From positions 35,774,001-35,838,000 of the forward strand of contig OX597838.1 of NCBI GenBank assembly GCA_951406725.2: a stretch of 64,000 nt of DNA. The letters are read 5' to 3'. This DNA is from Octopus vulgaris (Eukaryota). The notes beneath the pieces were generated by a model, which was not told the origin of the DNA, did no database searches, and was given only the letters and a program-made list of their open reading frames with translations. The number at the start of each line of letters is the position of its first letter. Positions within the stretch are counted from its first letter, which is position 1. Made by a program: the position numbers and the translations under genes. Below are positions 1 through 64,000 of the stretch, piece after piece.

Positions 1-507
1 CTGTCACAAGATAGAAGCACTTCTGTTTTCATCACCATTGATAGGCGTTCATTGGTAAAAGTCAGGTTCCTTTGTGCCGTCATCAGCATCTTTAGATAAA
101 AAGGTTATTATTAGGGTTGAGGTAAGGCAGGCACAAACTTCGAGGAACACTTTAGGAAGAGAGCAGCAGAGAACAAAATCCTCAATACAAAGCATAAAAT
201 CCGAAGGTATAAAGAATACGTCCTCAGAATATTGTTTTATGGTGTTGAAACTTGGACTATATACTTAATGCTCATAAAAAAATCCGAATTCTTTCCATTT
301 GCAGTGATTCTAGAAGATCTGAAATATGCATGCTTGTGCATGCATGTGCACAAACACACATGGCACACACACACACACATACAGACACACACACACACAC
401 ATCTTAAATGCTGAAACTGCAAATTCCTAGGTCTGGATAACCAATGAGATGAAAACTACTTGGTTGTCCCATTTGTATTCATTTTCCCCTTTTTGTGCTT
501 TTTCTCA

Positions 508-561
<54 letters not shown>

Positions 562-584
562 TATACATATATATATATATATAA

Positions 585-733
585 TCATCATCATCGTTTC
601 GTTTAATGTCCACTTTCCATGCTAGCATAGGTTGGACGATTTGACTGGGGTCTGGCAAACCAGACTCCAATGTGATCTGGCAGAGTTTCTACAGCTGGAT
701 GCCCTTCCTAATGCCAACCACTCCGAGAGTGTA
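585..733 (-). mobile_element. RTE 3' UTR fragment
   Basis: (CAT)n tail then gtttaatgtcc..ttccatgctagcat..gctggatgcccttcctaa. Confidence 0.7.
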
Positions 734-740
734 GGTTTAA

Positions 741-961
741 CTCTATAGTGTTCAGATTACTCTGTTAAATGTAATACTTTTTCACTTAAATTGTTTTGAA
801 TTAATCATGGATTATCTTATAGATTTTGAGGTTTCAATGACGTGATTGTTTATTTTTAGAATGTCAATGTAGGTTAGGTGTGAGAGGCTGGATCTGGCCA
901 GTTTGAATATAAAACATGTAGAATATCTGGGCCAGATATGGCCGATTTAAACACTAAAGGG
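741..961. mobile_element. piggyBac-like MITE
   Basis: TTAA on both sides; ends ctctatagtgtt / aacactaaaggg; partial relatives near 3080, 3800 and 48941. Confidence 0.6.
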
Positions 962-1448
962 TTAAAAATAAAGAAGTACTGGGGTTGATTTGCTTGACTA
1001 AAATTCTTCAAGGCATTTACCCAGCCCAACCACAGCCTAATGATTGAGACAACAAAGTTTTGTTGATATGCATAATATGGCCATCTCTTTTAAGGGATAT
1101 TGTGCATGTGTTTCACTCAGTTGCTAATTGCAACATTATAAAAGACTATTTTAATAGCTGCACTCTATGCAAACTTTTAACCTAGCTCCTGTGGAGTGGG
1201 TAATTGGACCTGCAACCCCAAACTGAAGAGAGCAATAATAATAAAGCATTTATTGGTACCTTACCAATACGGTTTAAATAAAAAAACTTGGAAGTTCACA
1301 AATTTTTGGAGTTCTTTTAAAATTTGAGTTTTCAACTGTTAGCTTATAACAAATCCTTAACCAGACCTGATCCCAATGCTGGATGTTCAAGAACCAAATG
1401 AAGGGCAGGTTTTCAATCCCAGGATCACCTTGATTCCGAAAAGGTGTA

Positions 1449-1656
1449 CAGTAATCCCTCACTATATCGCAGTTTATAATTTAAGCTTACGTTGATTCCT
1501 CCGTGGTGTTGTTTTGCATTTATAATAAAATAAATATATATAAATTATAAAAAATAATAAAAAAAATATTAAGTACAGTACTGTTTCAAATTCATGGATT
1601 TTCACGTATCGTGGGGGTTTTTGGGATGTAACACCCATGTAGTTGAGGGGTTACTG
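1449..1656. mobile_element. Tigger/pogo-like MITE
   Basis: TA-cagtaatccctca ... tgaggggttactg-TA; partial relative at ~21632. Confidence 0.7.
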
Positions 1657-1743
1657 TAATATGTCTATGTAGAGCAAACATAGACTGAGATATAGGAGTC
1701 AGACAGAATTTTGGACAGGCAGAATTTTGTGTTTATTATTATA

Positions 1744-1974
1744 TATTTCTTTACTACCCACAAGGGGCTAAACACAGAGGGGACAAACAAGGACAGACAA
1801 ACAGATTAAGTCGATTATATCGACCCCAGTGCGTAACAGGTACTTAATTTATCGACCCTGAAAGGATGAAAAGCAAAGTCGACCTCGGCGGAATTTGAAC
1901 TCGGAACGTAACAACAGACGAAATACTGCTACGAATTTCGCCCGGTGTGCTAACGTTTCTACCAGCTCACCGCC
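1744..1974 (-). mobile_element. tRNA-derived SINE, family B
   Basis: ggcgg.gagctgg.agaaacgttag head, gagttcaaattc B-box, gtcgacttt..ctttcatcc central domain; 19-bp TSD ttttgtgtttattattata. Confidence 0.88.
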
Positions 1975-2839
1975 TTTTGTGTTTATTATTATAGATGACT
2001 GCATCCTGCATAACACAGATTAATTTCTTTCTCTCATACACTTGTGCTTGTCAGGAATCTGTCGCTTGAGTATTACTTACAAGGTGTCTGTTAACCTGAG
2101 GCTAAAGTAAAAGACATTTGCCCCAAGACACACACCATGCGATACCAAACACCATTGCCATGTTGTTAGGAAGCAAATTTCTTAACCATTCCGCCATGCC
2201 TGCATTAAATGCCACTCTAAATTTATGGTGAAAAAACATCTAAAACACCGCACATAATTTTCTTTTTAATTTTTATTATCATCATCATTATTATTATTAT
2301 TATTATTGTGATAGGGAAAAAAAATCAGAAAAGATAAAAAAAAAAAGAATTCCTAAACCATCACGGGAAAAATGGCAATCAAATTAATTTCTTTTGTGTG
2401 ATTTCATTGGATAACAATTATTAGTACATTGATTTTTTTTTTGTTTTGGTTGTTTTGTTTTTGTTTTTGTATGTGATCTTATTGGATAAAAATTACAAAC
2501 GCCTTAATTTTCTTTTATGCGAGTTTCATTGGATGAAAATTGCAATCGTATTAATTTTTATAATTTGATTTCATTATCACCACCCCTCCCACTCCTCCCA
2601 TTTATTTATTTCGTTTTTTTAAAATTATTTATTTATTTATTTTTTCGTGTTTTTTTTGTTATTTTTGATAATTTTCTGTGTACGCTGAAACCATTGAAAC
2701 TCTAACATCTGAAATGGTTTCACAGTTGTTTGAATATAACTGTTTTGTTGTTCTGGCTATTGTTGTTTAGCCCCAGGTCAGCTCTGGTTGGTTGAACTAT
2801 GATTGTAGACATTTCATCTTTTTAGGTGTGTTGAAAATA

Positions 2840-2942
2840 TTGAGTTGTCCGGAAAGTTTGTGCCGATTTATAGTAGCTTACCTTTCGACTTATTTTAGAA
2901 CATCGTCGAGTCCATAAAATAGGATTTGACTACACCTCCATT
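2840..2942 (+). mobile_element. Solo left end of the same mariner family
   Basis: Near-identical to 3188-3290, preceded by TA. Confidence 0.85.
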
Positions 2943-3187
2943 GTCTAGGTAGGGAGGTATAATTCTATTTGCCTCAATTCCTCATAAAGCCTACTCAGAC
3001 TGTCATGATTTGACAATATAAAGAAAAGGAGTGACTAAAAATAAAAAAAAAAAAATCTAAGAAAACCATCAACATATTCTTAACCCTTTGACATTTAAAC
3101 TGGCCATATCTGACCAAAGTATTCTTCCTGTTTTATGTTCAAACTAGTCTGTCAAACCTACCCTACAATGTTAGTCTAAAAAATATA

Positions 3188-3753
3188 TTGGGTTGTCCGG
3201 AAAGTTTGTGCCGATTTATAGTAGCTTACCTTTCGACTTATTTTAGAACGTGGTCGAGTCCATAAAATGGGATTTGATTACACCTCCATTTAGAGCACAG
3301 GTTGAGCTATCTTTCCGTGGAAGAAGGTTTATGTTCCTATAACCTGTGTTAATTCTGTAACCCTTTAAAATAGAAGATAAGAAAGTTCATTTTCGGCACT
3401 TGATGCTTTGAGATCCAGACAAAAATTGCTGCAGCTCGGCTGGGATGTGTTACCCCACCCTCCATATTCACCAGATATTACTCTTTCGGATTTCCATTTA
3501 TTCAGGTCTCTGCAGAATAGTCTTATTAGTAAAAATTTCAATTCCTTGGATGACATAAAAAAATAGCTTGATGAATTCTTTGCCATGAAACCACCTCAAT
3601 TCTGGGAAGAGGGTATTTTCAAGTTAAAGGAAAGATGGAGATGCATTGTGCAACAAAATGGTTCATACTTGGTTGATTAAAAATGTAATGGCAAGCATTT
3701 ATTGACCTTTTTCTTTCCTTTAAAAATCGGCAGGAACTTTCTGGACAACCCAA
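3188..3753 (+). mobile_element. Internally deleted mariner of a second family
   Basis: TA flanks; TIR ttgggttgtccggaaagtttgtgccgattt / aaatcggcaggaactttctggacaacccaa; residual LGWDVLPHPPYSPDI..DFHLFRSLQ. Confidence 0.88.
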
Positions 3754-3918
3754 TACTTAGGACTACATGTGCTATCCAATGTGGTTTTTCTTTATTGAAT
3801 CCTTTAGCATTTAAACCAGTCTTATCTGGCCAAAATAATCTACCTGTTTTATCTTCTAACTAGATAGATCCAGTCTTTCACACTTAGCCAACAATGTCTT
3901 TCTCAAAATAAACAATCA

Positions 3919-4328
3919 CAGGAGTGGCTGTGTGGTAAGTAGCTTGCTTACCAACCGCATGGTTCTGGGTTCAGTCCCACTGCGTGGCACCTTGGGCAAG
4001 TGTCTTCTACTATAGCCTCAGGCCGACCAAAGCCTTGTGAGTGGATTTGGTAGATGGAAACTGAAAGAAGCCCGTCGTATATATGTATATATATATGTGT
4101 GTGTATGTTTGTGTGTTGTGTTTGTCCCCCCCCCCCCCAACATCGCTTGACAACCGATGCTGGTGTGTTTATGTCTCTGTAACTTAGCGGTTTGGCAAAA
4201 AAGACCGATAGAATAAGTACTAGGCTTACAAAGAAAAAGTCCTGGGGTCGATTTCCTCGACTAAAGGTGGTGCTCCAGCATGGTCACAGTCAAATGACTG
4301 AAACAGGTAAATGAGTAAATGAGTAAAA
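3919..4328 (+). mobile_element. tRNA-derived SINE, family A
   Basis: A-box-like tggctgtgtggt, B-box-like ggttcagtccc, CORE-like ccttgggcaagt, internal (TA/TG)n, gagtaaa tail; about 15 copies in the window. Confidence 0.85.
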
Positions 4329-4337
4329 TGTCATATA

Positions 4338-5616
4338 TGAGGGACGTTCAGTAAGTAATGTCCCTGACCCATTTGTAGTTGTTTGATCTTGCTGAAATTT
4401 TGCACGTGCAATTATCTATATCTCTATAGATTACGTGGCAAATTACAGCTCTAAACTAATTGTGGTTTTTGATTTACAGGTGTTTGAACTGAGTCAAGTG
4501 TGAAATGGAGCCTGTTGAGTGTCGAGCAGTGATCCAGGTTTTGTATTTGAAAGGACGCACACCACGGGAGACTTTTGATGAAATGAAAGTAACTTATGGT
4601 AATGATGCCCATTATATGACCTTGTAAAACGCTGGCATCGTGAATTCAAACATGGTCGGAACTCTGTGGAAACAGCCCCCAGATCTGGTCACCCTCCTTC
4701 TGCCATTGATGAGGCATCTGTCCGTCAAGTTGAGGCTGCCATTTTGGAAGATCGATGCATAACTATTCGCCAAATAGCCCATGAGGTCAAGATTAGTACC
4801 GAGTCTGTGGAAACTATCATTCATGACTATTTGCATATGCAAAGGTGTCTGCCAGATGGATTCCCATGTTACTCACACCTTTCCAGAAGCAAGAACGCGT
4901 CAAGTGCTCGAGGATGAATTTGGAGATGTGCCATGAAGATGAGTCAAAATTTTTCAAAAGACTGATTACACAGGATGAAACCTGTGTCCATCACCATGAT
5001 CCAGAGGTCAAAGCCCAGTCAATGCAGTGGAAACACCGTGACTCACCTCCTCCAAAGAAGGCAAGGGTGCAGCCCTCCACTGGCAAGGTCATGCTCACAG
5101 TCGTCTGGGACCAGGACGGAGTAGTGATGACAGATTTCCTGGCAAAGGGTACCATAATTACATGCTTCACTTTTGAGGAAATTAAGAGAAGCTATCAAAA
5201 TCAAGAGGCGGGGCAAGATCAGCAAAGGCATCCTCCTCCTGCAGGACAACGCTCCGGTCCACAACTCGATGGTCGCCAGATCAGAAGCACAGGCGTGCAG
5301 CTATGAACTCTTCCCCCAAACTCCTACTCTCCTGACCTTGCACCCTCGGATTTTCACCTCTTCCCACCCATGAAGTTGTTTTTGAAAGGAAAGCGTTTCC
5401 CAGATGATGCAGCCTTGATTTCTGAAGTCAGGTCGTGGTTGGAGGACCAAGCTGGGGTCTTCTACAAAAACGGTCTTTAGAGCTGCATCAAACGATGGGA
5501 GAAATGCGTAACTCTGGGTGGTTCCTATGTAAAAGAAGACTAATAACTGTGCCAAGTGTCGTTGCTCTACTGCTATGGGAAGTGGGTCAGGGGCATTACT
5601 TATTGAATGCCCCTCG
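4338..5616 (+). mobile_element. Full-length decayed mariner transposon (1279 bp)
   Basis: TA at both flanks; ~37-bp imperfect TIRs tgagggacgttcagtaagtaatgtccctgaccc / gggtcaggggcattacttattgaatgcccctcg. Confidence 0.93.
4505..5543 (+). pseudogene. Frameshifted mariner transposase
   Basis: Motifs spread over several frames: WIPMLL, ITQDET, LLQDNAPVH, YSPDLAPSDFHLF (mariner DDD triad motifs). Confidence 0.92.
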
Positions 5617-5957
5617 TATTATAGTTGATTTGATTGTTTAGCATCATGTGTAGCGTTTTTACTAGTACTTGTTTACAGGGGTCCTGAAGCAATTTAACAG
5701 GATAACCCATTTCTGCAAGATTCAATCTGGGGTGGGTGGGGGTGGAATGGTAATTGGGTTAAGATAATTGCTTTGAGACCATGTGGTTTTGAGTTCAGTC
5801 CCACTGCTCTGCTCCTTGGACAAATGTCTTCTACAATGGCCTTGGGCCAACTAATGCCTTGAGAGTGAATCTGGTTGACAGAAACTGTATGGAACCCTGT
5901 TGTGTGTATGTATGTGTGTGTGTGTGTGTGTATGTATATATGTATATATATGTATTG

Positions 5958-6295
5958 AAGGCACATGGCTCAGTGGTAGAGCATCAGGCTCACAATCATG
6001 AGGTAGTGAATTCAATTCCCAAACTGGACTGTGTGTTGTGCTCTTGAGCAAGACACTTTATTTCACATTGCTCCAGTTCACTCAGCTGTAGAAACGAGTT
6101 GTGACATCTCTGGTGCCAAGCTGTATCAGCCTTTGTCTTTGCATTGGACAACATTGGTGGCATGGAAAGGGGAGACTGGTATGCATGGGCGACTGCTGGT
6201 CTTCCATAAGCAACCTTGCCTGGACTTGTGCCTTGGAGGAGAATTTTCTAGATACAGTCCCATGGTCATTCATGACCAAAGGGGGTCTTTACCCT
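5958..6295 (+). mobile_element. tRNA-derived SINE, family D
   Basis: tggctcagtggtagagca A-box, aattcaattccc B-box, cttgagcaagacactt core. Confidence 0.65.
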
Positions 6296-6322
6296 TAGTA
6301 AGATATATATATATATATATAT

Positions 6323-6698
6323 ATAGAATGGTTGTATACTGTCAATTTAACGTGACAGTAGGGGATTACACCTGTTTAGCCCTAGGAAGCATCGACGCTT
6401 CCTGATGGCTTCGACGCATTTTTTCTTCCTGTGTCCTTATATATTTACGAAGAGGAGACAAACACCCCCAGCAGCCAGGCTTGCATCTAGAGACACGCAT
6501 GTTTCAGGATCTTTGTCCAGCATCGGGCTAGATCCTGAAACATGCGTGTCTCTAGATGCAGGCCTGGCTGCTGGGGGTATTTGTCTCCCCTTCGTAAATA
6601 TATAAGGACACAGGAAAAAAAAATATGTCGAAGCCATCAGGAAGCAGTGGTGTAATCTCCTACTGTCACGTTAAATTGATAGTATACAACCATTCTAT
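6323..6698. repeat. 376-bp near-perfect fold-back (palindrome), probably Penelope-like
   Basis: atagaatggttgtatact.. pairs with ..agtatacaaccattctat; centre near 6520; abuts (TA)n. Confidence 0.9.
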
Positions 6699-6745
6699 CT
6701 CCCCACCACCGTACATATCTCTATGAGATATTAAAATTTTATATT

Positions 6746-6783
<38 letters not shown>

Positions 6784-7899
6784 CTAATAAAAATAGTATC
6801 TGTATATACTTCATGTGATAGTTGTAAACAAACGTCCCCATCATGTAAGTTGTGTCTTTCATTTCCAGTCTTTCATAAAAACTTGCTGGTCATGGGATAT
6901 ATTACTTGGAAACAGGTGAGGGTTGGTGACAGGAAGAGCATCTGACTGCAAAAAATCCACCTCAGCAAATACTGTCCAACCCATGCAAGCATGGAAAAGT
7001 GGATATTAAACAATGATGATGCCCCTCTGTCTGCCTGTCTCTACATATGTTGTATGTATGCATGTATGTGTTTGTATATATGTATGTATATATTTGTGTG
7101 TGTGTATATATATATATATCTATATATGTATGTATGTGTTTGTATATATGTCTATGTATGTATGTGCGTGTGCTTGTATATATCCTTAAAATCCTTAAAA
7201 ATGTTTTAGCCCGAAGGCCGCGGCCATGCTGGGGCACCACCGCTGAAACATAGACACATACATGTATAGACACATACATACATAGACATATGTCTATGTA
7301 TGTATGTGTGCATGTAATGTTAATGTGTCTATATCTGTATTTGTATGTATGTATGTTTATGTGTACGCATGTATGGTCTCTTCCGCTGAACTGCTAAGTC
7401 ACAGGGAAACAAACAAACCAACACTGGTCATCAAACAGTGCTTATAAGCAGTGGGGACAACAAACACAAAAATGAAGAAGTGCATGCACACAGACATACG
7501 CAAACACATACCAGACCTAAAAAATTGTTCACTGGAGTCAATTTGTTCAACTGAACCCTTCAAGACGGTGCCCCAGCATGGCCACAATACACATTTTAAC
7601 TATGAGACAAATACTGCTTTGCTCTCAGCCTCATCCTAGTCGCTATAAACAGTTTAGCTTACTTTCAAATGTGTCTTGTGTTTTATTTGGAATTACTTGT
7701 CAATTACGAATGTAGAAATATTCCACTATTATGTTCTTTGGCAAATATTTCTACTCTTCATCGAATTAAGTGGAAGAATAAATGAAATTTCAAAGAAATT
7801 GTGTAAAATGCCTCATTTTAGATTTTCAATTCATCTGAATTGGTATTTGATAGAATTTCTTGTTGTGTTATACTTTTGTTTGTTTGTTTTGTTTTGTTT

Positions 7900-7970
7900 G
7901 TATGTATGTATGTATGTATGTATGTATGTATGTGTGTATGTATGTATGTATGTATGTATGTGTGTATGTA

Positions 7971-8001
<31 letters not shown>

Positions 8002-8233
8002 ATGTGTGTGTGTATGTATGTATGTATGTATGTATGTATGTATGTGTGTGTGTATTTATGTATGTATGTATGTATGTGTGTGTGTGTATGTATGAATGTA
8101 TGTATGTATGTGTGTGTGTGTGTATTTATGTATGTATGTATGTGTGTGTGTGTATGTATGAATGTATGTGTGTGTGTATGTATGTGTGTGTGTATTTATA
8201 TATGTATGTATGTAAGTGTGTGTGTGTGTTTGT

Positions 8234-8277
<44 letters not shown>

Positions 8278-8310
8278 TTATGTATATATGTGTGTGTGTG
8301 TGTTTATGTA
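7900..8310. repeat. (GTAT)n/(GT)n compound microsatellite
   Basis: Seen directly; (GT/GC)n tract also at 46715-46995. Confidence 0.95.
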
Positions 8311-8440
8311 TCTGAATGTATGTGTGACTGGATGTGTGTTGATGTACATGTATGTATCTATATGAACATGTGTCCATATGTTCTTGTTTGTGTATTAGCG
8401 CAACTGTATATATCTATGCACATGTGTGCATAAAGGTATA

Positions 8441-9060
8441 TCATATATATATGATATACCATATATATATGATATACCATATATATATATGATATACCAT
8501 ATATATGATATACCATATATATATGATATACCTTATATATATATGATATACCATATATATATGATATACTATATATATATGATATACCTTACATATATAT
8601 GATATACCATATATATATGATATACCATATATATGATATACCATATATATGATATACCATATATATATGATATACCATATATATATGATATACCATATAT
8701 ATACGATATACCATATATATATATGATATACCATATATATATATATGATATACCATTCAAATTGCAGCTGGATAGATACTTAAGCACCATTAGAGATGAA
8801 CCCCATCTCCCAGGGTATACACAACGAGCACAAACTGACTCAAACTCGCTCCTACACATGTCAAAATTAAACAGAGAATACAACCTGGCAACCACACCAG
8901 ACTCTGAGGGTGGAGTCTTCGACTTGGCCTGAGCATGGACTCAAACTCAAATGAAATGAAATGAAATACCATATATATGTATGATATACCATATATATAT
9001 ATGATATACCATATATATATATGATATACCATATATATATATGATATACCATATATATAT
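8441..9060. repeat. (ATAT..GATATACC)n minisatellite interrupted by a LINE fragment
   Basis: Over 20 units of 14-22 bp. Confidence 0.9.
8753..8966 (+). mobile_element. 5'-truncated LINE (CR1/Jockey-group-like C-terminus) inside a minisatellite
   Basis: FKLQLDRYLSTIRDEPHLPGY..SNSLL; (AAATG)n tail. Confidence 0.7.
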
Positions 9061-9285
9061 AGAGAGATAGTGTTTGACAGTTTGACAGGAGCTGACCAGT
9101 AGGGGAGCTGTCCAGGGTCTACTTGTCTGTTTTTTTGCGTGAGTACTTTGACGTGGCACCAGCACATGTGCTTTTGTGTGGCACCAGCATGGGTGCTTCA
9201 ACGTGGCACTAGCATGAGTGCAGTTTATATGACACCAGCTTGTGCAAGCTCTCTCAGCTGAGAGAGGGATGTAGAGCACATACCT

Positions 9286-9513
9286 ATTTCTTTACTACCC
9301 ACAAGGGGCTAAACACAGAGTGGACAAACAAGGACAGACAAACGGATTAAGTTGATTACATTGACCCCAGTGTGTAACTGGTACTTATTTAATCGACCCC
9401 AAAAGGATGAAAGGCAAAGTCGACCTCGGCGGAATTTGAACTCGGAATGTAGTGGCAGACGAAATACCGCGAAGCACTTCGCCCGACGTGCTAACGATTC
9501 TGCCAGTTCTGCC
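9286..9513 (-). mobile_element. SINE family B
   Basis: Flanking direct repeat atgtagagcacatacct. Confidence 0.88.
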
Positions 9514-9571
9514 AGGTATGTAGAGCACATACCTGTATGTATGAATGACCACAGTGTTCACTTACCTTGAT

Positions 9572-9860
9572 GTGTCTTCTCAGGCACAGCAAACTGCCAG
9601 AAGTCTCGGTGCCTTTTCATCTCTATGAGACTTCACATGTCTGAAGATTCTTTCTTAATTATTTTGTCCCACATTTCTGGGTGTACGCCTTCCACAGGTA
9701 CTCTCCACAATTAGAGATTGGCACTTCTTTGTGCAGCTGCTGTCCTCATCGATGTGCATCGCACGACCATACCAGTGCAATCTTCTCTCTTGCACCCTTC
9801 AACTGACGCCTCTTATACCTGCATTTTCTCTCAAATCATTTACACACTGTCGAACTTAGT
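9572..9860 (-). mobile_element. Degenerate RTE ORF C-terminal fragment
   Basis: Similar to 54660-54810 (gcacagcaaa..ccacag..tagaga..gcac). Confidence 0.5.
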
Positions 9861-9924
9861 CACAGAGGCAATCATAAATTCATATAGACGCACATGTCTA
9901 AGTATATATCTAAATATATGTTTG

Positions 9925-9967
9925 TGTGTGTGTATATATATATATGTATATATATATATATTATATA

Positions 9968-10015
<48 letters not shown>

Positions 10016-10031
10016 ATATATTATATATATA

Positions 10032-10129
<98 letters not shown>

Positions 10130-10368
10130 CTATATATTATATATATATATATATATATTATATATGTATATATATATATTATATATATGTATATATATAT
10201 ATTATATATGTATATATATATATTATATATGTATATATATATTATATATGTATATATATATTATATATGTATATATATATTATATATGTATATATATATT
10301 ATATATGTATATATATATTATATATGTATATATATATATTATATATGTATATATATATATTATATATG

Positions 10369-10439
<71 letters not shown>

Positions 10440-10770
10440 GCATATATATATATATATATGCATATATATATTATATATATGCATATATATATTATATATA
10501 TGCATATATATATTATATATATGCATATATATATTATATATATGTATATATATATTATATATATGCATATATTTATTATATATATGCATATATATATTAT
10601 ATATATGTATATATATATATATGTATATATATGTGTGTGTATATATATATGTTTTTATATGTGTGTGTGTGTATATATGTATATATATGTATGTGCATAT
10701 ATGTACGTGTATGTATATATGTATATATGTACATGTGTATTTATATATGTATTCATATGTGTATATATGC
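9925..10770. repeat. (TA)n-derived compound microsatellite
   Basis: Seen directly; similar tracts at 27180-27610, 45390-46065, 56430-56715 and 63100-63515. Confidence 0.95.
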
Positions 10771-11107
10771 ACACGCGAGGACATGCATACGTATTTATAT
10801 ACTCTCAGACAGGTAATTCATAACTTCATATCAACATACGCATATGCACACGCATGTTACAGCTGTTCTGCATTAATTTGGAATGTATTTGTCGAGATGT
10901 ATGATATTGATATCTTCATTTCAATCTCTGTGATGTCGTCATTCTGTTTTGTGTGTTTTTCTTTCGGGTTTTTGTGTGTGTTCTTCTCGGTGTTTTTAAT
11001 TTTAGCATTGCTACTTTGAAGCTGTTTATACGTGATAATGAGACAAAGAACAACAACAATAAGTTTATCTAGCTTTTATTTGGATTAAAACATCCGTTAT
11101 TCTTTTT

Positions 11108-11117
11108 CTGACGTCAG
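11108..11117. promoter_or_regulatory. Palindromic CRE (TGACGTCA) in a non-repetitive island
   Basis: CTGACGTCAG seen directly, ~4.5 kb upstream of the coding exon; function not shown. Confidence 0.25.
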
Positions 11118-12671
11118 TTCTTGAGAAGAGAGAGTTTTGGTACTTCTCCGAGGAGGACAAATTAACACGGTTGGGGTTGGGGGTGGGGGTGGGGGGACAG
11201 AACGAAAACAAAAACCACCGAAGGAAAAAAAAAGCAAGGAAAAAATAAAAACGCGAAATGAAATAAAATATAAACGAATATAAATAAATGAGGAGAAAAA
11301 ATAAAAGCGAAATTATGTTATCAACAGAAATGATTACAACTTCTCTGGGGTTTAATAGAAGTAAAAAATAATTCATTACTTTTATAAAGCCGCTTATATT
11401 TTAATATTGAGGTGTACTTTTGTTTGTTTTTATTTTTCTGTGATGATTCTGGTTTCAACAAGAGTCTCCTGTTACTCATTCATTATCTTCTATCTTTTAC
11501 TCACTTTAAGTCATTAGGCTGTGGCCATGCTGGGGCACCGCCTTGAAAAAAGGTTTTAGTTGAATAAATTGACTTCATTACTTATTTTCATGTCAAGTTG
11601 GAGGCCCATAAATATCAACGCCACTTGTCAAGCAGTGGTGGGATGGTAACACAAATGATTTGTGAAGAGCTAATTTCGTGTTGTTATTTATCATTGGCAC
11701 CAAACTTGTGATTCCAAACCACAAAACGCTTTTGCTGCCCTCTGAATTTCCATTTCCCTTTGATATGATTAAATATTGTAAGTTTTTGGATAATTTTCGG
11801 TTTTTAAAAGTTGGCATATTTTTATTGCTGGCGAAGGACTGCGTCTGTGCAGCAGATTTTGAAAAAATTAGGATGTATAGGTAATCATTCATCAAACACC
11901 ATTTGTCAGCTGTCAGTCCCTGTTCACCAATCCTTGTTCAATCATCACTCATTAATAATTATCATCAGTCACCAATCAACTTTAATTCTCGCACCATCAG
12001 AAATCCCTCATCAGTCACCGATTGCCAATTACCAGCCACTGGTTATCAATCATCAGTCACTAATCACCATACATTTGTAATCTGTTTCCAATATATGTAA
12101 ATAGCAATGTTGCTTATCTCTCCTGATGCGTTTTATACACGGAGCCTTCAGTTGCCAACAGACTGCTTAGTTTATTTGATTTTAATCACATTTGAAATAT
12201 ACTTGCCATCATTTATCATCATCATCAACATCACAATCATCATCATTTTCATGGTTACCATCATTTCTGTCATCATCATCATAATCATATATATGTGTAT
12301 ATACATATGTGTGTCTGTTTGTATATGCTTAATTGTGTGTGTGTGTGTGCATATATATGTACATATGTGTGTATGTATGTATACATGTGTATATAAATAC
12401 ATACATATGCACATGTATACATATGTATGTGTATATAAATATAAATATATATACACACAAATACATGGCAGATGCCCTGTAGTTTACATCTACTAAATTT
12501 TCTCACAAGTCTTTGATTTGCATGTAGCTATTGTAGCAAACACTCACCCAAGGTGTCATGCAGTGGGACTGAACTAGAAGCTATGTGGTTGCAAAGCAGA
12601 TTTCTTAAGGGCACAAAAATGCTTGCACACCCAAGTATACATATACCTACATATTCATGCATACATTTGTA

Positions 12672-12707
<36 letters not shown>

Positions 12708-12710
<3 letters not shown>

Positions 12711-12926
12711 CTCTTTTACTTGTTTCAGTCATTTGTCAGTGGCCATGCCGGAGCACCGCCTTTAGTCGAGCAAATCGACCCCAGGACTTATTCTCTGTAA
12801 GCCCAGTACTTATTCTATTGGTCTCGTTTGCTGAACCGTTAAGTTACGGGTACAACATACCAGCATCGGTTGTCAAGCGATGTTGGGGGGGGGACAAGCA
12901 CAGACAGACACACACACACACACACA

Positions 12927-12962
<36 letters not shown>

Positions 12963-13122
12963 GACAGGCTTCTTTCAGTTTCCGTTTACTAAATCCACTC
13001 ACAAAGCTTTGGTCGGCCCGAAGCTATAGTAGAAGACACTTGCCCAAGGTGCCACGCAGTGGGACTGAACCCAGAACCATGTGGTTGGTAAGCAAGATAC
13101 TTACCACACAGCCACTCCTGTG

Positions 13123-13126
<4 letters not shown>
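12708..13126 (-). mobile_element. SINE family A
   Basis: Full-length reverse copy. Confidence 0.85.
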
Positions 13127-13191
<65 letters not shown>

Positions 13192-13230
13192 ATTTGCATA
13201 TGTATGTTTGTATGTATGCATATGTATATA

Positions 13231-13285
<55 letters not shown>

Positions 13286-13638
13286 ATTGATGGATGGACG
13301 GACGGACGGACACACATACACACACATGTTTCTACACATATAATTTGCTATGTGACTGCATTACAAATTAAGACTTCAGCATGCCTGCCATTCCATCTTC
13401 CTAAATTAGACATCTATAAATTGTGGTTCCTGCAATTTTAAGCTGTTCTATTTTTGATCTCTGCCAGATAATTCACATCTTCTCGGCAGATGATAGATAT
13501 TTAGTAGTTGAAGTCGGATCAGTTAGGCCCTTGGCTCTTTTCTTTCTTCGCTTACCAAGCAGCAGAAACTTGATTCAGCTCTTACTTATAAGCCTGTTGG
13601 GGGGCTTCTAAGTATGTAAATGTTATTTACATTTTATA

Positions 13639-13810
13639 TAGGTGCAGGGGTGGCTGTGTGGTAAGTAGCTTGCTTACCAACCACATGGTTCCGGGTTCGG
13701 TCCTACTGCATGGCACCCTGGGCAAGTGTCTTCTACTATAGCCTCGGGCTGGTCAAAACCTTGTGCGTAGATTTGGTAGATGGAAACTGAAAGAAGCCTG
13801 TCGTATATAT
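13639..13810 (+). mobile_element. SINE family A, 5' half
   Basis: Head up to the internal TA tract. Confidence 0.8.
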
Positions 13811-13824
13811 GTATATATATATAT

Positions 13825-13884
<60 letters not shown>

Positions 13885-14167
13885 ATTAACAGAGGAATTC
13901 AAGACAGGATGCCCCTGGGAGCTTCTCTATGCTGATGACCTTGCTCTAATTGCTGAGTCACTATCAGGGCTCGAGAAGTTTCCAGTGTGGAAACAAGGAT
14001 TAGAATCTAAGGGCCTTAGAGTCAACCTAGCTAAAACCAAAGTTCTATTAAGTAGGAGGGCAGGCAAACCACAAATCCCTTCAGGTAGATAGCCCAAGCA
14101 TGATCGTTGCCAGAGCGGCTAACTGGCTGCCATGCCGGTGGCACGTAAAAAGCACCGTTCGAGCGTG
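13885..14167 (+). mobile_element. RTE-clade LINE reverse-transcriptase fragment joined to a 3' UTR piece
   Basis: EEFKTGCPWELLYADDLALIAES..GLESKGLRVNLAKTKV (YADD motif), then gccggtggcacgtaaaaagcacc. Confidence 0.88.
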
Positions 14168-14984
14168 AATGTGTGTATATTACTGTCGCCTTGCCATGAC
14201 AATGTGTGTCAGCTTTAAGCAAGTGACACTGTCATTCAAGCAGTCCTCTTTATTTGCAGTCTTCCATAAAAACATGTCTGGTTGGGGAAATGCGACCTTG
14301 GTTGGAAAAAGGTGAGGTTTGGTGGCAGGAAAGGCATCTGACTGTAGAAAAATCTGCCTCAAAATGGTCCATCTAACCCATGGGAGCATCATCCTGTTTA
14401 ACGTCCATTGCCAATGCTAGCATGGGTTAGATGGGTTGACCAGAGGTGGCAAGCCAAGGAGTTGCACCAGGTTCTAGTCTGATTTGGTATGGTTTCTATG
14501 GCTGGATGCCCTTCCTAATGCCAACCACTTTACTGAGTGTGCTGGGTGCTTTTAACGTGCCACCATATGGGCCCTTCTATGTGACACCACATGGATGCTT
14601 TTACATGGCACTGCACAGGCTCGTTTATGTGGTACTGTGTGTGCGATTTTATGTGGCACTGCACAGGTGCTCTTACGTGGCATCACACAGACGCTTTAAT
14701 GTTGCACCACACAGGTGCTTTTATGCCACACTGCACAGGTGAATGCTTTGCACTACCAGAAGGATCGGTCTGAATACTTCTGCCATGGAGTATGGGTATT
14801 CGTGCGTAAGGCAAGGTACCAGGTATCACAGTCATTTATTCTGTATCTCGAGCATGAAAAAGTGAATATTAAATGATAATGATGATAAATAAAAATGCAC
14901 ATAATTGTGTATGTAAGTGCATGAACACACACACACACTCATGCACATACACACAGATGTATATGCATGCACATTCATACATAC

Positions 14985-15020
<36 letters not shown>

Positions 15021-15608
15021 GCTCATACATATATTTCTATATTTACATTCATATATATATATATACATATATTTACATTCGTATATATATACATACATAC
15101 ATACATACAATACATACATACATATATATATATATATGCTCATACATATATTTCTATATTTACATTCATCCATAATGCATATACATTCATACACGTATAT
15201 ATAACTTATCATAGATTAGAAATAACCATTTCGATTTTTGTTCTTCACATGGAACCAAGATCCTGCTGTCATTCCATTTATTTGCAGCAAAATATAACCT
15301 GACTTTGAAAACTTCACAATTCTTCAAAAAGTGGAAAAAAAAAAAAAAAAAAGAGATCCATATTTTTTCATTTACCTATTTATTTATTTATCTATTTATT
15401 CGTTTTGCTTACATGAATAATTCTTGGATTCTTAATTTATTTTACCATTTTAAATCTTCTAGTGCTTCTTATTTATTTGCTTTGTGTTTCAATTATGCAC
15501 TCTCTCTCTCTCCCTCTCTGTCCTTTCTCTCTCTCTCTCTCTCTCTTTTCTCTCTCTCTCTCTCTCTCCTTATCTCTCTTTCTCATCTTTCTCATCTTCT
15601 AATTTCAG

Positions 15609-15634
15609 TTTTCGCAACCAGCCACAAGACCATC
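15609..15634 (+). other. 5' UTR part of the same exon; implies an upstream exon
   Basis: Long CT tract and ctaat branch-like motif before tttcag; 26 nt to ATG in context accatcATG. Confidence 0.65.
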
Positions 15635-15966
15635 ATGTTCGATGGTGTTAGCATATCCCCACCAACGAGTGGTGGCACGGCGGTGCCTCTCAACGGCTAC
15701 TTAACCAAAAATCTGTCCATGGCTCAAAGATACCAGGAGGCAACAGCGGCCCAGCCACCGCCGCCGCCGCCGCCGCCCCCACCGCCACCCCCGCCGCTGC
15801 CCCCGTCGTCGATGATTGCTTACAATAAGTCTAAAGAGGAAGTGAAAGTCTCTTCCGAACCACCAGTTTCCGTCAAAATTTCAAATTACGAAATTCTCGA
15901 TCATGAGCGGAAACGGAAAGTGGAACTTAAGTGCATGGAAATGCAAGAGTTGTTTGAAGAGAAAGG
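15635..15966 (+). CDS. First coding exon of an SRRM2/3/4-family (Cwc21/cwf21 domain) splicing factor; partial CDS ending at a phase-2 intron
   Basis: MFDGVSISPPTSGGTAVPLNGYLTKNLS...EILDHERKRKVELKCMEMQELFEEKG matches the cwf21 signature (SRRM2 ILDHERKRRVELRCLELEEMMEEQG, from memory). Acceptor (CT)n..ctaatttcAG ends at 15608, ATG is at 15635, donor GG|GTAAGT is at 15967. Confidence 0.9.
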
Positions 15967-15983
15967 GTAAGTTATATTTGATT

Positions 15984-16049
15984 CCATTCGGTTTGATTCC
16001 ATTCCATTTGTACTGAATTTCTTACTAACCTACCTGCCTCCGTAATAAC
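15984..16049 (+). promoter_or_regulatory. Candidate intronic splicing-regulatory cluster (3x YCAY plus ACTAAC-N13-TAAT)
   Basis: CCAT at 15984, 15999 and 16004; TACTAAC at 16023-16029; TAAT at 16043. Confidence 0.3.
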
Positions 16050-16167
16050 CTACCTTTCTTCCTTCTGAAGTCAGTCTCTTCTTCACTCACTCGCGCCTTT
16101 TCTATGTGTGAATGAGAGTGTCTCAGCGCTTACGAGAGTCTGTGAGTGCATTTGTGTGTAGGATGGA

Positions 16168-16590
16168 AAGAGAGAGAGAGAGAGAGAGAAGGAGAGAGAG
16201 AGTGTGTGTGTGTATGAAAGAGTGTGTGTGTGTGAGAGAGAGAGAGAAGAAGAGTATGTGTGTATGAAAGAGTGTGTGTGTGTGAGAGAGAGAGGAGAGA
16301 GAGTGTGTGTGTGTATGAAAGAGTAAGTGTGTGTGTGAGAGAGAGAGAAGGAGAGAGTGTGTGTGTGTATGAAAGTAAGTGTGTGTGTGTGAGAGAGAGT
16401 GTGTGTGTATGAAAGAGTAAGTGTGTGAGAGAGAGAGAGAGAAGGAGAGTATGTGTGTGTGTGTGTGTATGAAAGAGTAAGTGTGTGTGTGAGAGAGAGA
16501 GAAGGAGAGAGAGTGTGTGTGTATGAAAGAGTAAGTGTGTGTGTGTGTGTGAGAGAGAAGGAGAGAGAGTGTGTGTGTATGAAAGAGTAA

Positions 16591-16624
<34 letters not shown>

Positions 16625-16625
16625 A
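16168..16625. repeat. Compound (GA)/(GT) minisatellite with gtatgaaagag anchor
   Basis: About 8 units, starting ~200 bp after the exon donor. Confidence 0.85.
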
Positions 16626-16837
16626 TGAGGGAAATAGAGGAAAGTATGTGTGTGTGTGTTTGTGTGTTTATAAGAATGTGTTTGCACGGCTATGTGGAAA
16701 TTTCTGTGTATGTAAATGTAAGTGTATGTTTCTGCGTGTATGTCAACACACGTTTGTGGGAGTGAATGGGTGTATGGGTTTGTGTGTGTGCATATGCGTG
16801 CCTTTGTTTTTTTGTTTTTCTTTTGCTTGTGTATGAA

Positions 16838-16868
<31 letters not shown>

Positions 16869-17324
16869 CTATGAAGCGTTATAAAGACATAATTTCATTT
16901 CCTTTCTGTGTGCCTCAAGTCTGATTCTTTCTGTTATAATGGTGTATTTCTTTATACTTTCTTTCTGAGAGCATTCTATAGAGATCAAAGCTTAAAGACA
17001 CACACGTACACATGAGCGCTCAAACACTCAACATCACAGAGGAACACCATACACATACATGCACAATCACAAATATGCACACACTCACACACACATATTA
17101 ACAAATCCACAATACTACACATACATGATCAATATTGCTTATAAACTAATTCCCAAACACATCCGTCCCTATATCAGACTAAAACAATTTGATTCCCATT
17201 TTTATATTTTTACAATTAATTTTGATATTTATCCCATCCCCACTTTTTGTTTTGGTCCTTGAATTTTTTTGATAATTTTTTACTCACACGCTGTTATAGA
17301 ATTGAGATCCTAAAACCAAGGTGC

Positions 17325-17560
17325 CACTTAAAAAACATTGGTGTGGGTGCTGATGCCCCATAAAAAGCACCGGTGCTGGATCCATGTAAAAAGCACTGGT
17401 GCTGGTGCCACGTAAAAAGCACCGGTTCTGGTGCCAGGTAAAAAGCACTTATGCTGGTTCCACATAAAAAGCACTGGTTCTGGTGCCACGTAAAAAGCAC
17501 TGGTGTTGGTTCCACATGAAAAACACTGGTGTTGGTTCCATGTAAAAAGCATTGTTGACA
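17325..17560. repeat. 24-bp tandem repeat (taaaaagcactggt..)
   Basis: About 9 units; resembles an RTE 3' UTR submotif; 22-bp relative at 14545-14745. Confidence 0.8.
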
Positions 17561-17950
17561 GCACTATGTAAAATGCACTCAATACACTTTGTAAAGTGGT
17601 TGGCACTAGGAAGGGCATTGAGTCATAGAAACCAAGCCAAAGGAAATACCAATACTGATACAATTTCTCAACTTGTAGTGCCATTGGATTACCAGACTAA
17701 AATGGTTTGGGTGGTTTTGTTAAAATTCTTCCTACTCTTGAGCTTTTTTCTCTTTTTTTGGTTGTAAATATTTAGCCACAGGCTTGGCTGTGTAGAAGAT
17801 GCTCAATTTACAACCTCATGTGGTGTTTTGGATTCAGTCCCAATGCATTGTACATTGAGCAAATGTCTTGTGCTGAAGATTCAGGCTGACCAATGCCTTG
17901 TGAGTGAATTAGGTAGAGAGAAACTGAAAGGAGCACATCATATACAGGGT

Positions 17951-18290
17951 CATCGTCGTCGTTTAGCGTCCGCTTTCCATGCTAGCATGGGTTGGACGGT
18001 TCGACTGGGGTCTGGGAAGCCAGAAGGCTGCACCAGGCCCAGTCTAATCTGGCAATGTTTCTACGGCTGGATGCCCTTCCTAACGCCAACCACTCCGTGA
18101 GTGTAGTGGATGCTTTTTATGTGCCAGACAGGGCTGGCAAACGGCCACAGTCGGATGGTGCTTTTTACGTGCCACCGGCACGGGGGCCAGGCAGCGCTGG
18201 CAATGGCCATGTTGGGATGGTTCACTTACGTGCCACCGGCACTGGTGTCACAGCTACAATTTCCCTTGATGTTGACTGATTTCGATTCTG
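17951..18290 (-). mobile_element. RTE 3' UTR fragment
   Basis: Same family consensus. Confidence 0.75.
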
Positions 18291-18753
18291 GGTGCGTAAG
18301 ATATTTGAGGACAGATTTATGTTTATAAAAGAAACAAATATATAATAACAGATAATAACTTTATTTATCAAAAAATGCTATGAGGATAAAAATAAACCTT
18401 CTTTTCTATAATGTTACTCAATAAAGCAACCTTCAGCTTTAAGAACTGCTTCTATATTAGATCTAAATCATCTACATGCTTGAATCAAGTGGTCCTGGTT
18501 CATTTTGGACATTACTCTGACTATGGCAGCTTTCAAAGAATCTTTGGTGTTATGGGTGTGTTCATTGACCGCTCTCTTAACAAGGCTCTACATGCCTCTT
18601 AACATGCCTCTTCATACCTCTTAACATGCCTCTTCATTTCTTGAGTAAGCTGAGGGTCTGCTATTATTATTTTCTGAAATGAAGATTATACAGAGTTTGC
18701 AAAAAATGCAGCAATGACCCCCAAAAGGTATGTCCTCAAATACATTATGCACC

Positions 18754-18802
<49 letters not shown>

Positions 18803-18915
18803 TATTTATATATATATATTTATATATATATATATTTATATATGTATATTTATGTATATATTTGGTTTATTTACATTCCTGTAACTTAGCAGTTTGGCAT
18901 ATATATATATTTATT

Positions 18916-18947
<32 letters not shown>

Positions 18948-19270
18948 TATATATGTATATATATGTATATATTTGGTTTATTTACATTCCTGTAACTTAG
19001 CAGTTTGGCAAAAGAGAATGATAGAATAAGTGGCAGATGAAAAAAATATTGTACTCGGGTCAATTTGTTTGGCAGAATTGTTTTCACGTTGCGCAAAATG
19101 CTTAGTGGTATTTCGTCTGTCTATATGTTCTGAGTTCATATTCCATCACGATTAACTTTGCCCTTCATCCTTTTTGGGGTCGATAAAATAGTACCAGTTG
19201 CATACTGGGGTTGATGCAATTGACTGCCCCCCTCCCCCACATTTCAGGTATTGTGCCTATAATAGAAAGG

Positions 19271-19309
<39 letters not shown>

Positions 19310-19679
19310 ATTAAGGTTGTGAGCTGGTAAAGTTGTTAGCATGCTGGGCAAGGTGCTTAGTGGCATGATCTGAGTTCAAATTCTGCTGAGGTCGACTTTA
19401 GCTTTTATCCTTTGAAGGTTGATAAACTAAGTACCAGACAAGTACTGGGGTTGATGTAATCAGCTGTCCCCTTCCCACAAATTCCTGGCCTGGTGCCTAT
19501 AGTAGAAAGGGTTATTATTGGCTGTCCCTTCCTCTACAATTCTTGACTTTGTGCCAAAACCTGAAACTAGTTTTATGATTTACTCATCTCTATGTAAATG
19601 TTCACCATCCTTTGTCATTGTATTGTCCTAAATGATTTGGTGGTCCTTGTGGCCAATAAAAAAAGAATTATCATTATTA

Positions 19680-19910
19680 GCACCATCCGATCGTGGCTGT
19701 TTGCCAGCCTCGTCTGGCACCTGTGCCGGTAGCACGTAAAAAGCACCCACTACACTCATGGAGTGGTTGGCGTTAGGAAGGGCATCCAGCCGTAGAAACA
19801 TTGCCAGATCAGACTGGGCCTGGTGCAGCCTTCTGGCTTCCCAGACCCCAGTTGAACCATCCAACCCATGCCAGCATGGAAAGCGGACGCTAAACGATGA
19901 TGATGATGAT
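19680..19910 (+). mobile_element. RTE 3' UTR fragment with (GAT)n tail
   Basis: ..ggaaagcggacgctaaacgatgatgatgat. Confidence 0.75.
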
Positions 19911-20755
19911 AATAATTTTCTTTAATATAATTTTCAACTTTTGCTTTTTTGCAGTTCTATTTGAAATTAAATCTAAATAATAAATAAATGAATAGTTTTG
20001 AAAACGTAAAAACTAAAACAAGAAAAAAGCATAAATCAAAACAAGCAAAATAAATTCTGAAAAACATTAAAATACATAAAAATAAATGTCTAATTAAAAC
20101 TTTAAAATAAATCTTAAAAGCATGAAAATTGAAAAAAAAATTAGTAAAAAAAAAAAAATTAGATATAATAAAAATAACGTAAGAAAAAAAGAAACCCCGA
20201 TAAATTTTGAAATAAATCCCAAAGATGACATGCCAGCATAATGGCCATTTTTAATCCTGTGGAACTGTTGTCGTGCGCAAGTCTTTCTGTTAATACACGA
20301 GACATGTGTCACATACAGACATTTCAGTTCTGGTTGTGAAGTCTTTTTTTAAGTCTAAAATTTCTCAGGCTGTGTGTGTGTGTGAGTTTTCCTTTCTTAT
20401 GATGTCTCCTTCCTTATCTCTGTCTGTGTCTCTGTTTTTTCTCTCTTCCTCTCTCTCTCTCTCTCTCTCTCATTTCTAATGGTCATATAGAATGCTACAT
20501 ATGTACTCACACAAGCATGTACATGTACATACACACACATATACACACACACACATACATGCAAGCATATCATATTTCAATCTTCTTCACATAGATGTGT
20601 CCATTCATGCACATATACACATAAACCCACACACATACATACTATTGTGTATATATATATATATAGTTAATCCAAACAAGAAAGCACAAAAAAAAACAAC
20701 AACGCAAGGACGTGGAACAAATAAAGTATTATTGGACGCTCAAGAAAGAAGGAGG

Positions 20756-20790
20756 GTTTAACGTTTCGAGCGGAGCTCTTTGTCAGAAAC
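20756..20790 (-). ncRNA. Minimal hammerhead motif, G8>A core change
   Basis: GTTT-CTGACAA-A-GAGC-TCC-GCTC-GAA-ACGT-T-AAAC, in a ~200-bp unique block between microsatellites. Confidence 0.6.
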
Positions 20791-20955
20791 ATAGAAGGAA
20801 AGATCCAGAGAAGGGAAGACAGAGGAAAAAAAATCGCCAACGGTACACACGAGGTCACATTTTGAAAGCAATATATATATATATATACATTTACATACAT
20901 ACATATATACATTCATACATACATACATACATACATACATACATACATACATACA

Positions 20956-21024
<69 letters not shown>

Positions 21025-21171
21025 GTTAAACGTCCGATGAATGGGAACGTAAAACTCCTAGTAACAGGTTTTGTTGAATTTCTGCTGCTTTTAAATAAAG
21101 CATATTACTCTACCCCTGGTATTTGAGTACTCTTTTTTCAACCTTGTTTCACATTTATGTATTTACTCTGG

Positions 21172-21213
<42 letters not shown>

Positions 21214-21756
21214 CAGACAGAGAAAGTGATATAGATACACATATATACATAAGCAAACTTATCACATTTCAGTCTTGTATGCATATATGCACTCACACAG
21301 GAATACAATGATAACACATTCACATTGACACATACTAACAAATGCACATATCTCTTAGCCTCACACACATATCTTTATATATATATATATATCACAGTAC
21401 TGACCAGACCATTAGATGCTATTTAAAAGGCATTGGTCACAATCTGCTTCCAATTCTGTCTTCATTGTACCATTCATTACCTTCTTGACCAAAATCGATT
21501 TTTCATTGTCATGGAAGCCTTTCAAATGGCCTTTTCTCATCTCTTGGATACCAGTTGGCCACTGCACAGGTGGAACTTGCGCTTTTGATATTCTGTAATC
21601 GCATTGTTCACTGCATTCCATTCTCAAAGTACAGTAATCTCTCGACTAATGCAGGTGTTATGTTCCAAAACCCTACACAATAGGTAAAACCCACAAAGTA
21701 GAAACAGTACTGCACTGTATATATTTAAAAATTATTTTTATAATTTGTATAGATTT

Positions 21757-21778
21757 CATCATCATCATCGTTAAACGA

Positions 21779-21826
<48 letters not shown>

Positions 21827-22131
21827 GTTTAACGTCCGTTTTCCATGCTAGCATGGGTTGGATGGTTCGACCGGGGTCTGGGAAGCGAGGAGGCTGCACC
21901 AGGCTCCAGGCTGATCTGGCAGTGTTTCTACATCTGGATGCCCTTCCTAACACCAACCACTCCGTGAGTGTAGTGGGTGCTTTTTACGTGCCACCAGCGC
22001 AGGTGCCAGGGCAGGCTGGCAACGGCCACGATCGGTTGGTGTTTTTTTATGTGCCACAGGCATGGAAGCCAGTCAAGGCAGCGCTGGCATCGGCCACATT
22101 CGGATGGTGCTTTTTACGTGCCACCGGCACA
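21757..22131 (-). mobile_element. RTE 3' UTR fragment
   Basis: Long (CAT)n then family consensus. Confidence 0.75.
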
Positions 22132-22231
22132 ACTTTATTAAAGTATTGAGTTCTTATTGTTGGTTCAGCTGTTGTATCATCATGTATGTTAACTCACTTT
22201 GAAACATATTTATAATTTTTCACACACACAC

Positions 22232-22609
22232 AGGCGTAGGAGTGGCTGTGTGGCAAGTAGCTTGCTTACCAGCCACATGGTTCCAGGTTCAGTCCCACTG
22301 CATGGCACCTTGGGCAAGTGTCTTCTACTATAGCCTCAGGCTGACCAAAGCCTTGTGAGTGGATTTGGTAGATGGAAACTGAAAGAAGCCCGTTGTATAT
22401 ATGTGTGTGTGTGTATATGTTTGTGTGTCTGTGTTTGTCCCCCTAACATCGCTTGACAAGCGATGCTGGTGTATTTACATCTCTGTAACTTAGCAGTTCG
22501 GTAAAAGAGACTAATAGAATAAGTACTAGGCTTACAAAGAATAAATCCTGGGGTTGATTTGCATGGCCACAGTCAAATGACTGAAACGAGTAAAAGAGTA
22601 AAAAGAGTA
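22232..22609 (+). mobile_element. SINE family A
   Basis: Family consensus. Confidence 0.85.
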
Positions 22610-22997
22610 TAGAGAGTTTGCACATACCCATGCACACTTATATACATATACACATGTGTTTATGCATATGTCTATATATATTTATATATGTACATGTGTG
22701 TATATATTTATATATTTATATATGTACATGTGTGTGTATGTATGTGTATTAGAATCTGTATCACTGAGTACGTATATATATGCACACACACATGACCTGA
22801 TTGGAGCTTTGTGCAGCCTCCTGGCTTGCCAGGCCTCAGTCAAACTGTCCGACCCATGCCAGCATGGAAAGTGGATGTTAAATGACGATGATATGTAAAT
22901 GTTAAGTGATGAAAATGAGTGCTCAACACCATTTTGGTAGCTGGACGAAACCAATGGTAGGCTTAATTCATAAATAAAGAGTATGTATATATATATG

Positions 22998-23153
22998 ACT
23001 ACACTCTCGGAGTGGTTGGTGTTAGGAAGGGCATCCAGCTGTAGAAACACTGCCAGATCAGACTGGGCTTGGTGCAGCCTTCTGGCTTCCCAGACCCCAG
23101 TCAGACCGTCCGACCCATGCTAGCATGGAAAGCGGACGTTAAACGATGATGAT
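22998..23153 (+). mobile_element. RTE 3' UTR fragment
   Basis: Family consensus ending in gatgatgat. Confidence 0.75.
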
Positions 23154-23154
23154 A

Positions 23155-23186
<32 letters not shown>

Positions 23187-23415
23187 CACACACTCACATA
23201 CATACACTTACACATGCATATATTTACACACATGCTCATACACAATAACTCAGAGAGAGAGAGAGTGAGAGAGAAAATAATGTATCAAATTACACAATTA
23301 GAGAGAAATACATATGGTAATTATGTGTATATATGTGTGTGTGTGTGTGTGTGCATCCGCGTTGCGCATATCTGTGCATATATGCCTATCATGTGTGTGT
23401 TCATGTATGCGCATG

Positions 23416-23446
<31 letters not shown>

Positions 23447-23793
23447 TGATTGATTGACAAATAGAGATGTACAAAGAGAGAGTGGGGGGAGAGTGCATGT
23501 GTGGAAAAAGAGAAAGGTTTTTAAAAGTATCCACTGCACTGGTGCATTCTCAGAGCCTTTGTATAAAGTCATGCTTTACCAGGTGCAAAATATGTTGCAC
23601 TTTCTGCATGGGACTGGTTTGGGGAGGTGGAGGTGGATGTTTTTGTGTGCAGCAAATCAATAGCTTGGGTTGTTACCATTAGGAAAACAAAGGCCTCTTT
23701 TGTTCCCCCCTCCCGGTGTGTTTTCCTCTTGTTCAATGTTCCAGCGTTCTCTCTTGTCCTCTGCAAATACATTCGCGCACGTGTGTGTGTGTG

Positions 23794-23844
<51 letters not shown>

Positions 23845-23950
23845 ATATATGGATGCATATACACACATATATAGATGCATATATACATATATGTGTGTGA
23901 ATGTATATATATATATACACACAGTCTCTGTGTGTCTGTGTATATATATA

Positions 23951-23984
<34 letters not shown>

Positions 23985-24021
23985 TATATGTATGCACGTA
24001 TATATGTCTGTATATGTATGA

Positions 24022-24058
<37 letters not shown>

Positions 24059-24677
24059 CATATATGTATGCACGTATATATGTCTGTATATGTATGAGCA
24101 TATATATATATATATATACACATACATATATGTATGCACGTATATATGTCTGTATATGTATGAGCATATATATAGATGTATACATGTGTTTATATATATA
24201 TATATATATATGTATGTGTATGCATGTGTGTGTATAGTGGTAAAAGAAAAACAATTCAAAGAGAAATGAATTAAAACAAATGTTTTAAGTAAATGAAGAG
24301 AAATTAAAGTCAAAGAATTTATATAAAATGTGAGAAAAAGCATATCAATAACATAAATCTATATTATACTTCTGCCTGTTCGTTCGTTCACATGTTACAC
24401 TGTTTTGTGGTTAACTGAAAGGGGAGGCAAAGAATGAAGGAGGGAGAAATGTTACCAATGAGAAGTAGGGGAAAAGTAATAGTCGCTATGCTAAGATGCT
24501 CTCAAATGGTTAGTTCAAGGAAGAAATGGTGAGGGAGAGAGAGAGAGAGACAGTGCTACCACTGAGAGGTAAGAGAAAGATATTGCTATTACATTGTATG
24601 GTTAATGAGTTGAAGAAGGAGGTAGAAAGTAGAAAGAAAGAGATATAAAGACCTTCAATTCAGAGGAATGTGGTATA

Positions 24678-24903
24678 TATTTCTTTACTGCCCACAAGGG
24701 GCTAAACACAGAGGGGACAAACAAGGACAGACAAAGGGATTAAGTCAATTACATCGACCCCAGTGCGTAACTGGTACTTTATTTATCGACCCCGAAAGGA
24801 TGAAAGGCAAAGTCGACCTCGGCGGAATTTGAACTCAGAACGTAACGGCAGACGAAATACGGCTAAGCATTTCGCCCAGCGTGCTGACGTTTCTGCCAGC
24901 TCG
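24678..24903 (-). mobile_element. SINE family B
   Basis: TSD ggaatgtggtata. Confidence 0.88.
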
Positions 24904-25041
24904 GGAATGTGGTATAGTTGAGGCAAAAGACAGAGATGGAGAGAGAGAGAGAATTAGTGACTGAGTGTTGACTGAAAGGAACATGGGAGTGGAAAGCAGT
25001 TATGTGATTTTAAATGTTATATAATAGAATATTATGACCAA

Positions 25042-25439
25042 CAGGAGTGGCTGTGTGGTAAGTAGCTTGCTAACCAACCACATGGTTCCAGGTTCAGTCC
25101 CACTGCGTGGCATCTTGGGCAAGTGTCTTCTACTATAGTCCCGGGCCGACCAATGCCTTGTGAGTGGATTTGGTAGACGGAAACTGAAAGAAGCCTGTCG
25201 TATATATGTATGTGTGTGTGTGTGTGTTTGTGTGTCTGTGTTTGTCCCCCTAGCATTGCTTGACAACCTATGCTGGTGTGTTTATGTCCCCGACACTTAG
25301 CAGTTCGGCAAAAAGAGACCGATAGAATAAGTACTGGGCTTACAAAAGAATAAGTCCCGGGGTCAATTTGCTCGACTAAAGGCGGCGCTCCAGCATGGCC
25401 GCAGTCAAATGACTGAAACAAGTAAAAGAGTAAAAGAGA
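25042..25439 (+). mobile_element. SINE family A
   Basis: Family consensus; partial copy at 25692-25842. Confidence 0.85.
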
Positions 25440-26239
25440 TGTTTGTATTTTTAGAGTGGACAGATACATAGAAAGAAATGTAAGCAGAATACGATCAATA
25501 GGTGAGTAAGTAGATTGGTGGGTGGGTAGGTTGGTGGGTAAGTAAATCGATAGATAGAGAGATTGATTGATTGTTTGATCTCCCCTTCAATATTGCTTGT
25601 GAGGATCTTCACATCTTATCAAGAATCAAATGTTTCAGAAAAATATACAATTCCATCATACAATGTTTAAAATAACTGTAGAATTTCCGCAAGTGGCTGT
25701 GTGGTATGTAGCTTGCTAACCAGCCACATGGTTCTGGGTCCAGTTTCACTGTGTGGCACCTTGGGCAAGTGTCTTCTACTATAGCCTCAGGCCAACCAAA
25801 GCCTTGTGAGTGGATTTAGTAGACGGAATTTGAAAGAAACCCACCCTGCTCAAAAGGTCCCTAAATAAGGTTTGTTTAAGGATGATGAATGAAACACCCA
25901 TATTTGTAGGGGTGAATTATTCAAACCCAAAGAATTCCTCTCAACACATGGCTATGATACCCCAAACACTACTTCTGCTTGTGATCAGAGATGCACATAT
26001 CATCAGCCACTAAGGTACAAGCTCAACTGATTAAGGTCAAGCAACTGACAAGCAAATCTGTGGTATCTGTAGTCCATCTTTTATACCAAGACAAAACAAT
26101 ATATATGATAACACTTCCAATCAGTTAAGATGAGAAACCATGAGAATCACTGTCAGGTGCTGTATTAGGTTCTTTATTAATATCATTATTATTGTTATTT
26201 AGGCGCTGAGTTGGCAGAATTGTTAGCATGCTCGGCATA

Positions 26240-26398
26240 TTATTATTATTATTATTCTCTGTTTGACTTTTGCTTTATATTTGTACAAGTTGGCTCCAAG
26301 TCTCACCCAGAGACCTCAAGAGGCAACAGGTTGGAAGTTCGTATTGTTGTTATGCCTAGCGTGCCATATATTTGGTTTTGTATTTAGTGTTGTACTAT
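26240..26398 (-). mobile_element. Probable LINE 3' UTR within a (TAA)n tract (possibly Dong/R4-like)
   Basis: Unique block flanked on both sides by (TAT)n; clade assignment is inference. Confidence 0.4.
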
Positions 26399-27296
26399 TA
26401 TTATTATTATTATCATTATTATTAAGGCACTGAGCTGGCAGAACCGTTAGTGCACTGGGCAAAATGCTTAGTGGCATTTCATCTGTCTTTATGTTTTGAG
26501 TTCAAATTCTGGTGAGGTCGACTTTGCCTTTCACCCTTTTGGGATCAATAAATTAAGTAACAGTGAAACATTTGGGTCGATGTAATCGAATAAATACTAG
26601 GCTTACAAAGAATAAGTCCTGGGGTCGATTTGCTTGACTAAAGGCGGTGCTCTAGCATGGCCACACTCAAATGACTGAAACGAGTAAAAGAGTATTATTA
26701 TCATTCTTCTTCTTATTATTATTATTATATATTTTTTTTTTTTGGTGGGTGGTGGTTATTATTAGTAGAATCAGTAGAGCGACAGAAGAAATGGTTTGCA
26801 ATATTTAGTAATGTCTCTTTTACGGTCTAAATTGAGATGTTGCTTAGGTCAGACTTTGCCTTTCATGTCTTCAGGCTCGATTAAATGATGTAACAGCCCC
26901 CATCAACCTCCGATAATTTGTAGCCTTGTAACGATGACAATGATATTTCTAAATCATTGTCAACACTTATTTTGCTATCTGTCCCCCCCCCCCATGTCAT
27001 ATCCCCCCCTTCATCCAGCCAACTTGTTACTTGAATTCTCTTTGGTATCATTTATTATTTTCTTTTTTATTTTCTGAGCTTTATACATACATATACACAT
27101 ACATACACTTTTTGCTTCTCTCCTTTTCTCTCTATACATACATACATACTATATTGTATATCTAAATTTATAAATAAATAAATATATATATATATATATA
27201 TTACATATCTATCATAATTTTATGTATATGAATATATATATATATATATATATATATGTTACATACAGTATATATATATATATATGATACATATAG

Positions 27297-27329
<33 letters not shown>

Positions 27330-27956
27330 CATACAGTATATATATATATATATTTATATATGTATATAATACATATAGTATATACATATATATATATATA
27401 TATATATACATATATATGATACATATATATATATATATATATATATATGATACATATAGTATATATACATATATATATATATGTATATATGATACATATA
27501 GTGTATATATACATATATATATATATATGTATATATGATACATATAGTGTATATATACATATATATATATATATGATACATATAGTATATACATATATAT
27601 ATACACACATACACACAAAATTTTTTCTTTCAGTTTTCTTTTCTTTTGTTTACTGCTTATTTTTTTGTTTTACTTTATATATTTTTTCCTTTTGTTTCAT
27701 TTTTCTCTTTTGTTTTGTTTTAATTTTGTTTTTCACTCTACATATTATTTTTCTTTTTTTCATATTTGTTTTTTTTTTTTTTTTTCTATTTTCCTGAGTT
27801 TTTCAGACCCAATTTATTTTCTTATGTATTTCTTCAATGCTGAACTGACACATAGGGTAAGAATAAATAACAAGTTGTTATGGAAAGGCAAAGGTCGATA
27901 GGAAAAAAAGAAAACAAACAAACAAACAAACTATATATGGCTTATTTAAGATATAT

Positions 27957-28003
<47 letters not shown>

Positions 28004-28133
28004 AAATTATTTTACTGAACCCTAATTATATAACGTAATGTTTTAAATATACCGTAAATGGTCTTTTTACATACTGAACACTACTTGGTAAAATTATTAA
28101 TTAATAATTAATTAATTTTACCCTTTTATTATT

Positions 28134-28180
<47 letters not shown>

Positions 28181-28238
28181 TATATAAGTGTAGGAAGAAA
28201 TGGAGCTGAACGAAGATTTAACAAAATTTCTTTTTATT

Positions 28239-28324
28239 ATTTTCTACATATGTTTCGAAGGCTGCAAAGTCCCTAATTCGGATTGAATAAGGAGTCCATT
28301 TTGCAGCCTTCTCTTCAGGAAAAT
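28239..28324 (-). ncRNA. Type I hammerhead ribozyme with intact core, in a probable Penelope-like remnant
   Basis: Minus strand: ATTTTC-CTGAAGA-GAAGGCTGCAAA..TTTGCAGCCTTC-GAA-ACATATGT-A-GAAAAT. 6-bp stem I, 12-bp stem II, palindromic stem III, GUA cleavage triplet. Confidence 0.8.
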
Positions 28325-28418
28325 CCAGGAACTTAATTCTCCAACAAAATGCACAGCAAGCTTTTCGACAAACGCTCACGAGGAGCCCATGAAATAAATG
28401 GCACAAACTGTCTATCTA

Positions 28419-28459
<41 letters not shown>

Positions 28460-28464
28460 GTATA

Positions 28465-28741
28465 CAGTAGTGGACTGGCCAGGTTGCCAGCTTGCCCAAA
28501 GGCAAGTGGGCCCCTGCCCCTTTAGAACTCGTGTTAGTATCTAAGGGGCCCATCCCCTCAAGTTTGAGAATTTTTTATTCACCCCTGGAAGAATGCATTA
28601 ATTATTTTAGCCTGGGTGTGTTTGTAGACAGTGGAAAAGAATACTTATAACAAGCAAAAAAAAAAAATTAAATGATAACATTGTAGTTGTGGGTGAACCC
28701 CCTTAGTCTCCTGGCAACCAATATTTTTAGACCCAGTCTGC

Positions 28742-28746
<5 letters not shown>
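28465..28746. mobile_element. Probable hAT-like MITE within (TA)n
   Basis: Ends cagtagtggactgg / ccagtctgccacta (imperfect TIR). Confidence 0.55.
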
Positions 28747-28797
<51 letters not shown>

Positions 28798-29368
28798 ATA
28801 CAGGAATTGGGATTTAGAATCTGGGCAGGTACTACATTAGCACTCTGATATAATCCAGATTTGGCTAAACACATCAAATAATAGGGAACATACAGAATTG
28901 TTTAAGGATAAGCAGTTATTTAGCACTTCACTCAGTAGATAAATCTTGAGTTTGCTTCATTGAATTTTGCACATCATACAGAGTGTATAATCAAGACATC
29001 ACAAAGAAGGAGAGAGAATTGTAACATCTCTAAAATTTGTTTATTACAGTATTATTTGCTTTATATTCCAATCCAACAAGTGTTTCTGCTAGATGACTGT
29101 CCCAATGTCCTTTGAAGTAGCCCTTATATGCATTTAGTCGATTCAGTCACAGAACATATTCATCCAATGTAGGTATTCTTAGGCAGATTTGTTCAAGGTT
29201 TTATGCATTGAGGTGGGTGAAGCAAACTGAGGGTTTGAGTATAAAGTAGCCCTTCTTAAAGTATATTCTAGGTGAGGGGTCATAAAACCTTAGGGTACAC
29301 GACAGTAGAGATTGCTTTGAAATATATGTCTATTGTACTGGTATTTTTAGAATTTTAGGGAATAAATA

Positions 29369-29775
29369 TAGGTGCAGGAGTGGCTGTGTGGTAAGTAGCT
29401 TGCTTACCAGTCACATGGTTCCGGGTTCAGTCCCACTGCATGGCACCTTGGGCAAGTGTCTTCTACTATAGCCTTGGGCCAACCAAAGTCTTGTGAGTGG
29501 ATTTGGTAGACGGAAACTGAAAGAAGCCCACCGTATATATGTATATACATATATATGTGTGTGTATGTTTGTGTGTCTGTGTTTGTTTTTCTAGCATTGC
29601 TTGACAACCGATACTGTTGTGTCTATGTCCCTGTAATATAGCGGTTCAGCAAAAGAGACCGATAGAATAAGTACTAGGCTTACAAAGAATAAGTCCTGGG
29701 GCTTGATTTGCTTGACTAAAGGCAGTGCTCCAGCATGGCCACAGTCAAATGACTGAAACAAGTAAAAGAGTAAAG
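29369..29775 (+). mobile_element. SINE family A
   Basis: Family consensus. Confidence 0.85.
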
Positions 29776-30610
29776 ATTATTTTATATATTTAGTAGTAGA
29801 AAAAAAAAAAAACCTTGATTAGGTCAGAATGCAGTCAAATCGCCTCACTGACTATTCACAGGGAGAATGATATAATACCGTATATGATAAATGGTCAGAT
29901 TTTAAAGGAATCGGAAGAAAGAGGAAATAAAAGAAACATTGTTTTAATTTTGGTTTTCAAACCAGTCCGTAGCAGTAACATTTTATATACTTATTTGAAT
30001 ATTAGAGGTGTTGTATTGATTGGGATGAATAAGTTGAAATTCTAATCATATTTTAGTCTAATCGTATTTATAAAAAGAAAAGCTATAATTTTGAGGTTTA
30101 TTGTGAGATTGTTAAAATCTAACTTGAGTAAATATGCAGTTATTTGACTCGGTTAACTTCTGTGCACTTCTATAAATGTGGCATCCAATTAAGAATCCTT
30201 ATTTGGAAAGTATTTAAATACTTATCTAAATGAATGTGCACATTTCAGAGATAATGCATTTACGTGATTTATTAACCAGTAATTAGAGGTAAAGATATGG
30301 AATATTTCTTTGAGTAGATTACATTTCAAGTTCCTAATAGTATACAGGGAAGCACTATGAATTATTGCCCTTTTAATATCATATTTAGTGTCCTTATCCT
30401 TTAAGGTTCAGGCAAACCCACTCAAACTTGAACTATTCAATTTTTGCCTATTAATCAAAGGACATTAAGATGCTTATCTGGCAGAAACACATGTCAGATT
30501 GGAATTTAATGAGAATAATACTGTAATATTACGGAGATGTACTTGCACACCAAGTGACCTGATCTGAGATTGTGTGCTGGAGCGAAAACAATTTCAGCAT
30601 GGAAGGTGTT

Positions 30611-30841
30611 TATAAGCCATTTAAGAAACACAAAATCCGTTAGATTCACTTCAACATTTGAATTTAATTTGTGTCAAAATATTTTCATCACTTTGAGACC
30701 ATGACCTGTTCATTGACAGGCAGCACGGAATTTTGTCAGTGAACGGGTCACGGTCTCAAAGCGCCGAAAATATTTTGACAAATTGAATTTAAATGTTGAA
30801 GTGAATCGAACGGATTATGTGTGTTTCTTAAATGGCTTATA
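30611..30841. repeat. 231-bp fold-back, probably an inverted Penelope-like terminal repeat
   Basis: tataagccatttaagaaacac.. pairs with ..gtgtttcttaaatggcttata; hammerhead-like motif in each arm. Confidence 0.85.
30732..30782 (+). ncRNA. Degenerate G3:C8-variant hammerhead motif (right arm of fold-back)
   Basis: TTTGTCA-GTGAACG-GGTCAC..GCGCC-GAA-AATATT-T-TGACAAA; mirror copy on minus strand at 30672-30718. Confidence 0.5.
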
Positions 30842-31075
30842 CTACTATCTACTATGGCAATCCCTCAAGGTCGAGGATGATGGTCTTCGCGCAAATTTAT
30901 TGGTGAGTCCGCAGGTGACTAATAAGACCAATTCTTGCTCGAAAAGATCGGTCACAGTGCAGACATCTAGTGCCGGAAGGGAGAGTCGCACGTGGTTGTT
31001 GGCGCTCCTTCCGTCGTCGTCTTTTCTCCTCCAGCTCTGCAGACCTTTTCGACTCGAAATTCTTATAAATACTCG
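30842..31075 (-). mobile_element. 5'-truncated RTE-type LINE with TSD
   Basis: Minus frame FESKRSAELEEKRRRRKER..CLHCDRSFRARIGLISHLRTHQ* (stop 30897-30899); short 3' UTR, TAG-like tail, 12-bp TSD aaatggcttata. Confidence 0.85.
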
Positions 31076-32023
31076 AAATGGCTTATAAATACTGTAATAA
31101 ACAACTTTTAAAGATGGACAATTCTCCATGCTTCTTTGTGATGTCATGACTCCACAGACAGACACACACTCACAGAGACACACACACACACACATTCATC
31201 TTCATTATCAATCTCTGGACATTACTGTCTCCAGCCCTGGGATTCATAGGGCTGGCTCCTCAGTTTCCACAGTATAATTATGATTATTATTATTGAGTGA
31301 GAGAGCAGTGCATTCCATCAAAGTGACACTGGGGCACAAATATACGGAGCCCAGTATACCCATCATGACTACCTGTCTCATAAGGGTACACCAGGCAGGT
31401 GCACACAACCATATGTGTACGTCATGGTAATCTCATATCAAAATAAAACAGCACATGACCTTGCAGGTAGGGCCCAATTAGAATTTTCTTTCGGTCAAGT
31501 AACCCATCCTGCTCAAAAGGTCCCTAAACAAGGTGCCTATAGTAGAAAGGTTTATTATTATCATAGTTATTATTATTTTAAAGAGAGTGAGCTGGCAGAA
31601 TCGTTAGCCTGCTGGGCAAAATACTTCATGGCATTCTGTCTGTCCTTACGTTCTGAGTTCAAATATCACTAAGGTCGATTTTGCCATTCATCTCTTCGGG
31701 ATTGATAAAATAAGTACCAGTTAAACACTGGGGGCCGATCTAATCCACCTTCCCCCTCCACTGAACTCACTGGCCTTGTCTCAAAATTTTAAATCAATAT
31801 TATTATTATTATTACTATTATTAGTTAGTATTAGAATTAATATTAGGAAGGAAGGGGGGGGGGGAGAAGACAAGATTTGTTTGTTTTGTTTGTTTATTTG
31901 TTTTCTTTTTTTTTTCTTGAAACTCTGTTGCGTTTACTGATGCTATTGCTAGTGGTGATGATGATGATGATAATGCTGCTACTACTGCTACTTCTGCTGC
32001 TACTAATATCATGTATGCCTAAC

Positions 32024-32024
32024 T

Positions 32025-32062
<38 letters not shown>

Positions 32063-32063
32063 G

Positions 32064-32099
<36 letters not shown>

Positions 32100-32308
32100 T
32101 GTATGTTTAATTCTACTACTACTACCACCACTACTACTACTATGTATGTTTAATTCTACTACTACTACTACTACTCTTACTACTACTACTATGTATGTTT
32201 AATTCTACTACTACTCTTACTACTACTACTCTTACTACTACTACTATGTATGTTTAATTCTACTACTACTACTACTACCACCACTACTACTACTATGTAT
32301 GTTTAATT

Positions 32309-32349
<41 letters not shown>

Positions 32350-32515
32350 GTGTATGTTTAATTCTACTACTACTCTTACTACTACTACTATGTATGTTTA
32401 ATTCTACTACTACTCTTCTACTACTACTACTACTACTACTACTACTGCTACTACTACTACTGTGTATGTTTAAATACTACTGCTATGTATGTTTAATTAT
32501 ACTACTACTACTACA
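32024..32515. repeat. (CTA)n array punctuated by TATGTATGTTTAATT
   Basis: 9 anchor copies with variable CTA runs. Confidence 0.9.
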
Positions 32516-33484
32516 CAGTATGATATAGACTTTGAGATGTTCTGTGGGTTTTTCTTGTATATGTATAGCATGGTATATTCCCGGATATTCCACAAAATGC
32601 TTTCAATCATGGTATGTTGCGGTATGCTGTCAGATATTGTATGGTATCTTATAATAAATACACTCTTAAATGTTTTGTAGTGTGTACAATGTAGTGTATG
32701 ATGTATGATGTACACTCTGATACACCAAGGATTCATGTTTTAATACACACACACACACACACTCTCTGACACATGTCTATGTGTTTATATATACAAAGCT
32801 CTATGATTGGAGTTGGTAGATGGAAACTGAAAGAAGCTTGTCATATGTATGTGTATATATCAGTGTACATGTTACCATCTCTTTGCCCTGACTGCACAAA
32901 GGGCATCTAGCCATAGAAAATCTGCTTCAGTAAACTCCACTAGATCCATGCAAGCATGGAAAAGAGGATGTTACGGCAATGGTGATGAAAATGATAAATG
33001 CAAAGTGCTGGGGTCGATTTGCTTGACTAAAGGCGGTGCTCCAGCATGGCCGCAGTCAAATGACTGAAACAAGTAAAAGAGTAAAAAGAGTATCCATCCA
33101 TCTACACCCATTATTCCTGGAAGGGTTCTGAGATAGAGTCCTCAGGGCCCTCCTTGATAAAGTTCTATCAAAAGCAGTTGTCATTATTCTTCCCAGTTGG
33201 ATTCTTAAGCATGACAAGTTGTGACTGTAGATCTTATCCAACCATTTCATTCTTGGTCTGCTTCTAGGTCTCCTAGTGGTTTGTTATGCTTGAAGAATTT
33301 ACCTTGTGATTCTTAACCATGATATTCTAAATCGCATGTCAGAAGTACCAAAGCTGCGACCTCTCAGTGCACAAAGAAGTTGTAGCTTAACCCCCTAGAG
33401 ACTCCCTAAGTTCCAAACTATGTAACCTGTAGAGTAATATATTAATCCTGAGGAATCCTATTTCAGATCCTTGTGTTTTTTTTG

Positions 33485-33990
33485 TCATCATTTAACGTCC
33501 GCTTCCCGTGCTAGCATGGGTTGGACGATTTGACTGAGGTCTGGTAAACCAGATGGCTGCGCCAGGCTCAATGTGATCTGGCAGAGTTTCTACAGATGGA
33601 TGCCCTTTCTAAAGCCAACCACTCCGAGAGTGTAGTGGGTGCTTTTATGTGCCACCAGCACAAGGGCCAGTCTGGCGGTACTGGCAATGGCCACGCTCAA
33701 GTGTTTTTTACATGCCACCTGCTCAGGAGTCAGTCCAGCGGCACTGGCAATGACCTCGCTTGAATGTTTTGTTCACGTGCCACCAGCACAGGTGCCAGTA
33801 AGGTGACGCTGGTAACGATCACGCTCAAATGGTGCTTTTTACAAGCCACTGGCACAGAAGCCAGACAGCTGCTCTGGCAGTGATCCCGCTCGGATGGTGC
33901 TGTTAACGCTCCACTGGCACGGGTGCCAGTCATCGAATTTGGTTCAGTTTTGGTTTCACTTGCCCCCAACAGGTCTTTGCAAGCGGAGTT
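33485..33990 (-). mobile_element. RTE 3' UTR fragment with internal subrepeats
   Basis: Family consensus with repeated gtgccacc..ggca units. Confidence 0.75.
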
Positions 33991-34954
33991 TGTGTTTCTG
34001 ATGATTATACTCTTTTGATCATTACACAACATTCATAACAACAGGCAGTGATAGGCATGGAAACCAGATTGTAAAAAATATAAGAAAGTAAATAAAAAAA
34101 TTTAAAAGTTCTTAAATTATGTGATATTCATTTTGGCAGCATTATTGATACTGACAATAACTGCATTAGGCTAATTTAAAATTCTCCTATTTAAACTTAC
34201 ATTATTTAAACAACCGAAAATTCCTCTCTTTGCATATAGCCTGAATCATGATTAAATAAATTTGAATCTTTAGTGTTTAAGGATTAGTTTATTCTTGTCT
34301 TTGATTTAATCGATGCTATTTTATATGTATATTTACATCAAATTACATACACACCTGTGCACATGCTCACACGTGTATGTATGAATGGTTTTGCGTGAAT
34401 TTATTTGACTTTTACAATTACTAATATTAATGTTCTTCATTATGTTTGGTATTACAAATAAAATGAAATTTCTTCATTCTTTAATCATACACCTCTTGCT
34501 TAATACATTTGCTTTGTTTTAAATTCCACTGAAAGCTTGTCTTCTAAAATGGTTTTGCATTTGAAAATTTTGCATGGTAACCAATTTGAATTTGCTATTG
34601 AACTTCAACCAGTTTAAATTGAATATTTCAAAAAGTAGTCTGAAGAATTTTGTTTTTCTTTTACTCAAGTATAACAGTTACAGATCATGTGATATGTTTT
34701 TGCTGTTATTGTCGTTTTATTTCAGGGGGTTTTGTTGTTGTTTTTTTTTGTATTTTTTTTTCATGCAGCTCTACTGACTTAAATGTCTCAAATCCAAACT
34801 TTAGGTCTTCAGAACTAGGAGGAAGCAACAGGATTTTTTTTCTTTATCCTCTTAGGAAGTAAGAGTCTTCTTTTTGGAAGGAGAAGAGATGAAGTAAAAG
34901 ATGTAATTACAATTAAAATGAAAATTTAATTAAAATTTTAAAAGCATTAAATAA

Positions 34955-35119
34955 TAGGCGCAGGAGTGGCTGTGTGGTAAGTAGCTTGCTAACCAACCAC
35001 ATGGTTCCGGGTTCAGTCCCACTGCGTGGTGGCATCTTGGGCAAGTGTCTTCTGCTATAGCCCCGGGCTGACCAATGCCTTGTGAGTGGATTTGGTAGAC
35101 GGAAACTGAAAGAAGCCTT
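34955..35119 (+). mobile_element. SINE family A, 5' part
   Basis: Family consensus head. Confidence 0.8.
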
Positions 35120-35237
35120 ATGCATTATGTTTGTTCCCTTCCACCACTTGATAAACGGTGTAGGTTTGCTTATGCCCCCACGACTTAGTGCTTCAGTAAA
35201 AGAGGCTGATAAAATAAGCACCAGGTATAAAAGACAA

Positions 35238-35840
35238 AGGCAGCGGGCTGGCAGAATCGTGAGCATGCTGGGCGAAATGCTTAGCGGTATTTCGTCTGCT
35301 GTTACGTTCTGATTTCAAATTCCGCCGAGGTCTACTTTGCCTTTCATCCTTTCGGAGTCGATTAAATAAGTACCAGTTACGCTCTGGGGTTAATATAATC
35401 GACTTAATCCGTTTGTTTGTCCTTGTTTGTCCTCTCTGTGTTTAACCCCTTGTGGATAGTAAAGAAATAGGTATTTCATCTCCCACTACGTTCTGAGTTC
35501 AAATTCCGCTGAGGTCTACTTTGCCTTTCATCCTTTCGGAGTCGATTAAATAAGTACCAGTTACGCTCTGGGGTCGATATAATCGACTTAATCCGTTTGT
35601 TTGTCCTTGTTTGTCCTCTCTGTGTTTAGCCCCTTGTGCTTAGTAAAGAAACAGGTATTTCGTCTGCCGTTACGTTCTGAGTTCAAATTCCGCCAAGGTC
35701 TACTTTGCCTTTCATCCTTTCGGGGTCAATAAATTAAGCACCAGTTACGTACTGGGGTCGATATAATCGACTTAATACCTATGTCTGTCCATGTTTGTCC
35801 CCTCTATGTTTAGCCCCTTGTGGGTAATAAAGAAATAGGT
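35238..35840 (+). mobile_element. SINE family B head-to-tail trimer
   Basis: One full copy plus two 5'-truncated copies joined at gaaa(t/c)aggtatttc. Confidence 0.85.
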
Positions 35841-36249
35841 ATAAAAGACAAATACTTGGGTTTGAGTTACTCAACTAAATCTTTAAGGTGCTTTCCAACC
35901 ATGACCATAGTCCAATGACTAAAACCAATAAAAGATAGAAAATTTAAAGAATAAAGAATTTAAAGAATATTATTTTAAGCCATTTTTTTCTGTCCTTCAT
36001 AAAGACATTATGCAACTGAAGATTTAAAAGTGATAATTGTTGACTGCAGCTAACAGTCTGCAGTTTCCCTGCTTGGTCTTGATGTTTCTTTGCTTTGATC
36101 ACCTGTTGGCTAATTTGATAGACTAAAATATCTCATGACATCTTTGATGACCAACCCCCCTCCTCCCCCCTCTAGTTACCACTCTTTATAGTGTTTATGG
36201 CATTTAGCAATAAACATCGCGACATGTGACATTCACCATCATGGCCATG

Positions 36250-36673
36250 TTACTCTCTTTTACTCTTTTACTCTTTTACTTGTTTCAGGCATTTGACTGC
36301 GGCCATGCTGGAGCACCGCCTTTAGTCGAGCAAATCGCTCCCCGGGACTTATTCTTTGTAAGCCCAGTACTTATTCTATCGGTCTCTTTTGCCGAACCGC
36401 TAAGTGAATGGGTACATAAACACACCAGCATCGGTTGTCAAGCAATGCTTGGGGGACAAACACAGACACACAAACACACACACATACATATGTATATATA
36501 CATATATACGACATGCTTCTTTCAGTTTCCGTCTACAAAATCCACTCACAAGGCATTGGTCGGCCCGGGGCTATAGCAGAAGACACTTGCCCAAGATGCC
36601 ACGCAGTGGGACTGAACCCGGAGCCATGTGGTTGGTTAGCAAGCTACTTACCACACAGCCACTCCTGCGCCTA
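36250..36673 (-). mobile_element. SINE family A
   Basis: Full-length reverse copy. Confidence 0.85.
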
Positions 36674-36946
36674 TGTTGTGAGGAAGTTTGTCTTTGCATC
36701 TGTATGGTTTTGGGGTTTAAGTTCCACTCTGTGGCTCTTTGAACGAGTGTCTTCTTTTATCTTGGGTTCAGGCTGACTGGAGCCATTGCAAGTGGAGTAC
36801 AGCGAACTGAAACTGATGAGTTTAAGAAACAAATGGACCTCTGGTGTAACATAACTCAATAAAGCACAAAGCCCAGAGACTAGGGAATCTCTTCAAGTCA
36901 AGTGGTTACATTTCTGCATTGAGAGTTCACATATCAGGCACTATGG

Positions 36947-37325
36947 TGGAAGCGCAATGGCCCAGTGGTTAGGGCAGCGGACTCGCGGTCGTAGGATTGC
37001 GGTTTCGATTCCCAGACCGGGCGTTGTGAGTATTTATTGAGCGAAAACACCTAAAAGCTCCACGAGGCTCCGGCAGGGGATGGTGGTGATCCCTGCTGTA
37101 CTCTTTCACCACAACTTTCTCTCACTCTTACTTCCTGTTTCTGTTGTACCTGTATTTCAAAGGGCCGGCCTTGTCACTCTCTGTGTCACGCTGAATATCC
37201 CCGAGAACTATGTTAAGGGTACACGTGTCTGTGGAGTGCTCAGTCACTTACACGTTAATTTCAAGAGCAAGCTGTTCCGTTGATTCGGATCAACCGGAAC
37301 CCTCGTCGTCATAACCGACGGAGTG
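36947..37325 (+). mobile_element. tRNA(Arg)-like-headed SINE, family C
   Basis: gcgcaatggcccagtggttagggcagcggactcgcgg..ggtttcgattccc head; other copies at 54839, 57393 and 51340-51640 (minus). Confidence 0.8.
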
Positions 37326-38075
37326 TTTCCTTTATCAGTCAATATATGCATGTGATTAGAATATCACAAGGAAGAATCATAGAGATTCTTCAAGCCCAGC
37401 CAGCCAACCAGCCAGCTGCACCCTAAGGGCAGACCATGAGATGGTTGGTTATCGGTTGGTCTCCGTTGGTCAAAATTCTGATTTCTTTAATCATCCTGCT
37501 ATTAGCATATCCCTTAAATATTTATATGCATTTAAGTTCCAGCTAAATGCTTAGATATTATTTTCGTTCATCATTATCACCATCATCATTATCATCATTT
37601 AACATCCACTCCCCATGTTGGTTGGCATGGATTAGACGGTTTGACTGGAGCTGATACGCTGGAGAACTGCACCATATTCCAGTCTGATTTGGTATGGGTT
37701 CTACAGCTAGATGTTCTTCCTAACACCGACAATTACCATGATTATGATTCATGTGTGTGTGTCTTTTACATGGTACCAACAACGACTATGATTCATGGGT
37801 GGGTGCTTTTTACATGGCACTGGCCATGACTACAATTCACTAGTGGGTACCATTTATATGGCACGGACAACGACCATGGTTATGATTCACAGCTGGGTGC
37901 CATTTGCACAGCACCAGCAACAGCCGTTCAAGAATTTGGACCTGGAGATCTCTATTTCCAGCGACTTCGAGGGCCACCTCCCAGTGGTGTCGGGCGCCAA
38001 TGAAGAGCCCTTGACTACAAGATGACCAAATTTTTTTTTCAAAGGTCTAGGGTCTCCTGCCTCTAAGCCCTAGAC

Positions 38076-38294
38076 CAGTGCTTTTCAAACATTTTGCTGG
38101 AGCGGAACCCCAAGGAAACATTCTCCTGGCTCTAGGAAACCCTGTGCAATAATTTAATTGTCTTATGCACACATATATTCACAGGTGAATTAAAAATTAC
38201 TGCCGATTTTAGCAGTTTTGTAACTCCCTGCGGAAACCCTGGACTGTACTGGCGGAACCCTAAGGTTCCGCGGAAACCTGGTTGAAAACCACTG
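38076..38294. mobile_element. hAT (Charlie-like) MITE
   Basis: TIR cagtgcttttcaaac / ggttgaaaaccactg; perfect 8-bp TSD ccctagac. Confidence 0.9.
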
Positions 38295-40486
38295 CCCTAG
38301 ACCATCACCTAATCACTCTTACCCGTCTTGTTGCTTAACAACAACAACGAAGACTCACAGGTGCCATTTACATGGCACTGCCAAACAACCATGATTCCTG
38401 GGTGCTAGCTTACATGGCACCATCAACGACCGTGACTTCGATGCACAGGGGTCATTTGCATGATAATTGTAGGGAGATTCCTTTTTTTATTCAAAGGCCA
38501 TCATATGTCACCTAAAAACTTGCAGCATGTTTGCAGATACATGCATGCACACGTCATACATTTGTCATTGCTGCAATGCTAGAAAATACTTGCCTTTGAT
38601 GCTATGCAGTGGGAACTGAACATGGAATCATGTGGTTGCAAAGAAAACCTCTTCACAACGCGATCATAAAGAATTTAATGCCTGAAAATTATTAGTGAAT
38701 TACCGAAAGTAGTTTAAAAATTAAAGAAAGTGAAACGACTGTTTCAGGAAAAATTAGGGAAAGCGGAAATTCTGAAAATTAATACATCAAAATTTGGGTG
38801 CACAATGCAAACATTTTACCGAACGTATTTTCAAAGAGAACATTTCCCCTGCACATGACTGCACATATGTGCATGCATTCATATGCAAGCATGTGTGTGT
38901 GTGTGTGTGTTTGGACATGCTTCAAATAATTGCTGGCACCTCTATGTGAATGCAATTGAACATGCATCAAGTAATTTCTGTTTCCATTGTGTGCCTGTAC
39001 ATTCATGTGTGCACGTACGTGTGTGTGTGTGTGTGTGTGTGTATGAGTGAAGTGTCTTGTATATGTTTGTGCATGTGCATTCATGTGTGTGAGTGTGGTG
39101 AGTGTATATATATTGCATGTGAGTATCCACGTGCGCTGCACATGCATTTTGAGTATGTGTGCATTCATGTTCATGTATGCGTATTGTGTATTACCATACA
39201 TGATGTATGCATGTTCTATGCATGTGTTCATGTGTGCTGTGCATCTGCTCGTGTTTGCACATGCATATGAGTGTGCATGTGTGCACATTCTCGAGCATAT
39301 GTCCTTGCATATTTTTTTTGTATTTGTGCATTTTCATATGCGCTGTGTAAAAGCATCTGTGTGTGTTATCTGTGTGTGTGTGTGTGTGTGTGCGTTTATG
39401 AATGTTTGTGTGAATGTGTGTATGTGCATGCATGTTATGTATGCAAATAACTGCATGTGTGTAAATGCGTAATTCAACATCTTTCAAAGAAATTCTATAC
39501 CCTAGAGAAGTGCATTGTTTGAATATGTTTGCGTGTATGTATATATGCACTTTCATGTGCAGAGAAGTGCATTGTTTCTATGTGTGCTTGTACACATGTG
39601 CTTTCACATGTATTCACATGGAGACAATAGTACATGCATGCATGTGTGTTTGTGTATTTAATTCAATATGCCTCAAAGAAAACTTGTCTACCATGTGTGC
39701 AGAGGGCAGGGCAGGGCGGGTTTGGCAGTGGAGTGTTTGTGCGCAATTTAACAAAATTTCAAAGAAAATTTAACCTGAATATGCATATGCATATGTGTTC
39801 ACATGTGTGTGTGTGTGTGCATGTGTGTGTGTGTCTGCATCTGTGTGCACATAATTGTATGCATTCATCCTTAAACAGCAATGACTGCATCACAAAGATT
39901 GGTGTTTCTCTACAGCTACCAACTACTAAACACTAGAAACTCACAGCAGTGTAATAGTCTCATATCTAGAATACTGTGGCTGCTGAGACATTTAACATTT
40001 TATGAAGCTCAGAGGAGACCCAGAAGGTCGTGATACACCATCATCTAGGATATTGCTGCTGCTGTTGCTGCTATACTTAACAATTTATAAAACTCAGAGT
40101 AACCACTTAATGATGTGCTACTCACACATCTGGAAAACATCTACTGCTATGCCTAACAAATTATAAAACTCAGAGTAATCATATAATGGCGTGGTATTCT
40201 CATATCTAGGACACTCCTGACACTACTATTTATAATTTATAAAGCTCAGAAGGTTGCAAGTTGGCAGAAATGTTAGCATGCTGGGCAAAATGCTTAGTGG
40301 TATTTCGTCTGTCTTTACATTCTGAGTTCAAATTCTGCTGAGGTCTACTTTGCCTTTCATACTTTCAGGGGTTGATGCATTAAGTACCAGTTGTGTACTG
40401 GGGTCGATCTAATTGACTGGCCCCCTCCCCCAAAATTTCAGGCCTTGTGTCTAAAGTAGAAAAGAATTTATAAAGTTCAGAGTAAA

Positions 40487-40857
40487 CATGCAGGTGTGGC
40501 TGTGTGGCAAGAAACTTGCTTGCCAACCATGTAATTCTGGGTTCAATTCCTCTGTGTAGCACCTGGAGCAAGTGTCTTCTGCTCTAACCTCAGTGAGTGA
40601 ATATGGTAGATGGTAACTGAAAGAAGCCTGTCATATATGTATGTGTGTGTGTGTGTGTGGGTGTGCATGTGTTTCTCACCACCACTTGACAACCAGTGTT
40701 GGTGTGTTTATGTCCCTGTAACTTAATGGATCAGCAAAAGTGACTGATAGTATAAGTGCCAGGCTTTAACAAAATATAAGTACTGGGGTTGCAAGGCTCT
40801 GCCCCAGCATGGCCACAGTCTAATAACTGAAACAAGTAAGAGTTAAAAGATAAAAGA
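40487..40857 (+). mobile_element. SINE family A, diverged
   Basis: Degenerate consensus. Confidence 0.75.
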
Positions 40858-40908
40858 CATAATGTTGTGGTATTCACATCTCTTGGACATTGCTGTCACT
40901 GCAATTCA

Positions 40909-41211
40909 TCTTTATATATAAAATTCAAGTTGTGTGTGAGACTCTGTCTCCTCCGATTTAGATTCCTAACTACTCCCACATTTTGCGGTGCAGTTTAACC
41001 AAAAGCGGGTATCTTATAGTCGTGATTCATATCGAGCCCTTCTGGGTATTAGCGCACGTCTATGATGAGTCTACGATTTAAAAAAAATTACCATCATTTT
41101 TCCGCATTTTTAATGATTTTTGCTCGGGTTATATAAGGGAAGTAACTCTCTAAAAATGCTTATATAGTTATTTCCCTTACAAACCCGAGCAACGCCGGGC
41201 GATACTGCTAG
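40909..41211 (+). mobile_element. Non-autonomous Helitron
   Basis: A|TC start, subterminal hairpin cccgagcaacgccggg, CTAG|T end, no TSD. Confidence 0.88.
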
Positions 41212-42038
41212 TAATTTCTAAAACTCAGAGTAAATACATAATGGTGTGATACTCTTGTATCTAGGCCCACATCTGTTGCTACACAGTTGCAGATACACAG
41301 ATAACCTAGACTGCATTGAGAGAAAATTCTCTCATCTTATTGACATAAAGTCAGAGACAAAACACAATCCAGCCGCTGGTCCTCACACATGCTCTGCTCC
41401 CCCCTCTCTCTCTGTCCCTTTTTCTATTGCTTCTACCTCAGCTTCTGCTGCCTTCTAAGAATTGGCTGGTCCCATGCCACCGCCTTTCAGCCATGATCAA
41501 CTGATTTGTCTCCAGTGCTCCTAACACTCCTGCTGTACACATTCCTAAACACCCCTATTCAATGCACTAACCACAACACCCTATCCTTTGTTCCCATTAA
41601 GTCAACACTCTAGAATTCCCTATTTGCACATGTCTTTCATGTATTAGTGGACTTGTAATAGTTTAAATGGAATGTTAATGGCATAAATCTCAATGGTCTT
41701 AAAGACCGCGAGCGTGGCCCCTTCCTCCGCTTGAAACCAACAATAATAATAATAATAATAATGCATGTGTATGATGTGAGTATGTGCATTGTGTATGTTT
41801 GTGTGTGTGTGCATGTGTGCGGAATTTTATATTCACAGCACGGAAAACGGACGTTAAACGATGATGATGATGATGATGATGATGTGCTTGATATTGTGTG
41901 TACATGTTTGTGTATGTATGTAGACGAATGTATGAGCAATTGTATATTTGCATATATGTGTATTCATGTCTATGCATTTGTGTGTGTATGTGTGTGCATG
42001 AATTTGCAATCATGTATATGCATAATTATACACACCCT

Positions 42039-42521
42039 GGTGCTGAAAAGTTCCTGGCTTCGGGTAAAAGAAAATACAGGAGGATCAGTTAATTACAATT
42101 TTATTTAACGCTAGCAGTATCGCCCGGCGTTGCTCGGGTTTGTAAGGGAAATAACTATATAAGCAATTTTAGAGAGTTACTTCCCTTATATAACCCGAGC
42201 AAAAATCATTAAAAGTGCGGGAAAATGATGGTAAATTTTTTTTTAAATCGTAGATGCACGCTAATACCCAGAAGGGCTCGATATGTATGATGACTATAAG
42301 ATACCCACTTTTGGTTAAACTGCACCGCAAAATGTGGGAGTAGTTAGGAATCTAAATCGGAGGAGACAGAGTCTCACACAGGCAAATTCAATTTTATATA
42401 TAAAATCTCTCAGATTCACATACTTATTGCAGGAGTCCTTCAGTTTTTCTAACTCCTACAAAAAATTTCAGAAGGTTGGGGTTCCAACCAGGACCTTTGC
42501 AACCAGGATCTTTTCAACACC
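42039..42521. mobile_element. Degenerate mariner-type MITE interrupted by a Helitron
   Basis: ggtgctgaaaagttcctgg / ccaggatcttttcaacacc inverted termini. Confidence 0.6.
42111..42405 (-). mobile_element. Non-autonomous Helitron, same family
   Basis: Reverse complement of 40909-41211, CTAG terminus. Confidence 0.85.
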
Positions 42522-43321
42522 CACTTTTATGTATCTGCAGATGATAGTGAAGAATGTGTATGTATAACAACCTAGTGAGGAGTGGATGCTCATGGTGAGG
42601 AAACACTAAGATATAACTTTTTAAAAGGATGGGTGAACCCAGTATAGGGTCAATAACCATCTAGTTATGGTGTGCATCATTATCATCAACCCTTGGATAT
42701 TACTGTCTCGAGTCCTGGAACTCATAGGGATGGCTACTCAGCTTCCATGGCATATAAGTGTCTGAGATCACAAACTTGCCCCTGGATGGGATGTTAGTCC
42801 TTTGCAGGGTTACTCATTTAAAGCCGAATGGATTGGAGCAACATGTAATGAAGCATTTTGCTTAAGAAAAAAACACACTCCCTGGTGTAGGGATTGAAAC
42901 CCTGATCTTGCGATTGTGAATGCAACGCCCTTAGAATTAGGCCACATAAAAATATTAGAATTTGTGAATGAGCACATTATTAGATCGCATTTAGGCTCTT
43001 ATCAGAACATCTCTCAAGGACATTAGGTAGATGGTGCTCCTTGTCTCATAGTAGAAACAACCTATCTTTGCTGTCCTGATGGGTGAAGGTTAGGAAGACA
43101 AGCCAGGGCAGAAAAAAGCAACTTGCAGTAGGGGTCAGCTTCTTACAGCCAGTTCCTGACACTGAATTTTCAGCAGCCTCCTACATATACAAAAGTGACA
43201 TTAGCTGTTATAGGCCACCCTTGCTCCTGGATCTGTCTCCTTCACAGCAACGATATTGATTCTGGGAATGCATGCAGTGCAACTCAGTACAACAGTGTCT
43301 TCTCCTGAATTCTCTCTCTCT

Positions 43322-43528
43322 CTTTACTCTTTTACTTGTTTCAGTCATTTGACTGCGGCCATGCTGGAGCACCGCCTTTAGTCGAGCAAATCGACCCCAG
43401 GATTTATTCTTTGTAAGCCCAGTACTTATTCTATCGGTCTCTTTTGCCGAACCACTAAGTTACGGGGACGTAAACACACCAGCATCGGTTGTCAAGCAAT
43501 GCTGGGACACACAAACATACACACACAC

Positions 43529-43588
<60 letters not shown>

Positions 43589-43746
43589 GACGGGCTTCTT
43601 TCAGTTTTCGTCTACCAAATCCACTCACAAGGCATTGGTTGGCCTGGGGCTATAGCAGAAGACACTTGCCCAAGATGCCACGCAGTGGGACTGAACCCGG
43701 AACCATGTAGTTGGTTAGCAAGCTACTTACCACACAGCCACTCCTG
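43322..43746 (-). mobile_element. SINE family A
   Basis: Full-length reverse copy; plus-strand head follows at 43847-44010. Confidence 0.85.
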
Positions 43747-44100
43747 TGGATTATCGAGTGTTAGAGATGGCTGCTACAGCAGGGAATTAGAGTTCCATGC
43801 TTTGACAATGGAATACCACCCCTTTTTATAATATCCTTGCTCAAAAGTGCAGGAGTGACTGTGTGGTAAATAGCTTGCTTACCAACTACATGGTTCTGGG
43901 GGTTCAGTCCCACTGCATGGCACTTTGGTCAAGTGTCTTCTACTATAGCCGCAGGCCAACTAAAACCTTGTGAGTGGATTTGGCAGAGGGAAACTGAAAG
44001 AATCTTGTCATATATATATTAGAAGAAATAAGGTACTCAGAAATCTGGATGGTTTTATATTTACAGATTTTTATTAATATGTCACATGTTTTTATAAATC

Positions 44101-44139
44101 ATATATTAGCGCTTGCATCTACTCTAGTAGACTCTTCAG

Positions 44140-44145
<6 letters not shown>
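44101..44145 (-). ncRNA. Minimal hammerhead motif, A13>C core change
   Basis: ATATAT-CTGAAGA-GTCTAC-TAGA-GTAGAT-GCA-AGCGCT-A-ATATAT. Confidence 0.6.
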
Positions 44146-44179
<34 letters not shown>

Positions 44180-44217
44180 ATGTGTGTGTGTAAGTATGGC
44201 ATGAGTGTATGTATATA

Positions 44218-44615
44218 TAATAATAATGAAATTATTGTATACAGTGCTCAGGTGCACCACAACTTGTCAGAAAGTGCGTATAGAGTATATGCAGTAATGT
44301 ACAAATGTCTGGAAAGCGAACAATGCATGAGTCAGATACATGCTTGTGTGTGTATGGAGGGGAGAAAATCAGGTGTAGTGTTAGCGAATCTCAGGAAAGC
44401 ATGGAAGTTTTGAAGGATGCAGTGCTCCGACAACTAACAACCGATGCCGGCAGTTTGTTCCATGCTTCAGCAACTCTCAGCGTGAAAAAATGTTTCCTGA
44501 AAGTCATGGGAGCTGTGCTGTTTTCTGACTTTGTAAATATGTCCACAGGGTGTTAGACAGGTGGAGTTTGAAAAGGTGCTCAGAGTTATTGTTTGTATGA
44601 TGGTTGATAATTTTA
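44218..44615 (-). mobile_element. CR1-clade LINE 3' end
   Basis: Minus strand GHIYKVRK..KHFFTLRVAEAWNKLPASVVSC..SFK, with (TTA)n tail. Confidence 0.85.
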
Positions 44616-44787
44616 TTCCAAGTGGTATGTTTATGTGCATGTTACTGAGCGTGTGTGTGTGTGTGTGTGTGTGTGCGTGTCTTCAGTTTAAACATCACTC
44701 GAAGAAAACTTGTCCCCTGTGTATGAGTGTGTGTGAGTGTATAGCATGCAATATGCATCTATATGCATATATGTATATAAGCCCAGT

Positions 44788-44950
44788 AGCACCACCTTTA
44801 GTCGAGCAAATCGACCCCAGGACTTATTCTTTGTAAGCCCAGTACTTATTCTATCGGTCTCTTTTGCCGAACCGCTAAGTGACGGGGACGTAAACACACC
44901 AGCATCGGTTGTCAAGCAATGCTAGAGGTGACAAACACAGACACACAAAC

Positions 44951-44981
<31 letters not shown>

Positions 44982-45153
44982 CATATATACGACAGGCTTC
45001 TTTCAGTTTCTGTCTACCAAATCCACTCACAAGGCTTCGGTCGGCCTGAGGCTATAGCAGAAGACACTTGCCCAAGATGCCACACAGTGGGACTGAACCC
45101 GGAACCATGTGGTTGGTTAGCAAGCTACTTACCACTCAGCCACACCTGCACCT
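44788..45153 (-). mobile_element. SINE family A
   Basis: Reverse copy lacking the tail. Confidence 0.85.
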
Positions 45154-45575
45154 GTAAGTGCTTTCTTTAGTTTTAGATAATATCGAGGTTCAACAAGTTG
45201 CAAATAACTGTAATATTTGCATCGGTGCTTCCACAAGGCAGGGGTGGTCGTGGTTGTAGAAACACTATGTATTTACTCATATGCACGCAAGAGGATGCAT
45301 GCTCCTGCAGGTGTGCATATTCTATCTTGTTGCAAACCATATTTGCATCGGTGAGATTATTATTATGCATGCATGCACTTGTGTGTGTGTATATATATAT
45401 ATATTATATGTATATATGTATATATGTATATATATATGTATATATATGTATATATATATGTATATATATATGTATATATATATATGTATATATATGTATA
45501 TATATATGTATATATATATATATATATGTATATATATGTGTATATATATATGTATATATATTATATATATGTATG

Positions 45576-45633
<58 letters not shown>

Positions 45634-45749
45634 TATATATATATGCATATATATGTTTATATATGTATATATGTACATATATATGCATATATATGTATAT
45701 ATATATATATGTATGTATATATATGTTCATATATATGTATATATATGCA

Positions 45750-45852
<103 letters not shown>

Positions 45853-45925
45853 GTATATATGTATATATGTATATATATATGTATATATATATATATATGT
45901 ATGTATATATATATATATATATATG

Positions 45926-46065
<140 letters not shown>

Positions 46066-46763
46066 GCAGGCAAGTGGGTGCATAGTAGTGAGTGTTTGCA
46101 CAGTTTAACTTGTTGCCAAGTAGAACAGTCCCTAATGCATATGATGTGCATACATGCATAATCGTAATTTAAATTGTAATTTTACATGGGAAAGGTGTCA
46201 ATTAATTGCATGTGTGTGTTTGCCTGCATACCTGTAAGTATGGAAGCATGCATTACATGCATGCATGTGAGCATATACACGTGCCCTGCTTGTTTGTGAG
46301 TGTTGTGTATACAGTTTGACATGTTTAAATGAAGTGCTTTTCTGCCTGTGCATATATGTATATGTGCATGCATGTGCATGCATGCGTGTGCATGTCTCTT
46401 TTGTCTCTTTATGAGTGTTGCAAATATAATTTGACAAGTTTCAAAGAACTATTCTTTGTGTGTAAATGTGTGTGTGTGTGTGTATGTGGTTGCAAGTTTG
46501 TCTGTGTCACATGTATGTGTGTGTGTGTGTGTGTGAGTGTGTGTGTGACTATGTGTATGTGTGTGCATGAGCTTTTACACGTGCGTCCGTATATCCTTGT
46601 TTAGGTGATGCAGTGCATGCTGTGAAGCACGTGCATGCATTTGCATTTGTGTTTGAGCGTTTGAGTTTATGCAGTTGCTTAAACACACGCATTGCATATA
46701 TGGTGTGAAGAACATGTGTGTGTGTGTGCGCGTGTGTGTGTGCGTGTGTATGTGTGCGTGTGC

Positions 46764-46801
<38 letters not shown>

Positions 46802-47504
46802 ATGTGCGCACGTGTGTGCGTGTGCGTGCGTGTGTGTGTGTGTGCGTGTGCGCGCGTGCGTGTGTGTGTGTGTGTGTGCGTGCGTGTGTGTGTGTGTGTG
46901 CATGTGCGCACGTGTGTGTGTGTGCGTGCGTGTGTGTGTGTGTGTGCGTGTGCGTGCGTGTGTGTGTGTTCACACGCGTGTGTGTGTGGGTGTGTAATTT
47001 CACACATTTTGTGCATTTTAAAGACGTGCTGTCCCTTGAGTGTGTGAGTGCGTGAGTATATATAATTTGTCAATGTGTGATTGTGTGTATGTGTGTTTGG
47101 ATATAGTATGTGGAATTTGTGTGTATGCGTATGCACTTGTTATATGTAATCTGAGTGTTTGTGAGAGAAATGGTGCGTGTATATATAATAGATATATGTG
47201 TGTGTTATGTGTGTTTATGTCTATTTGAGTTTTACATGTGATATGTGTGTGTGTGTGTGTGTGTGTATTGTGTTTTGTACGTGTACACCTTATAGATTAT
47301 TTATTTCATGTTGAGAGTACCTTACCAAAAACTCTGAACAGTAACTAAACAAAACCAGCAATTCAGTTTCAATTCCAGTTTGAACCCAGTTTACTGTTAT
47401 GGGGAGGGAATACTCTCTTTATCCACCATTCATTTTCTCAGCCCACTCTTCCTGGGAGAGTCATGAGGGAGGGTCCTTATGCACCTCACTCCTCCATGTC
47501 TTAT

Positions 47505-48010
47505 CAGAAGCAACTATCATCATTACACTTTCTGGGTGGATTCCCAAGCATGACTAACTGAGACCATCTCCTTGGTCTACCCCTAGGTATCCTGCTGGTC
47601 ATGGGGGTAGAATCCTCATGCAACTTCCTCCTTCATAGAGCCCTACTAGAAGCAACTATCATTACACCTTTTGGTTGGATTCCCAAGTGTGATCAACTAA
47701 GACTATGGACATTATCCGACTATCTCACTCTTGGTCTGCTCCTAGGTCTCTTCTGCCAGTCATAGGATAATGTCCTCAGGCACATCCTCCATAAGGCAAC
47801 TGTCATTGCACTTCCCGGTTGGATTCCCAAGAATGACCAACTGAGACTATGGATGTTATCCAACCATCTCCTTCTTGGCCTACCCTTAGCTTTCCTGCTG
47901 GTCACAGGGTAGAGTCCTCAGGCACCTTCCTCATAGGATTATATCATTGTACTTTCTGAATGGATTTCCAAGCATGAGCAACTGAGACTTTGAACATTAA
48001 CCATCTCATT
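47505..48010. repeat. ~143-bp tandem repeat of an RTE-like C-terminal segment
   Basis: caact.tcat units at 47511, 47654, 47797 and ~47944; minus-strand GRPRRRWLDNI. Confidence 0.7.
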
Positions 48011-49212
48011 GATGGTTTCTAGAAATGGTAAAAAAAACTGCCTGTCTTTCAAGAGAACAAATACTAGAGAACTGCACAGAATTTGTCCTTACCTTCTGTA
48101 TCCAAATCCTCCCAGCGCTAAGTTTTTGCCTTTACTTATAAAAGAGGAAGAGAGTGGATAAAATAGATATCAGTTATAGATTTCATATCAGTTACTTATA
48201 TTGCGTTCCTACAAATATTTGGGGGCTTTGTTAGTGCTAGCTACTATTTATTTAAAGAATTCTTAATGGCATTAGAGTGACTGAAAAACTTAGTGCATTC
48301 AACTAAATGCTGGTCTAAAGCAAGAACAAAAAAATATGTTCCTTATTTTCTTAAAAGAATTCCATAACTTCTAAAAAATATTTCCCCCATTCTTCTAAAA
48401 CTATTAATATTTTTTTTGTTCTTATCTCAAATAAAAAATATCTAATAATTTTTTCTTTTCTTTTTATTATTATTATTATTATCATTATTACTACTACTAC
48501 TACTACTACTACTATTATTGTTATTATTATTATCATTATTATTACTACTAATACTACTACTACTACTACTATTATTATTATTATTATTATTATTTTGGAA
48601 AGCAGTTTACTTTTACTTGAATGAGGTTTATAATGTTCACTGGCAATGATTAAAATCGCACTGTCTTTCTCTCAATTTCATTTAAGTGGAAAAGATGGCA
48701 GAGAATGGAACTAAATATCTACCTATTTTCTAAGATCAAATAACTCATTTTAGTTTTGAGACTTGCTTTTCGTCCCTGTGTGGTTTGATAAAATAATTAT
48801 GCATTATATCTTATCATTTCAATCATTTATATCACTTCCCAATAAATCTGGCTTTCAGCCAATGAGAGAGAGCCACTATGTTTTCCTGACTGGCTAGAAA
48901 TAGAAGCCATCTGCAGCTCAAAGTATGTTCTACTGTCTTGCCCTTTAGTATTTAAGCCAAACATATCTGGCGCAAATATTTTTGCCTGTGTTCTGTTCAA
49001 AAAAGTTCAGCCACAACATCTTATGCCTACCCTGCAATGTCATTCTAAAACTTATCAATCACATCAATATTTTGAAGTCAGGAGGTTATTGTTCAAAGCA
49101 GTGTGAATAAATAAGCTTTACATTTAACAGAATAATGGGAACATCAATGGAAAAATCCTATTAACTTTGCGAAATCGACAAGATAGTCAAAACTGAAACA
49201 GTTTAGATCATT

Positions 49213-49693
49213 TAGGCGGCGAGCTGGCAGAAACGTTAGCATGCCGGGCGAAATGCTTAGCGGTATTTTTAGTCTGCCGCTACGTTCTGAGTTCAAATTC
49301 TGCCGAGGTTGACTTTGCCTTTCATCCTTTTGGGTCGATTAATTAAGTACCAGTTACGCACTGGGGTCGATGTAATCGACTTAATACCTATGTCTGTCCT
49401 TGTTTGTCCCCTCTGTGTTTAGCCCCTTGTGGGTAATAAAGAAATAGGTTTAGATCATTTAGGCAGCGAGCTGGCAGAAACGTTAGCACGCCGGGCGAAA
49501 TGCTTAGCGGTATTTTGTCTGCCGCTACGTTCTGAGTTCAAATTCCGCCGAGGTCGACTTTGCCTTTCATCCTTTCGTGGTCGATAAATCAAATACCAGT
49601 TACGCACTGGGGTCGATGTAATCGACTTAATACCTGTGTCTGTCCTTGTTTGTCCTCTCTGTGTTTAGCCCCTTGTGGGTAGTAAAGAAATAG
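49213..49693 (+). mobile_element. SINE family B tandem dimer
   Basis: gtttagatcatt occurs at 49201, 49448 and 49694. Confidence 0.88.
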
Positions 49694-50040
49694 GTTTAGA
49701 TCATTGGTCTTTTCAATTAGTGCTGGTCTAGTATTGGACGACAGCAAATATGAAGGTTGCTGCTACAAATCAGTATTATTTTAGGAATCCTTCCAGGTCT
49801 TCATGTTTTGAGTTTAAATCCTACCAAAGTTAACTTGGCTTTTCATCCATCTGGGGATCAATAAAACAAATTGCCAGTCAAATATTGATTAAGTCCTCTC
49901 TACAAATTTCTAACCCTGTGTCTTTGTTACAAAATTATTATTTTAAGAATTCTTGAGAATATTTTAGTGGTAGAAATGGTTGAGAAATGAACTAAAATCT
50001 CTACCTGCTATCTGTGTTTGAATTCCTTCATAGTCTAAAG

Positions 50041-50645
50041 CAGTGGTTCTCAACCATTTTCTGTCTTTGGAATTCTATTTTACTCCACTGGTCTTCAATA
50101 GCCATTCATTGTATATAAATAACTAGTAGTATCGCCCGGCGTTGCTCGGGTTTGTAAGGGAAATAACTATATAAGCATTTTTAGAGATGTAAAGTATAAT
50201 AGCCATCTCAATATGGCTAACCACAAAGGGGGGTTACTGTAGCTTTTTACGTTCTGAGATTTAATAATACATTTTTAGAGTGTTACTTCCCTTATATATG
50301 CCAAAAATGCATTGAAAATGGGAAAAATTGATGGTAAATTTTTTTTAAATCGTAGACTCATCGTAGTCGTGTGCTAATACCCAGAAGGGCTCGATATGAA
50401 TCACGACTATAAGATACCCGCTTTTGGTTACACTGCACCGCAAAATGTGGGAGTAGTTAGGAATCTAAATCGTAGGAGACAGACAGCACACAACCTCACT
50501 TTTATATATAAAGATAAACATAAAAAAATAAATAAAAATATTTTGTGTACTTTAGAAGTATAACCAATTTATTGCACATAAATTATAACTGAATTTTATA
50601 TGGCCCCACCCCAAGGGCCACATGGACCCCGGTTGAGAACCACTC
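50041..50645. mobile_element. hAT (Charlie-like) MITE interrupted by a Helitron
   Basis: TIR cagtggttctcaacc / ggttgagaaccactc; TSD gtctaaag / gtctaaac. Confidence 0.82.
50123..50514 (-). mobile_element. Non-autonomous Helitron, longer variant
   Basis: A|TC...CTAG|T on minus strand; ~90 extra internal bp. Confidence 0.88.
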
Positions 50646-51339
50646 GTCTAAACTTTGCCTTTACCCAAATGGGGTCAGGATTAGAATTGGTATCAATTAC
50701 GTAACAAGTGATATTTTTATAATTTGTATTGCTTCTCAGCCATATGTGTGATTTTATGCCAGCGTTAATCACTGTTATTTCAAGAATTTCTCCTGGTAAT
50801 TGAATAGCAGAAAGGGTTCAAGCATTATCTAAGAAATCCTTATTCTCAAATTTCTGGAATTCCTAATGGCATTAAGTAATTAGTGAGTATTGATTGGGCT
50901 AAATGACAATATAGAAAATCCTTTTGTTTTTGCTTAAAAAAAAAACCAGTTCTGAAATTTCTAAATTATTCCCCAGTCTTTTGAAACCATTAATTAATTT
51001 ATTTTTTAACTTTATCTCAAATAAAATATATTTTAATAACATTTTTTTTTTGTTGCTCTTATTTTTGATATTTGTTTTGAAACCAATTCAGTTTAATGAG
51101 AATGAATAAATAAATTAAGGCCATGGGGTGGGGTAAAAAAATGAGGCATGAAGGACGAGAAAGGAGAGGTTACAAGTCAGATCAAAAATTAGAGATGGAT
51201 AGCATCAGGTGAGGGTAGTGACCAACCCATGGGAAGCTGGTGGAGCTATTACTGCATTAGACAAAATACCTGGTGATATTTCTTCCTCTTTTATGATCTG
51301 AGTTCAAATGCCACTATGATTGATTTTGCCCATCATCCT

Positions 51340-51640
51340 TTTGTTTGTTCCTTCTTGAGCCATGCCTGGCTCATAAGGGCTGGTTTCCCAGTTTCCTTGG
51401 TGTATAGGTTCCTCACCTGGATGGGAATCCAATCCATCACAGGTGAGCTGCAAGATGCAGGAGGAAAGAGTGAGAGAAAGTTGTGGCGAAAGAGTCAGCA
51501 GAAGTTCACCATTACCTTCTGCCAGAGCCACGTGGAGCTTAGGTGTTTCGCTCATAAACACACACATCACCCAGTCTGAGATTCGAACCCATGATCCCTC
51601 GACTGCGAGTCCACTGCTCTAACCACTAGGCCATGTGCCC
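51340..51640 (-). mobile_element. SINE family C relative
   Basis: Reverse tRNA-like head (..ttcgaaccc..ctaaccactaggcca) and shared body. Confidence 0.7.
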
Positions 51641-51707
51641 CCACATCATCCTTTTGGAGTTGATAAAAATATGTACCAGTTAAGCACTAGGGCCAATAAA
51701 ATAACTA

Positions 51708-51933
51708 CCTATTTCTTTACTACCCACAAGGGGCTAAACACAGAGGGGGCAAGCAAAGACAGACAAACAGATTAAGTCGATTACATTGACCCTAGTGCGT
51801 AACTGGTACTTAATTTATCAAGGATGAAAGGCAAAGTCGACCTCGGTGGAATTTGAACTCACAACGTAACAGCAACCGAAATATCGCAAAGCATTTCGCT
51901 CGACGTGCTAACGATTCTGCCAGCTCGCCGCCT
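51708..51933 (-). mobile_element. SINE family B
   Basis: Reverse consensus. Confidence 0.85.
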
Positions 51934-53938
51934 TCTACCAATTAAGCACTGGGTTTGATGTAATCAATCTCCTCGTTCCCTTAAAATTGCTGGCATTGTA
52001 CCAAAATTAGAAAGAGTTATTCATAAATATCTTTTCACTCTTTCACTACCCCCAATCTATTTAGTCCAGTCAGAAAACATTCACCTCTCTATGATGAGGG
52101 ATTCTCCTGTGAAACACGTGACTTATCCCTCTTCCTCAGAACAAATCAAATTTCTTTCCACTCATGAATTGTTTACTTACTAATCAATTGCCACTGCAGA
52201 CCCTCTCGAATTTCCTTTGATTCTACAATTCACCTTGATTAGATTTTAATGCTTTTTTAGAAAATTACAACCTCGTTGGAGAATTCTTTGGTGCTGGTGT
52301 TCTGGAAGTTGAACTGATGGCTTTTTAACTGACTTCAGGTTTGGATCACTCCTCGTATCACTACCACTGCCATCATACACACACTATTTTTGCGCTGATT
52401 CAGCTTGATTGAATCTGTGCTGAGTTTATCTTCAGGCTCATTGACACACTTAAGCTCCTGCTCAGTATCGAACCAGAAAAAACTTAGAACTGAACCAAAC
52501 AGGTTGAGGCCAAGCCATGATAGAACTTGTGACTAACCTGCATTCAAATGAATATTGCAGTTCCCCTATATTCCCAGCATGTGAGTTGTCTCCACAAGAA
52601 ACAAAGGAACTTATGCTACAGTATTTGGCCAGTCCAATCCCTGAGGAGTGTGGCAGGGATATGAAGCAATCTCTCGAAAAGGTGAGGCTTGCACCAATCT
52701 GGCTTTGAATGTAAATTTGGAGGTGTAAGAGAGAGCATGTACAACAGCTACAATGTTATTGATGTCAGATATGGTCGAGAACTTATCTGTCTTCTAAATT
52801 TTTAATCCTTATCAGGTGAAGATCTTATTTTTTCTTTCTTCTGTGTGTGTATATGTATGGGGTAGGCAACAATTATAATGAAAGTGTGCCAGTTGTGTCC
52901 CGGGGTACCGTGTCAGTCATTTATACTATTACCTTAACAAATGTGTAGTTTTGCGATGCAAGACATCATTGTCTGAAAAATTCCTAAAAAACCATCAAAT
53001 TATGGAAGAGGTTTGAGCATTTTGGCCAAATGCTTATCTAAGAATGAAGTCACATAGCCTAGTGGTTAGGGTGTTGCAGTCATGATCAGACGATCACAGT
53101 TTCAATTCCTTGTAACTAGGTAGTGTAGTGTCTGTCTGAGCAAAGCACTTCATTTCGTGTTGCTCCAGTCTGTTCAGCTTAAGTTCTGGTACTAGTTGGG
53201 AAGGGAACTCTGTGATGGATTGGTGACCAATCCAGGTTGGTAGTGTTGCAATTGCATTCACTTAAACACTATGGAACTTGTATTAAACCCATAAGTCTCA
53301 TCAAAGACAACTTTTTTAAGAAATTTTTATTTTTAATTTCTAGAATTTTCCCCATTCTTTCAAAACTATGTACTAATTTCATTTATTTTATTTTTCCTGT
53401 TTTCTATATTTGTATTTATATTACATTTTTATTTTTTAGATTATTTGGTTTTTTTTGGTAGTTTTTTTTTTGCACTTTTGTTTTTATTTTTTGCTATGTT
53501 TACTACAAATTCAATAAAATTACAATTAGAGTTTTACCATTTCCAGTGGCTTTCATAAATTTACAATGCATTGTCGATTCTTGGTTACTGGTTCCTCACT
53601 TGCACAGGTCCACCCCCACTGACGCTACTTTTTAAAGTTGCTGTGTGTGACTGCTGCCACGACTAAGCAGAACACAGCAGGAACAAGAGAGGAAGAGACA
53701 ACACCAAAATCTAAAGAGAAAAACAAAAAAAATGTGTGCGCAAAGATCATAAAATATAAATGAAATTTTGAATAAAATAAAAAAGTACAACTAATACAAC
53801 TAATAACAAAAATAACAAAAATAGTAAGAAAAACATAATTACTAACATTAATAATAAAAGTGAAAGTAGTTAAAGCAACAACACATTGTAATAACAACAA
53901 AAATGACAACAACATATGTAATAACAACAACAGTGATA

Positions 53939-54105
53939 TAGGCGCAGGAGTGGCTGTGTGGTAAGTAGCTTGTTTAACAACCACATGGTTCCGGGTTCAG
54001 TCCCACTGCGTGGCACCTTGGGCAAGTGTCTTCTGCTATAGCCTCGGGCCGACCAAAGCCTTGTGAGTGGATTTGGTAGATGGAAACTGAAAGAAGCCCG
54101 TCGTA

Positions 54106-54144
<39 letters not shown>

Positions 54145-54361
54145 GTGTGTGTGTTTGTGTGTCTGTGTTTGTCCCCCTAGCATTGCTTGACAACCGATGC
54201 TGGTGTGTTTAAGTCCCCGTCACTTAGTGGTTCGGCAAAAGAGACCGATAGAATAAGTACTGGGCTTACAAAAGAATAAGTCCCGGGGTCGAGTTGCTCG
54301 ATTAAAGGCGGTGCTCCAGCATGGCCGCAGTCAAATGACTGAAACAGGTAAAAGATTAAAG
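53939..54361 (+). mobile_element. SINE family A
   Basis: Family consensus. Confidence 0.85.
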
Positions 54362-54429
54362 ACAGAAAAAATATTAAACAACATTCGTTAGAGCAAGAAA
54401 TTATCATCATCACCATCAACTTCATGATG

Positions 54430-54810
54430 ATGATCATCATCATAATTATTTAGCATCCATTTTCCATGCTGGCATGGGTTAGACTGTTTGATGGGAAATG
54501 GTAAGATGGCGAGCTGTGCCAGGCTCCAGTCTGACCTGGTTTGATTTCTACTGCTGGGTGTCCTTCTTAATGCCAACCACTCCAAGAGGGTAGTGGGTGC
54601 CGGTTGTGCATCACTGGCTCGGGTGCCTTTTATGTATGACTGGCATGGGTGTGTGATGTGTTTTCTTAAGCACAGCAAATCACCAAAGGTTGTGACCACT
54701 TGTCATCACATCCGTGAGGCTCAACATCCAAAGATCATGCTTCACCACCTCATCCCATGTCTTCCTGGGTCTATCTCTTCTGCAGATTCCCTCCACAGTT
54801 TGAGAATAGC
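54430..54810 (-). mobile_element. RTE LINE 3' end (ORF C-terminus plus 3' UTR)
   Basis: VEGICRRDRPRKTWDEVVKHDL, followed by the 3' UTR shared with many copies in this window. Confidence 0.8.
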
Positions 54811-55025
54811 ACAGCATTATAACCAACAACAGCAGCAGTGGAGGCGCAAAGGCCCAGTGGTTAGGGCAGCGGACTCGCAGCCATAAGAACGCGGTTTCAA
54901 TTCTCAGACCGGGCATTGTGAGTGTTTATTGAACAAAACACCTAAGCTACATGAAGCTCCGGCAGGTGTGTGTGAACCCTGCTGTACTCTTTCACCACAA
55001 CTTTCTCTCACTCTTTCCTCCTACT

Positions 55026-55345
55026 TCTGCTACAAAGCAGAGGAACCATGGTGTAACCCACTATGGTGTGGTAAACTTTCAGACCCTAGTCCAGATTGCG
55101 AAACCTCTGTACCCCAGGATGGTTCAGCTCTCCACCCACTAAAAGCCACCGTTTACGGAACGAGGATAACAACGTAGCTTTCGCACCCGTGCAACCGCCA
55201 GTCTATCGCCTGTGGTGGGTGGATCTTCAAGTTGCCACACGCATTCTTAGTAGCTTAGAGTAGGCTCGAATTAGAGATTATTCTTTGTGGCTAATGGCAT
55301 GAGTCCTGATTGGAAGAAGAAGAAGAAGAAGAAGAAGAAGAAGAA
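55026..55345 (+). mobile_element. Probable retroelement 3' end with (GAA)n tail, truncating a SINE
   Basis: Unique block ending in (GAA)n directly after a broken SINE. Confidence 0.4.
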
Positions 55346-55359
55346 AACAGCTGCATTAA

Positions 55360-55990
55360 TATTAACAACAACAAGAAATGATAGAATTAGCAACAGCAAC
55401 AAAAATATTGTTGACCAACAACATTAAGAACAGCAACAAGAACGAGAGAATTAACAGCAACAATAGCTGCATTGACAACATCGATGTTAGCAGCAACAAA
55501 AACGTTGCTAACAACTATAAGCTAACAGAATTAGCAACAACAAGAAACATTAACAACTGCAACAATACTAACAAGAACAGAATTAGCAACTACAATTACA
55601 AAAATATTACTACTGAAAACAGAATTTAAAAAACAACATTAGCAACATAAACAAAACCAAATACAATGGCATTAATAATAACAACAATAGCAACAACCAC
55701 AGGATAGTCAAAAACAACTACAAAAACATTAACAACTGCAACAATACTAACAAGAACAGAATTAGCAACTACAATTACAAAAATATTACTACTGATAACA
55801 GAATTTAAAAAAATAAATTACCAACAACAACATTAGCAACATAAACAAAATCAAATACAACGGCTTTAATAACAACAACAGCAGCAACAACCACAGGATA
55901 GTCAAAAACAACTACAAAAACATTACCAACAACAACAACAATAAAAGCATTTAACAGCAACAAAAAGATCAACAGCATTAGCAACCACAA
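55360..55990. repeat. CAA-rich degenerate repeat with an internal ~180-bp duplication
   Basis: cattaacaactgcaacaatactaacaagaacagaattagc occurs twice (~55548 and ~55727). Confidence 0.8.
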
Positions 55991-56426
55991 AAAAAGATCT
56001 AACGCATCGTCAAAGATGAAGCTTGTTCAAAAACTCGCTGGGTGGGTGTCTGCCTGTGTATTTGTATTTTGTGTTTTGGCGGGCTGGAGGCTGATAAACA
56101 TTATCGGAAATTAAAACTCTGAACCAAACTTGCACCCATGCTGCGTTATCTGTCTGTGTCGGGGGGGGAGAGCAGGGGGTTTTGTGAGAGGTGGTCGGTT
56201 GGGTGGGGTTGATGTCTTATTTGCACTCTTCTCTTTTTCCCCACCCCACCGCCACCACCCCTCTCAATCATGCCACGGTGCTGCCAACAAAAGGATGAAA
56301 CTTCACTTTAGTGAAAGCTTTTGTCTCATGCTGGCTTTCAATTATTTATTTTTATTTATTTGATTACATTTATTTTTATTTATTTTATTTTATACGTTTT
56401 GATTTTGTTTTTAGATTTTTTCACAC

Positions 56427-56579
<153 letters not shown>

Positions 56580-56623
56580 ATATGTATATATATATTTATA
56601 TGTATATATATGTATATATATAT

Positions 56624-56706
<83 letters not shown>

Positions 56707-57355
56707 TATATATATTCTATTTTTGCTTACATTTTTATTTCAATTTTCTTTATGTTTCTCTCTCCTCTGTGTATGTATTGTTTTTCATTATTTATTTATA
56801 TATCACATTTGTTTAAAAATTTTTTTTTTTTTACTGTCTTTTTTATTTTTTATTTCATCTCTTTTTGTTGATGTTGCTTATTTTACGCTGTCACTCCTTG
56901 AATACCAATTTTGTTAGATTCTCATACACACTCAACTCAAAATTAAATGGATCCACTATCAATTTCGATGCTAAATTTCTCTTATTCATACATGTGGATG
57001 CTTGTGTATGCTTTATATTAAATCTGTAAACAAAGTTACAATCCTATGTTTTAACAAATGTATTTTTAGGCTAATTGGGAAACTAGAAACAATGATCGTT
57101 CTTTCTATTTGTTGATGGTTATTTTCACAATAACACTGAAGCTATGTTTAATGTTGTTACCAATCTATTTTCAAAGTTAATCCCATGTATATTGCATTGA
57201 TTCAGCCGCTCTCTCTGTCCCCCCCTCTCTCTCTCTATACACACACACACACATATATATCATATATGTGTGTGTTTATATATATATATATATGATGGGC
57301 TTCTTTCAGTTTCTATCTACCAAATCCACCCACACGGCTTTGGTTGGCTTTAGGC

Positions 57356-57392
<37 letters not shown>

Positions 57393-57394
<2 letters not shown>

Positions 57395-57646
57395 GAGGCG
57401 CAATGGCCTAGTGGTTAGGGCAGCGAACTCGCGGTCGTAGGATCGCGGTTTCGATTCCCAGACCGGGCGTTGTGAGTGTTTATTGAGCGAAAACACCTAA
57501 AAGCTCCACGAGACTCCGGCAGGGGGTGGTGATCCCTGCTGTACTCTTTCACCACTCTTTCTTCTGTTGGCCTGCTCGCTTAGCCATGCGAACGCATTGT
57601 GACCAGCGATGTGTAACTACATCTGATGGACTGGTCGGTCACGTGA
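57393..57646 (+). mobile_element. SINE family C, alternative 3' part
   Basis: Same head as 36947 with a different tail; inserted in (TA)n. Confidence 0.8.
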
Positions 57647-57712
57647 TATATATATATATATATCCTGTCCGTGTTTTTTGTATCGTCTTCTAAATGTTTT
57701 TGTCCCAGTTTG

Positions 57713-57743
<31 letters not shown>

Positions 57744-57777
57744 GTAGTAGTGTACGTACCCTCTCTCTTATATGTAA

Positions 57778-57815
<38 letters not shown>

Positions 57816-58039
57816 TTGCTAGTTTATTTTGTCTTTTTGTCTTCTCTCCTAGTGCTGTATGAACTTTTAATGTGGTTTTTAGTGTCAAGTTTTGGCTGCC
57901 ATTTTAAGTGTGGTGGTACCTCTTAGATACCCTAAATTATAATTTTAATAATAATTATTACCTTTGAAGGTTTTTATTCCCGTGCTGGCCACTTGATAAG
58001 TTCAATATTTAAATAGCGATCTCATCCATATTTATATAA

Positions 58040-58084
<45 letters not shown>

Positions 58085-58131
58085 TAAATTATGGATTGTA
58101 GTCGATCGAAGATTTTAAAAAAATTACTTTA

Positions 58132-58193
58132 CTCTCGACATATGTTTCGAAGACAGCATGTTTTCATTCCAAGGGAATAAAGGGTGCAATCTT
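58132..58193 (-). ncRNA. Truncated hammerhead (stem II, GAAA, stem III, GUC; 5' core lost at a TA run)
   Basis: AAGATTGCA..TGCTGTCTTC-GAA-ACATATGT-C; shares acatatgtttcgaag with the 28.2 kb copy. Confidence 0.5.
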
Positions 58194-58224
<31 letters not shown>

Positions 58225-58260
58225 ATGTATGTATATATTAGATTGTGACCAATCTAGGGA

Positions 58261-58585
58261 TCCACCTTGAAGGGCTTTAGCTGATTAAATTGACCCCAGG
58301 TAATTTTTCCTACTTTTTAAGCCTGTACTCATTCTGTCGGCATATTTTGCTGAACTGTCAAGAAGTGGTTGACACACACACACACACACACACACACTCT
58401 CTCTCTCTCTTGCATATATGTGTGTGTTTATATATATATATATGATGGGCTTCTTTCGGTTTCCATCTACCAAATCCACCCACAAGGCTTTGGTTGGCCT
58501 GAGGCTATAATAGAAGACACTTACCCAAGGTGTCATGCAATGGGACTGAACCCGGAACCATGTGATCAGGAAGCAAGCTTCTTAC
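58261..58585 (-). mobile_element. SINE family A, diverged
   Basis: Degenerate reverse copy. Confidence 0.7.
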
Positions 58586-59148
58586 TACAGGATTAGGTAC
58601 ACCTTTTATCCAATTAAGGCACACGTAATTATATGCTTAAAACACCTTACATGATATAATACATTTTGCTGTTCAACATCATTCTTCATATGCATGTATG
58701 TATGTATGCATGTGTGTGTGTGTGTGTGTATGCATGTGTGTGTGTGTGTGTGTATTTTAATTCTCTGCATCAATTGATATTTCGCTTCCAGTGTTGAAAG
58801 AAGGTTTGACACGATTTAAAGACAGAAGTCAATCGATCAATCAGTTTGTTAAAATAAATAAATAACAGTTTACAAAGTGAGGCGAGTACGTCAGTTTGCT
58901 GTGCAGAAGAAAAAAGAGAGAGAGAGAGATGATGATGATGATGATGACGATGATGAAGCCAAGACTCTTCTCCAGTGTCAGCAAAACCAACTCATTCCAC
59001 TTTGTAGTTAATATTTCGCTGATGGAGACCATCACCAGTTTTCTCATATTTTACTGTTTCCCTTTGATGTTGAGTTAATCATTTTCACCGAGTTTGTCAC
59101 TGAGAGACGGAAATGTGAAAGGAAACAAAAAATAGCTGGACAAAAAAA

Positions 59149-59181
<33 letters not shown>

Positions 59182-60030
59182 GAATTAAACAATTAGGAAA
59201 GTTACCAAGCTTGGGCATTTTTTTTTTTTGGTTACTAACCATTACTAAATAGCTTTCAATAATAAAACAAAATACTTAAATATTTTCTTGTTTTTATTTA
59301 TTTTCATTTTTTATTGTGTTCTTTAATTTTTTGATATTTTGTATTTAAAAAACAAATTAGCAATATTTTGTTAGCTCTCATGAATATTATTATGCTGTGT
59401 TCTTGTACCCCTTCAGAGCTGTTATTTACATACATAGCCCTTGGCACCTTATGGGGCATAGGACACCAATGACTTTTCCCCTAGTCATGACTTTTCCCCT
59501 ATTCTTGACACCATTTTCTGCTTTTCTTCAGTTGAATCCCAGCCTTTTCATTTTGGGTTTCTCTGCATTACCTCATATTTTTCCCCGATGAAGGGCCATC
59601 CTCTGCTAAGTCTTGTTGGTTTTGAGTTGTCATTGATGTTTCTGTAACTTTGAAGTTTTCTAGAAACAGCTGTTGGCCTTATACAAATTAACTTTCACCT
59701 CATATTCACCAAATTTCATTTTCCGAGAAGGACCGGTCCACCATGGAAGGTCCTAAAGGGAGCTTGTACTCCACTGGCATAGATGTCATCGTTATTGTGG
59801 CACATAAGTCACCACACCACTACAAATACTGGACCTTGTTGAAAAATCTTCCCAGTTGTTGGTGTATGGCAAAACACACAAGGAGGATTTCATCCTTTGT
59901 TTAGAAATTCATAGACAGAAGCCAAACCCTTAATTTCTACTCCAATACCATATATGTATATATGTGTATATATGGACATTTTTAACATCCAACTTCCATG
60001 CATGTATGGGTAGGACTATATATATATTGA

Positions 60031-60260
60031 ATAGGCGGCGAGCTGGGTGAAACGTTAGCGCGCCGGGCGAAATGCTTAACGGTATTTCGTCTGTCGCTAC
60101 GTTCTGAGTTCAAATTCCGCTGAGATCGACTTTGCCTTTCATCCTTTCGGAGTCGATAAATTAAGTACCAGTTATGCACTGGGTCGATGTAATCGACTTA
60201 ATCCCTTTGTCTGTCCTTGTTTGTCCTCTCTGTGTTTAGCCCCTTGTGGGTAGTAAAAAA
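60031..60260 (+). mobile_element. SINE family B
   Basis: Consensus; flanking tat.tattgaata repeat. Older copies near 19090, 19315, 26425, 31585 and 40255. Confidence 0.85.
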
Positions 60261-60984
60261 AAATATATATGTATTGAATACTCATTGGGGGTTGTTAGGG
60301 GACACAAAAACATGTAACTTCTGTTGAAGAATCTATATGCTGTAGCTCTTTGGATTCTGAGCTCACAACTGCCAAGGTTAACTCCACTTTTCATTTTTCC
60401 AGGGCCAATAAAATGAAGTACTAGTCAAGTACTGGGAACCAGTATTATCAGCATGTTCCCTCCCACTAAAACTGCTGGTTTTGTACCTAAATTTGAAACA
60501 ATTTGCATTGAAGACGAGTGATTGTCGTGTGCTAAGGACAGGTAAATACCCAGAAACTCGGGTCCATGCATATCACATCAGGATGACGATGGAAAGGATG
60601 GCTTCCCTTTGCAAATACTGATAGGCCACAGAAAGTGTGTCAATAACCAGCTGGAGATGATGTTCTCCTGGGGCTACAAGCTACAGTAGCATCCATCCTT
60701 GGTGGTTAACCACATTTAAGTGGCAAATATACTTCACATTGTCATGCAGCTACTGTTTATACCTCGTGCAGAGATTTCTTATTGCTTATATAATTATCAT
60801 TAAGGCAGAAAGGAAGGTGACACACTGGCAGGATCGTTACTGTGCCAGACAAAATTCTTACCAGCATTTCTTTGGATTATACATTCTGTGTACAAATGCT
60901 GTAGGGGGTGACTTTGCCTTTTATTCTCTCAGTGTTGATAAAATAAGTACCAGTTAAACACTGGGGTCGATGTAATCAATTTAC

Positions 60985-61527
60985 CCCCCACCCTCAAAAT
61001 TGCTGGTCTTGTGCCAAAATTTGAAACTATCATTAAGAGGGCAAGCTAACAGTTCATAACTGATTTGCCCCTTCCCCTTAAAATTCTTTGCCTTGTACCA
61101 AAATTTGAAACTATCATTAATGCAGCAAGCTAACCGTCATAACCAATTTGCCCCTCCCATTAAAATTGTTAGCCGTGTGTTAAAATTTTAAACCATTATT
61201 GAGGCAGCAAGCTGACAGTCATAATCGATTTGGCCCCTTCCCCTTAAAATTCTTTGCCTTGTACCAAAATTTGAAACTATCATCAAGGCATCAAGCTAAC
61301 TGTCAAAACCAATGTGCCCCTCCCCTTAAAATTCTTTGCCTTGTACCAAAATTTGAAACCATCATTAAGAGGGCAAGCTAACCGTCAAAACCAATTTGCC
61401 CCTCCCATTAAAATTGTTAGCCTTCTGTCAAAATTTCAAACCATTACTGAGGCAGCAAGCTGACAGTCGTAATCGATTTGGCACCTCCCTTTGAAATCGC
61501 TAGCCTTGTCTCAAAATTTGAAACAAT
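60985..61527 (+). repeat. ~83-bp SINE-derived minisatellite
   Basis: aaaattt.aaac at 61016, 61100, 61182, 61266, 61348, 61430 and 61514. Confidence 0.88.
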
Positions 61528-63098
61528 ATTTCTATTTACCATATTTCCTTCTTCGTATTTGTTATGCTTACTATATTATATTTGTTATTTGCACTTCATA
61601 GTATTTATACCGTTATATATATATACTACGTTTGCTTTTTGTTTACATTATTCTCTTAACACAACTGTCTTTACATCGCCAGAGTGTGTATGGCATTAAT
61701 GTATGAAGCTACTTATTACTGATTGGTCTTCATTTATTGTGAAACTCTTTCATCACATAAATGGAAGTTGATTCCGATAAACCATAACCTACTGAAGTGC
61801 AACGGTCTTGCTAGAATCAACCCATAAAGAATTGTTTATGTATAAACATGCACACAAACACACACACACACACACACACACACATCTATGCACGCACATA
61901 CATGTATGCACACATATATTACTGCATATAACTGTGTGTGTTTATGTATACACATGTATGAATATATACATACATATATATATATACACATATATATATA
62001 TATGTATATATATACACAGCTGTATGTGTGTGTATGTGCATCTGTTAGTGCACATAGATATACGTATATGTTTAAAGGGATTCAATTCATCCTTCTCATG
62101 TATATGAATTTACGCTTCTGGGTCTTCAGTCATGACAACAACAACAACAGCCCTTTGTATGTAAATGAAAAGCAGAAATAAGCAACTTTGTGGAAGAAAA
62201 TAGATATTCGCACAATAAAAGTGTGTATTATATGTATATACATCATGTAGGTATATATCATATATATATATATATATATAGATATATATATATATATAAA
62301 ATGTATACATATGTATATATATGTATGTATATATTTATACACTATATATATGTGTGTATTTGTGTATATATATGTATATGTGTGTGTATATATATGATGT
62401 ATAAGTATAAAAAGTAATTTTCTTGGCCTCAGTTGCAATTCAGTTCTTCTTTGCTTTTTCAATACCAGCTTGCTTGCAAATCACTTTCTCTGTGTGTGTG
62501 TGTGTGTATGTGTGTGTGTGTGTGTGTGTGTATGTGTGTGTGTTCTGTCGGTGGGGCAGGGTTCCCATTTAGCAGGGATATTCTGTTTTTACTGTTTTTT
62601 TACGTCCGCTTTGTCATTGAGGTTTATTGAGGTCAATCAAATATTACGTGGTTCTTTACACAATGTTAATACCGAGAAATTGTTGTTGTTGTTACTCTTG
62701 TTGTCGTTGTTATCGTTATTTATTTATTTATTTATTTTTTTCAATATATTTTCTTATATTTACATATTTACTTATGCCGCTTACTCAACATCTAAATGGA
62801 TCTTTCATTAAATGCCTGTTCATGGTGGTTTCTTGGTTCTTATCTGAGGCTACGGTTGTCTTTGAGTATTCGGTTAAAAATTACTACGCACTCTGTTTTT
62901 TTTTTTGTGTGTATGTGTACATTTTTAAGGCAACACGCGGGTGTATATACACATCTCCCACACGTATAGACACATATACCCATTATATTATATAATATAT
63001 GTTCCCAAATACATTATATGCCATATATACATATTTATATATATATGGACACAAATACAATACACATATAATATGCATATTTACACATAATGAGTGCT

Positions 63099-63150
<52 letters not shown>

Positions 63151-63163
63151 CACAAACACACAC

Positions 63164-63202
<39 letters not shown>

Positions 63203-63221
63203 TATATATATATATATATAC

Positions 63222-63289
<68 letters not shown>

Positions 63290-63292
63290 CAT

Positions 63293-63337
<45 letters not shown>

Positions 63338-63370
63338 TATATATATACACATAGATATATACACACACAT

Positions 63371-63402
<32 letters not shown>

Positions 63403-63943
63403 AACACACACATTATATATATATATATATATACACAAACACACACATTATATATATATATACATTATATATATATATACAGACACACATTATATATGTA
63501 TATATATGTTATATATAAATAATGGCTTTTTATTTCTTTTCAACGTCTTGCTAGCTTCACATAAAGCTTTTGATATTCCTTTCTCGTATGAGCTTGGCAA
63601 GAAAACTGATTTGGAATTGTATGTTAAAACAGATATTGTTGCAATTTGCTAAAGTAATATTCGTCATTTACTTTATACACACTGATCTTTATTCAACCTT
63701 TTATTACTTCTTTTTATGTTTTTTTCTTTTGTTTTTCCTTTTTTCTTTTTCTTTTTTTTTGTTTTGCTTATGCTTAATAGTATCTCAGGCTTTCATGTTC
63801 CATCTATATCCTGGTCACAGACACTCCACTTCCCTCATGTGTATTTGTATATATAAACGTGTGTGTGTGTATATCTACATGTGCATATGTATGCGCATGT
63901 ATATGTGTGTGTATATATATATATATATGAATATACATGTATC

Positions 63944-63979
<36 letters not shown>

Positions 63980-64000
63980 TATGCAAGTATGTATATATGC

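What the first reader, a model, noticed from the sequence alone, without database searches (positions are those of the whole stretch)
15609..15972. Diverged SRRM2/3/4-family exon: possible lineage-specific SRRM3-like paralog
Seen: the cwf21 helix EILDHERKRKVELKCMEMQELFEEKG is well conserved. The normally near-invariant N-terminal peptide (MYNGIGLxTPRGSGTNGYVQRNLS) has drifted to MFDGVSISPPTSGGTAVPLNGYLTKNLS, losing RGSGT. Known: that peptide contacts Prp8/Snu114 and the 5' exon. Vertebrate SRRM3 keeps the cwf21 helix with a degenerate N-terminus, and SRRM3/4 drive neural microexon inclusion through the eMIC domain, whereas most invertebrates use one Srrm234 gene. Inference: this may be a second, independently duplicated copy specialised like SRRM3/4, which would be convergent with vertebrates.
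Basis: partly seen in the sequence, partly recalled or inferred. Interest (0 to 1): 0.85.

Follow-up and report, generated by a model that had tools for sequence, protein, structure and literature searches.

The report
Octopus independently evolved SRRM3-like splicing regulator
This exon opens a 1.55-million-base octopus gene that keeps the domain animals use to splice tiny neuronal exons but has lost its core-spliceosome anchor, which an intronless second copy keeps, so octopuses likely split the two jobs between two genes as vertebrates did, independently.

Summary
Confirmed and extended. Window 15609-15966 is a real exon: contigs from three studies cover it exactly and run on into an exon 276 kb away. 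It is the first coding exon of an 11-exon, 1.55-Mb gene model (633 aa, no stop) whose exons follow the order of a related cephalopod-type protein and end in the genome's only eMIC/SRRM_C hit. The genome has one other cwf21 gene, on another chromosome: intronless, 303 aa, canonical N-terminal peptide, no eMIC. Other molluscs and an annelid carry peptide and eMIC in one intron-bearing gene. The parent lost the same two blocks that vertebrate SRRM3 lost, yet its eMIC is mollusc-type (22-27 of 31 identical versus 13-16 for SRRM3): convergence. Not shown: neural-restricted expression, microexon activity, RNA joins beyond exon 2, expression of the intronless copy. No paper found describes the split, but the key 2019 paper could not be read.

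The parts
15501..15608 (+). CT-rich pyrimidine tract and AG splice acceptor of the first coding exon
   Evidence: sequence; contigs from three runs begin here with a foreign 5' loose end
15609..15966 (+). First coding exon (26 nt of 5' UTR, then 110 codons + 2 nt) of the Srrm234-derived, SRRM3-like gene
   Evidence: related proteins start at the equivalent Met
15635..15724 (+). Degenerate N-terminal peptide: counterpart of SRRM2 residues 1-26, RGSGT lost, 4-residue insertion
   Evidence: 10 of 26 identical versus 21-23 of 26 in canonical proteins; no hit to the 26-residue SRRM2 chain 6qdv_R at E<=1, which the intronless copy hits at 3.1e-8
15755..15805 (+). Poly-proline insertion (14 Pro, then LPP), not in the other cephalopod-type proteins
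   Evidence: a contig of a second organism has 6 gap letters in the exon, place not listed
15896..15966 (+). First half of the cwf21 domain (PF08312), conserved; second half is in coding exon 2
15967..64000 (+). Start of the 275,973-nt intron to coding exon 2. Remaining exons, outside the window on G000:C25 +: 36065940-36066038, 36736527-694, 37035543-611, 37138430-492, 37208470-514, 37218172-276, 37254260-541, 37301351-767, eMIC 37317482-628 and 37341781-955. Paralogue: G000:C27:11247-12158 +, intronless
   Evidence: no further family match inside the window; exon chain

Best explanation
The exon opens an intron-rich octopus Srrm234 gene that keeps the eMIC microexon domain but has lost the spliceosome-binding N-terminal peptide, which an intronless second copy keeps; the second copy is likely a retrocopy that took over the housekeeping job, leaving this gene predicted to act as a neuron-specific microexon regulator like vertebrate SRRM3. 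Steps: (1) shown: two cwf21 genes with complementary parts; (2) shown by RNA-type contigs for the exon 1-2 join, inferred from homology and open phase-2 frames for the other nine joins: one 633-aa protein from this exon to the eMIC; (3) inferred: reverse transcription of a short, eMIC-less isoform made the C27 copy in a cephalopod ancestor; (4) inferred: the C27 protein holds the Prp8 switch loop and 5' exon in every intron, which freed the parent to lose its N-terminal peptide and its third-exon block; (5) predicted, untested: the parent is transcribed mainly in neurons and its eMIC recruits U2AF/SF1 to weak 3' splice sites of microexons, so control moved from last-exon choice to the promoter.
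For: Two cwf21 loci among 7 candidates scored; one eMIC locus in three searches. Spliced join across 276 kb in three studies. Exons 1-8 are collinear with one 352-aa related protein; a RefSeq model of a sister species joins exons 2-3-4-5. Exon 9 matches the pre-eMIC segment of abalone and an annelid, 0 of 500 shuffles each. All ten introns are phase 2 with AG/GT ends. C27 runs open across the first three intron positions and is 72% identical over 146 nt spanning the exon 1/2 join. Those introns look ancestral: 52 of 88 canonical predictions break at join 1 and 5 of the 36 that cross it break at join 2. Same two blocks decayed in this gene and SRRM3: peptide 10, 9 versus 7, 12 of 26; third block 16, 19 versus 9, 0 of 55; cwf21 kept at 33-37 of 48. 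eMIC core 22-27 of 31 identical to 8 lophotrochozoan proteins, 13-16 of 31 to 12 vertebrate SRRM3-type proteins.
Against: No tissue data. No RNA evidence for joins after exon 2 in this species, for the eMIC exons, or for the C27 copy. No poly-A remnant or target-site duplication was identified at C27, and the tree does not resolve C27 as sister of this gene. AU test against grouping with SRRM3 is not significant on the N-terminal region (p 0.284) and only borderline with eMIC (p 0.0455). Exon 9 has a weak donor and did not beat shuffles against 3 of 5 lophotrochozoan proteins. Read-through of the first eMIC exon gives a stop after four codons, so an eMIC-truncated isoform is possible. The 5' UTR loose end was not found in the assembly.
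Confidence: 0.68

Rival explanations
1. Same duplication, but no move to transcriptional control: the gene is broadly transcribed, eMIC is still switched on in neurons by 3'-end processing, and the N-terminus decayed only because it became redundant.
For: Read-through of the first eMIC exon stops after four codons; abalone has isoforms with and without the second eMIC exon; this is the reported non-vertebrate rule (PMC8797185, passages).
Against: No RS-rich proximal last exon was found on the + strand of the 24-kb intron between the eMIC exons, by a scan that recovered the true neighbouring exons; without peptide or eMIC the protein would have no known job outside neurons (inference).
Confidence: 0.17
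2. The C27 copy arose by DNA-level duplication followed by loss of introns (cDNA conversion) and of the 3' exons, not by insertion of a retrocopy. The division of labour would be the same.
For: An acceptor-like pyrimidine tract and AG lies about 53 nt before the C27 start codon, as an ancestral 5' UTR intron would leave; no poly-A tail identified.
Against: Needs loss of at least three introns plus all downstream exons; C27 covers about the span of the ~220-aa short forms of other molluscs; different chromosome.
Confidence: 0.08
3. The eMIC exons belong to a separate transcription unit and the window exon opens an eMIC-less, decaying SRRM2 paralogue.
For: The related 352-aa protein ends at exon 8; joins 8-9-10-11 have no RNA support here.
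Against: Exon 9 bridges the gap in frame and in the ancestral order; strand, order and phase agree over 1.55 Mb; exons 2-8 stay 43-77% identical to the related protein, unlike a decaying gene.
Confidence: 0.05
4. Hidden paralogy: an SRRM3-type gene arose before the bilaterian split and survives only in vertebrates and cephalopods.
For: Best hits of the exon's protein among longer proteins are vertebrate SRRM3; a language-model search also ranks an SRRM3 cluster first at 0.89, a lead only; N-terminal AU test does not reject.
Against: eMIC core is mollusc-type and the free tree places the gene among lophotrochozoans, with SRRM2+SRRM3 on the other side (89/82, AU p 0.0455); it keeps a recognisable third-exon block that SRRM3 lacks; needs many losses.
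Confidence: 0.02

Closest known systems
Vertebrate SRRM3 (cwf21 PF08312 + SRRM_C/eMIC PF15230)
   Same: Degenerate N-terminal peptide, intact cwf21 domain, decayed third block, RS-rich middle, C-terminal eMIC split by an intron at the same place; a canonical eMIC-less paralogue alongside.
   Different: Sequence is mollusc-type, so not an orthologue by the evidence here; partner is intronless; poly-proline insertion; 1.55-Mb span; neural restriction untested.
Single-copy Srrm234 of non-vertebrate bilaterians (Drosophila CG7971; abalone, oyster, pond-snail and annelid proteins seen here)
   Same: Direct ancestor type: same exon order, intron positions and near-identical eMIC core.
   Different: Those genes keep the canonical peptide and supply both jobs through alternative last exons (PMC8797185, PMC10551640, passages); here the parts sit in two genes.
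SRRM2/SRm300, yeast Cwc21/Cwf21
   Same: The C27 copy matches human SRRM2 at E 1.9e-54 and the 26-residue modelled peptide at 3.1e-8.
   Different: The window gene lacks that peptide; the C27 copy is 303 aa, intronless, with His/Ser/Asn/Gly runs instead of a long RS region.
Vertebrate SRRM4/nSR100
   Same: eMIC domain.
   Different: SRRM4 has no cwf21 domain (recalled, not tested here); this gene keeps it.

Membership tests
Srrm2/3/4 (Srrm234) family | cwf21 domain PF08312 above cut-off | tested here: met
   30.2 bits on half the domain, cut-off 23.2; 39.9 bits in the genome search
Srrm2/3/4 (Srrm234) family | Ancestral intron positions and exon order | tested here: met
   (ancestral positions inferred from where gene predictions break)
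SRRM2/Cwc21 functional type | Conserved N-terminal peptide with RGSGT | tested here: not met
   10 of 26; met by the C27 copy, 22 of 26
SRRM3 functional type | Complete eMIC/SRRM_C domain in the gene | tested here: met
   first eMIC exon 33.2 bits, cut-off 27; second exon starts with the conserved basic/proline motif
SRRM3 functional type | eMIC exons spliced into the same mRNA as the cwf21 exons | tested here: inconclusive
   open in-frame model and homology; no RNA join seen beyond exon 2
SRRM3 functional type | Degenerate N-terminus with retained cwf21, beside a canonical eMIC-less paralogue | tested here: met
SRRM3 functional type | Neural-restricted transcription | not testable with these tools
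   runs are coded and carry no tissue label
SRRM3 functional type | Promotes inclusion of microexons with upstream UGC motifs | not testable with these tools
   needs expression or knock-down
Vertebrate SRRM3 orthogroup | Common descent with vertebrate SRRM3 to the exclusion of mollusc Srrm234 | tested here: not met
   eMIC identities and tree, AU p 0.0455; N-terminal data alone inconclusive, p 0.284
Functional retrogene (C27 copy) | Parent's introns absent, intact frame, different locus | tested here: met
Functional retrogene (C27 copy) | Poly-A remnant or target-site duplication | tested here: inconclusive
   none evident in the flanks read; expected to decay in an old copy
Functional retrogene (C27 copy) | Expression | not tested
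   only protein conservation: 65% to oyster over 219 aa

The most novel reading that the evidence does not exclude
Coleoid cephalopods are a second lineage, after vertebrates, that turned the neural eMIC isoform of Srrm234 into a dedicated, transcriptionally neuron-restricted microexon master-regulator gene. A retrocopy took over the spliceosomal job, and the parent then lost the same two protein blocks as SRRM3 and grew to 1.55 Mb. It was missed because annotations break the gene into fragments.
Probability: 0.55. Interest if true: 0.87.

Novelty: new variant of a known kind. Interest (0 to 1): 0.76.

Why it matters
The published rule is that vertebrates control the microexon programme by dedicated genes (SRRM3/4) and non-vertebrates by processing one gene (PMC8797185, introduction passage). 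A second, independent split in the invertebrate lineage with the largest brains would be molecular convergence at a master regulator of neuronal splicing, reached by a different route (retroposition rather than genome duplication). It also hands cephalopod biologists one knock-out target that should remove neuronal microexons without touching general splicing, and it predicts an enlarged microexon programme that existing RNA-seq can test.

Tried and rejected
Run search: 19 of 24 rows held the exon, none on record as RNA ('no RNA holder listed'); 5 rows with next to no words are not evidence of tissue restriction. RNA joins at the eMIC exon were not obtained. Contig look-up for the related protein was unavailable, so its species and gene structure stay unknown. 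A metagenome scan for other intronless copies found none among 586 pattern matches, so the copy is shown for this genome only. The 5' UTR loose end was not found in the window or genome with 0 or 2 mismatches. My first exon scan missed exon 9 through too narrow a donor pattern and gave a provisional 494-aa model, later replaced; the trees use regions that this does not affect. Structure hits of the exon's protein were poly-proline noise apart from one weak cwf21 hit. Pseudogene or chance match rejected: spliced, open, conserved. A fold or complex prediction was not run: no octopus Prp8 was in hand and the protein is mostly low-complexity. Torres-Mendez 2019 was not held.

Full report
Observation. 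The window is G000:C25:35774001-35838000. At 15609-15966 lies an exon with an AG acceptor, an ATG at 15635 and a phase-2 GT donor. No other family exon lies in the window.

It is spliced. Contigs from 4 runs of 4 studies were laid; their RNA status is a tool guess. Three cover the exon edge to edge (one in two pieces, broken at the proline repeat) and run on at both ends; the fourth, from a second organism, ends inside it. The 3' loose end equals the start of an exon at C25:36065940, 275,973 nt downstream. The 5' loose end, presumably an untranslated exon, was not found in the assembly and stays unexplained.

The gene. An unnamed 352-aa protein with the same kind of diverged N-terminus (P0093) and an oyster protein (P0101) were searched against the genome. 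P0093 gave 11 matches: the C27 gene, 7 collinear + strand exons on C25 and 3 scattered weak hits; P0101 gave 8: C27, 4 on C25 and 3 scattered weak hits. Scans of 180 kb of fetched sequence added two exons. The result is 11 coding exons over 1,552,347 nt, all introns phase 2 with AG/GT ends, the largest 670,488 nt, giving 633 codons without an internal stop. Exons 10 and 11 encode the eMIC (SRRM_C 33.2 bits); this is the only such locus found in three searches, which score only the best candidates. Support per join: 1-2 by contigs; 2-5 also by a RefSeq model of O. sinensis; 1-8 by P0093; 8-11 by frame, order and homology only. Exon 9 matches abalone and annelid pre-eMIC segments (0 of 500 shuffles each) but not 3 other lophotrochozoan proteins, and one of two vertebrate proteins weakly (9 of 500). 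The two octopus records of this gene that I met are fragments without a family name: 76 aa and 192 aa.

The second copy. The other cwf21 hit is C27:11247-12158, one open frame of 303 codons with the canonical peptide and no eMIC. It is 65% identical to oyster over 219 aa, matches human SRRM2 and its 26-residue modelled peptide, and is flanked by the same repeat types as the window. It runs unbroken across the first three intron positions and aligns at the DNA level across join 1. Those introns appear ancestral: 52 of 88 canonical predictions break at join 1, and named limpet, pearl-oyster, oyster, sea-slug and horseshoe-crab predictions break at join 2; this is indirect evidence. Its span resembles the ~220-aa short forms in other molluscs. 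Retroposition of a short isoform is the simplest account. No poly-A or target-site signature was identified and expression was not tested.

Ancestral state and spread. Of 242 fetched cwf21 proteins with enough upstream sequence, 194 have the RGSGT-type motif. Of the 48 without, I read 33 as vertebrate SRRM3-type, 8 as the type of this exon and 7 as canonical with single changes or truncation (13 short proteins set aside). All 10 named non-cephalopod molluscs in the tree are canonical; abalone, oyster and pond snail, an annelid (first eMIC exon) and a midge have peptide and eMIC in one protein. The diverged type forms one clade (100/100) with a long stem. Its unnamed members are far more distant than O. 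sinensis, so they are likely other coleoids (inference; species not determined).

Convergence or orthology. Against one mollusc-type reference, the window gene and P0093 keep 10 and 9 of 26 peptide positions, 37 and 33 of 48 in cwf21, 16 and 19 of 55 in the third block. Two SRRM3-type proteins keep 7 and 12, 35 and 34, 9 and 0. Canonical proteins keep 21-23, 28-39 and 27-42. The eMIC core is 22-27 of 31 identical to 8 lophotrochozoan proteins, 21 to an insect, 13-16 to 12 vertebrate SRRM3-type proteins. With cwf21 plus eMIC the gene falls among lophotrochozoans and grouping with SRRM3 is marginally rejected (p 0.0455); on the N-terminal region alone it is not (p 0.284). The backbone is poorly resolved and does not place C27.

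Mechanism. Cwc21/SRRM2 holds the Prp8 switch loop and touches the 5' exon (PMC5934631, passages; PMC7671692, passages). That residues 1-26 make this contact rests on the 26-residue chain and on my own knowledge. eMIC is necessary and sufficient for microexon inclusion, binds U2AF and SF1, harms non-neural tissue, and is controlled by transcription in vertebrates and by last-exon choice in non-vertebrates (PMC8797185, passages; PMC10551640, passages); cwf21 is not needed for microexon inclusion (PMC6800468, passages). I infer that once the copy supplied the spliceosomal function everywhere, the parent could be confined to neurons and shed the anchor. No RS-rich proximal last exon was found between the eMIC exons, though read-through gives an early stop, so some 3'-end control may remain.

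Literature. Nine searches (listings and abstract starts) found no paper on a cephalopod Srrm split. A 2026 preprint that includes octopus has no 'Srrm' or 'eMIC' in its main text (10.64898/2026.09.05.749416, passages; bioRxiv supplements are closed). Torres-Mendez 2019 (doi 10.1038/s41559-019-0813-6) was seen only as a citation; it or its supplements may mention octopus, though the same group's 2022 text states the non-vertebrate rule without exception. Three look-ups of the scan's own notes returned nothing on this gene.

Verdict. A real, spliced, unannotated giant gene; gene pair with complementary parts about 0.9; parent-and-retrocopy about 0.8; neuron-restricted SRRM3-like role about 0.65. 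New variant of a known kind; interest 0.76.

Noticed in passing
window 4606-5306 +: Broken mariner-type transposase in two overlapping frames (HTH_32 E 2.9e-7; Transposase_1 E 1.2e-13).
   Followed up: partly
window 13742-14092 +: Reverse-transcriptase fragment of a LINE, below the Pfam cut-off (RVT_1 E 0.0022).
   Followed up: partly
window, many places, e.g. 13024-13200, 25000-25300, 36214-36776, 43208-43831, 53870-54219: Many copies of one SINE-like interspersed repeat on both strands, also at the C27 and eMIC loci.
   Followed up: no
G000:C25:36066039-36736526: A 670-kb intron, after one of 276 kb and before one of 299 kb; nested genes and gaps were not checked.
   Followed up: no
L015, end of exon 5 (C25:37138492): Read-through of this donor gives Tyr-Val-stop, the same ending as two short canonical mollusc-type proteins: perhaps a conserved short isoform of the kind that was retrocopied, perhaps only the donor consensus.
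   Followed up: partly
G000:C27:11001-12500: The intronless copy lies 11 kb from the contig start, is GC- and CpG-rich (GC3 0.67; CpG o/e about 1.2), and has an acceptor-like site about 53 nt and a donor-like site about 30 nt before its ATG.
   Followed up: no
5' of window 15609: The upstream exon seen in three runs' contigs (at least 255 nt in two) has no match in the assembly by its last 30 letters: gap, polymorphism or a further small exon.
   Followed up: partly

Follow-up and report, generated by a model that had tools for sequence, protein, structure and literature searches.

Penelope-like elements (PLEs) of the Hydra clade are the closest described relatives of the octopus locus reported here. 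According to the passages that define it, the clade is recognized by the motifs RWK and DKT, the lack of a CCHH finger, a CxCX5C linker, and CxxC and CxH motifs around E and N (PMC8557442). Its members also have (TA)n targets and canonical hammerheads, and the supplement to the same work includes Hydra-1_Obim from Octopus bimaculoides with a different hammerhead of its own; hammerheads of this clade, an octopus one among them, are already in print (PMC8557442). Metazoan PLE hammerheads have been found inactive as monomers and weak as dimers in published tests. For the Anolis element, the relevant sections describe a hammerhead that depends on the element's protein, as well as two internal sites at which reverse transcription starts (PMC11167929), and in Penelope elements of rotifers one arm of inverted copies is described as bearing an optional tail (PMC3846280). 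The table of an octopus repeat annotation contains 31 Penelope-like families, with no mention of ribozymes in the passages concerned, and the repeat library of that study may contain the family described below (PMC13282606).

Here we analyze a hammerhead motif in a 64-kb stretch of the Octopus vulgaris genome (the window). We interpret it as the resident hammerhead of a young Hydra-clade PLE, present in a truncated copy of ~240 bases; the ribozyme would cut within the sense RNA of the element with the aid of a helper, and the lone copy would be an inert passenger. We assign this interpretation a probability of roughly 0.88.

Sequence and parts of the hammerhead motif

The minus strand at positions 28324-28239 reads as a type I hammerhead, with the core elements CUGANGA, GAAA and NUH in this order, three helices, and its ends in stem I (Table 1). 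The preliminary description of this DNA had proposed a canonical core (CUGAAGA, GAAA, GUA), a 6-bp stem I, a 12-bp stem II closing a long insert, a palindromic stem III, and a cut between 28245 and 28244 of the minus-strand RNA. The core can be read directly on that strand, the stems agree with the sequence, and the position of the cut is correct. Watson-Crick pairing is complete in both stem I (6/6) and stem II (12/12). The palindrome ACATATGT occupies minus-strand positions 28253-28246 and is followed by A17 at 28245. The predicted cleavage after GUA, an instance of NUH, conforms to the hammerhead consensus.

Table 1. Features of the window discussed in the text, in order of position
Feature	Position	Strand	Basis
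Exon with the first half of a cwf21 domain and a GT donor at its end, from an Srrm2/3/4-like gene (probable host gene)	15635-15968	+	Pfam PF08312
(TA)n target repeat at the 3' end of the element	28137-28186		sequence
5'-truncated 3' end of a Hydra-clade Penelope-like element	28177-28417	-	242 bases aligned with a long copy's 3' end at 97.5% identity
Stem I, 3' arm (GAAAAT)	28239-28244	-	sequence, pair counts
Predicted cleavage site 28245/28244, after GUA (GUC in one subfamily)	28244-28245	-	hammerhead consensus
GAAA core (28256-28253) and palindromic stem III ACAUAUGU (28253-28246)	28246-28256	-	sequence
Stem II, 3' arm	28257-28268	-	sequence, pair counts, folding
Insert of 31 nt closing stem II, variable among subfamilies	28269-28299	-	folding (predicted internal loop and distal hairpin)
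Stem II, 5' arm (12 bp)	28300-28311	-	sequence, pair counts, folding
Catalytic core CUGAAGA (CTGAAGA in DNA)	28312-28318	-	sequence
Stem I, 5' arm (ATTTTC)	28319-28324	-	sequence, pair counts
(TA)n repeat at the truncated 5' end	28413-28464		sequence

When the 64-kb window was scanned with a structural descriptor, the motif at 28239-28324 was the single match. Among dinucleotide shuffles, 3 of 200 matched the relaxed descriptor and 0 of 200 the strict one, and the folding z-score of the motif is -3.1 to -3.2. An Infernal search had been proposed as a check, and here the outcome was negative: Rfam hammerhead models did not match the motif at the gathering score, and none of the 24 Rfam matches at E<=10 is a hammerhead. 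This miss is likely a consequence of the long stem II insert, and a match to an Rfam model is not part of the biochemical definition of a hammerhead. The missing match is nevertheless the kind of result that favors a chance look-alike. The probability of such a look-alike is negligible given the strict descriptor's failure to match any shuffle and the location of the hammerhead, with covariation, at a position common to every subfamily of the element.

The copy as a truncated transposon end

The motif belongs to a block whose unique part spans 28187-28412 (226 bp) and whose borders on both sides merge into TA repeats; the preliminary description had given (TA)n as its bounds. That description had also treated the ~220-bp block as a unit, a view that does not hold because the block is a 5'-truncated end and the 5' ends of its copies are scattered. 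The copy is a lone one of the class with short 3' ends and matches just the last 242 bases before that short end; neither a partner arm nor a second hammerhead was found for it within the 64-kb window.

A first-look search of the genome (2.8 Gb, 227 contigs) returned 1506 candidates for the 226-bp block and 2675 for a sister subfamily, which are counts of candidates and not copy numbers; the 40 block candidates that were scored are 97-100% identical. An exact 33-mer located just 3' of the cut is found in at least 414 copies, 208 in forward and 206 in reverse orientation, with 0 matches for the control. The expectation of a repeated sequence, raised earlier as a matter of copy count, is borne out by these numbers.

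Other mobile sequences were observed in the window. A MITE-like element of ~280 bp (28465-28746) with imperfect terminal inverted repeats (TAGTGG...CCACTA) adjoins the copy and lies between TA repeats, and a fragment of a Mariner-type transposase (PF01359) is found at 4606-5618. Elsewhere in the genome, five copies on four contigs (L176, L192, L193, L196 and L202, with flanks L210-L214) have a common 5' end and share up to 2 kb of upstream sequence, as passengers in another mobile unit.

The autonomous element and its clade

Other copies continue in the 5' direction, on the strand of the hammerhead, into a 3' UTR and an ORF for reverse transcriptase (RT) with a C-terminal GIY-YIG domain, and an uninterrupted 900-aa frame of the family is found at L069:4474-7173. 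Linkage to a PLE RT/GIY-YIG ORF had been suggested as a test of the motif's origin; together with copy number and covariation, it agrees with the earlier assignment to the type I hammerheads with palindromic stem III known from Penelope-like elements. In tandem copies (L065, L062) the hammerhead region is followed by a tail of ~150 bp, a further ~50 bp and the ATG of the next ORF, which is the partial-tandem pseudo-LTR (pLTR) layout known from Penelope-like elements, with the hammerhead sense to the ORF. The core is located 583 nt after the stop codon, and the cut in tandem copies is 263 nt before the next ATG. In one sister copy an ORF is flanked by two hammerheads at a distance of 3677 bp. 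A ~68-nt GT..AG stretch in the 5' UTR/tail (L065:5337-5405, minus strand) resembles the 5' intron of Penelope; no spliced joint for it was found in contigs from 4 runs, a kind of data that cannot show absence.

Pfam named no domain in the 900-aa ORF, and searches of PDB sequences gave no significant match. The ORF does carry YRDD and GIY-YIG-like motifs. RVT_1 is present in 16-48% of the members of its Atlas neighbors, GIY-YIG was detected in the homologue P0062 with an E-value of 8e-4 (below the cut-off), and the homologue P0135 is named GIY-YIG by its source. We found 262 homologues, and among the 120 listed, YRDD is present in 120, DKT in 108, RW[KR] in 97 and CxCX5C in 95; Argonauta is the sole named animal source among those listed.

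Assignment to the Hydra clade is based on motifs. The ORF contains DKT (for DKG) at position 122, CALCNSE at 860 (CxxC before E) and CTH at 888 (CxH after N); it has a single C within the GIY-YIG core and no CCHH finger. In the N-terminal RWK column it has RWL, where homologues have RWK or RWR. The CxCX5C linker of Hydra elements is absent in this family and an Asn/Ser-rich stretch is found in its place. We read the missing linker as a lineage-specific loss and, pending a tree, place the family within the Hydra-like group as a relative without the linker. Nematis, considered first, was dropped on motifs, as the ORF has neither the CCHH finger nor the DKG of the Nematis, Neptune and Penelope-Poseidon clades.

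Nearly all 3' ends of the family adjoin (TA)n. That a family with no CxCX5C finger targets (TA)n is hard to reconcile with the proposed role of the linker in targeting. Another Hydra-like family (L037:5943-6929) has kept CxCX5C, and a candidate type I hammerhead (8442-8532) is found 1.5 kb after its stop codon. Both this hammerhead and another type I hammerhead at L093:2248-2338 also have a long stem II insert; the link to the ORF is putative. The 3' part of a different Penelope-like ORF, with a zinc-finger linker and GIY-YIG, was seen in a TA repeat beside a copy (L040:4170-5114, minus strand).

Comparison with described elements

In the features covered by the Hydra-clade report, the family resembles that clade in its single ORF with RT and C-terminal GIY-YIG, DKT, CxxC and CxH around E and N, absence of CCHH, (TA)n insertion, a sense type I hammerhead near the 3' end, and inverted 5'-truncated copies (PMC8557442). 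It differs in that its hammerhead sequence is unlike the one listed for Hydra-1_oBim, its stem II has 12 bp and a 31-nt insert (3-7 bp and loops of 3-10 nt in the Hydra rows of the table), its stem III palindrome is even and perfect, its linker is replaced and RWK is RWL, and its length is ~3.6 kb as compared with "generally <3 kb" (PMC8557442).

The PLE hammerheads with a small palindromic helix III described by Cervera and de la Pena (2014, PMC4209133) are, in the parts of that paper concerned, likewise of type I, located in pLTRs and enlarged in helix II. They share the palindromic 15.2-16.2/loop 3 region, occur mostly as single motifs in truncated copies, and are expected to have low or no activity as monomers. 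Helix II of the octopus family is longer than the 7-8 bp given there, and it has no extra base between A9 and G10.1. The window motif is not "minimal" by comparison with that description, since a 2-bp helix III with a tetraloop is present.

Sections on the Poseidon element PAc of Anolis (Frangieh et al. 2024, PMC11167929) and on rotifer Penelopes (PMC3846280) describe two classes of 3' end attributed to two internal RT start sites, a tail on one inverted arm, AT-rich targets, and an Asn-rich insert between RT and endonuclease, all of which have counterparts in the octopus family. The tail in these elements of another clade is 30-40 bp, while that of the octopus family is ~150 bp and wholly non-coding, and the hammerhead overlaps the ATG in PAc and rotifer elements but is 263 nt upstream of it here (PMC11167929, PMC3846280).

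Metazoan non-LTR retrozymes resemble the locus in their type I hammerhead, small unit and PLE kinship (PMC7229834; bioRxiv 10.64898/2026.07.22.740005). If the block were such a retrozyme, it would be a non-autonomous unit of ~220 bp processed to small circles. The block does fall within the 150-450 bp range given in the retrozyme passages and has a type I hammerhead (PMC7229834), and a descent of retrozymes from pLTRs has been proposed (bioRxiv 2026.07.22.740005). However, the 175 loci with a whole hammerhead include no array of 3 or more units, and their neighbor pairs comprise 27 inverted and 6 direct ones at 390-3677 bp. In addition, the 5' ends are scattered and not fixed, and the block is colinear with 3' UTR sequence belonging to an autonomous ORF. 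The absence of short tandem arrays among these loci speaks against the retrozyme option of the preliminary description, which we consider highly improbable.

Our literature search on hammerheads and Penelope elements, on octopus, and on tails, inverted copies and twin priming, with Repbase and Dfam outside its scope, found this kind of element well described and did not find this family or the one-short-one-long count reported below.

Conservation and covariation across copies

In order to assess conservation, we used 145 of 155 profile matches that span the motif and represent ~115 distinct copies, a sample enriched for young copies. The whole core is intact in 106 of the 115. None of the 11 core positions (0 of 11) has an alternative base in at least 3 copies, as compared with 13 of the 24 stem II positions, 13 of the 31 insert positions and 6 of the 12 stem I positions, and position 17 is occupied by A or C only, both of them allowed bases. 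The core is fixed across subfamilies down to ~76% identity.

The covariation set consisted of 53 distinct sequences free of gaps, after 5 rows with gaps and a further one with an insertion had been set aside. Paired cells make up 93.0% in this set, as compared with 86.9% in shuffles and 32-50% in slid controls. Stem covariation among genomic copies, a point raised by the preliminary description, is present as two-sided changes that affect 4 of the 12 pairs in stem II, 1 of the 6 in stem I and the centre of the palindrome (UA 33, UG 11, CG 9), although the events are few and come from about four subfamilies. The number of pairs with two-sided changes was reached by 478 of 500 shuffles, and RNAalifold recovers just 4 pairs, all in stem II. 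In several subfamilies the predicted fold is no more stable than that of shuffles (z 0.05 to -0.9), and stem I is degraded in some. The fixed core and the compensating changes in stem II and the palindrome make it likely that the element is under selection for a ribozyme; the ribozyme so maintained would be that of the element and not that of the window copy. A more distant subfamily (L147:2265-2352) has a CUGAUGA core, a GUC site and a 9-bp distal hairpin and also occurs as an inverted pair; in it the core is kept and further compensating stem changes are found.

Folding and the question of activity

Folding of the isolated motif places the hammerhead at -23.3 kcal/mol and the minimum at -24.8 kcal/mol, a cost of 1.5 kcal/mol. 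In ensemble folding stem II alone forms, and within the 226-nt block the probability is 0.0 for stem I and 0.18 for monomeric stem III. Stem I has a predicted probability of at most 0.06 in context in all 10 family representatives, in line with the published dependence on a dimer or on protein. A duplex between the palindromes of two copies is computed to have 8 bp and -7.0 kcal/mol. Two other arrangements were considered and rejected: a downstream "anti-core" switch, in which CUGAA would pair with UUCAG, has a probability of at most 0.07 in the representatives that could be scored, and a second, rewired hammerhead in the 3' UTR is contradicted by the single CUGANGA found on searching both strands.

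A stem I that is weak, degraded in some subfamilies and unpredicted is also what a non-cutting relic would show, or a structural signal kept for another reason, for example as a protein-binding hairpin near the RT start site. This alternative concerns activity, not family membership. The 5' ends of copies, described below, have no pile-up at the cut, and in the passages on the Anolis element insertion proceeded in vitro without cleavage and no reads ended at the cut (PMC11167929). On the other hand, the 11 of 11 fixed core positions, the limits at position 17 and the covarying palindrome centre are what selection on catalysis and dimer pairing predicts. We therefore regard a relic or structural signal as unlikely, and continue with a resident hammerhead that would cut with a helper.

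End structure of insertions

The 3' ends that we examined (n=71) comprise 31 short, 40 long and 0 other ends, and 6 of the long ones continue into the ORF. All 40 of 40 inverted pairs are composed of one short arm and one long arm (22 and 18 by order). The long arm in these pairs (e.g. L036, L157-L168) extends ~150 bp beyond the short site, and in no pair are the arms alike. The tail is 4-5 times the published length, and the two 3'-end classes with the 40/40 rule match the published tail and two RT start sites.

The 5' ends were evaluated for 96 copies out of the first 100 in a list of 414, and they are scattered. Five of the 96 begin no more than 7 nt from the cut, where 2.2 would be expected (P=0.07), and 1 begins exactly at the cut; 5 of the 96 copies in this count are passengers of one composite repeat. 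A search for a genomic footprint of cleavage returned 5 TATATA-GAAAAT matches, all of them point mutants. As 5' ends are not clearly enriched at the cut, cleaved RNA is not visibly a favored template, as in Anolis.

The most likely working of the hammerhead is a helper-dependent trimming of tandem precursor RNA. This proposal is drawn from published Penelope biochemistry and from the anatomy observed here (sequence, family, ORF linkage, copy number, end structure and covariation). Transcription of a tandem copy would begin in the upstream pseudo-LTR, traverse the ORF and enter the next pseudo-LTR. The hammerhead may then trim the tandem precursor to unit-length RNA, once two palindromic stems III have paired or the protein of the element has refolded the RNA. 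The RT-endonuclease would nick (TA)n and start reverse transcription internally, either about 60-67 nt or about 215 nt 3' of the cut, and early termination would give rise to scattered 5' ends, that of the window copy among them.

We also advance a more specific proposal, which is tentative and on balance doubtful. One dimeric RT-endonuclease might prime both nicked strands on one RNA, using each start site once; the long-stem-II hammerhead, ~60 nt upstream of the first site, might be unable to fold by itself and become active only within this complex; and (TA)n targeting might operate without a linker finger. A young family whose ORF is uninterrupted would open these three points to testing, in a clade not known to have been examined experimentally.

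The probable host gene

The cwf21 exon in the window is diverged and scores 33.4 bits against PF08312 (cut-off 23.2), and an SRRM_C exon is found on the same strand 1.5 Mb downstream (G000:C25:37317492). A separate, intron-free cwf21 match is located on another contig (G000:C27:11415). Taken together, these matches possibly represent two Srrm2/3/4 paralogues, one of them a very long gene, with a possible parallel in vertebrate SRRM2 versus SRRM3/4. No second host exon was found within the 64-kb window by tblastn or profile scan. A 50-nt candidate exon at 27807-27856 (plus strand) has good splice sites and one open frame and is without homology support.

The cwf21 exon upstream and the SRRM_C exon downstream, on the same strand, may be parts of one transcript, and the copy would then probably sit, in opposite orientation, within an intron of a very long Srrm2/3/4-like gene. 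The motif had been described as antisense to the host gene. The opposite-strand placement is plausible on this inference, but a special meaning is not, as the plus strand of the 28187-28412 block has no hammerhead core and copies are almost evenly divided between strands in the 33-mer count. A plus-strand transcript of the host would consequently carry just the inactive complement.

These findings bear on the possibility that the ribozyme was co-opted to regulate the Srrm2/3/4-like gene, through antisense transcription and self-cleavage within the intron. Besides the probable intronic location on the opposite strand, points in its favor are the copy's perfect core and its canonical G10.1-C11.1 pair, which is the rarer form in the family (G-U in 60 and G-C in 51 of 115 copies). 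However, the window copy shares 99.6% identity with a copy from another chromosome, so that its perfection reflects its youth, and its hammerhead is letter-identical in other copies. Its 5' end falls within the commonest truncation zone (50 nt), where 24 of 59 copies at risk end, and the missing partner and coreless plus strand also argue against a regulatory role. Co-option is accordingly very unlikely, and the lone antisense copy is probably without activity.

This copy is one of hundreds of truncated transposon ends in the genome and is probably of no consequence for the host gene. The family has a modest usefulness to specialists as a young element of the Hydra type whose ORF is uninterrupted, with a long-stem hammerhead missed by Rfam and a 150-bp tail, and its one-short-one-long rule supports the two-start-site model of Penelope retrotransposition.
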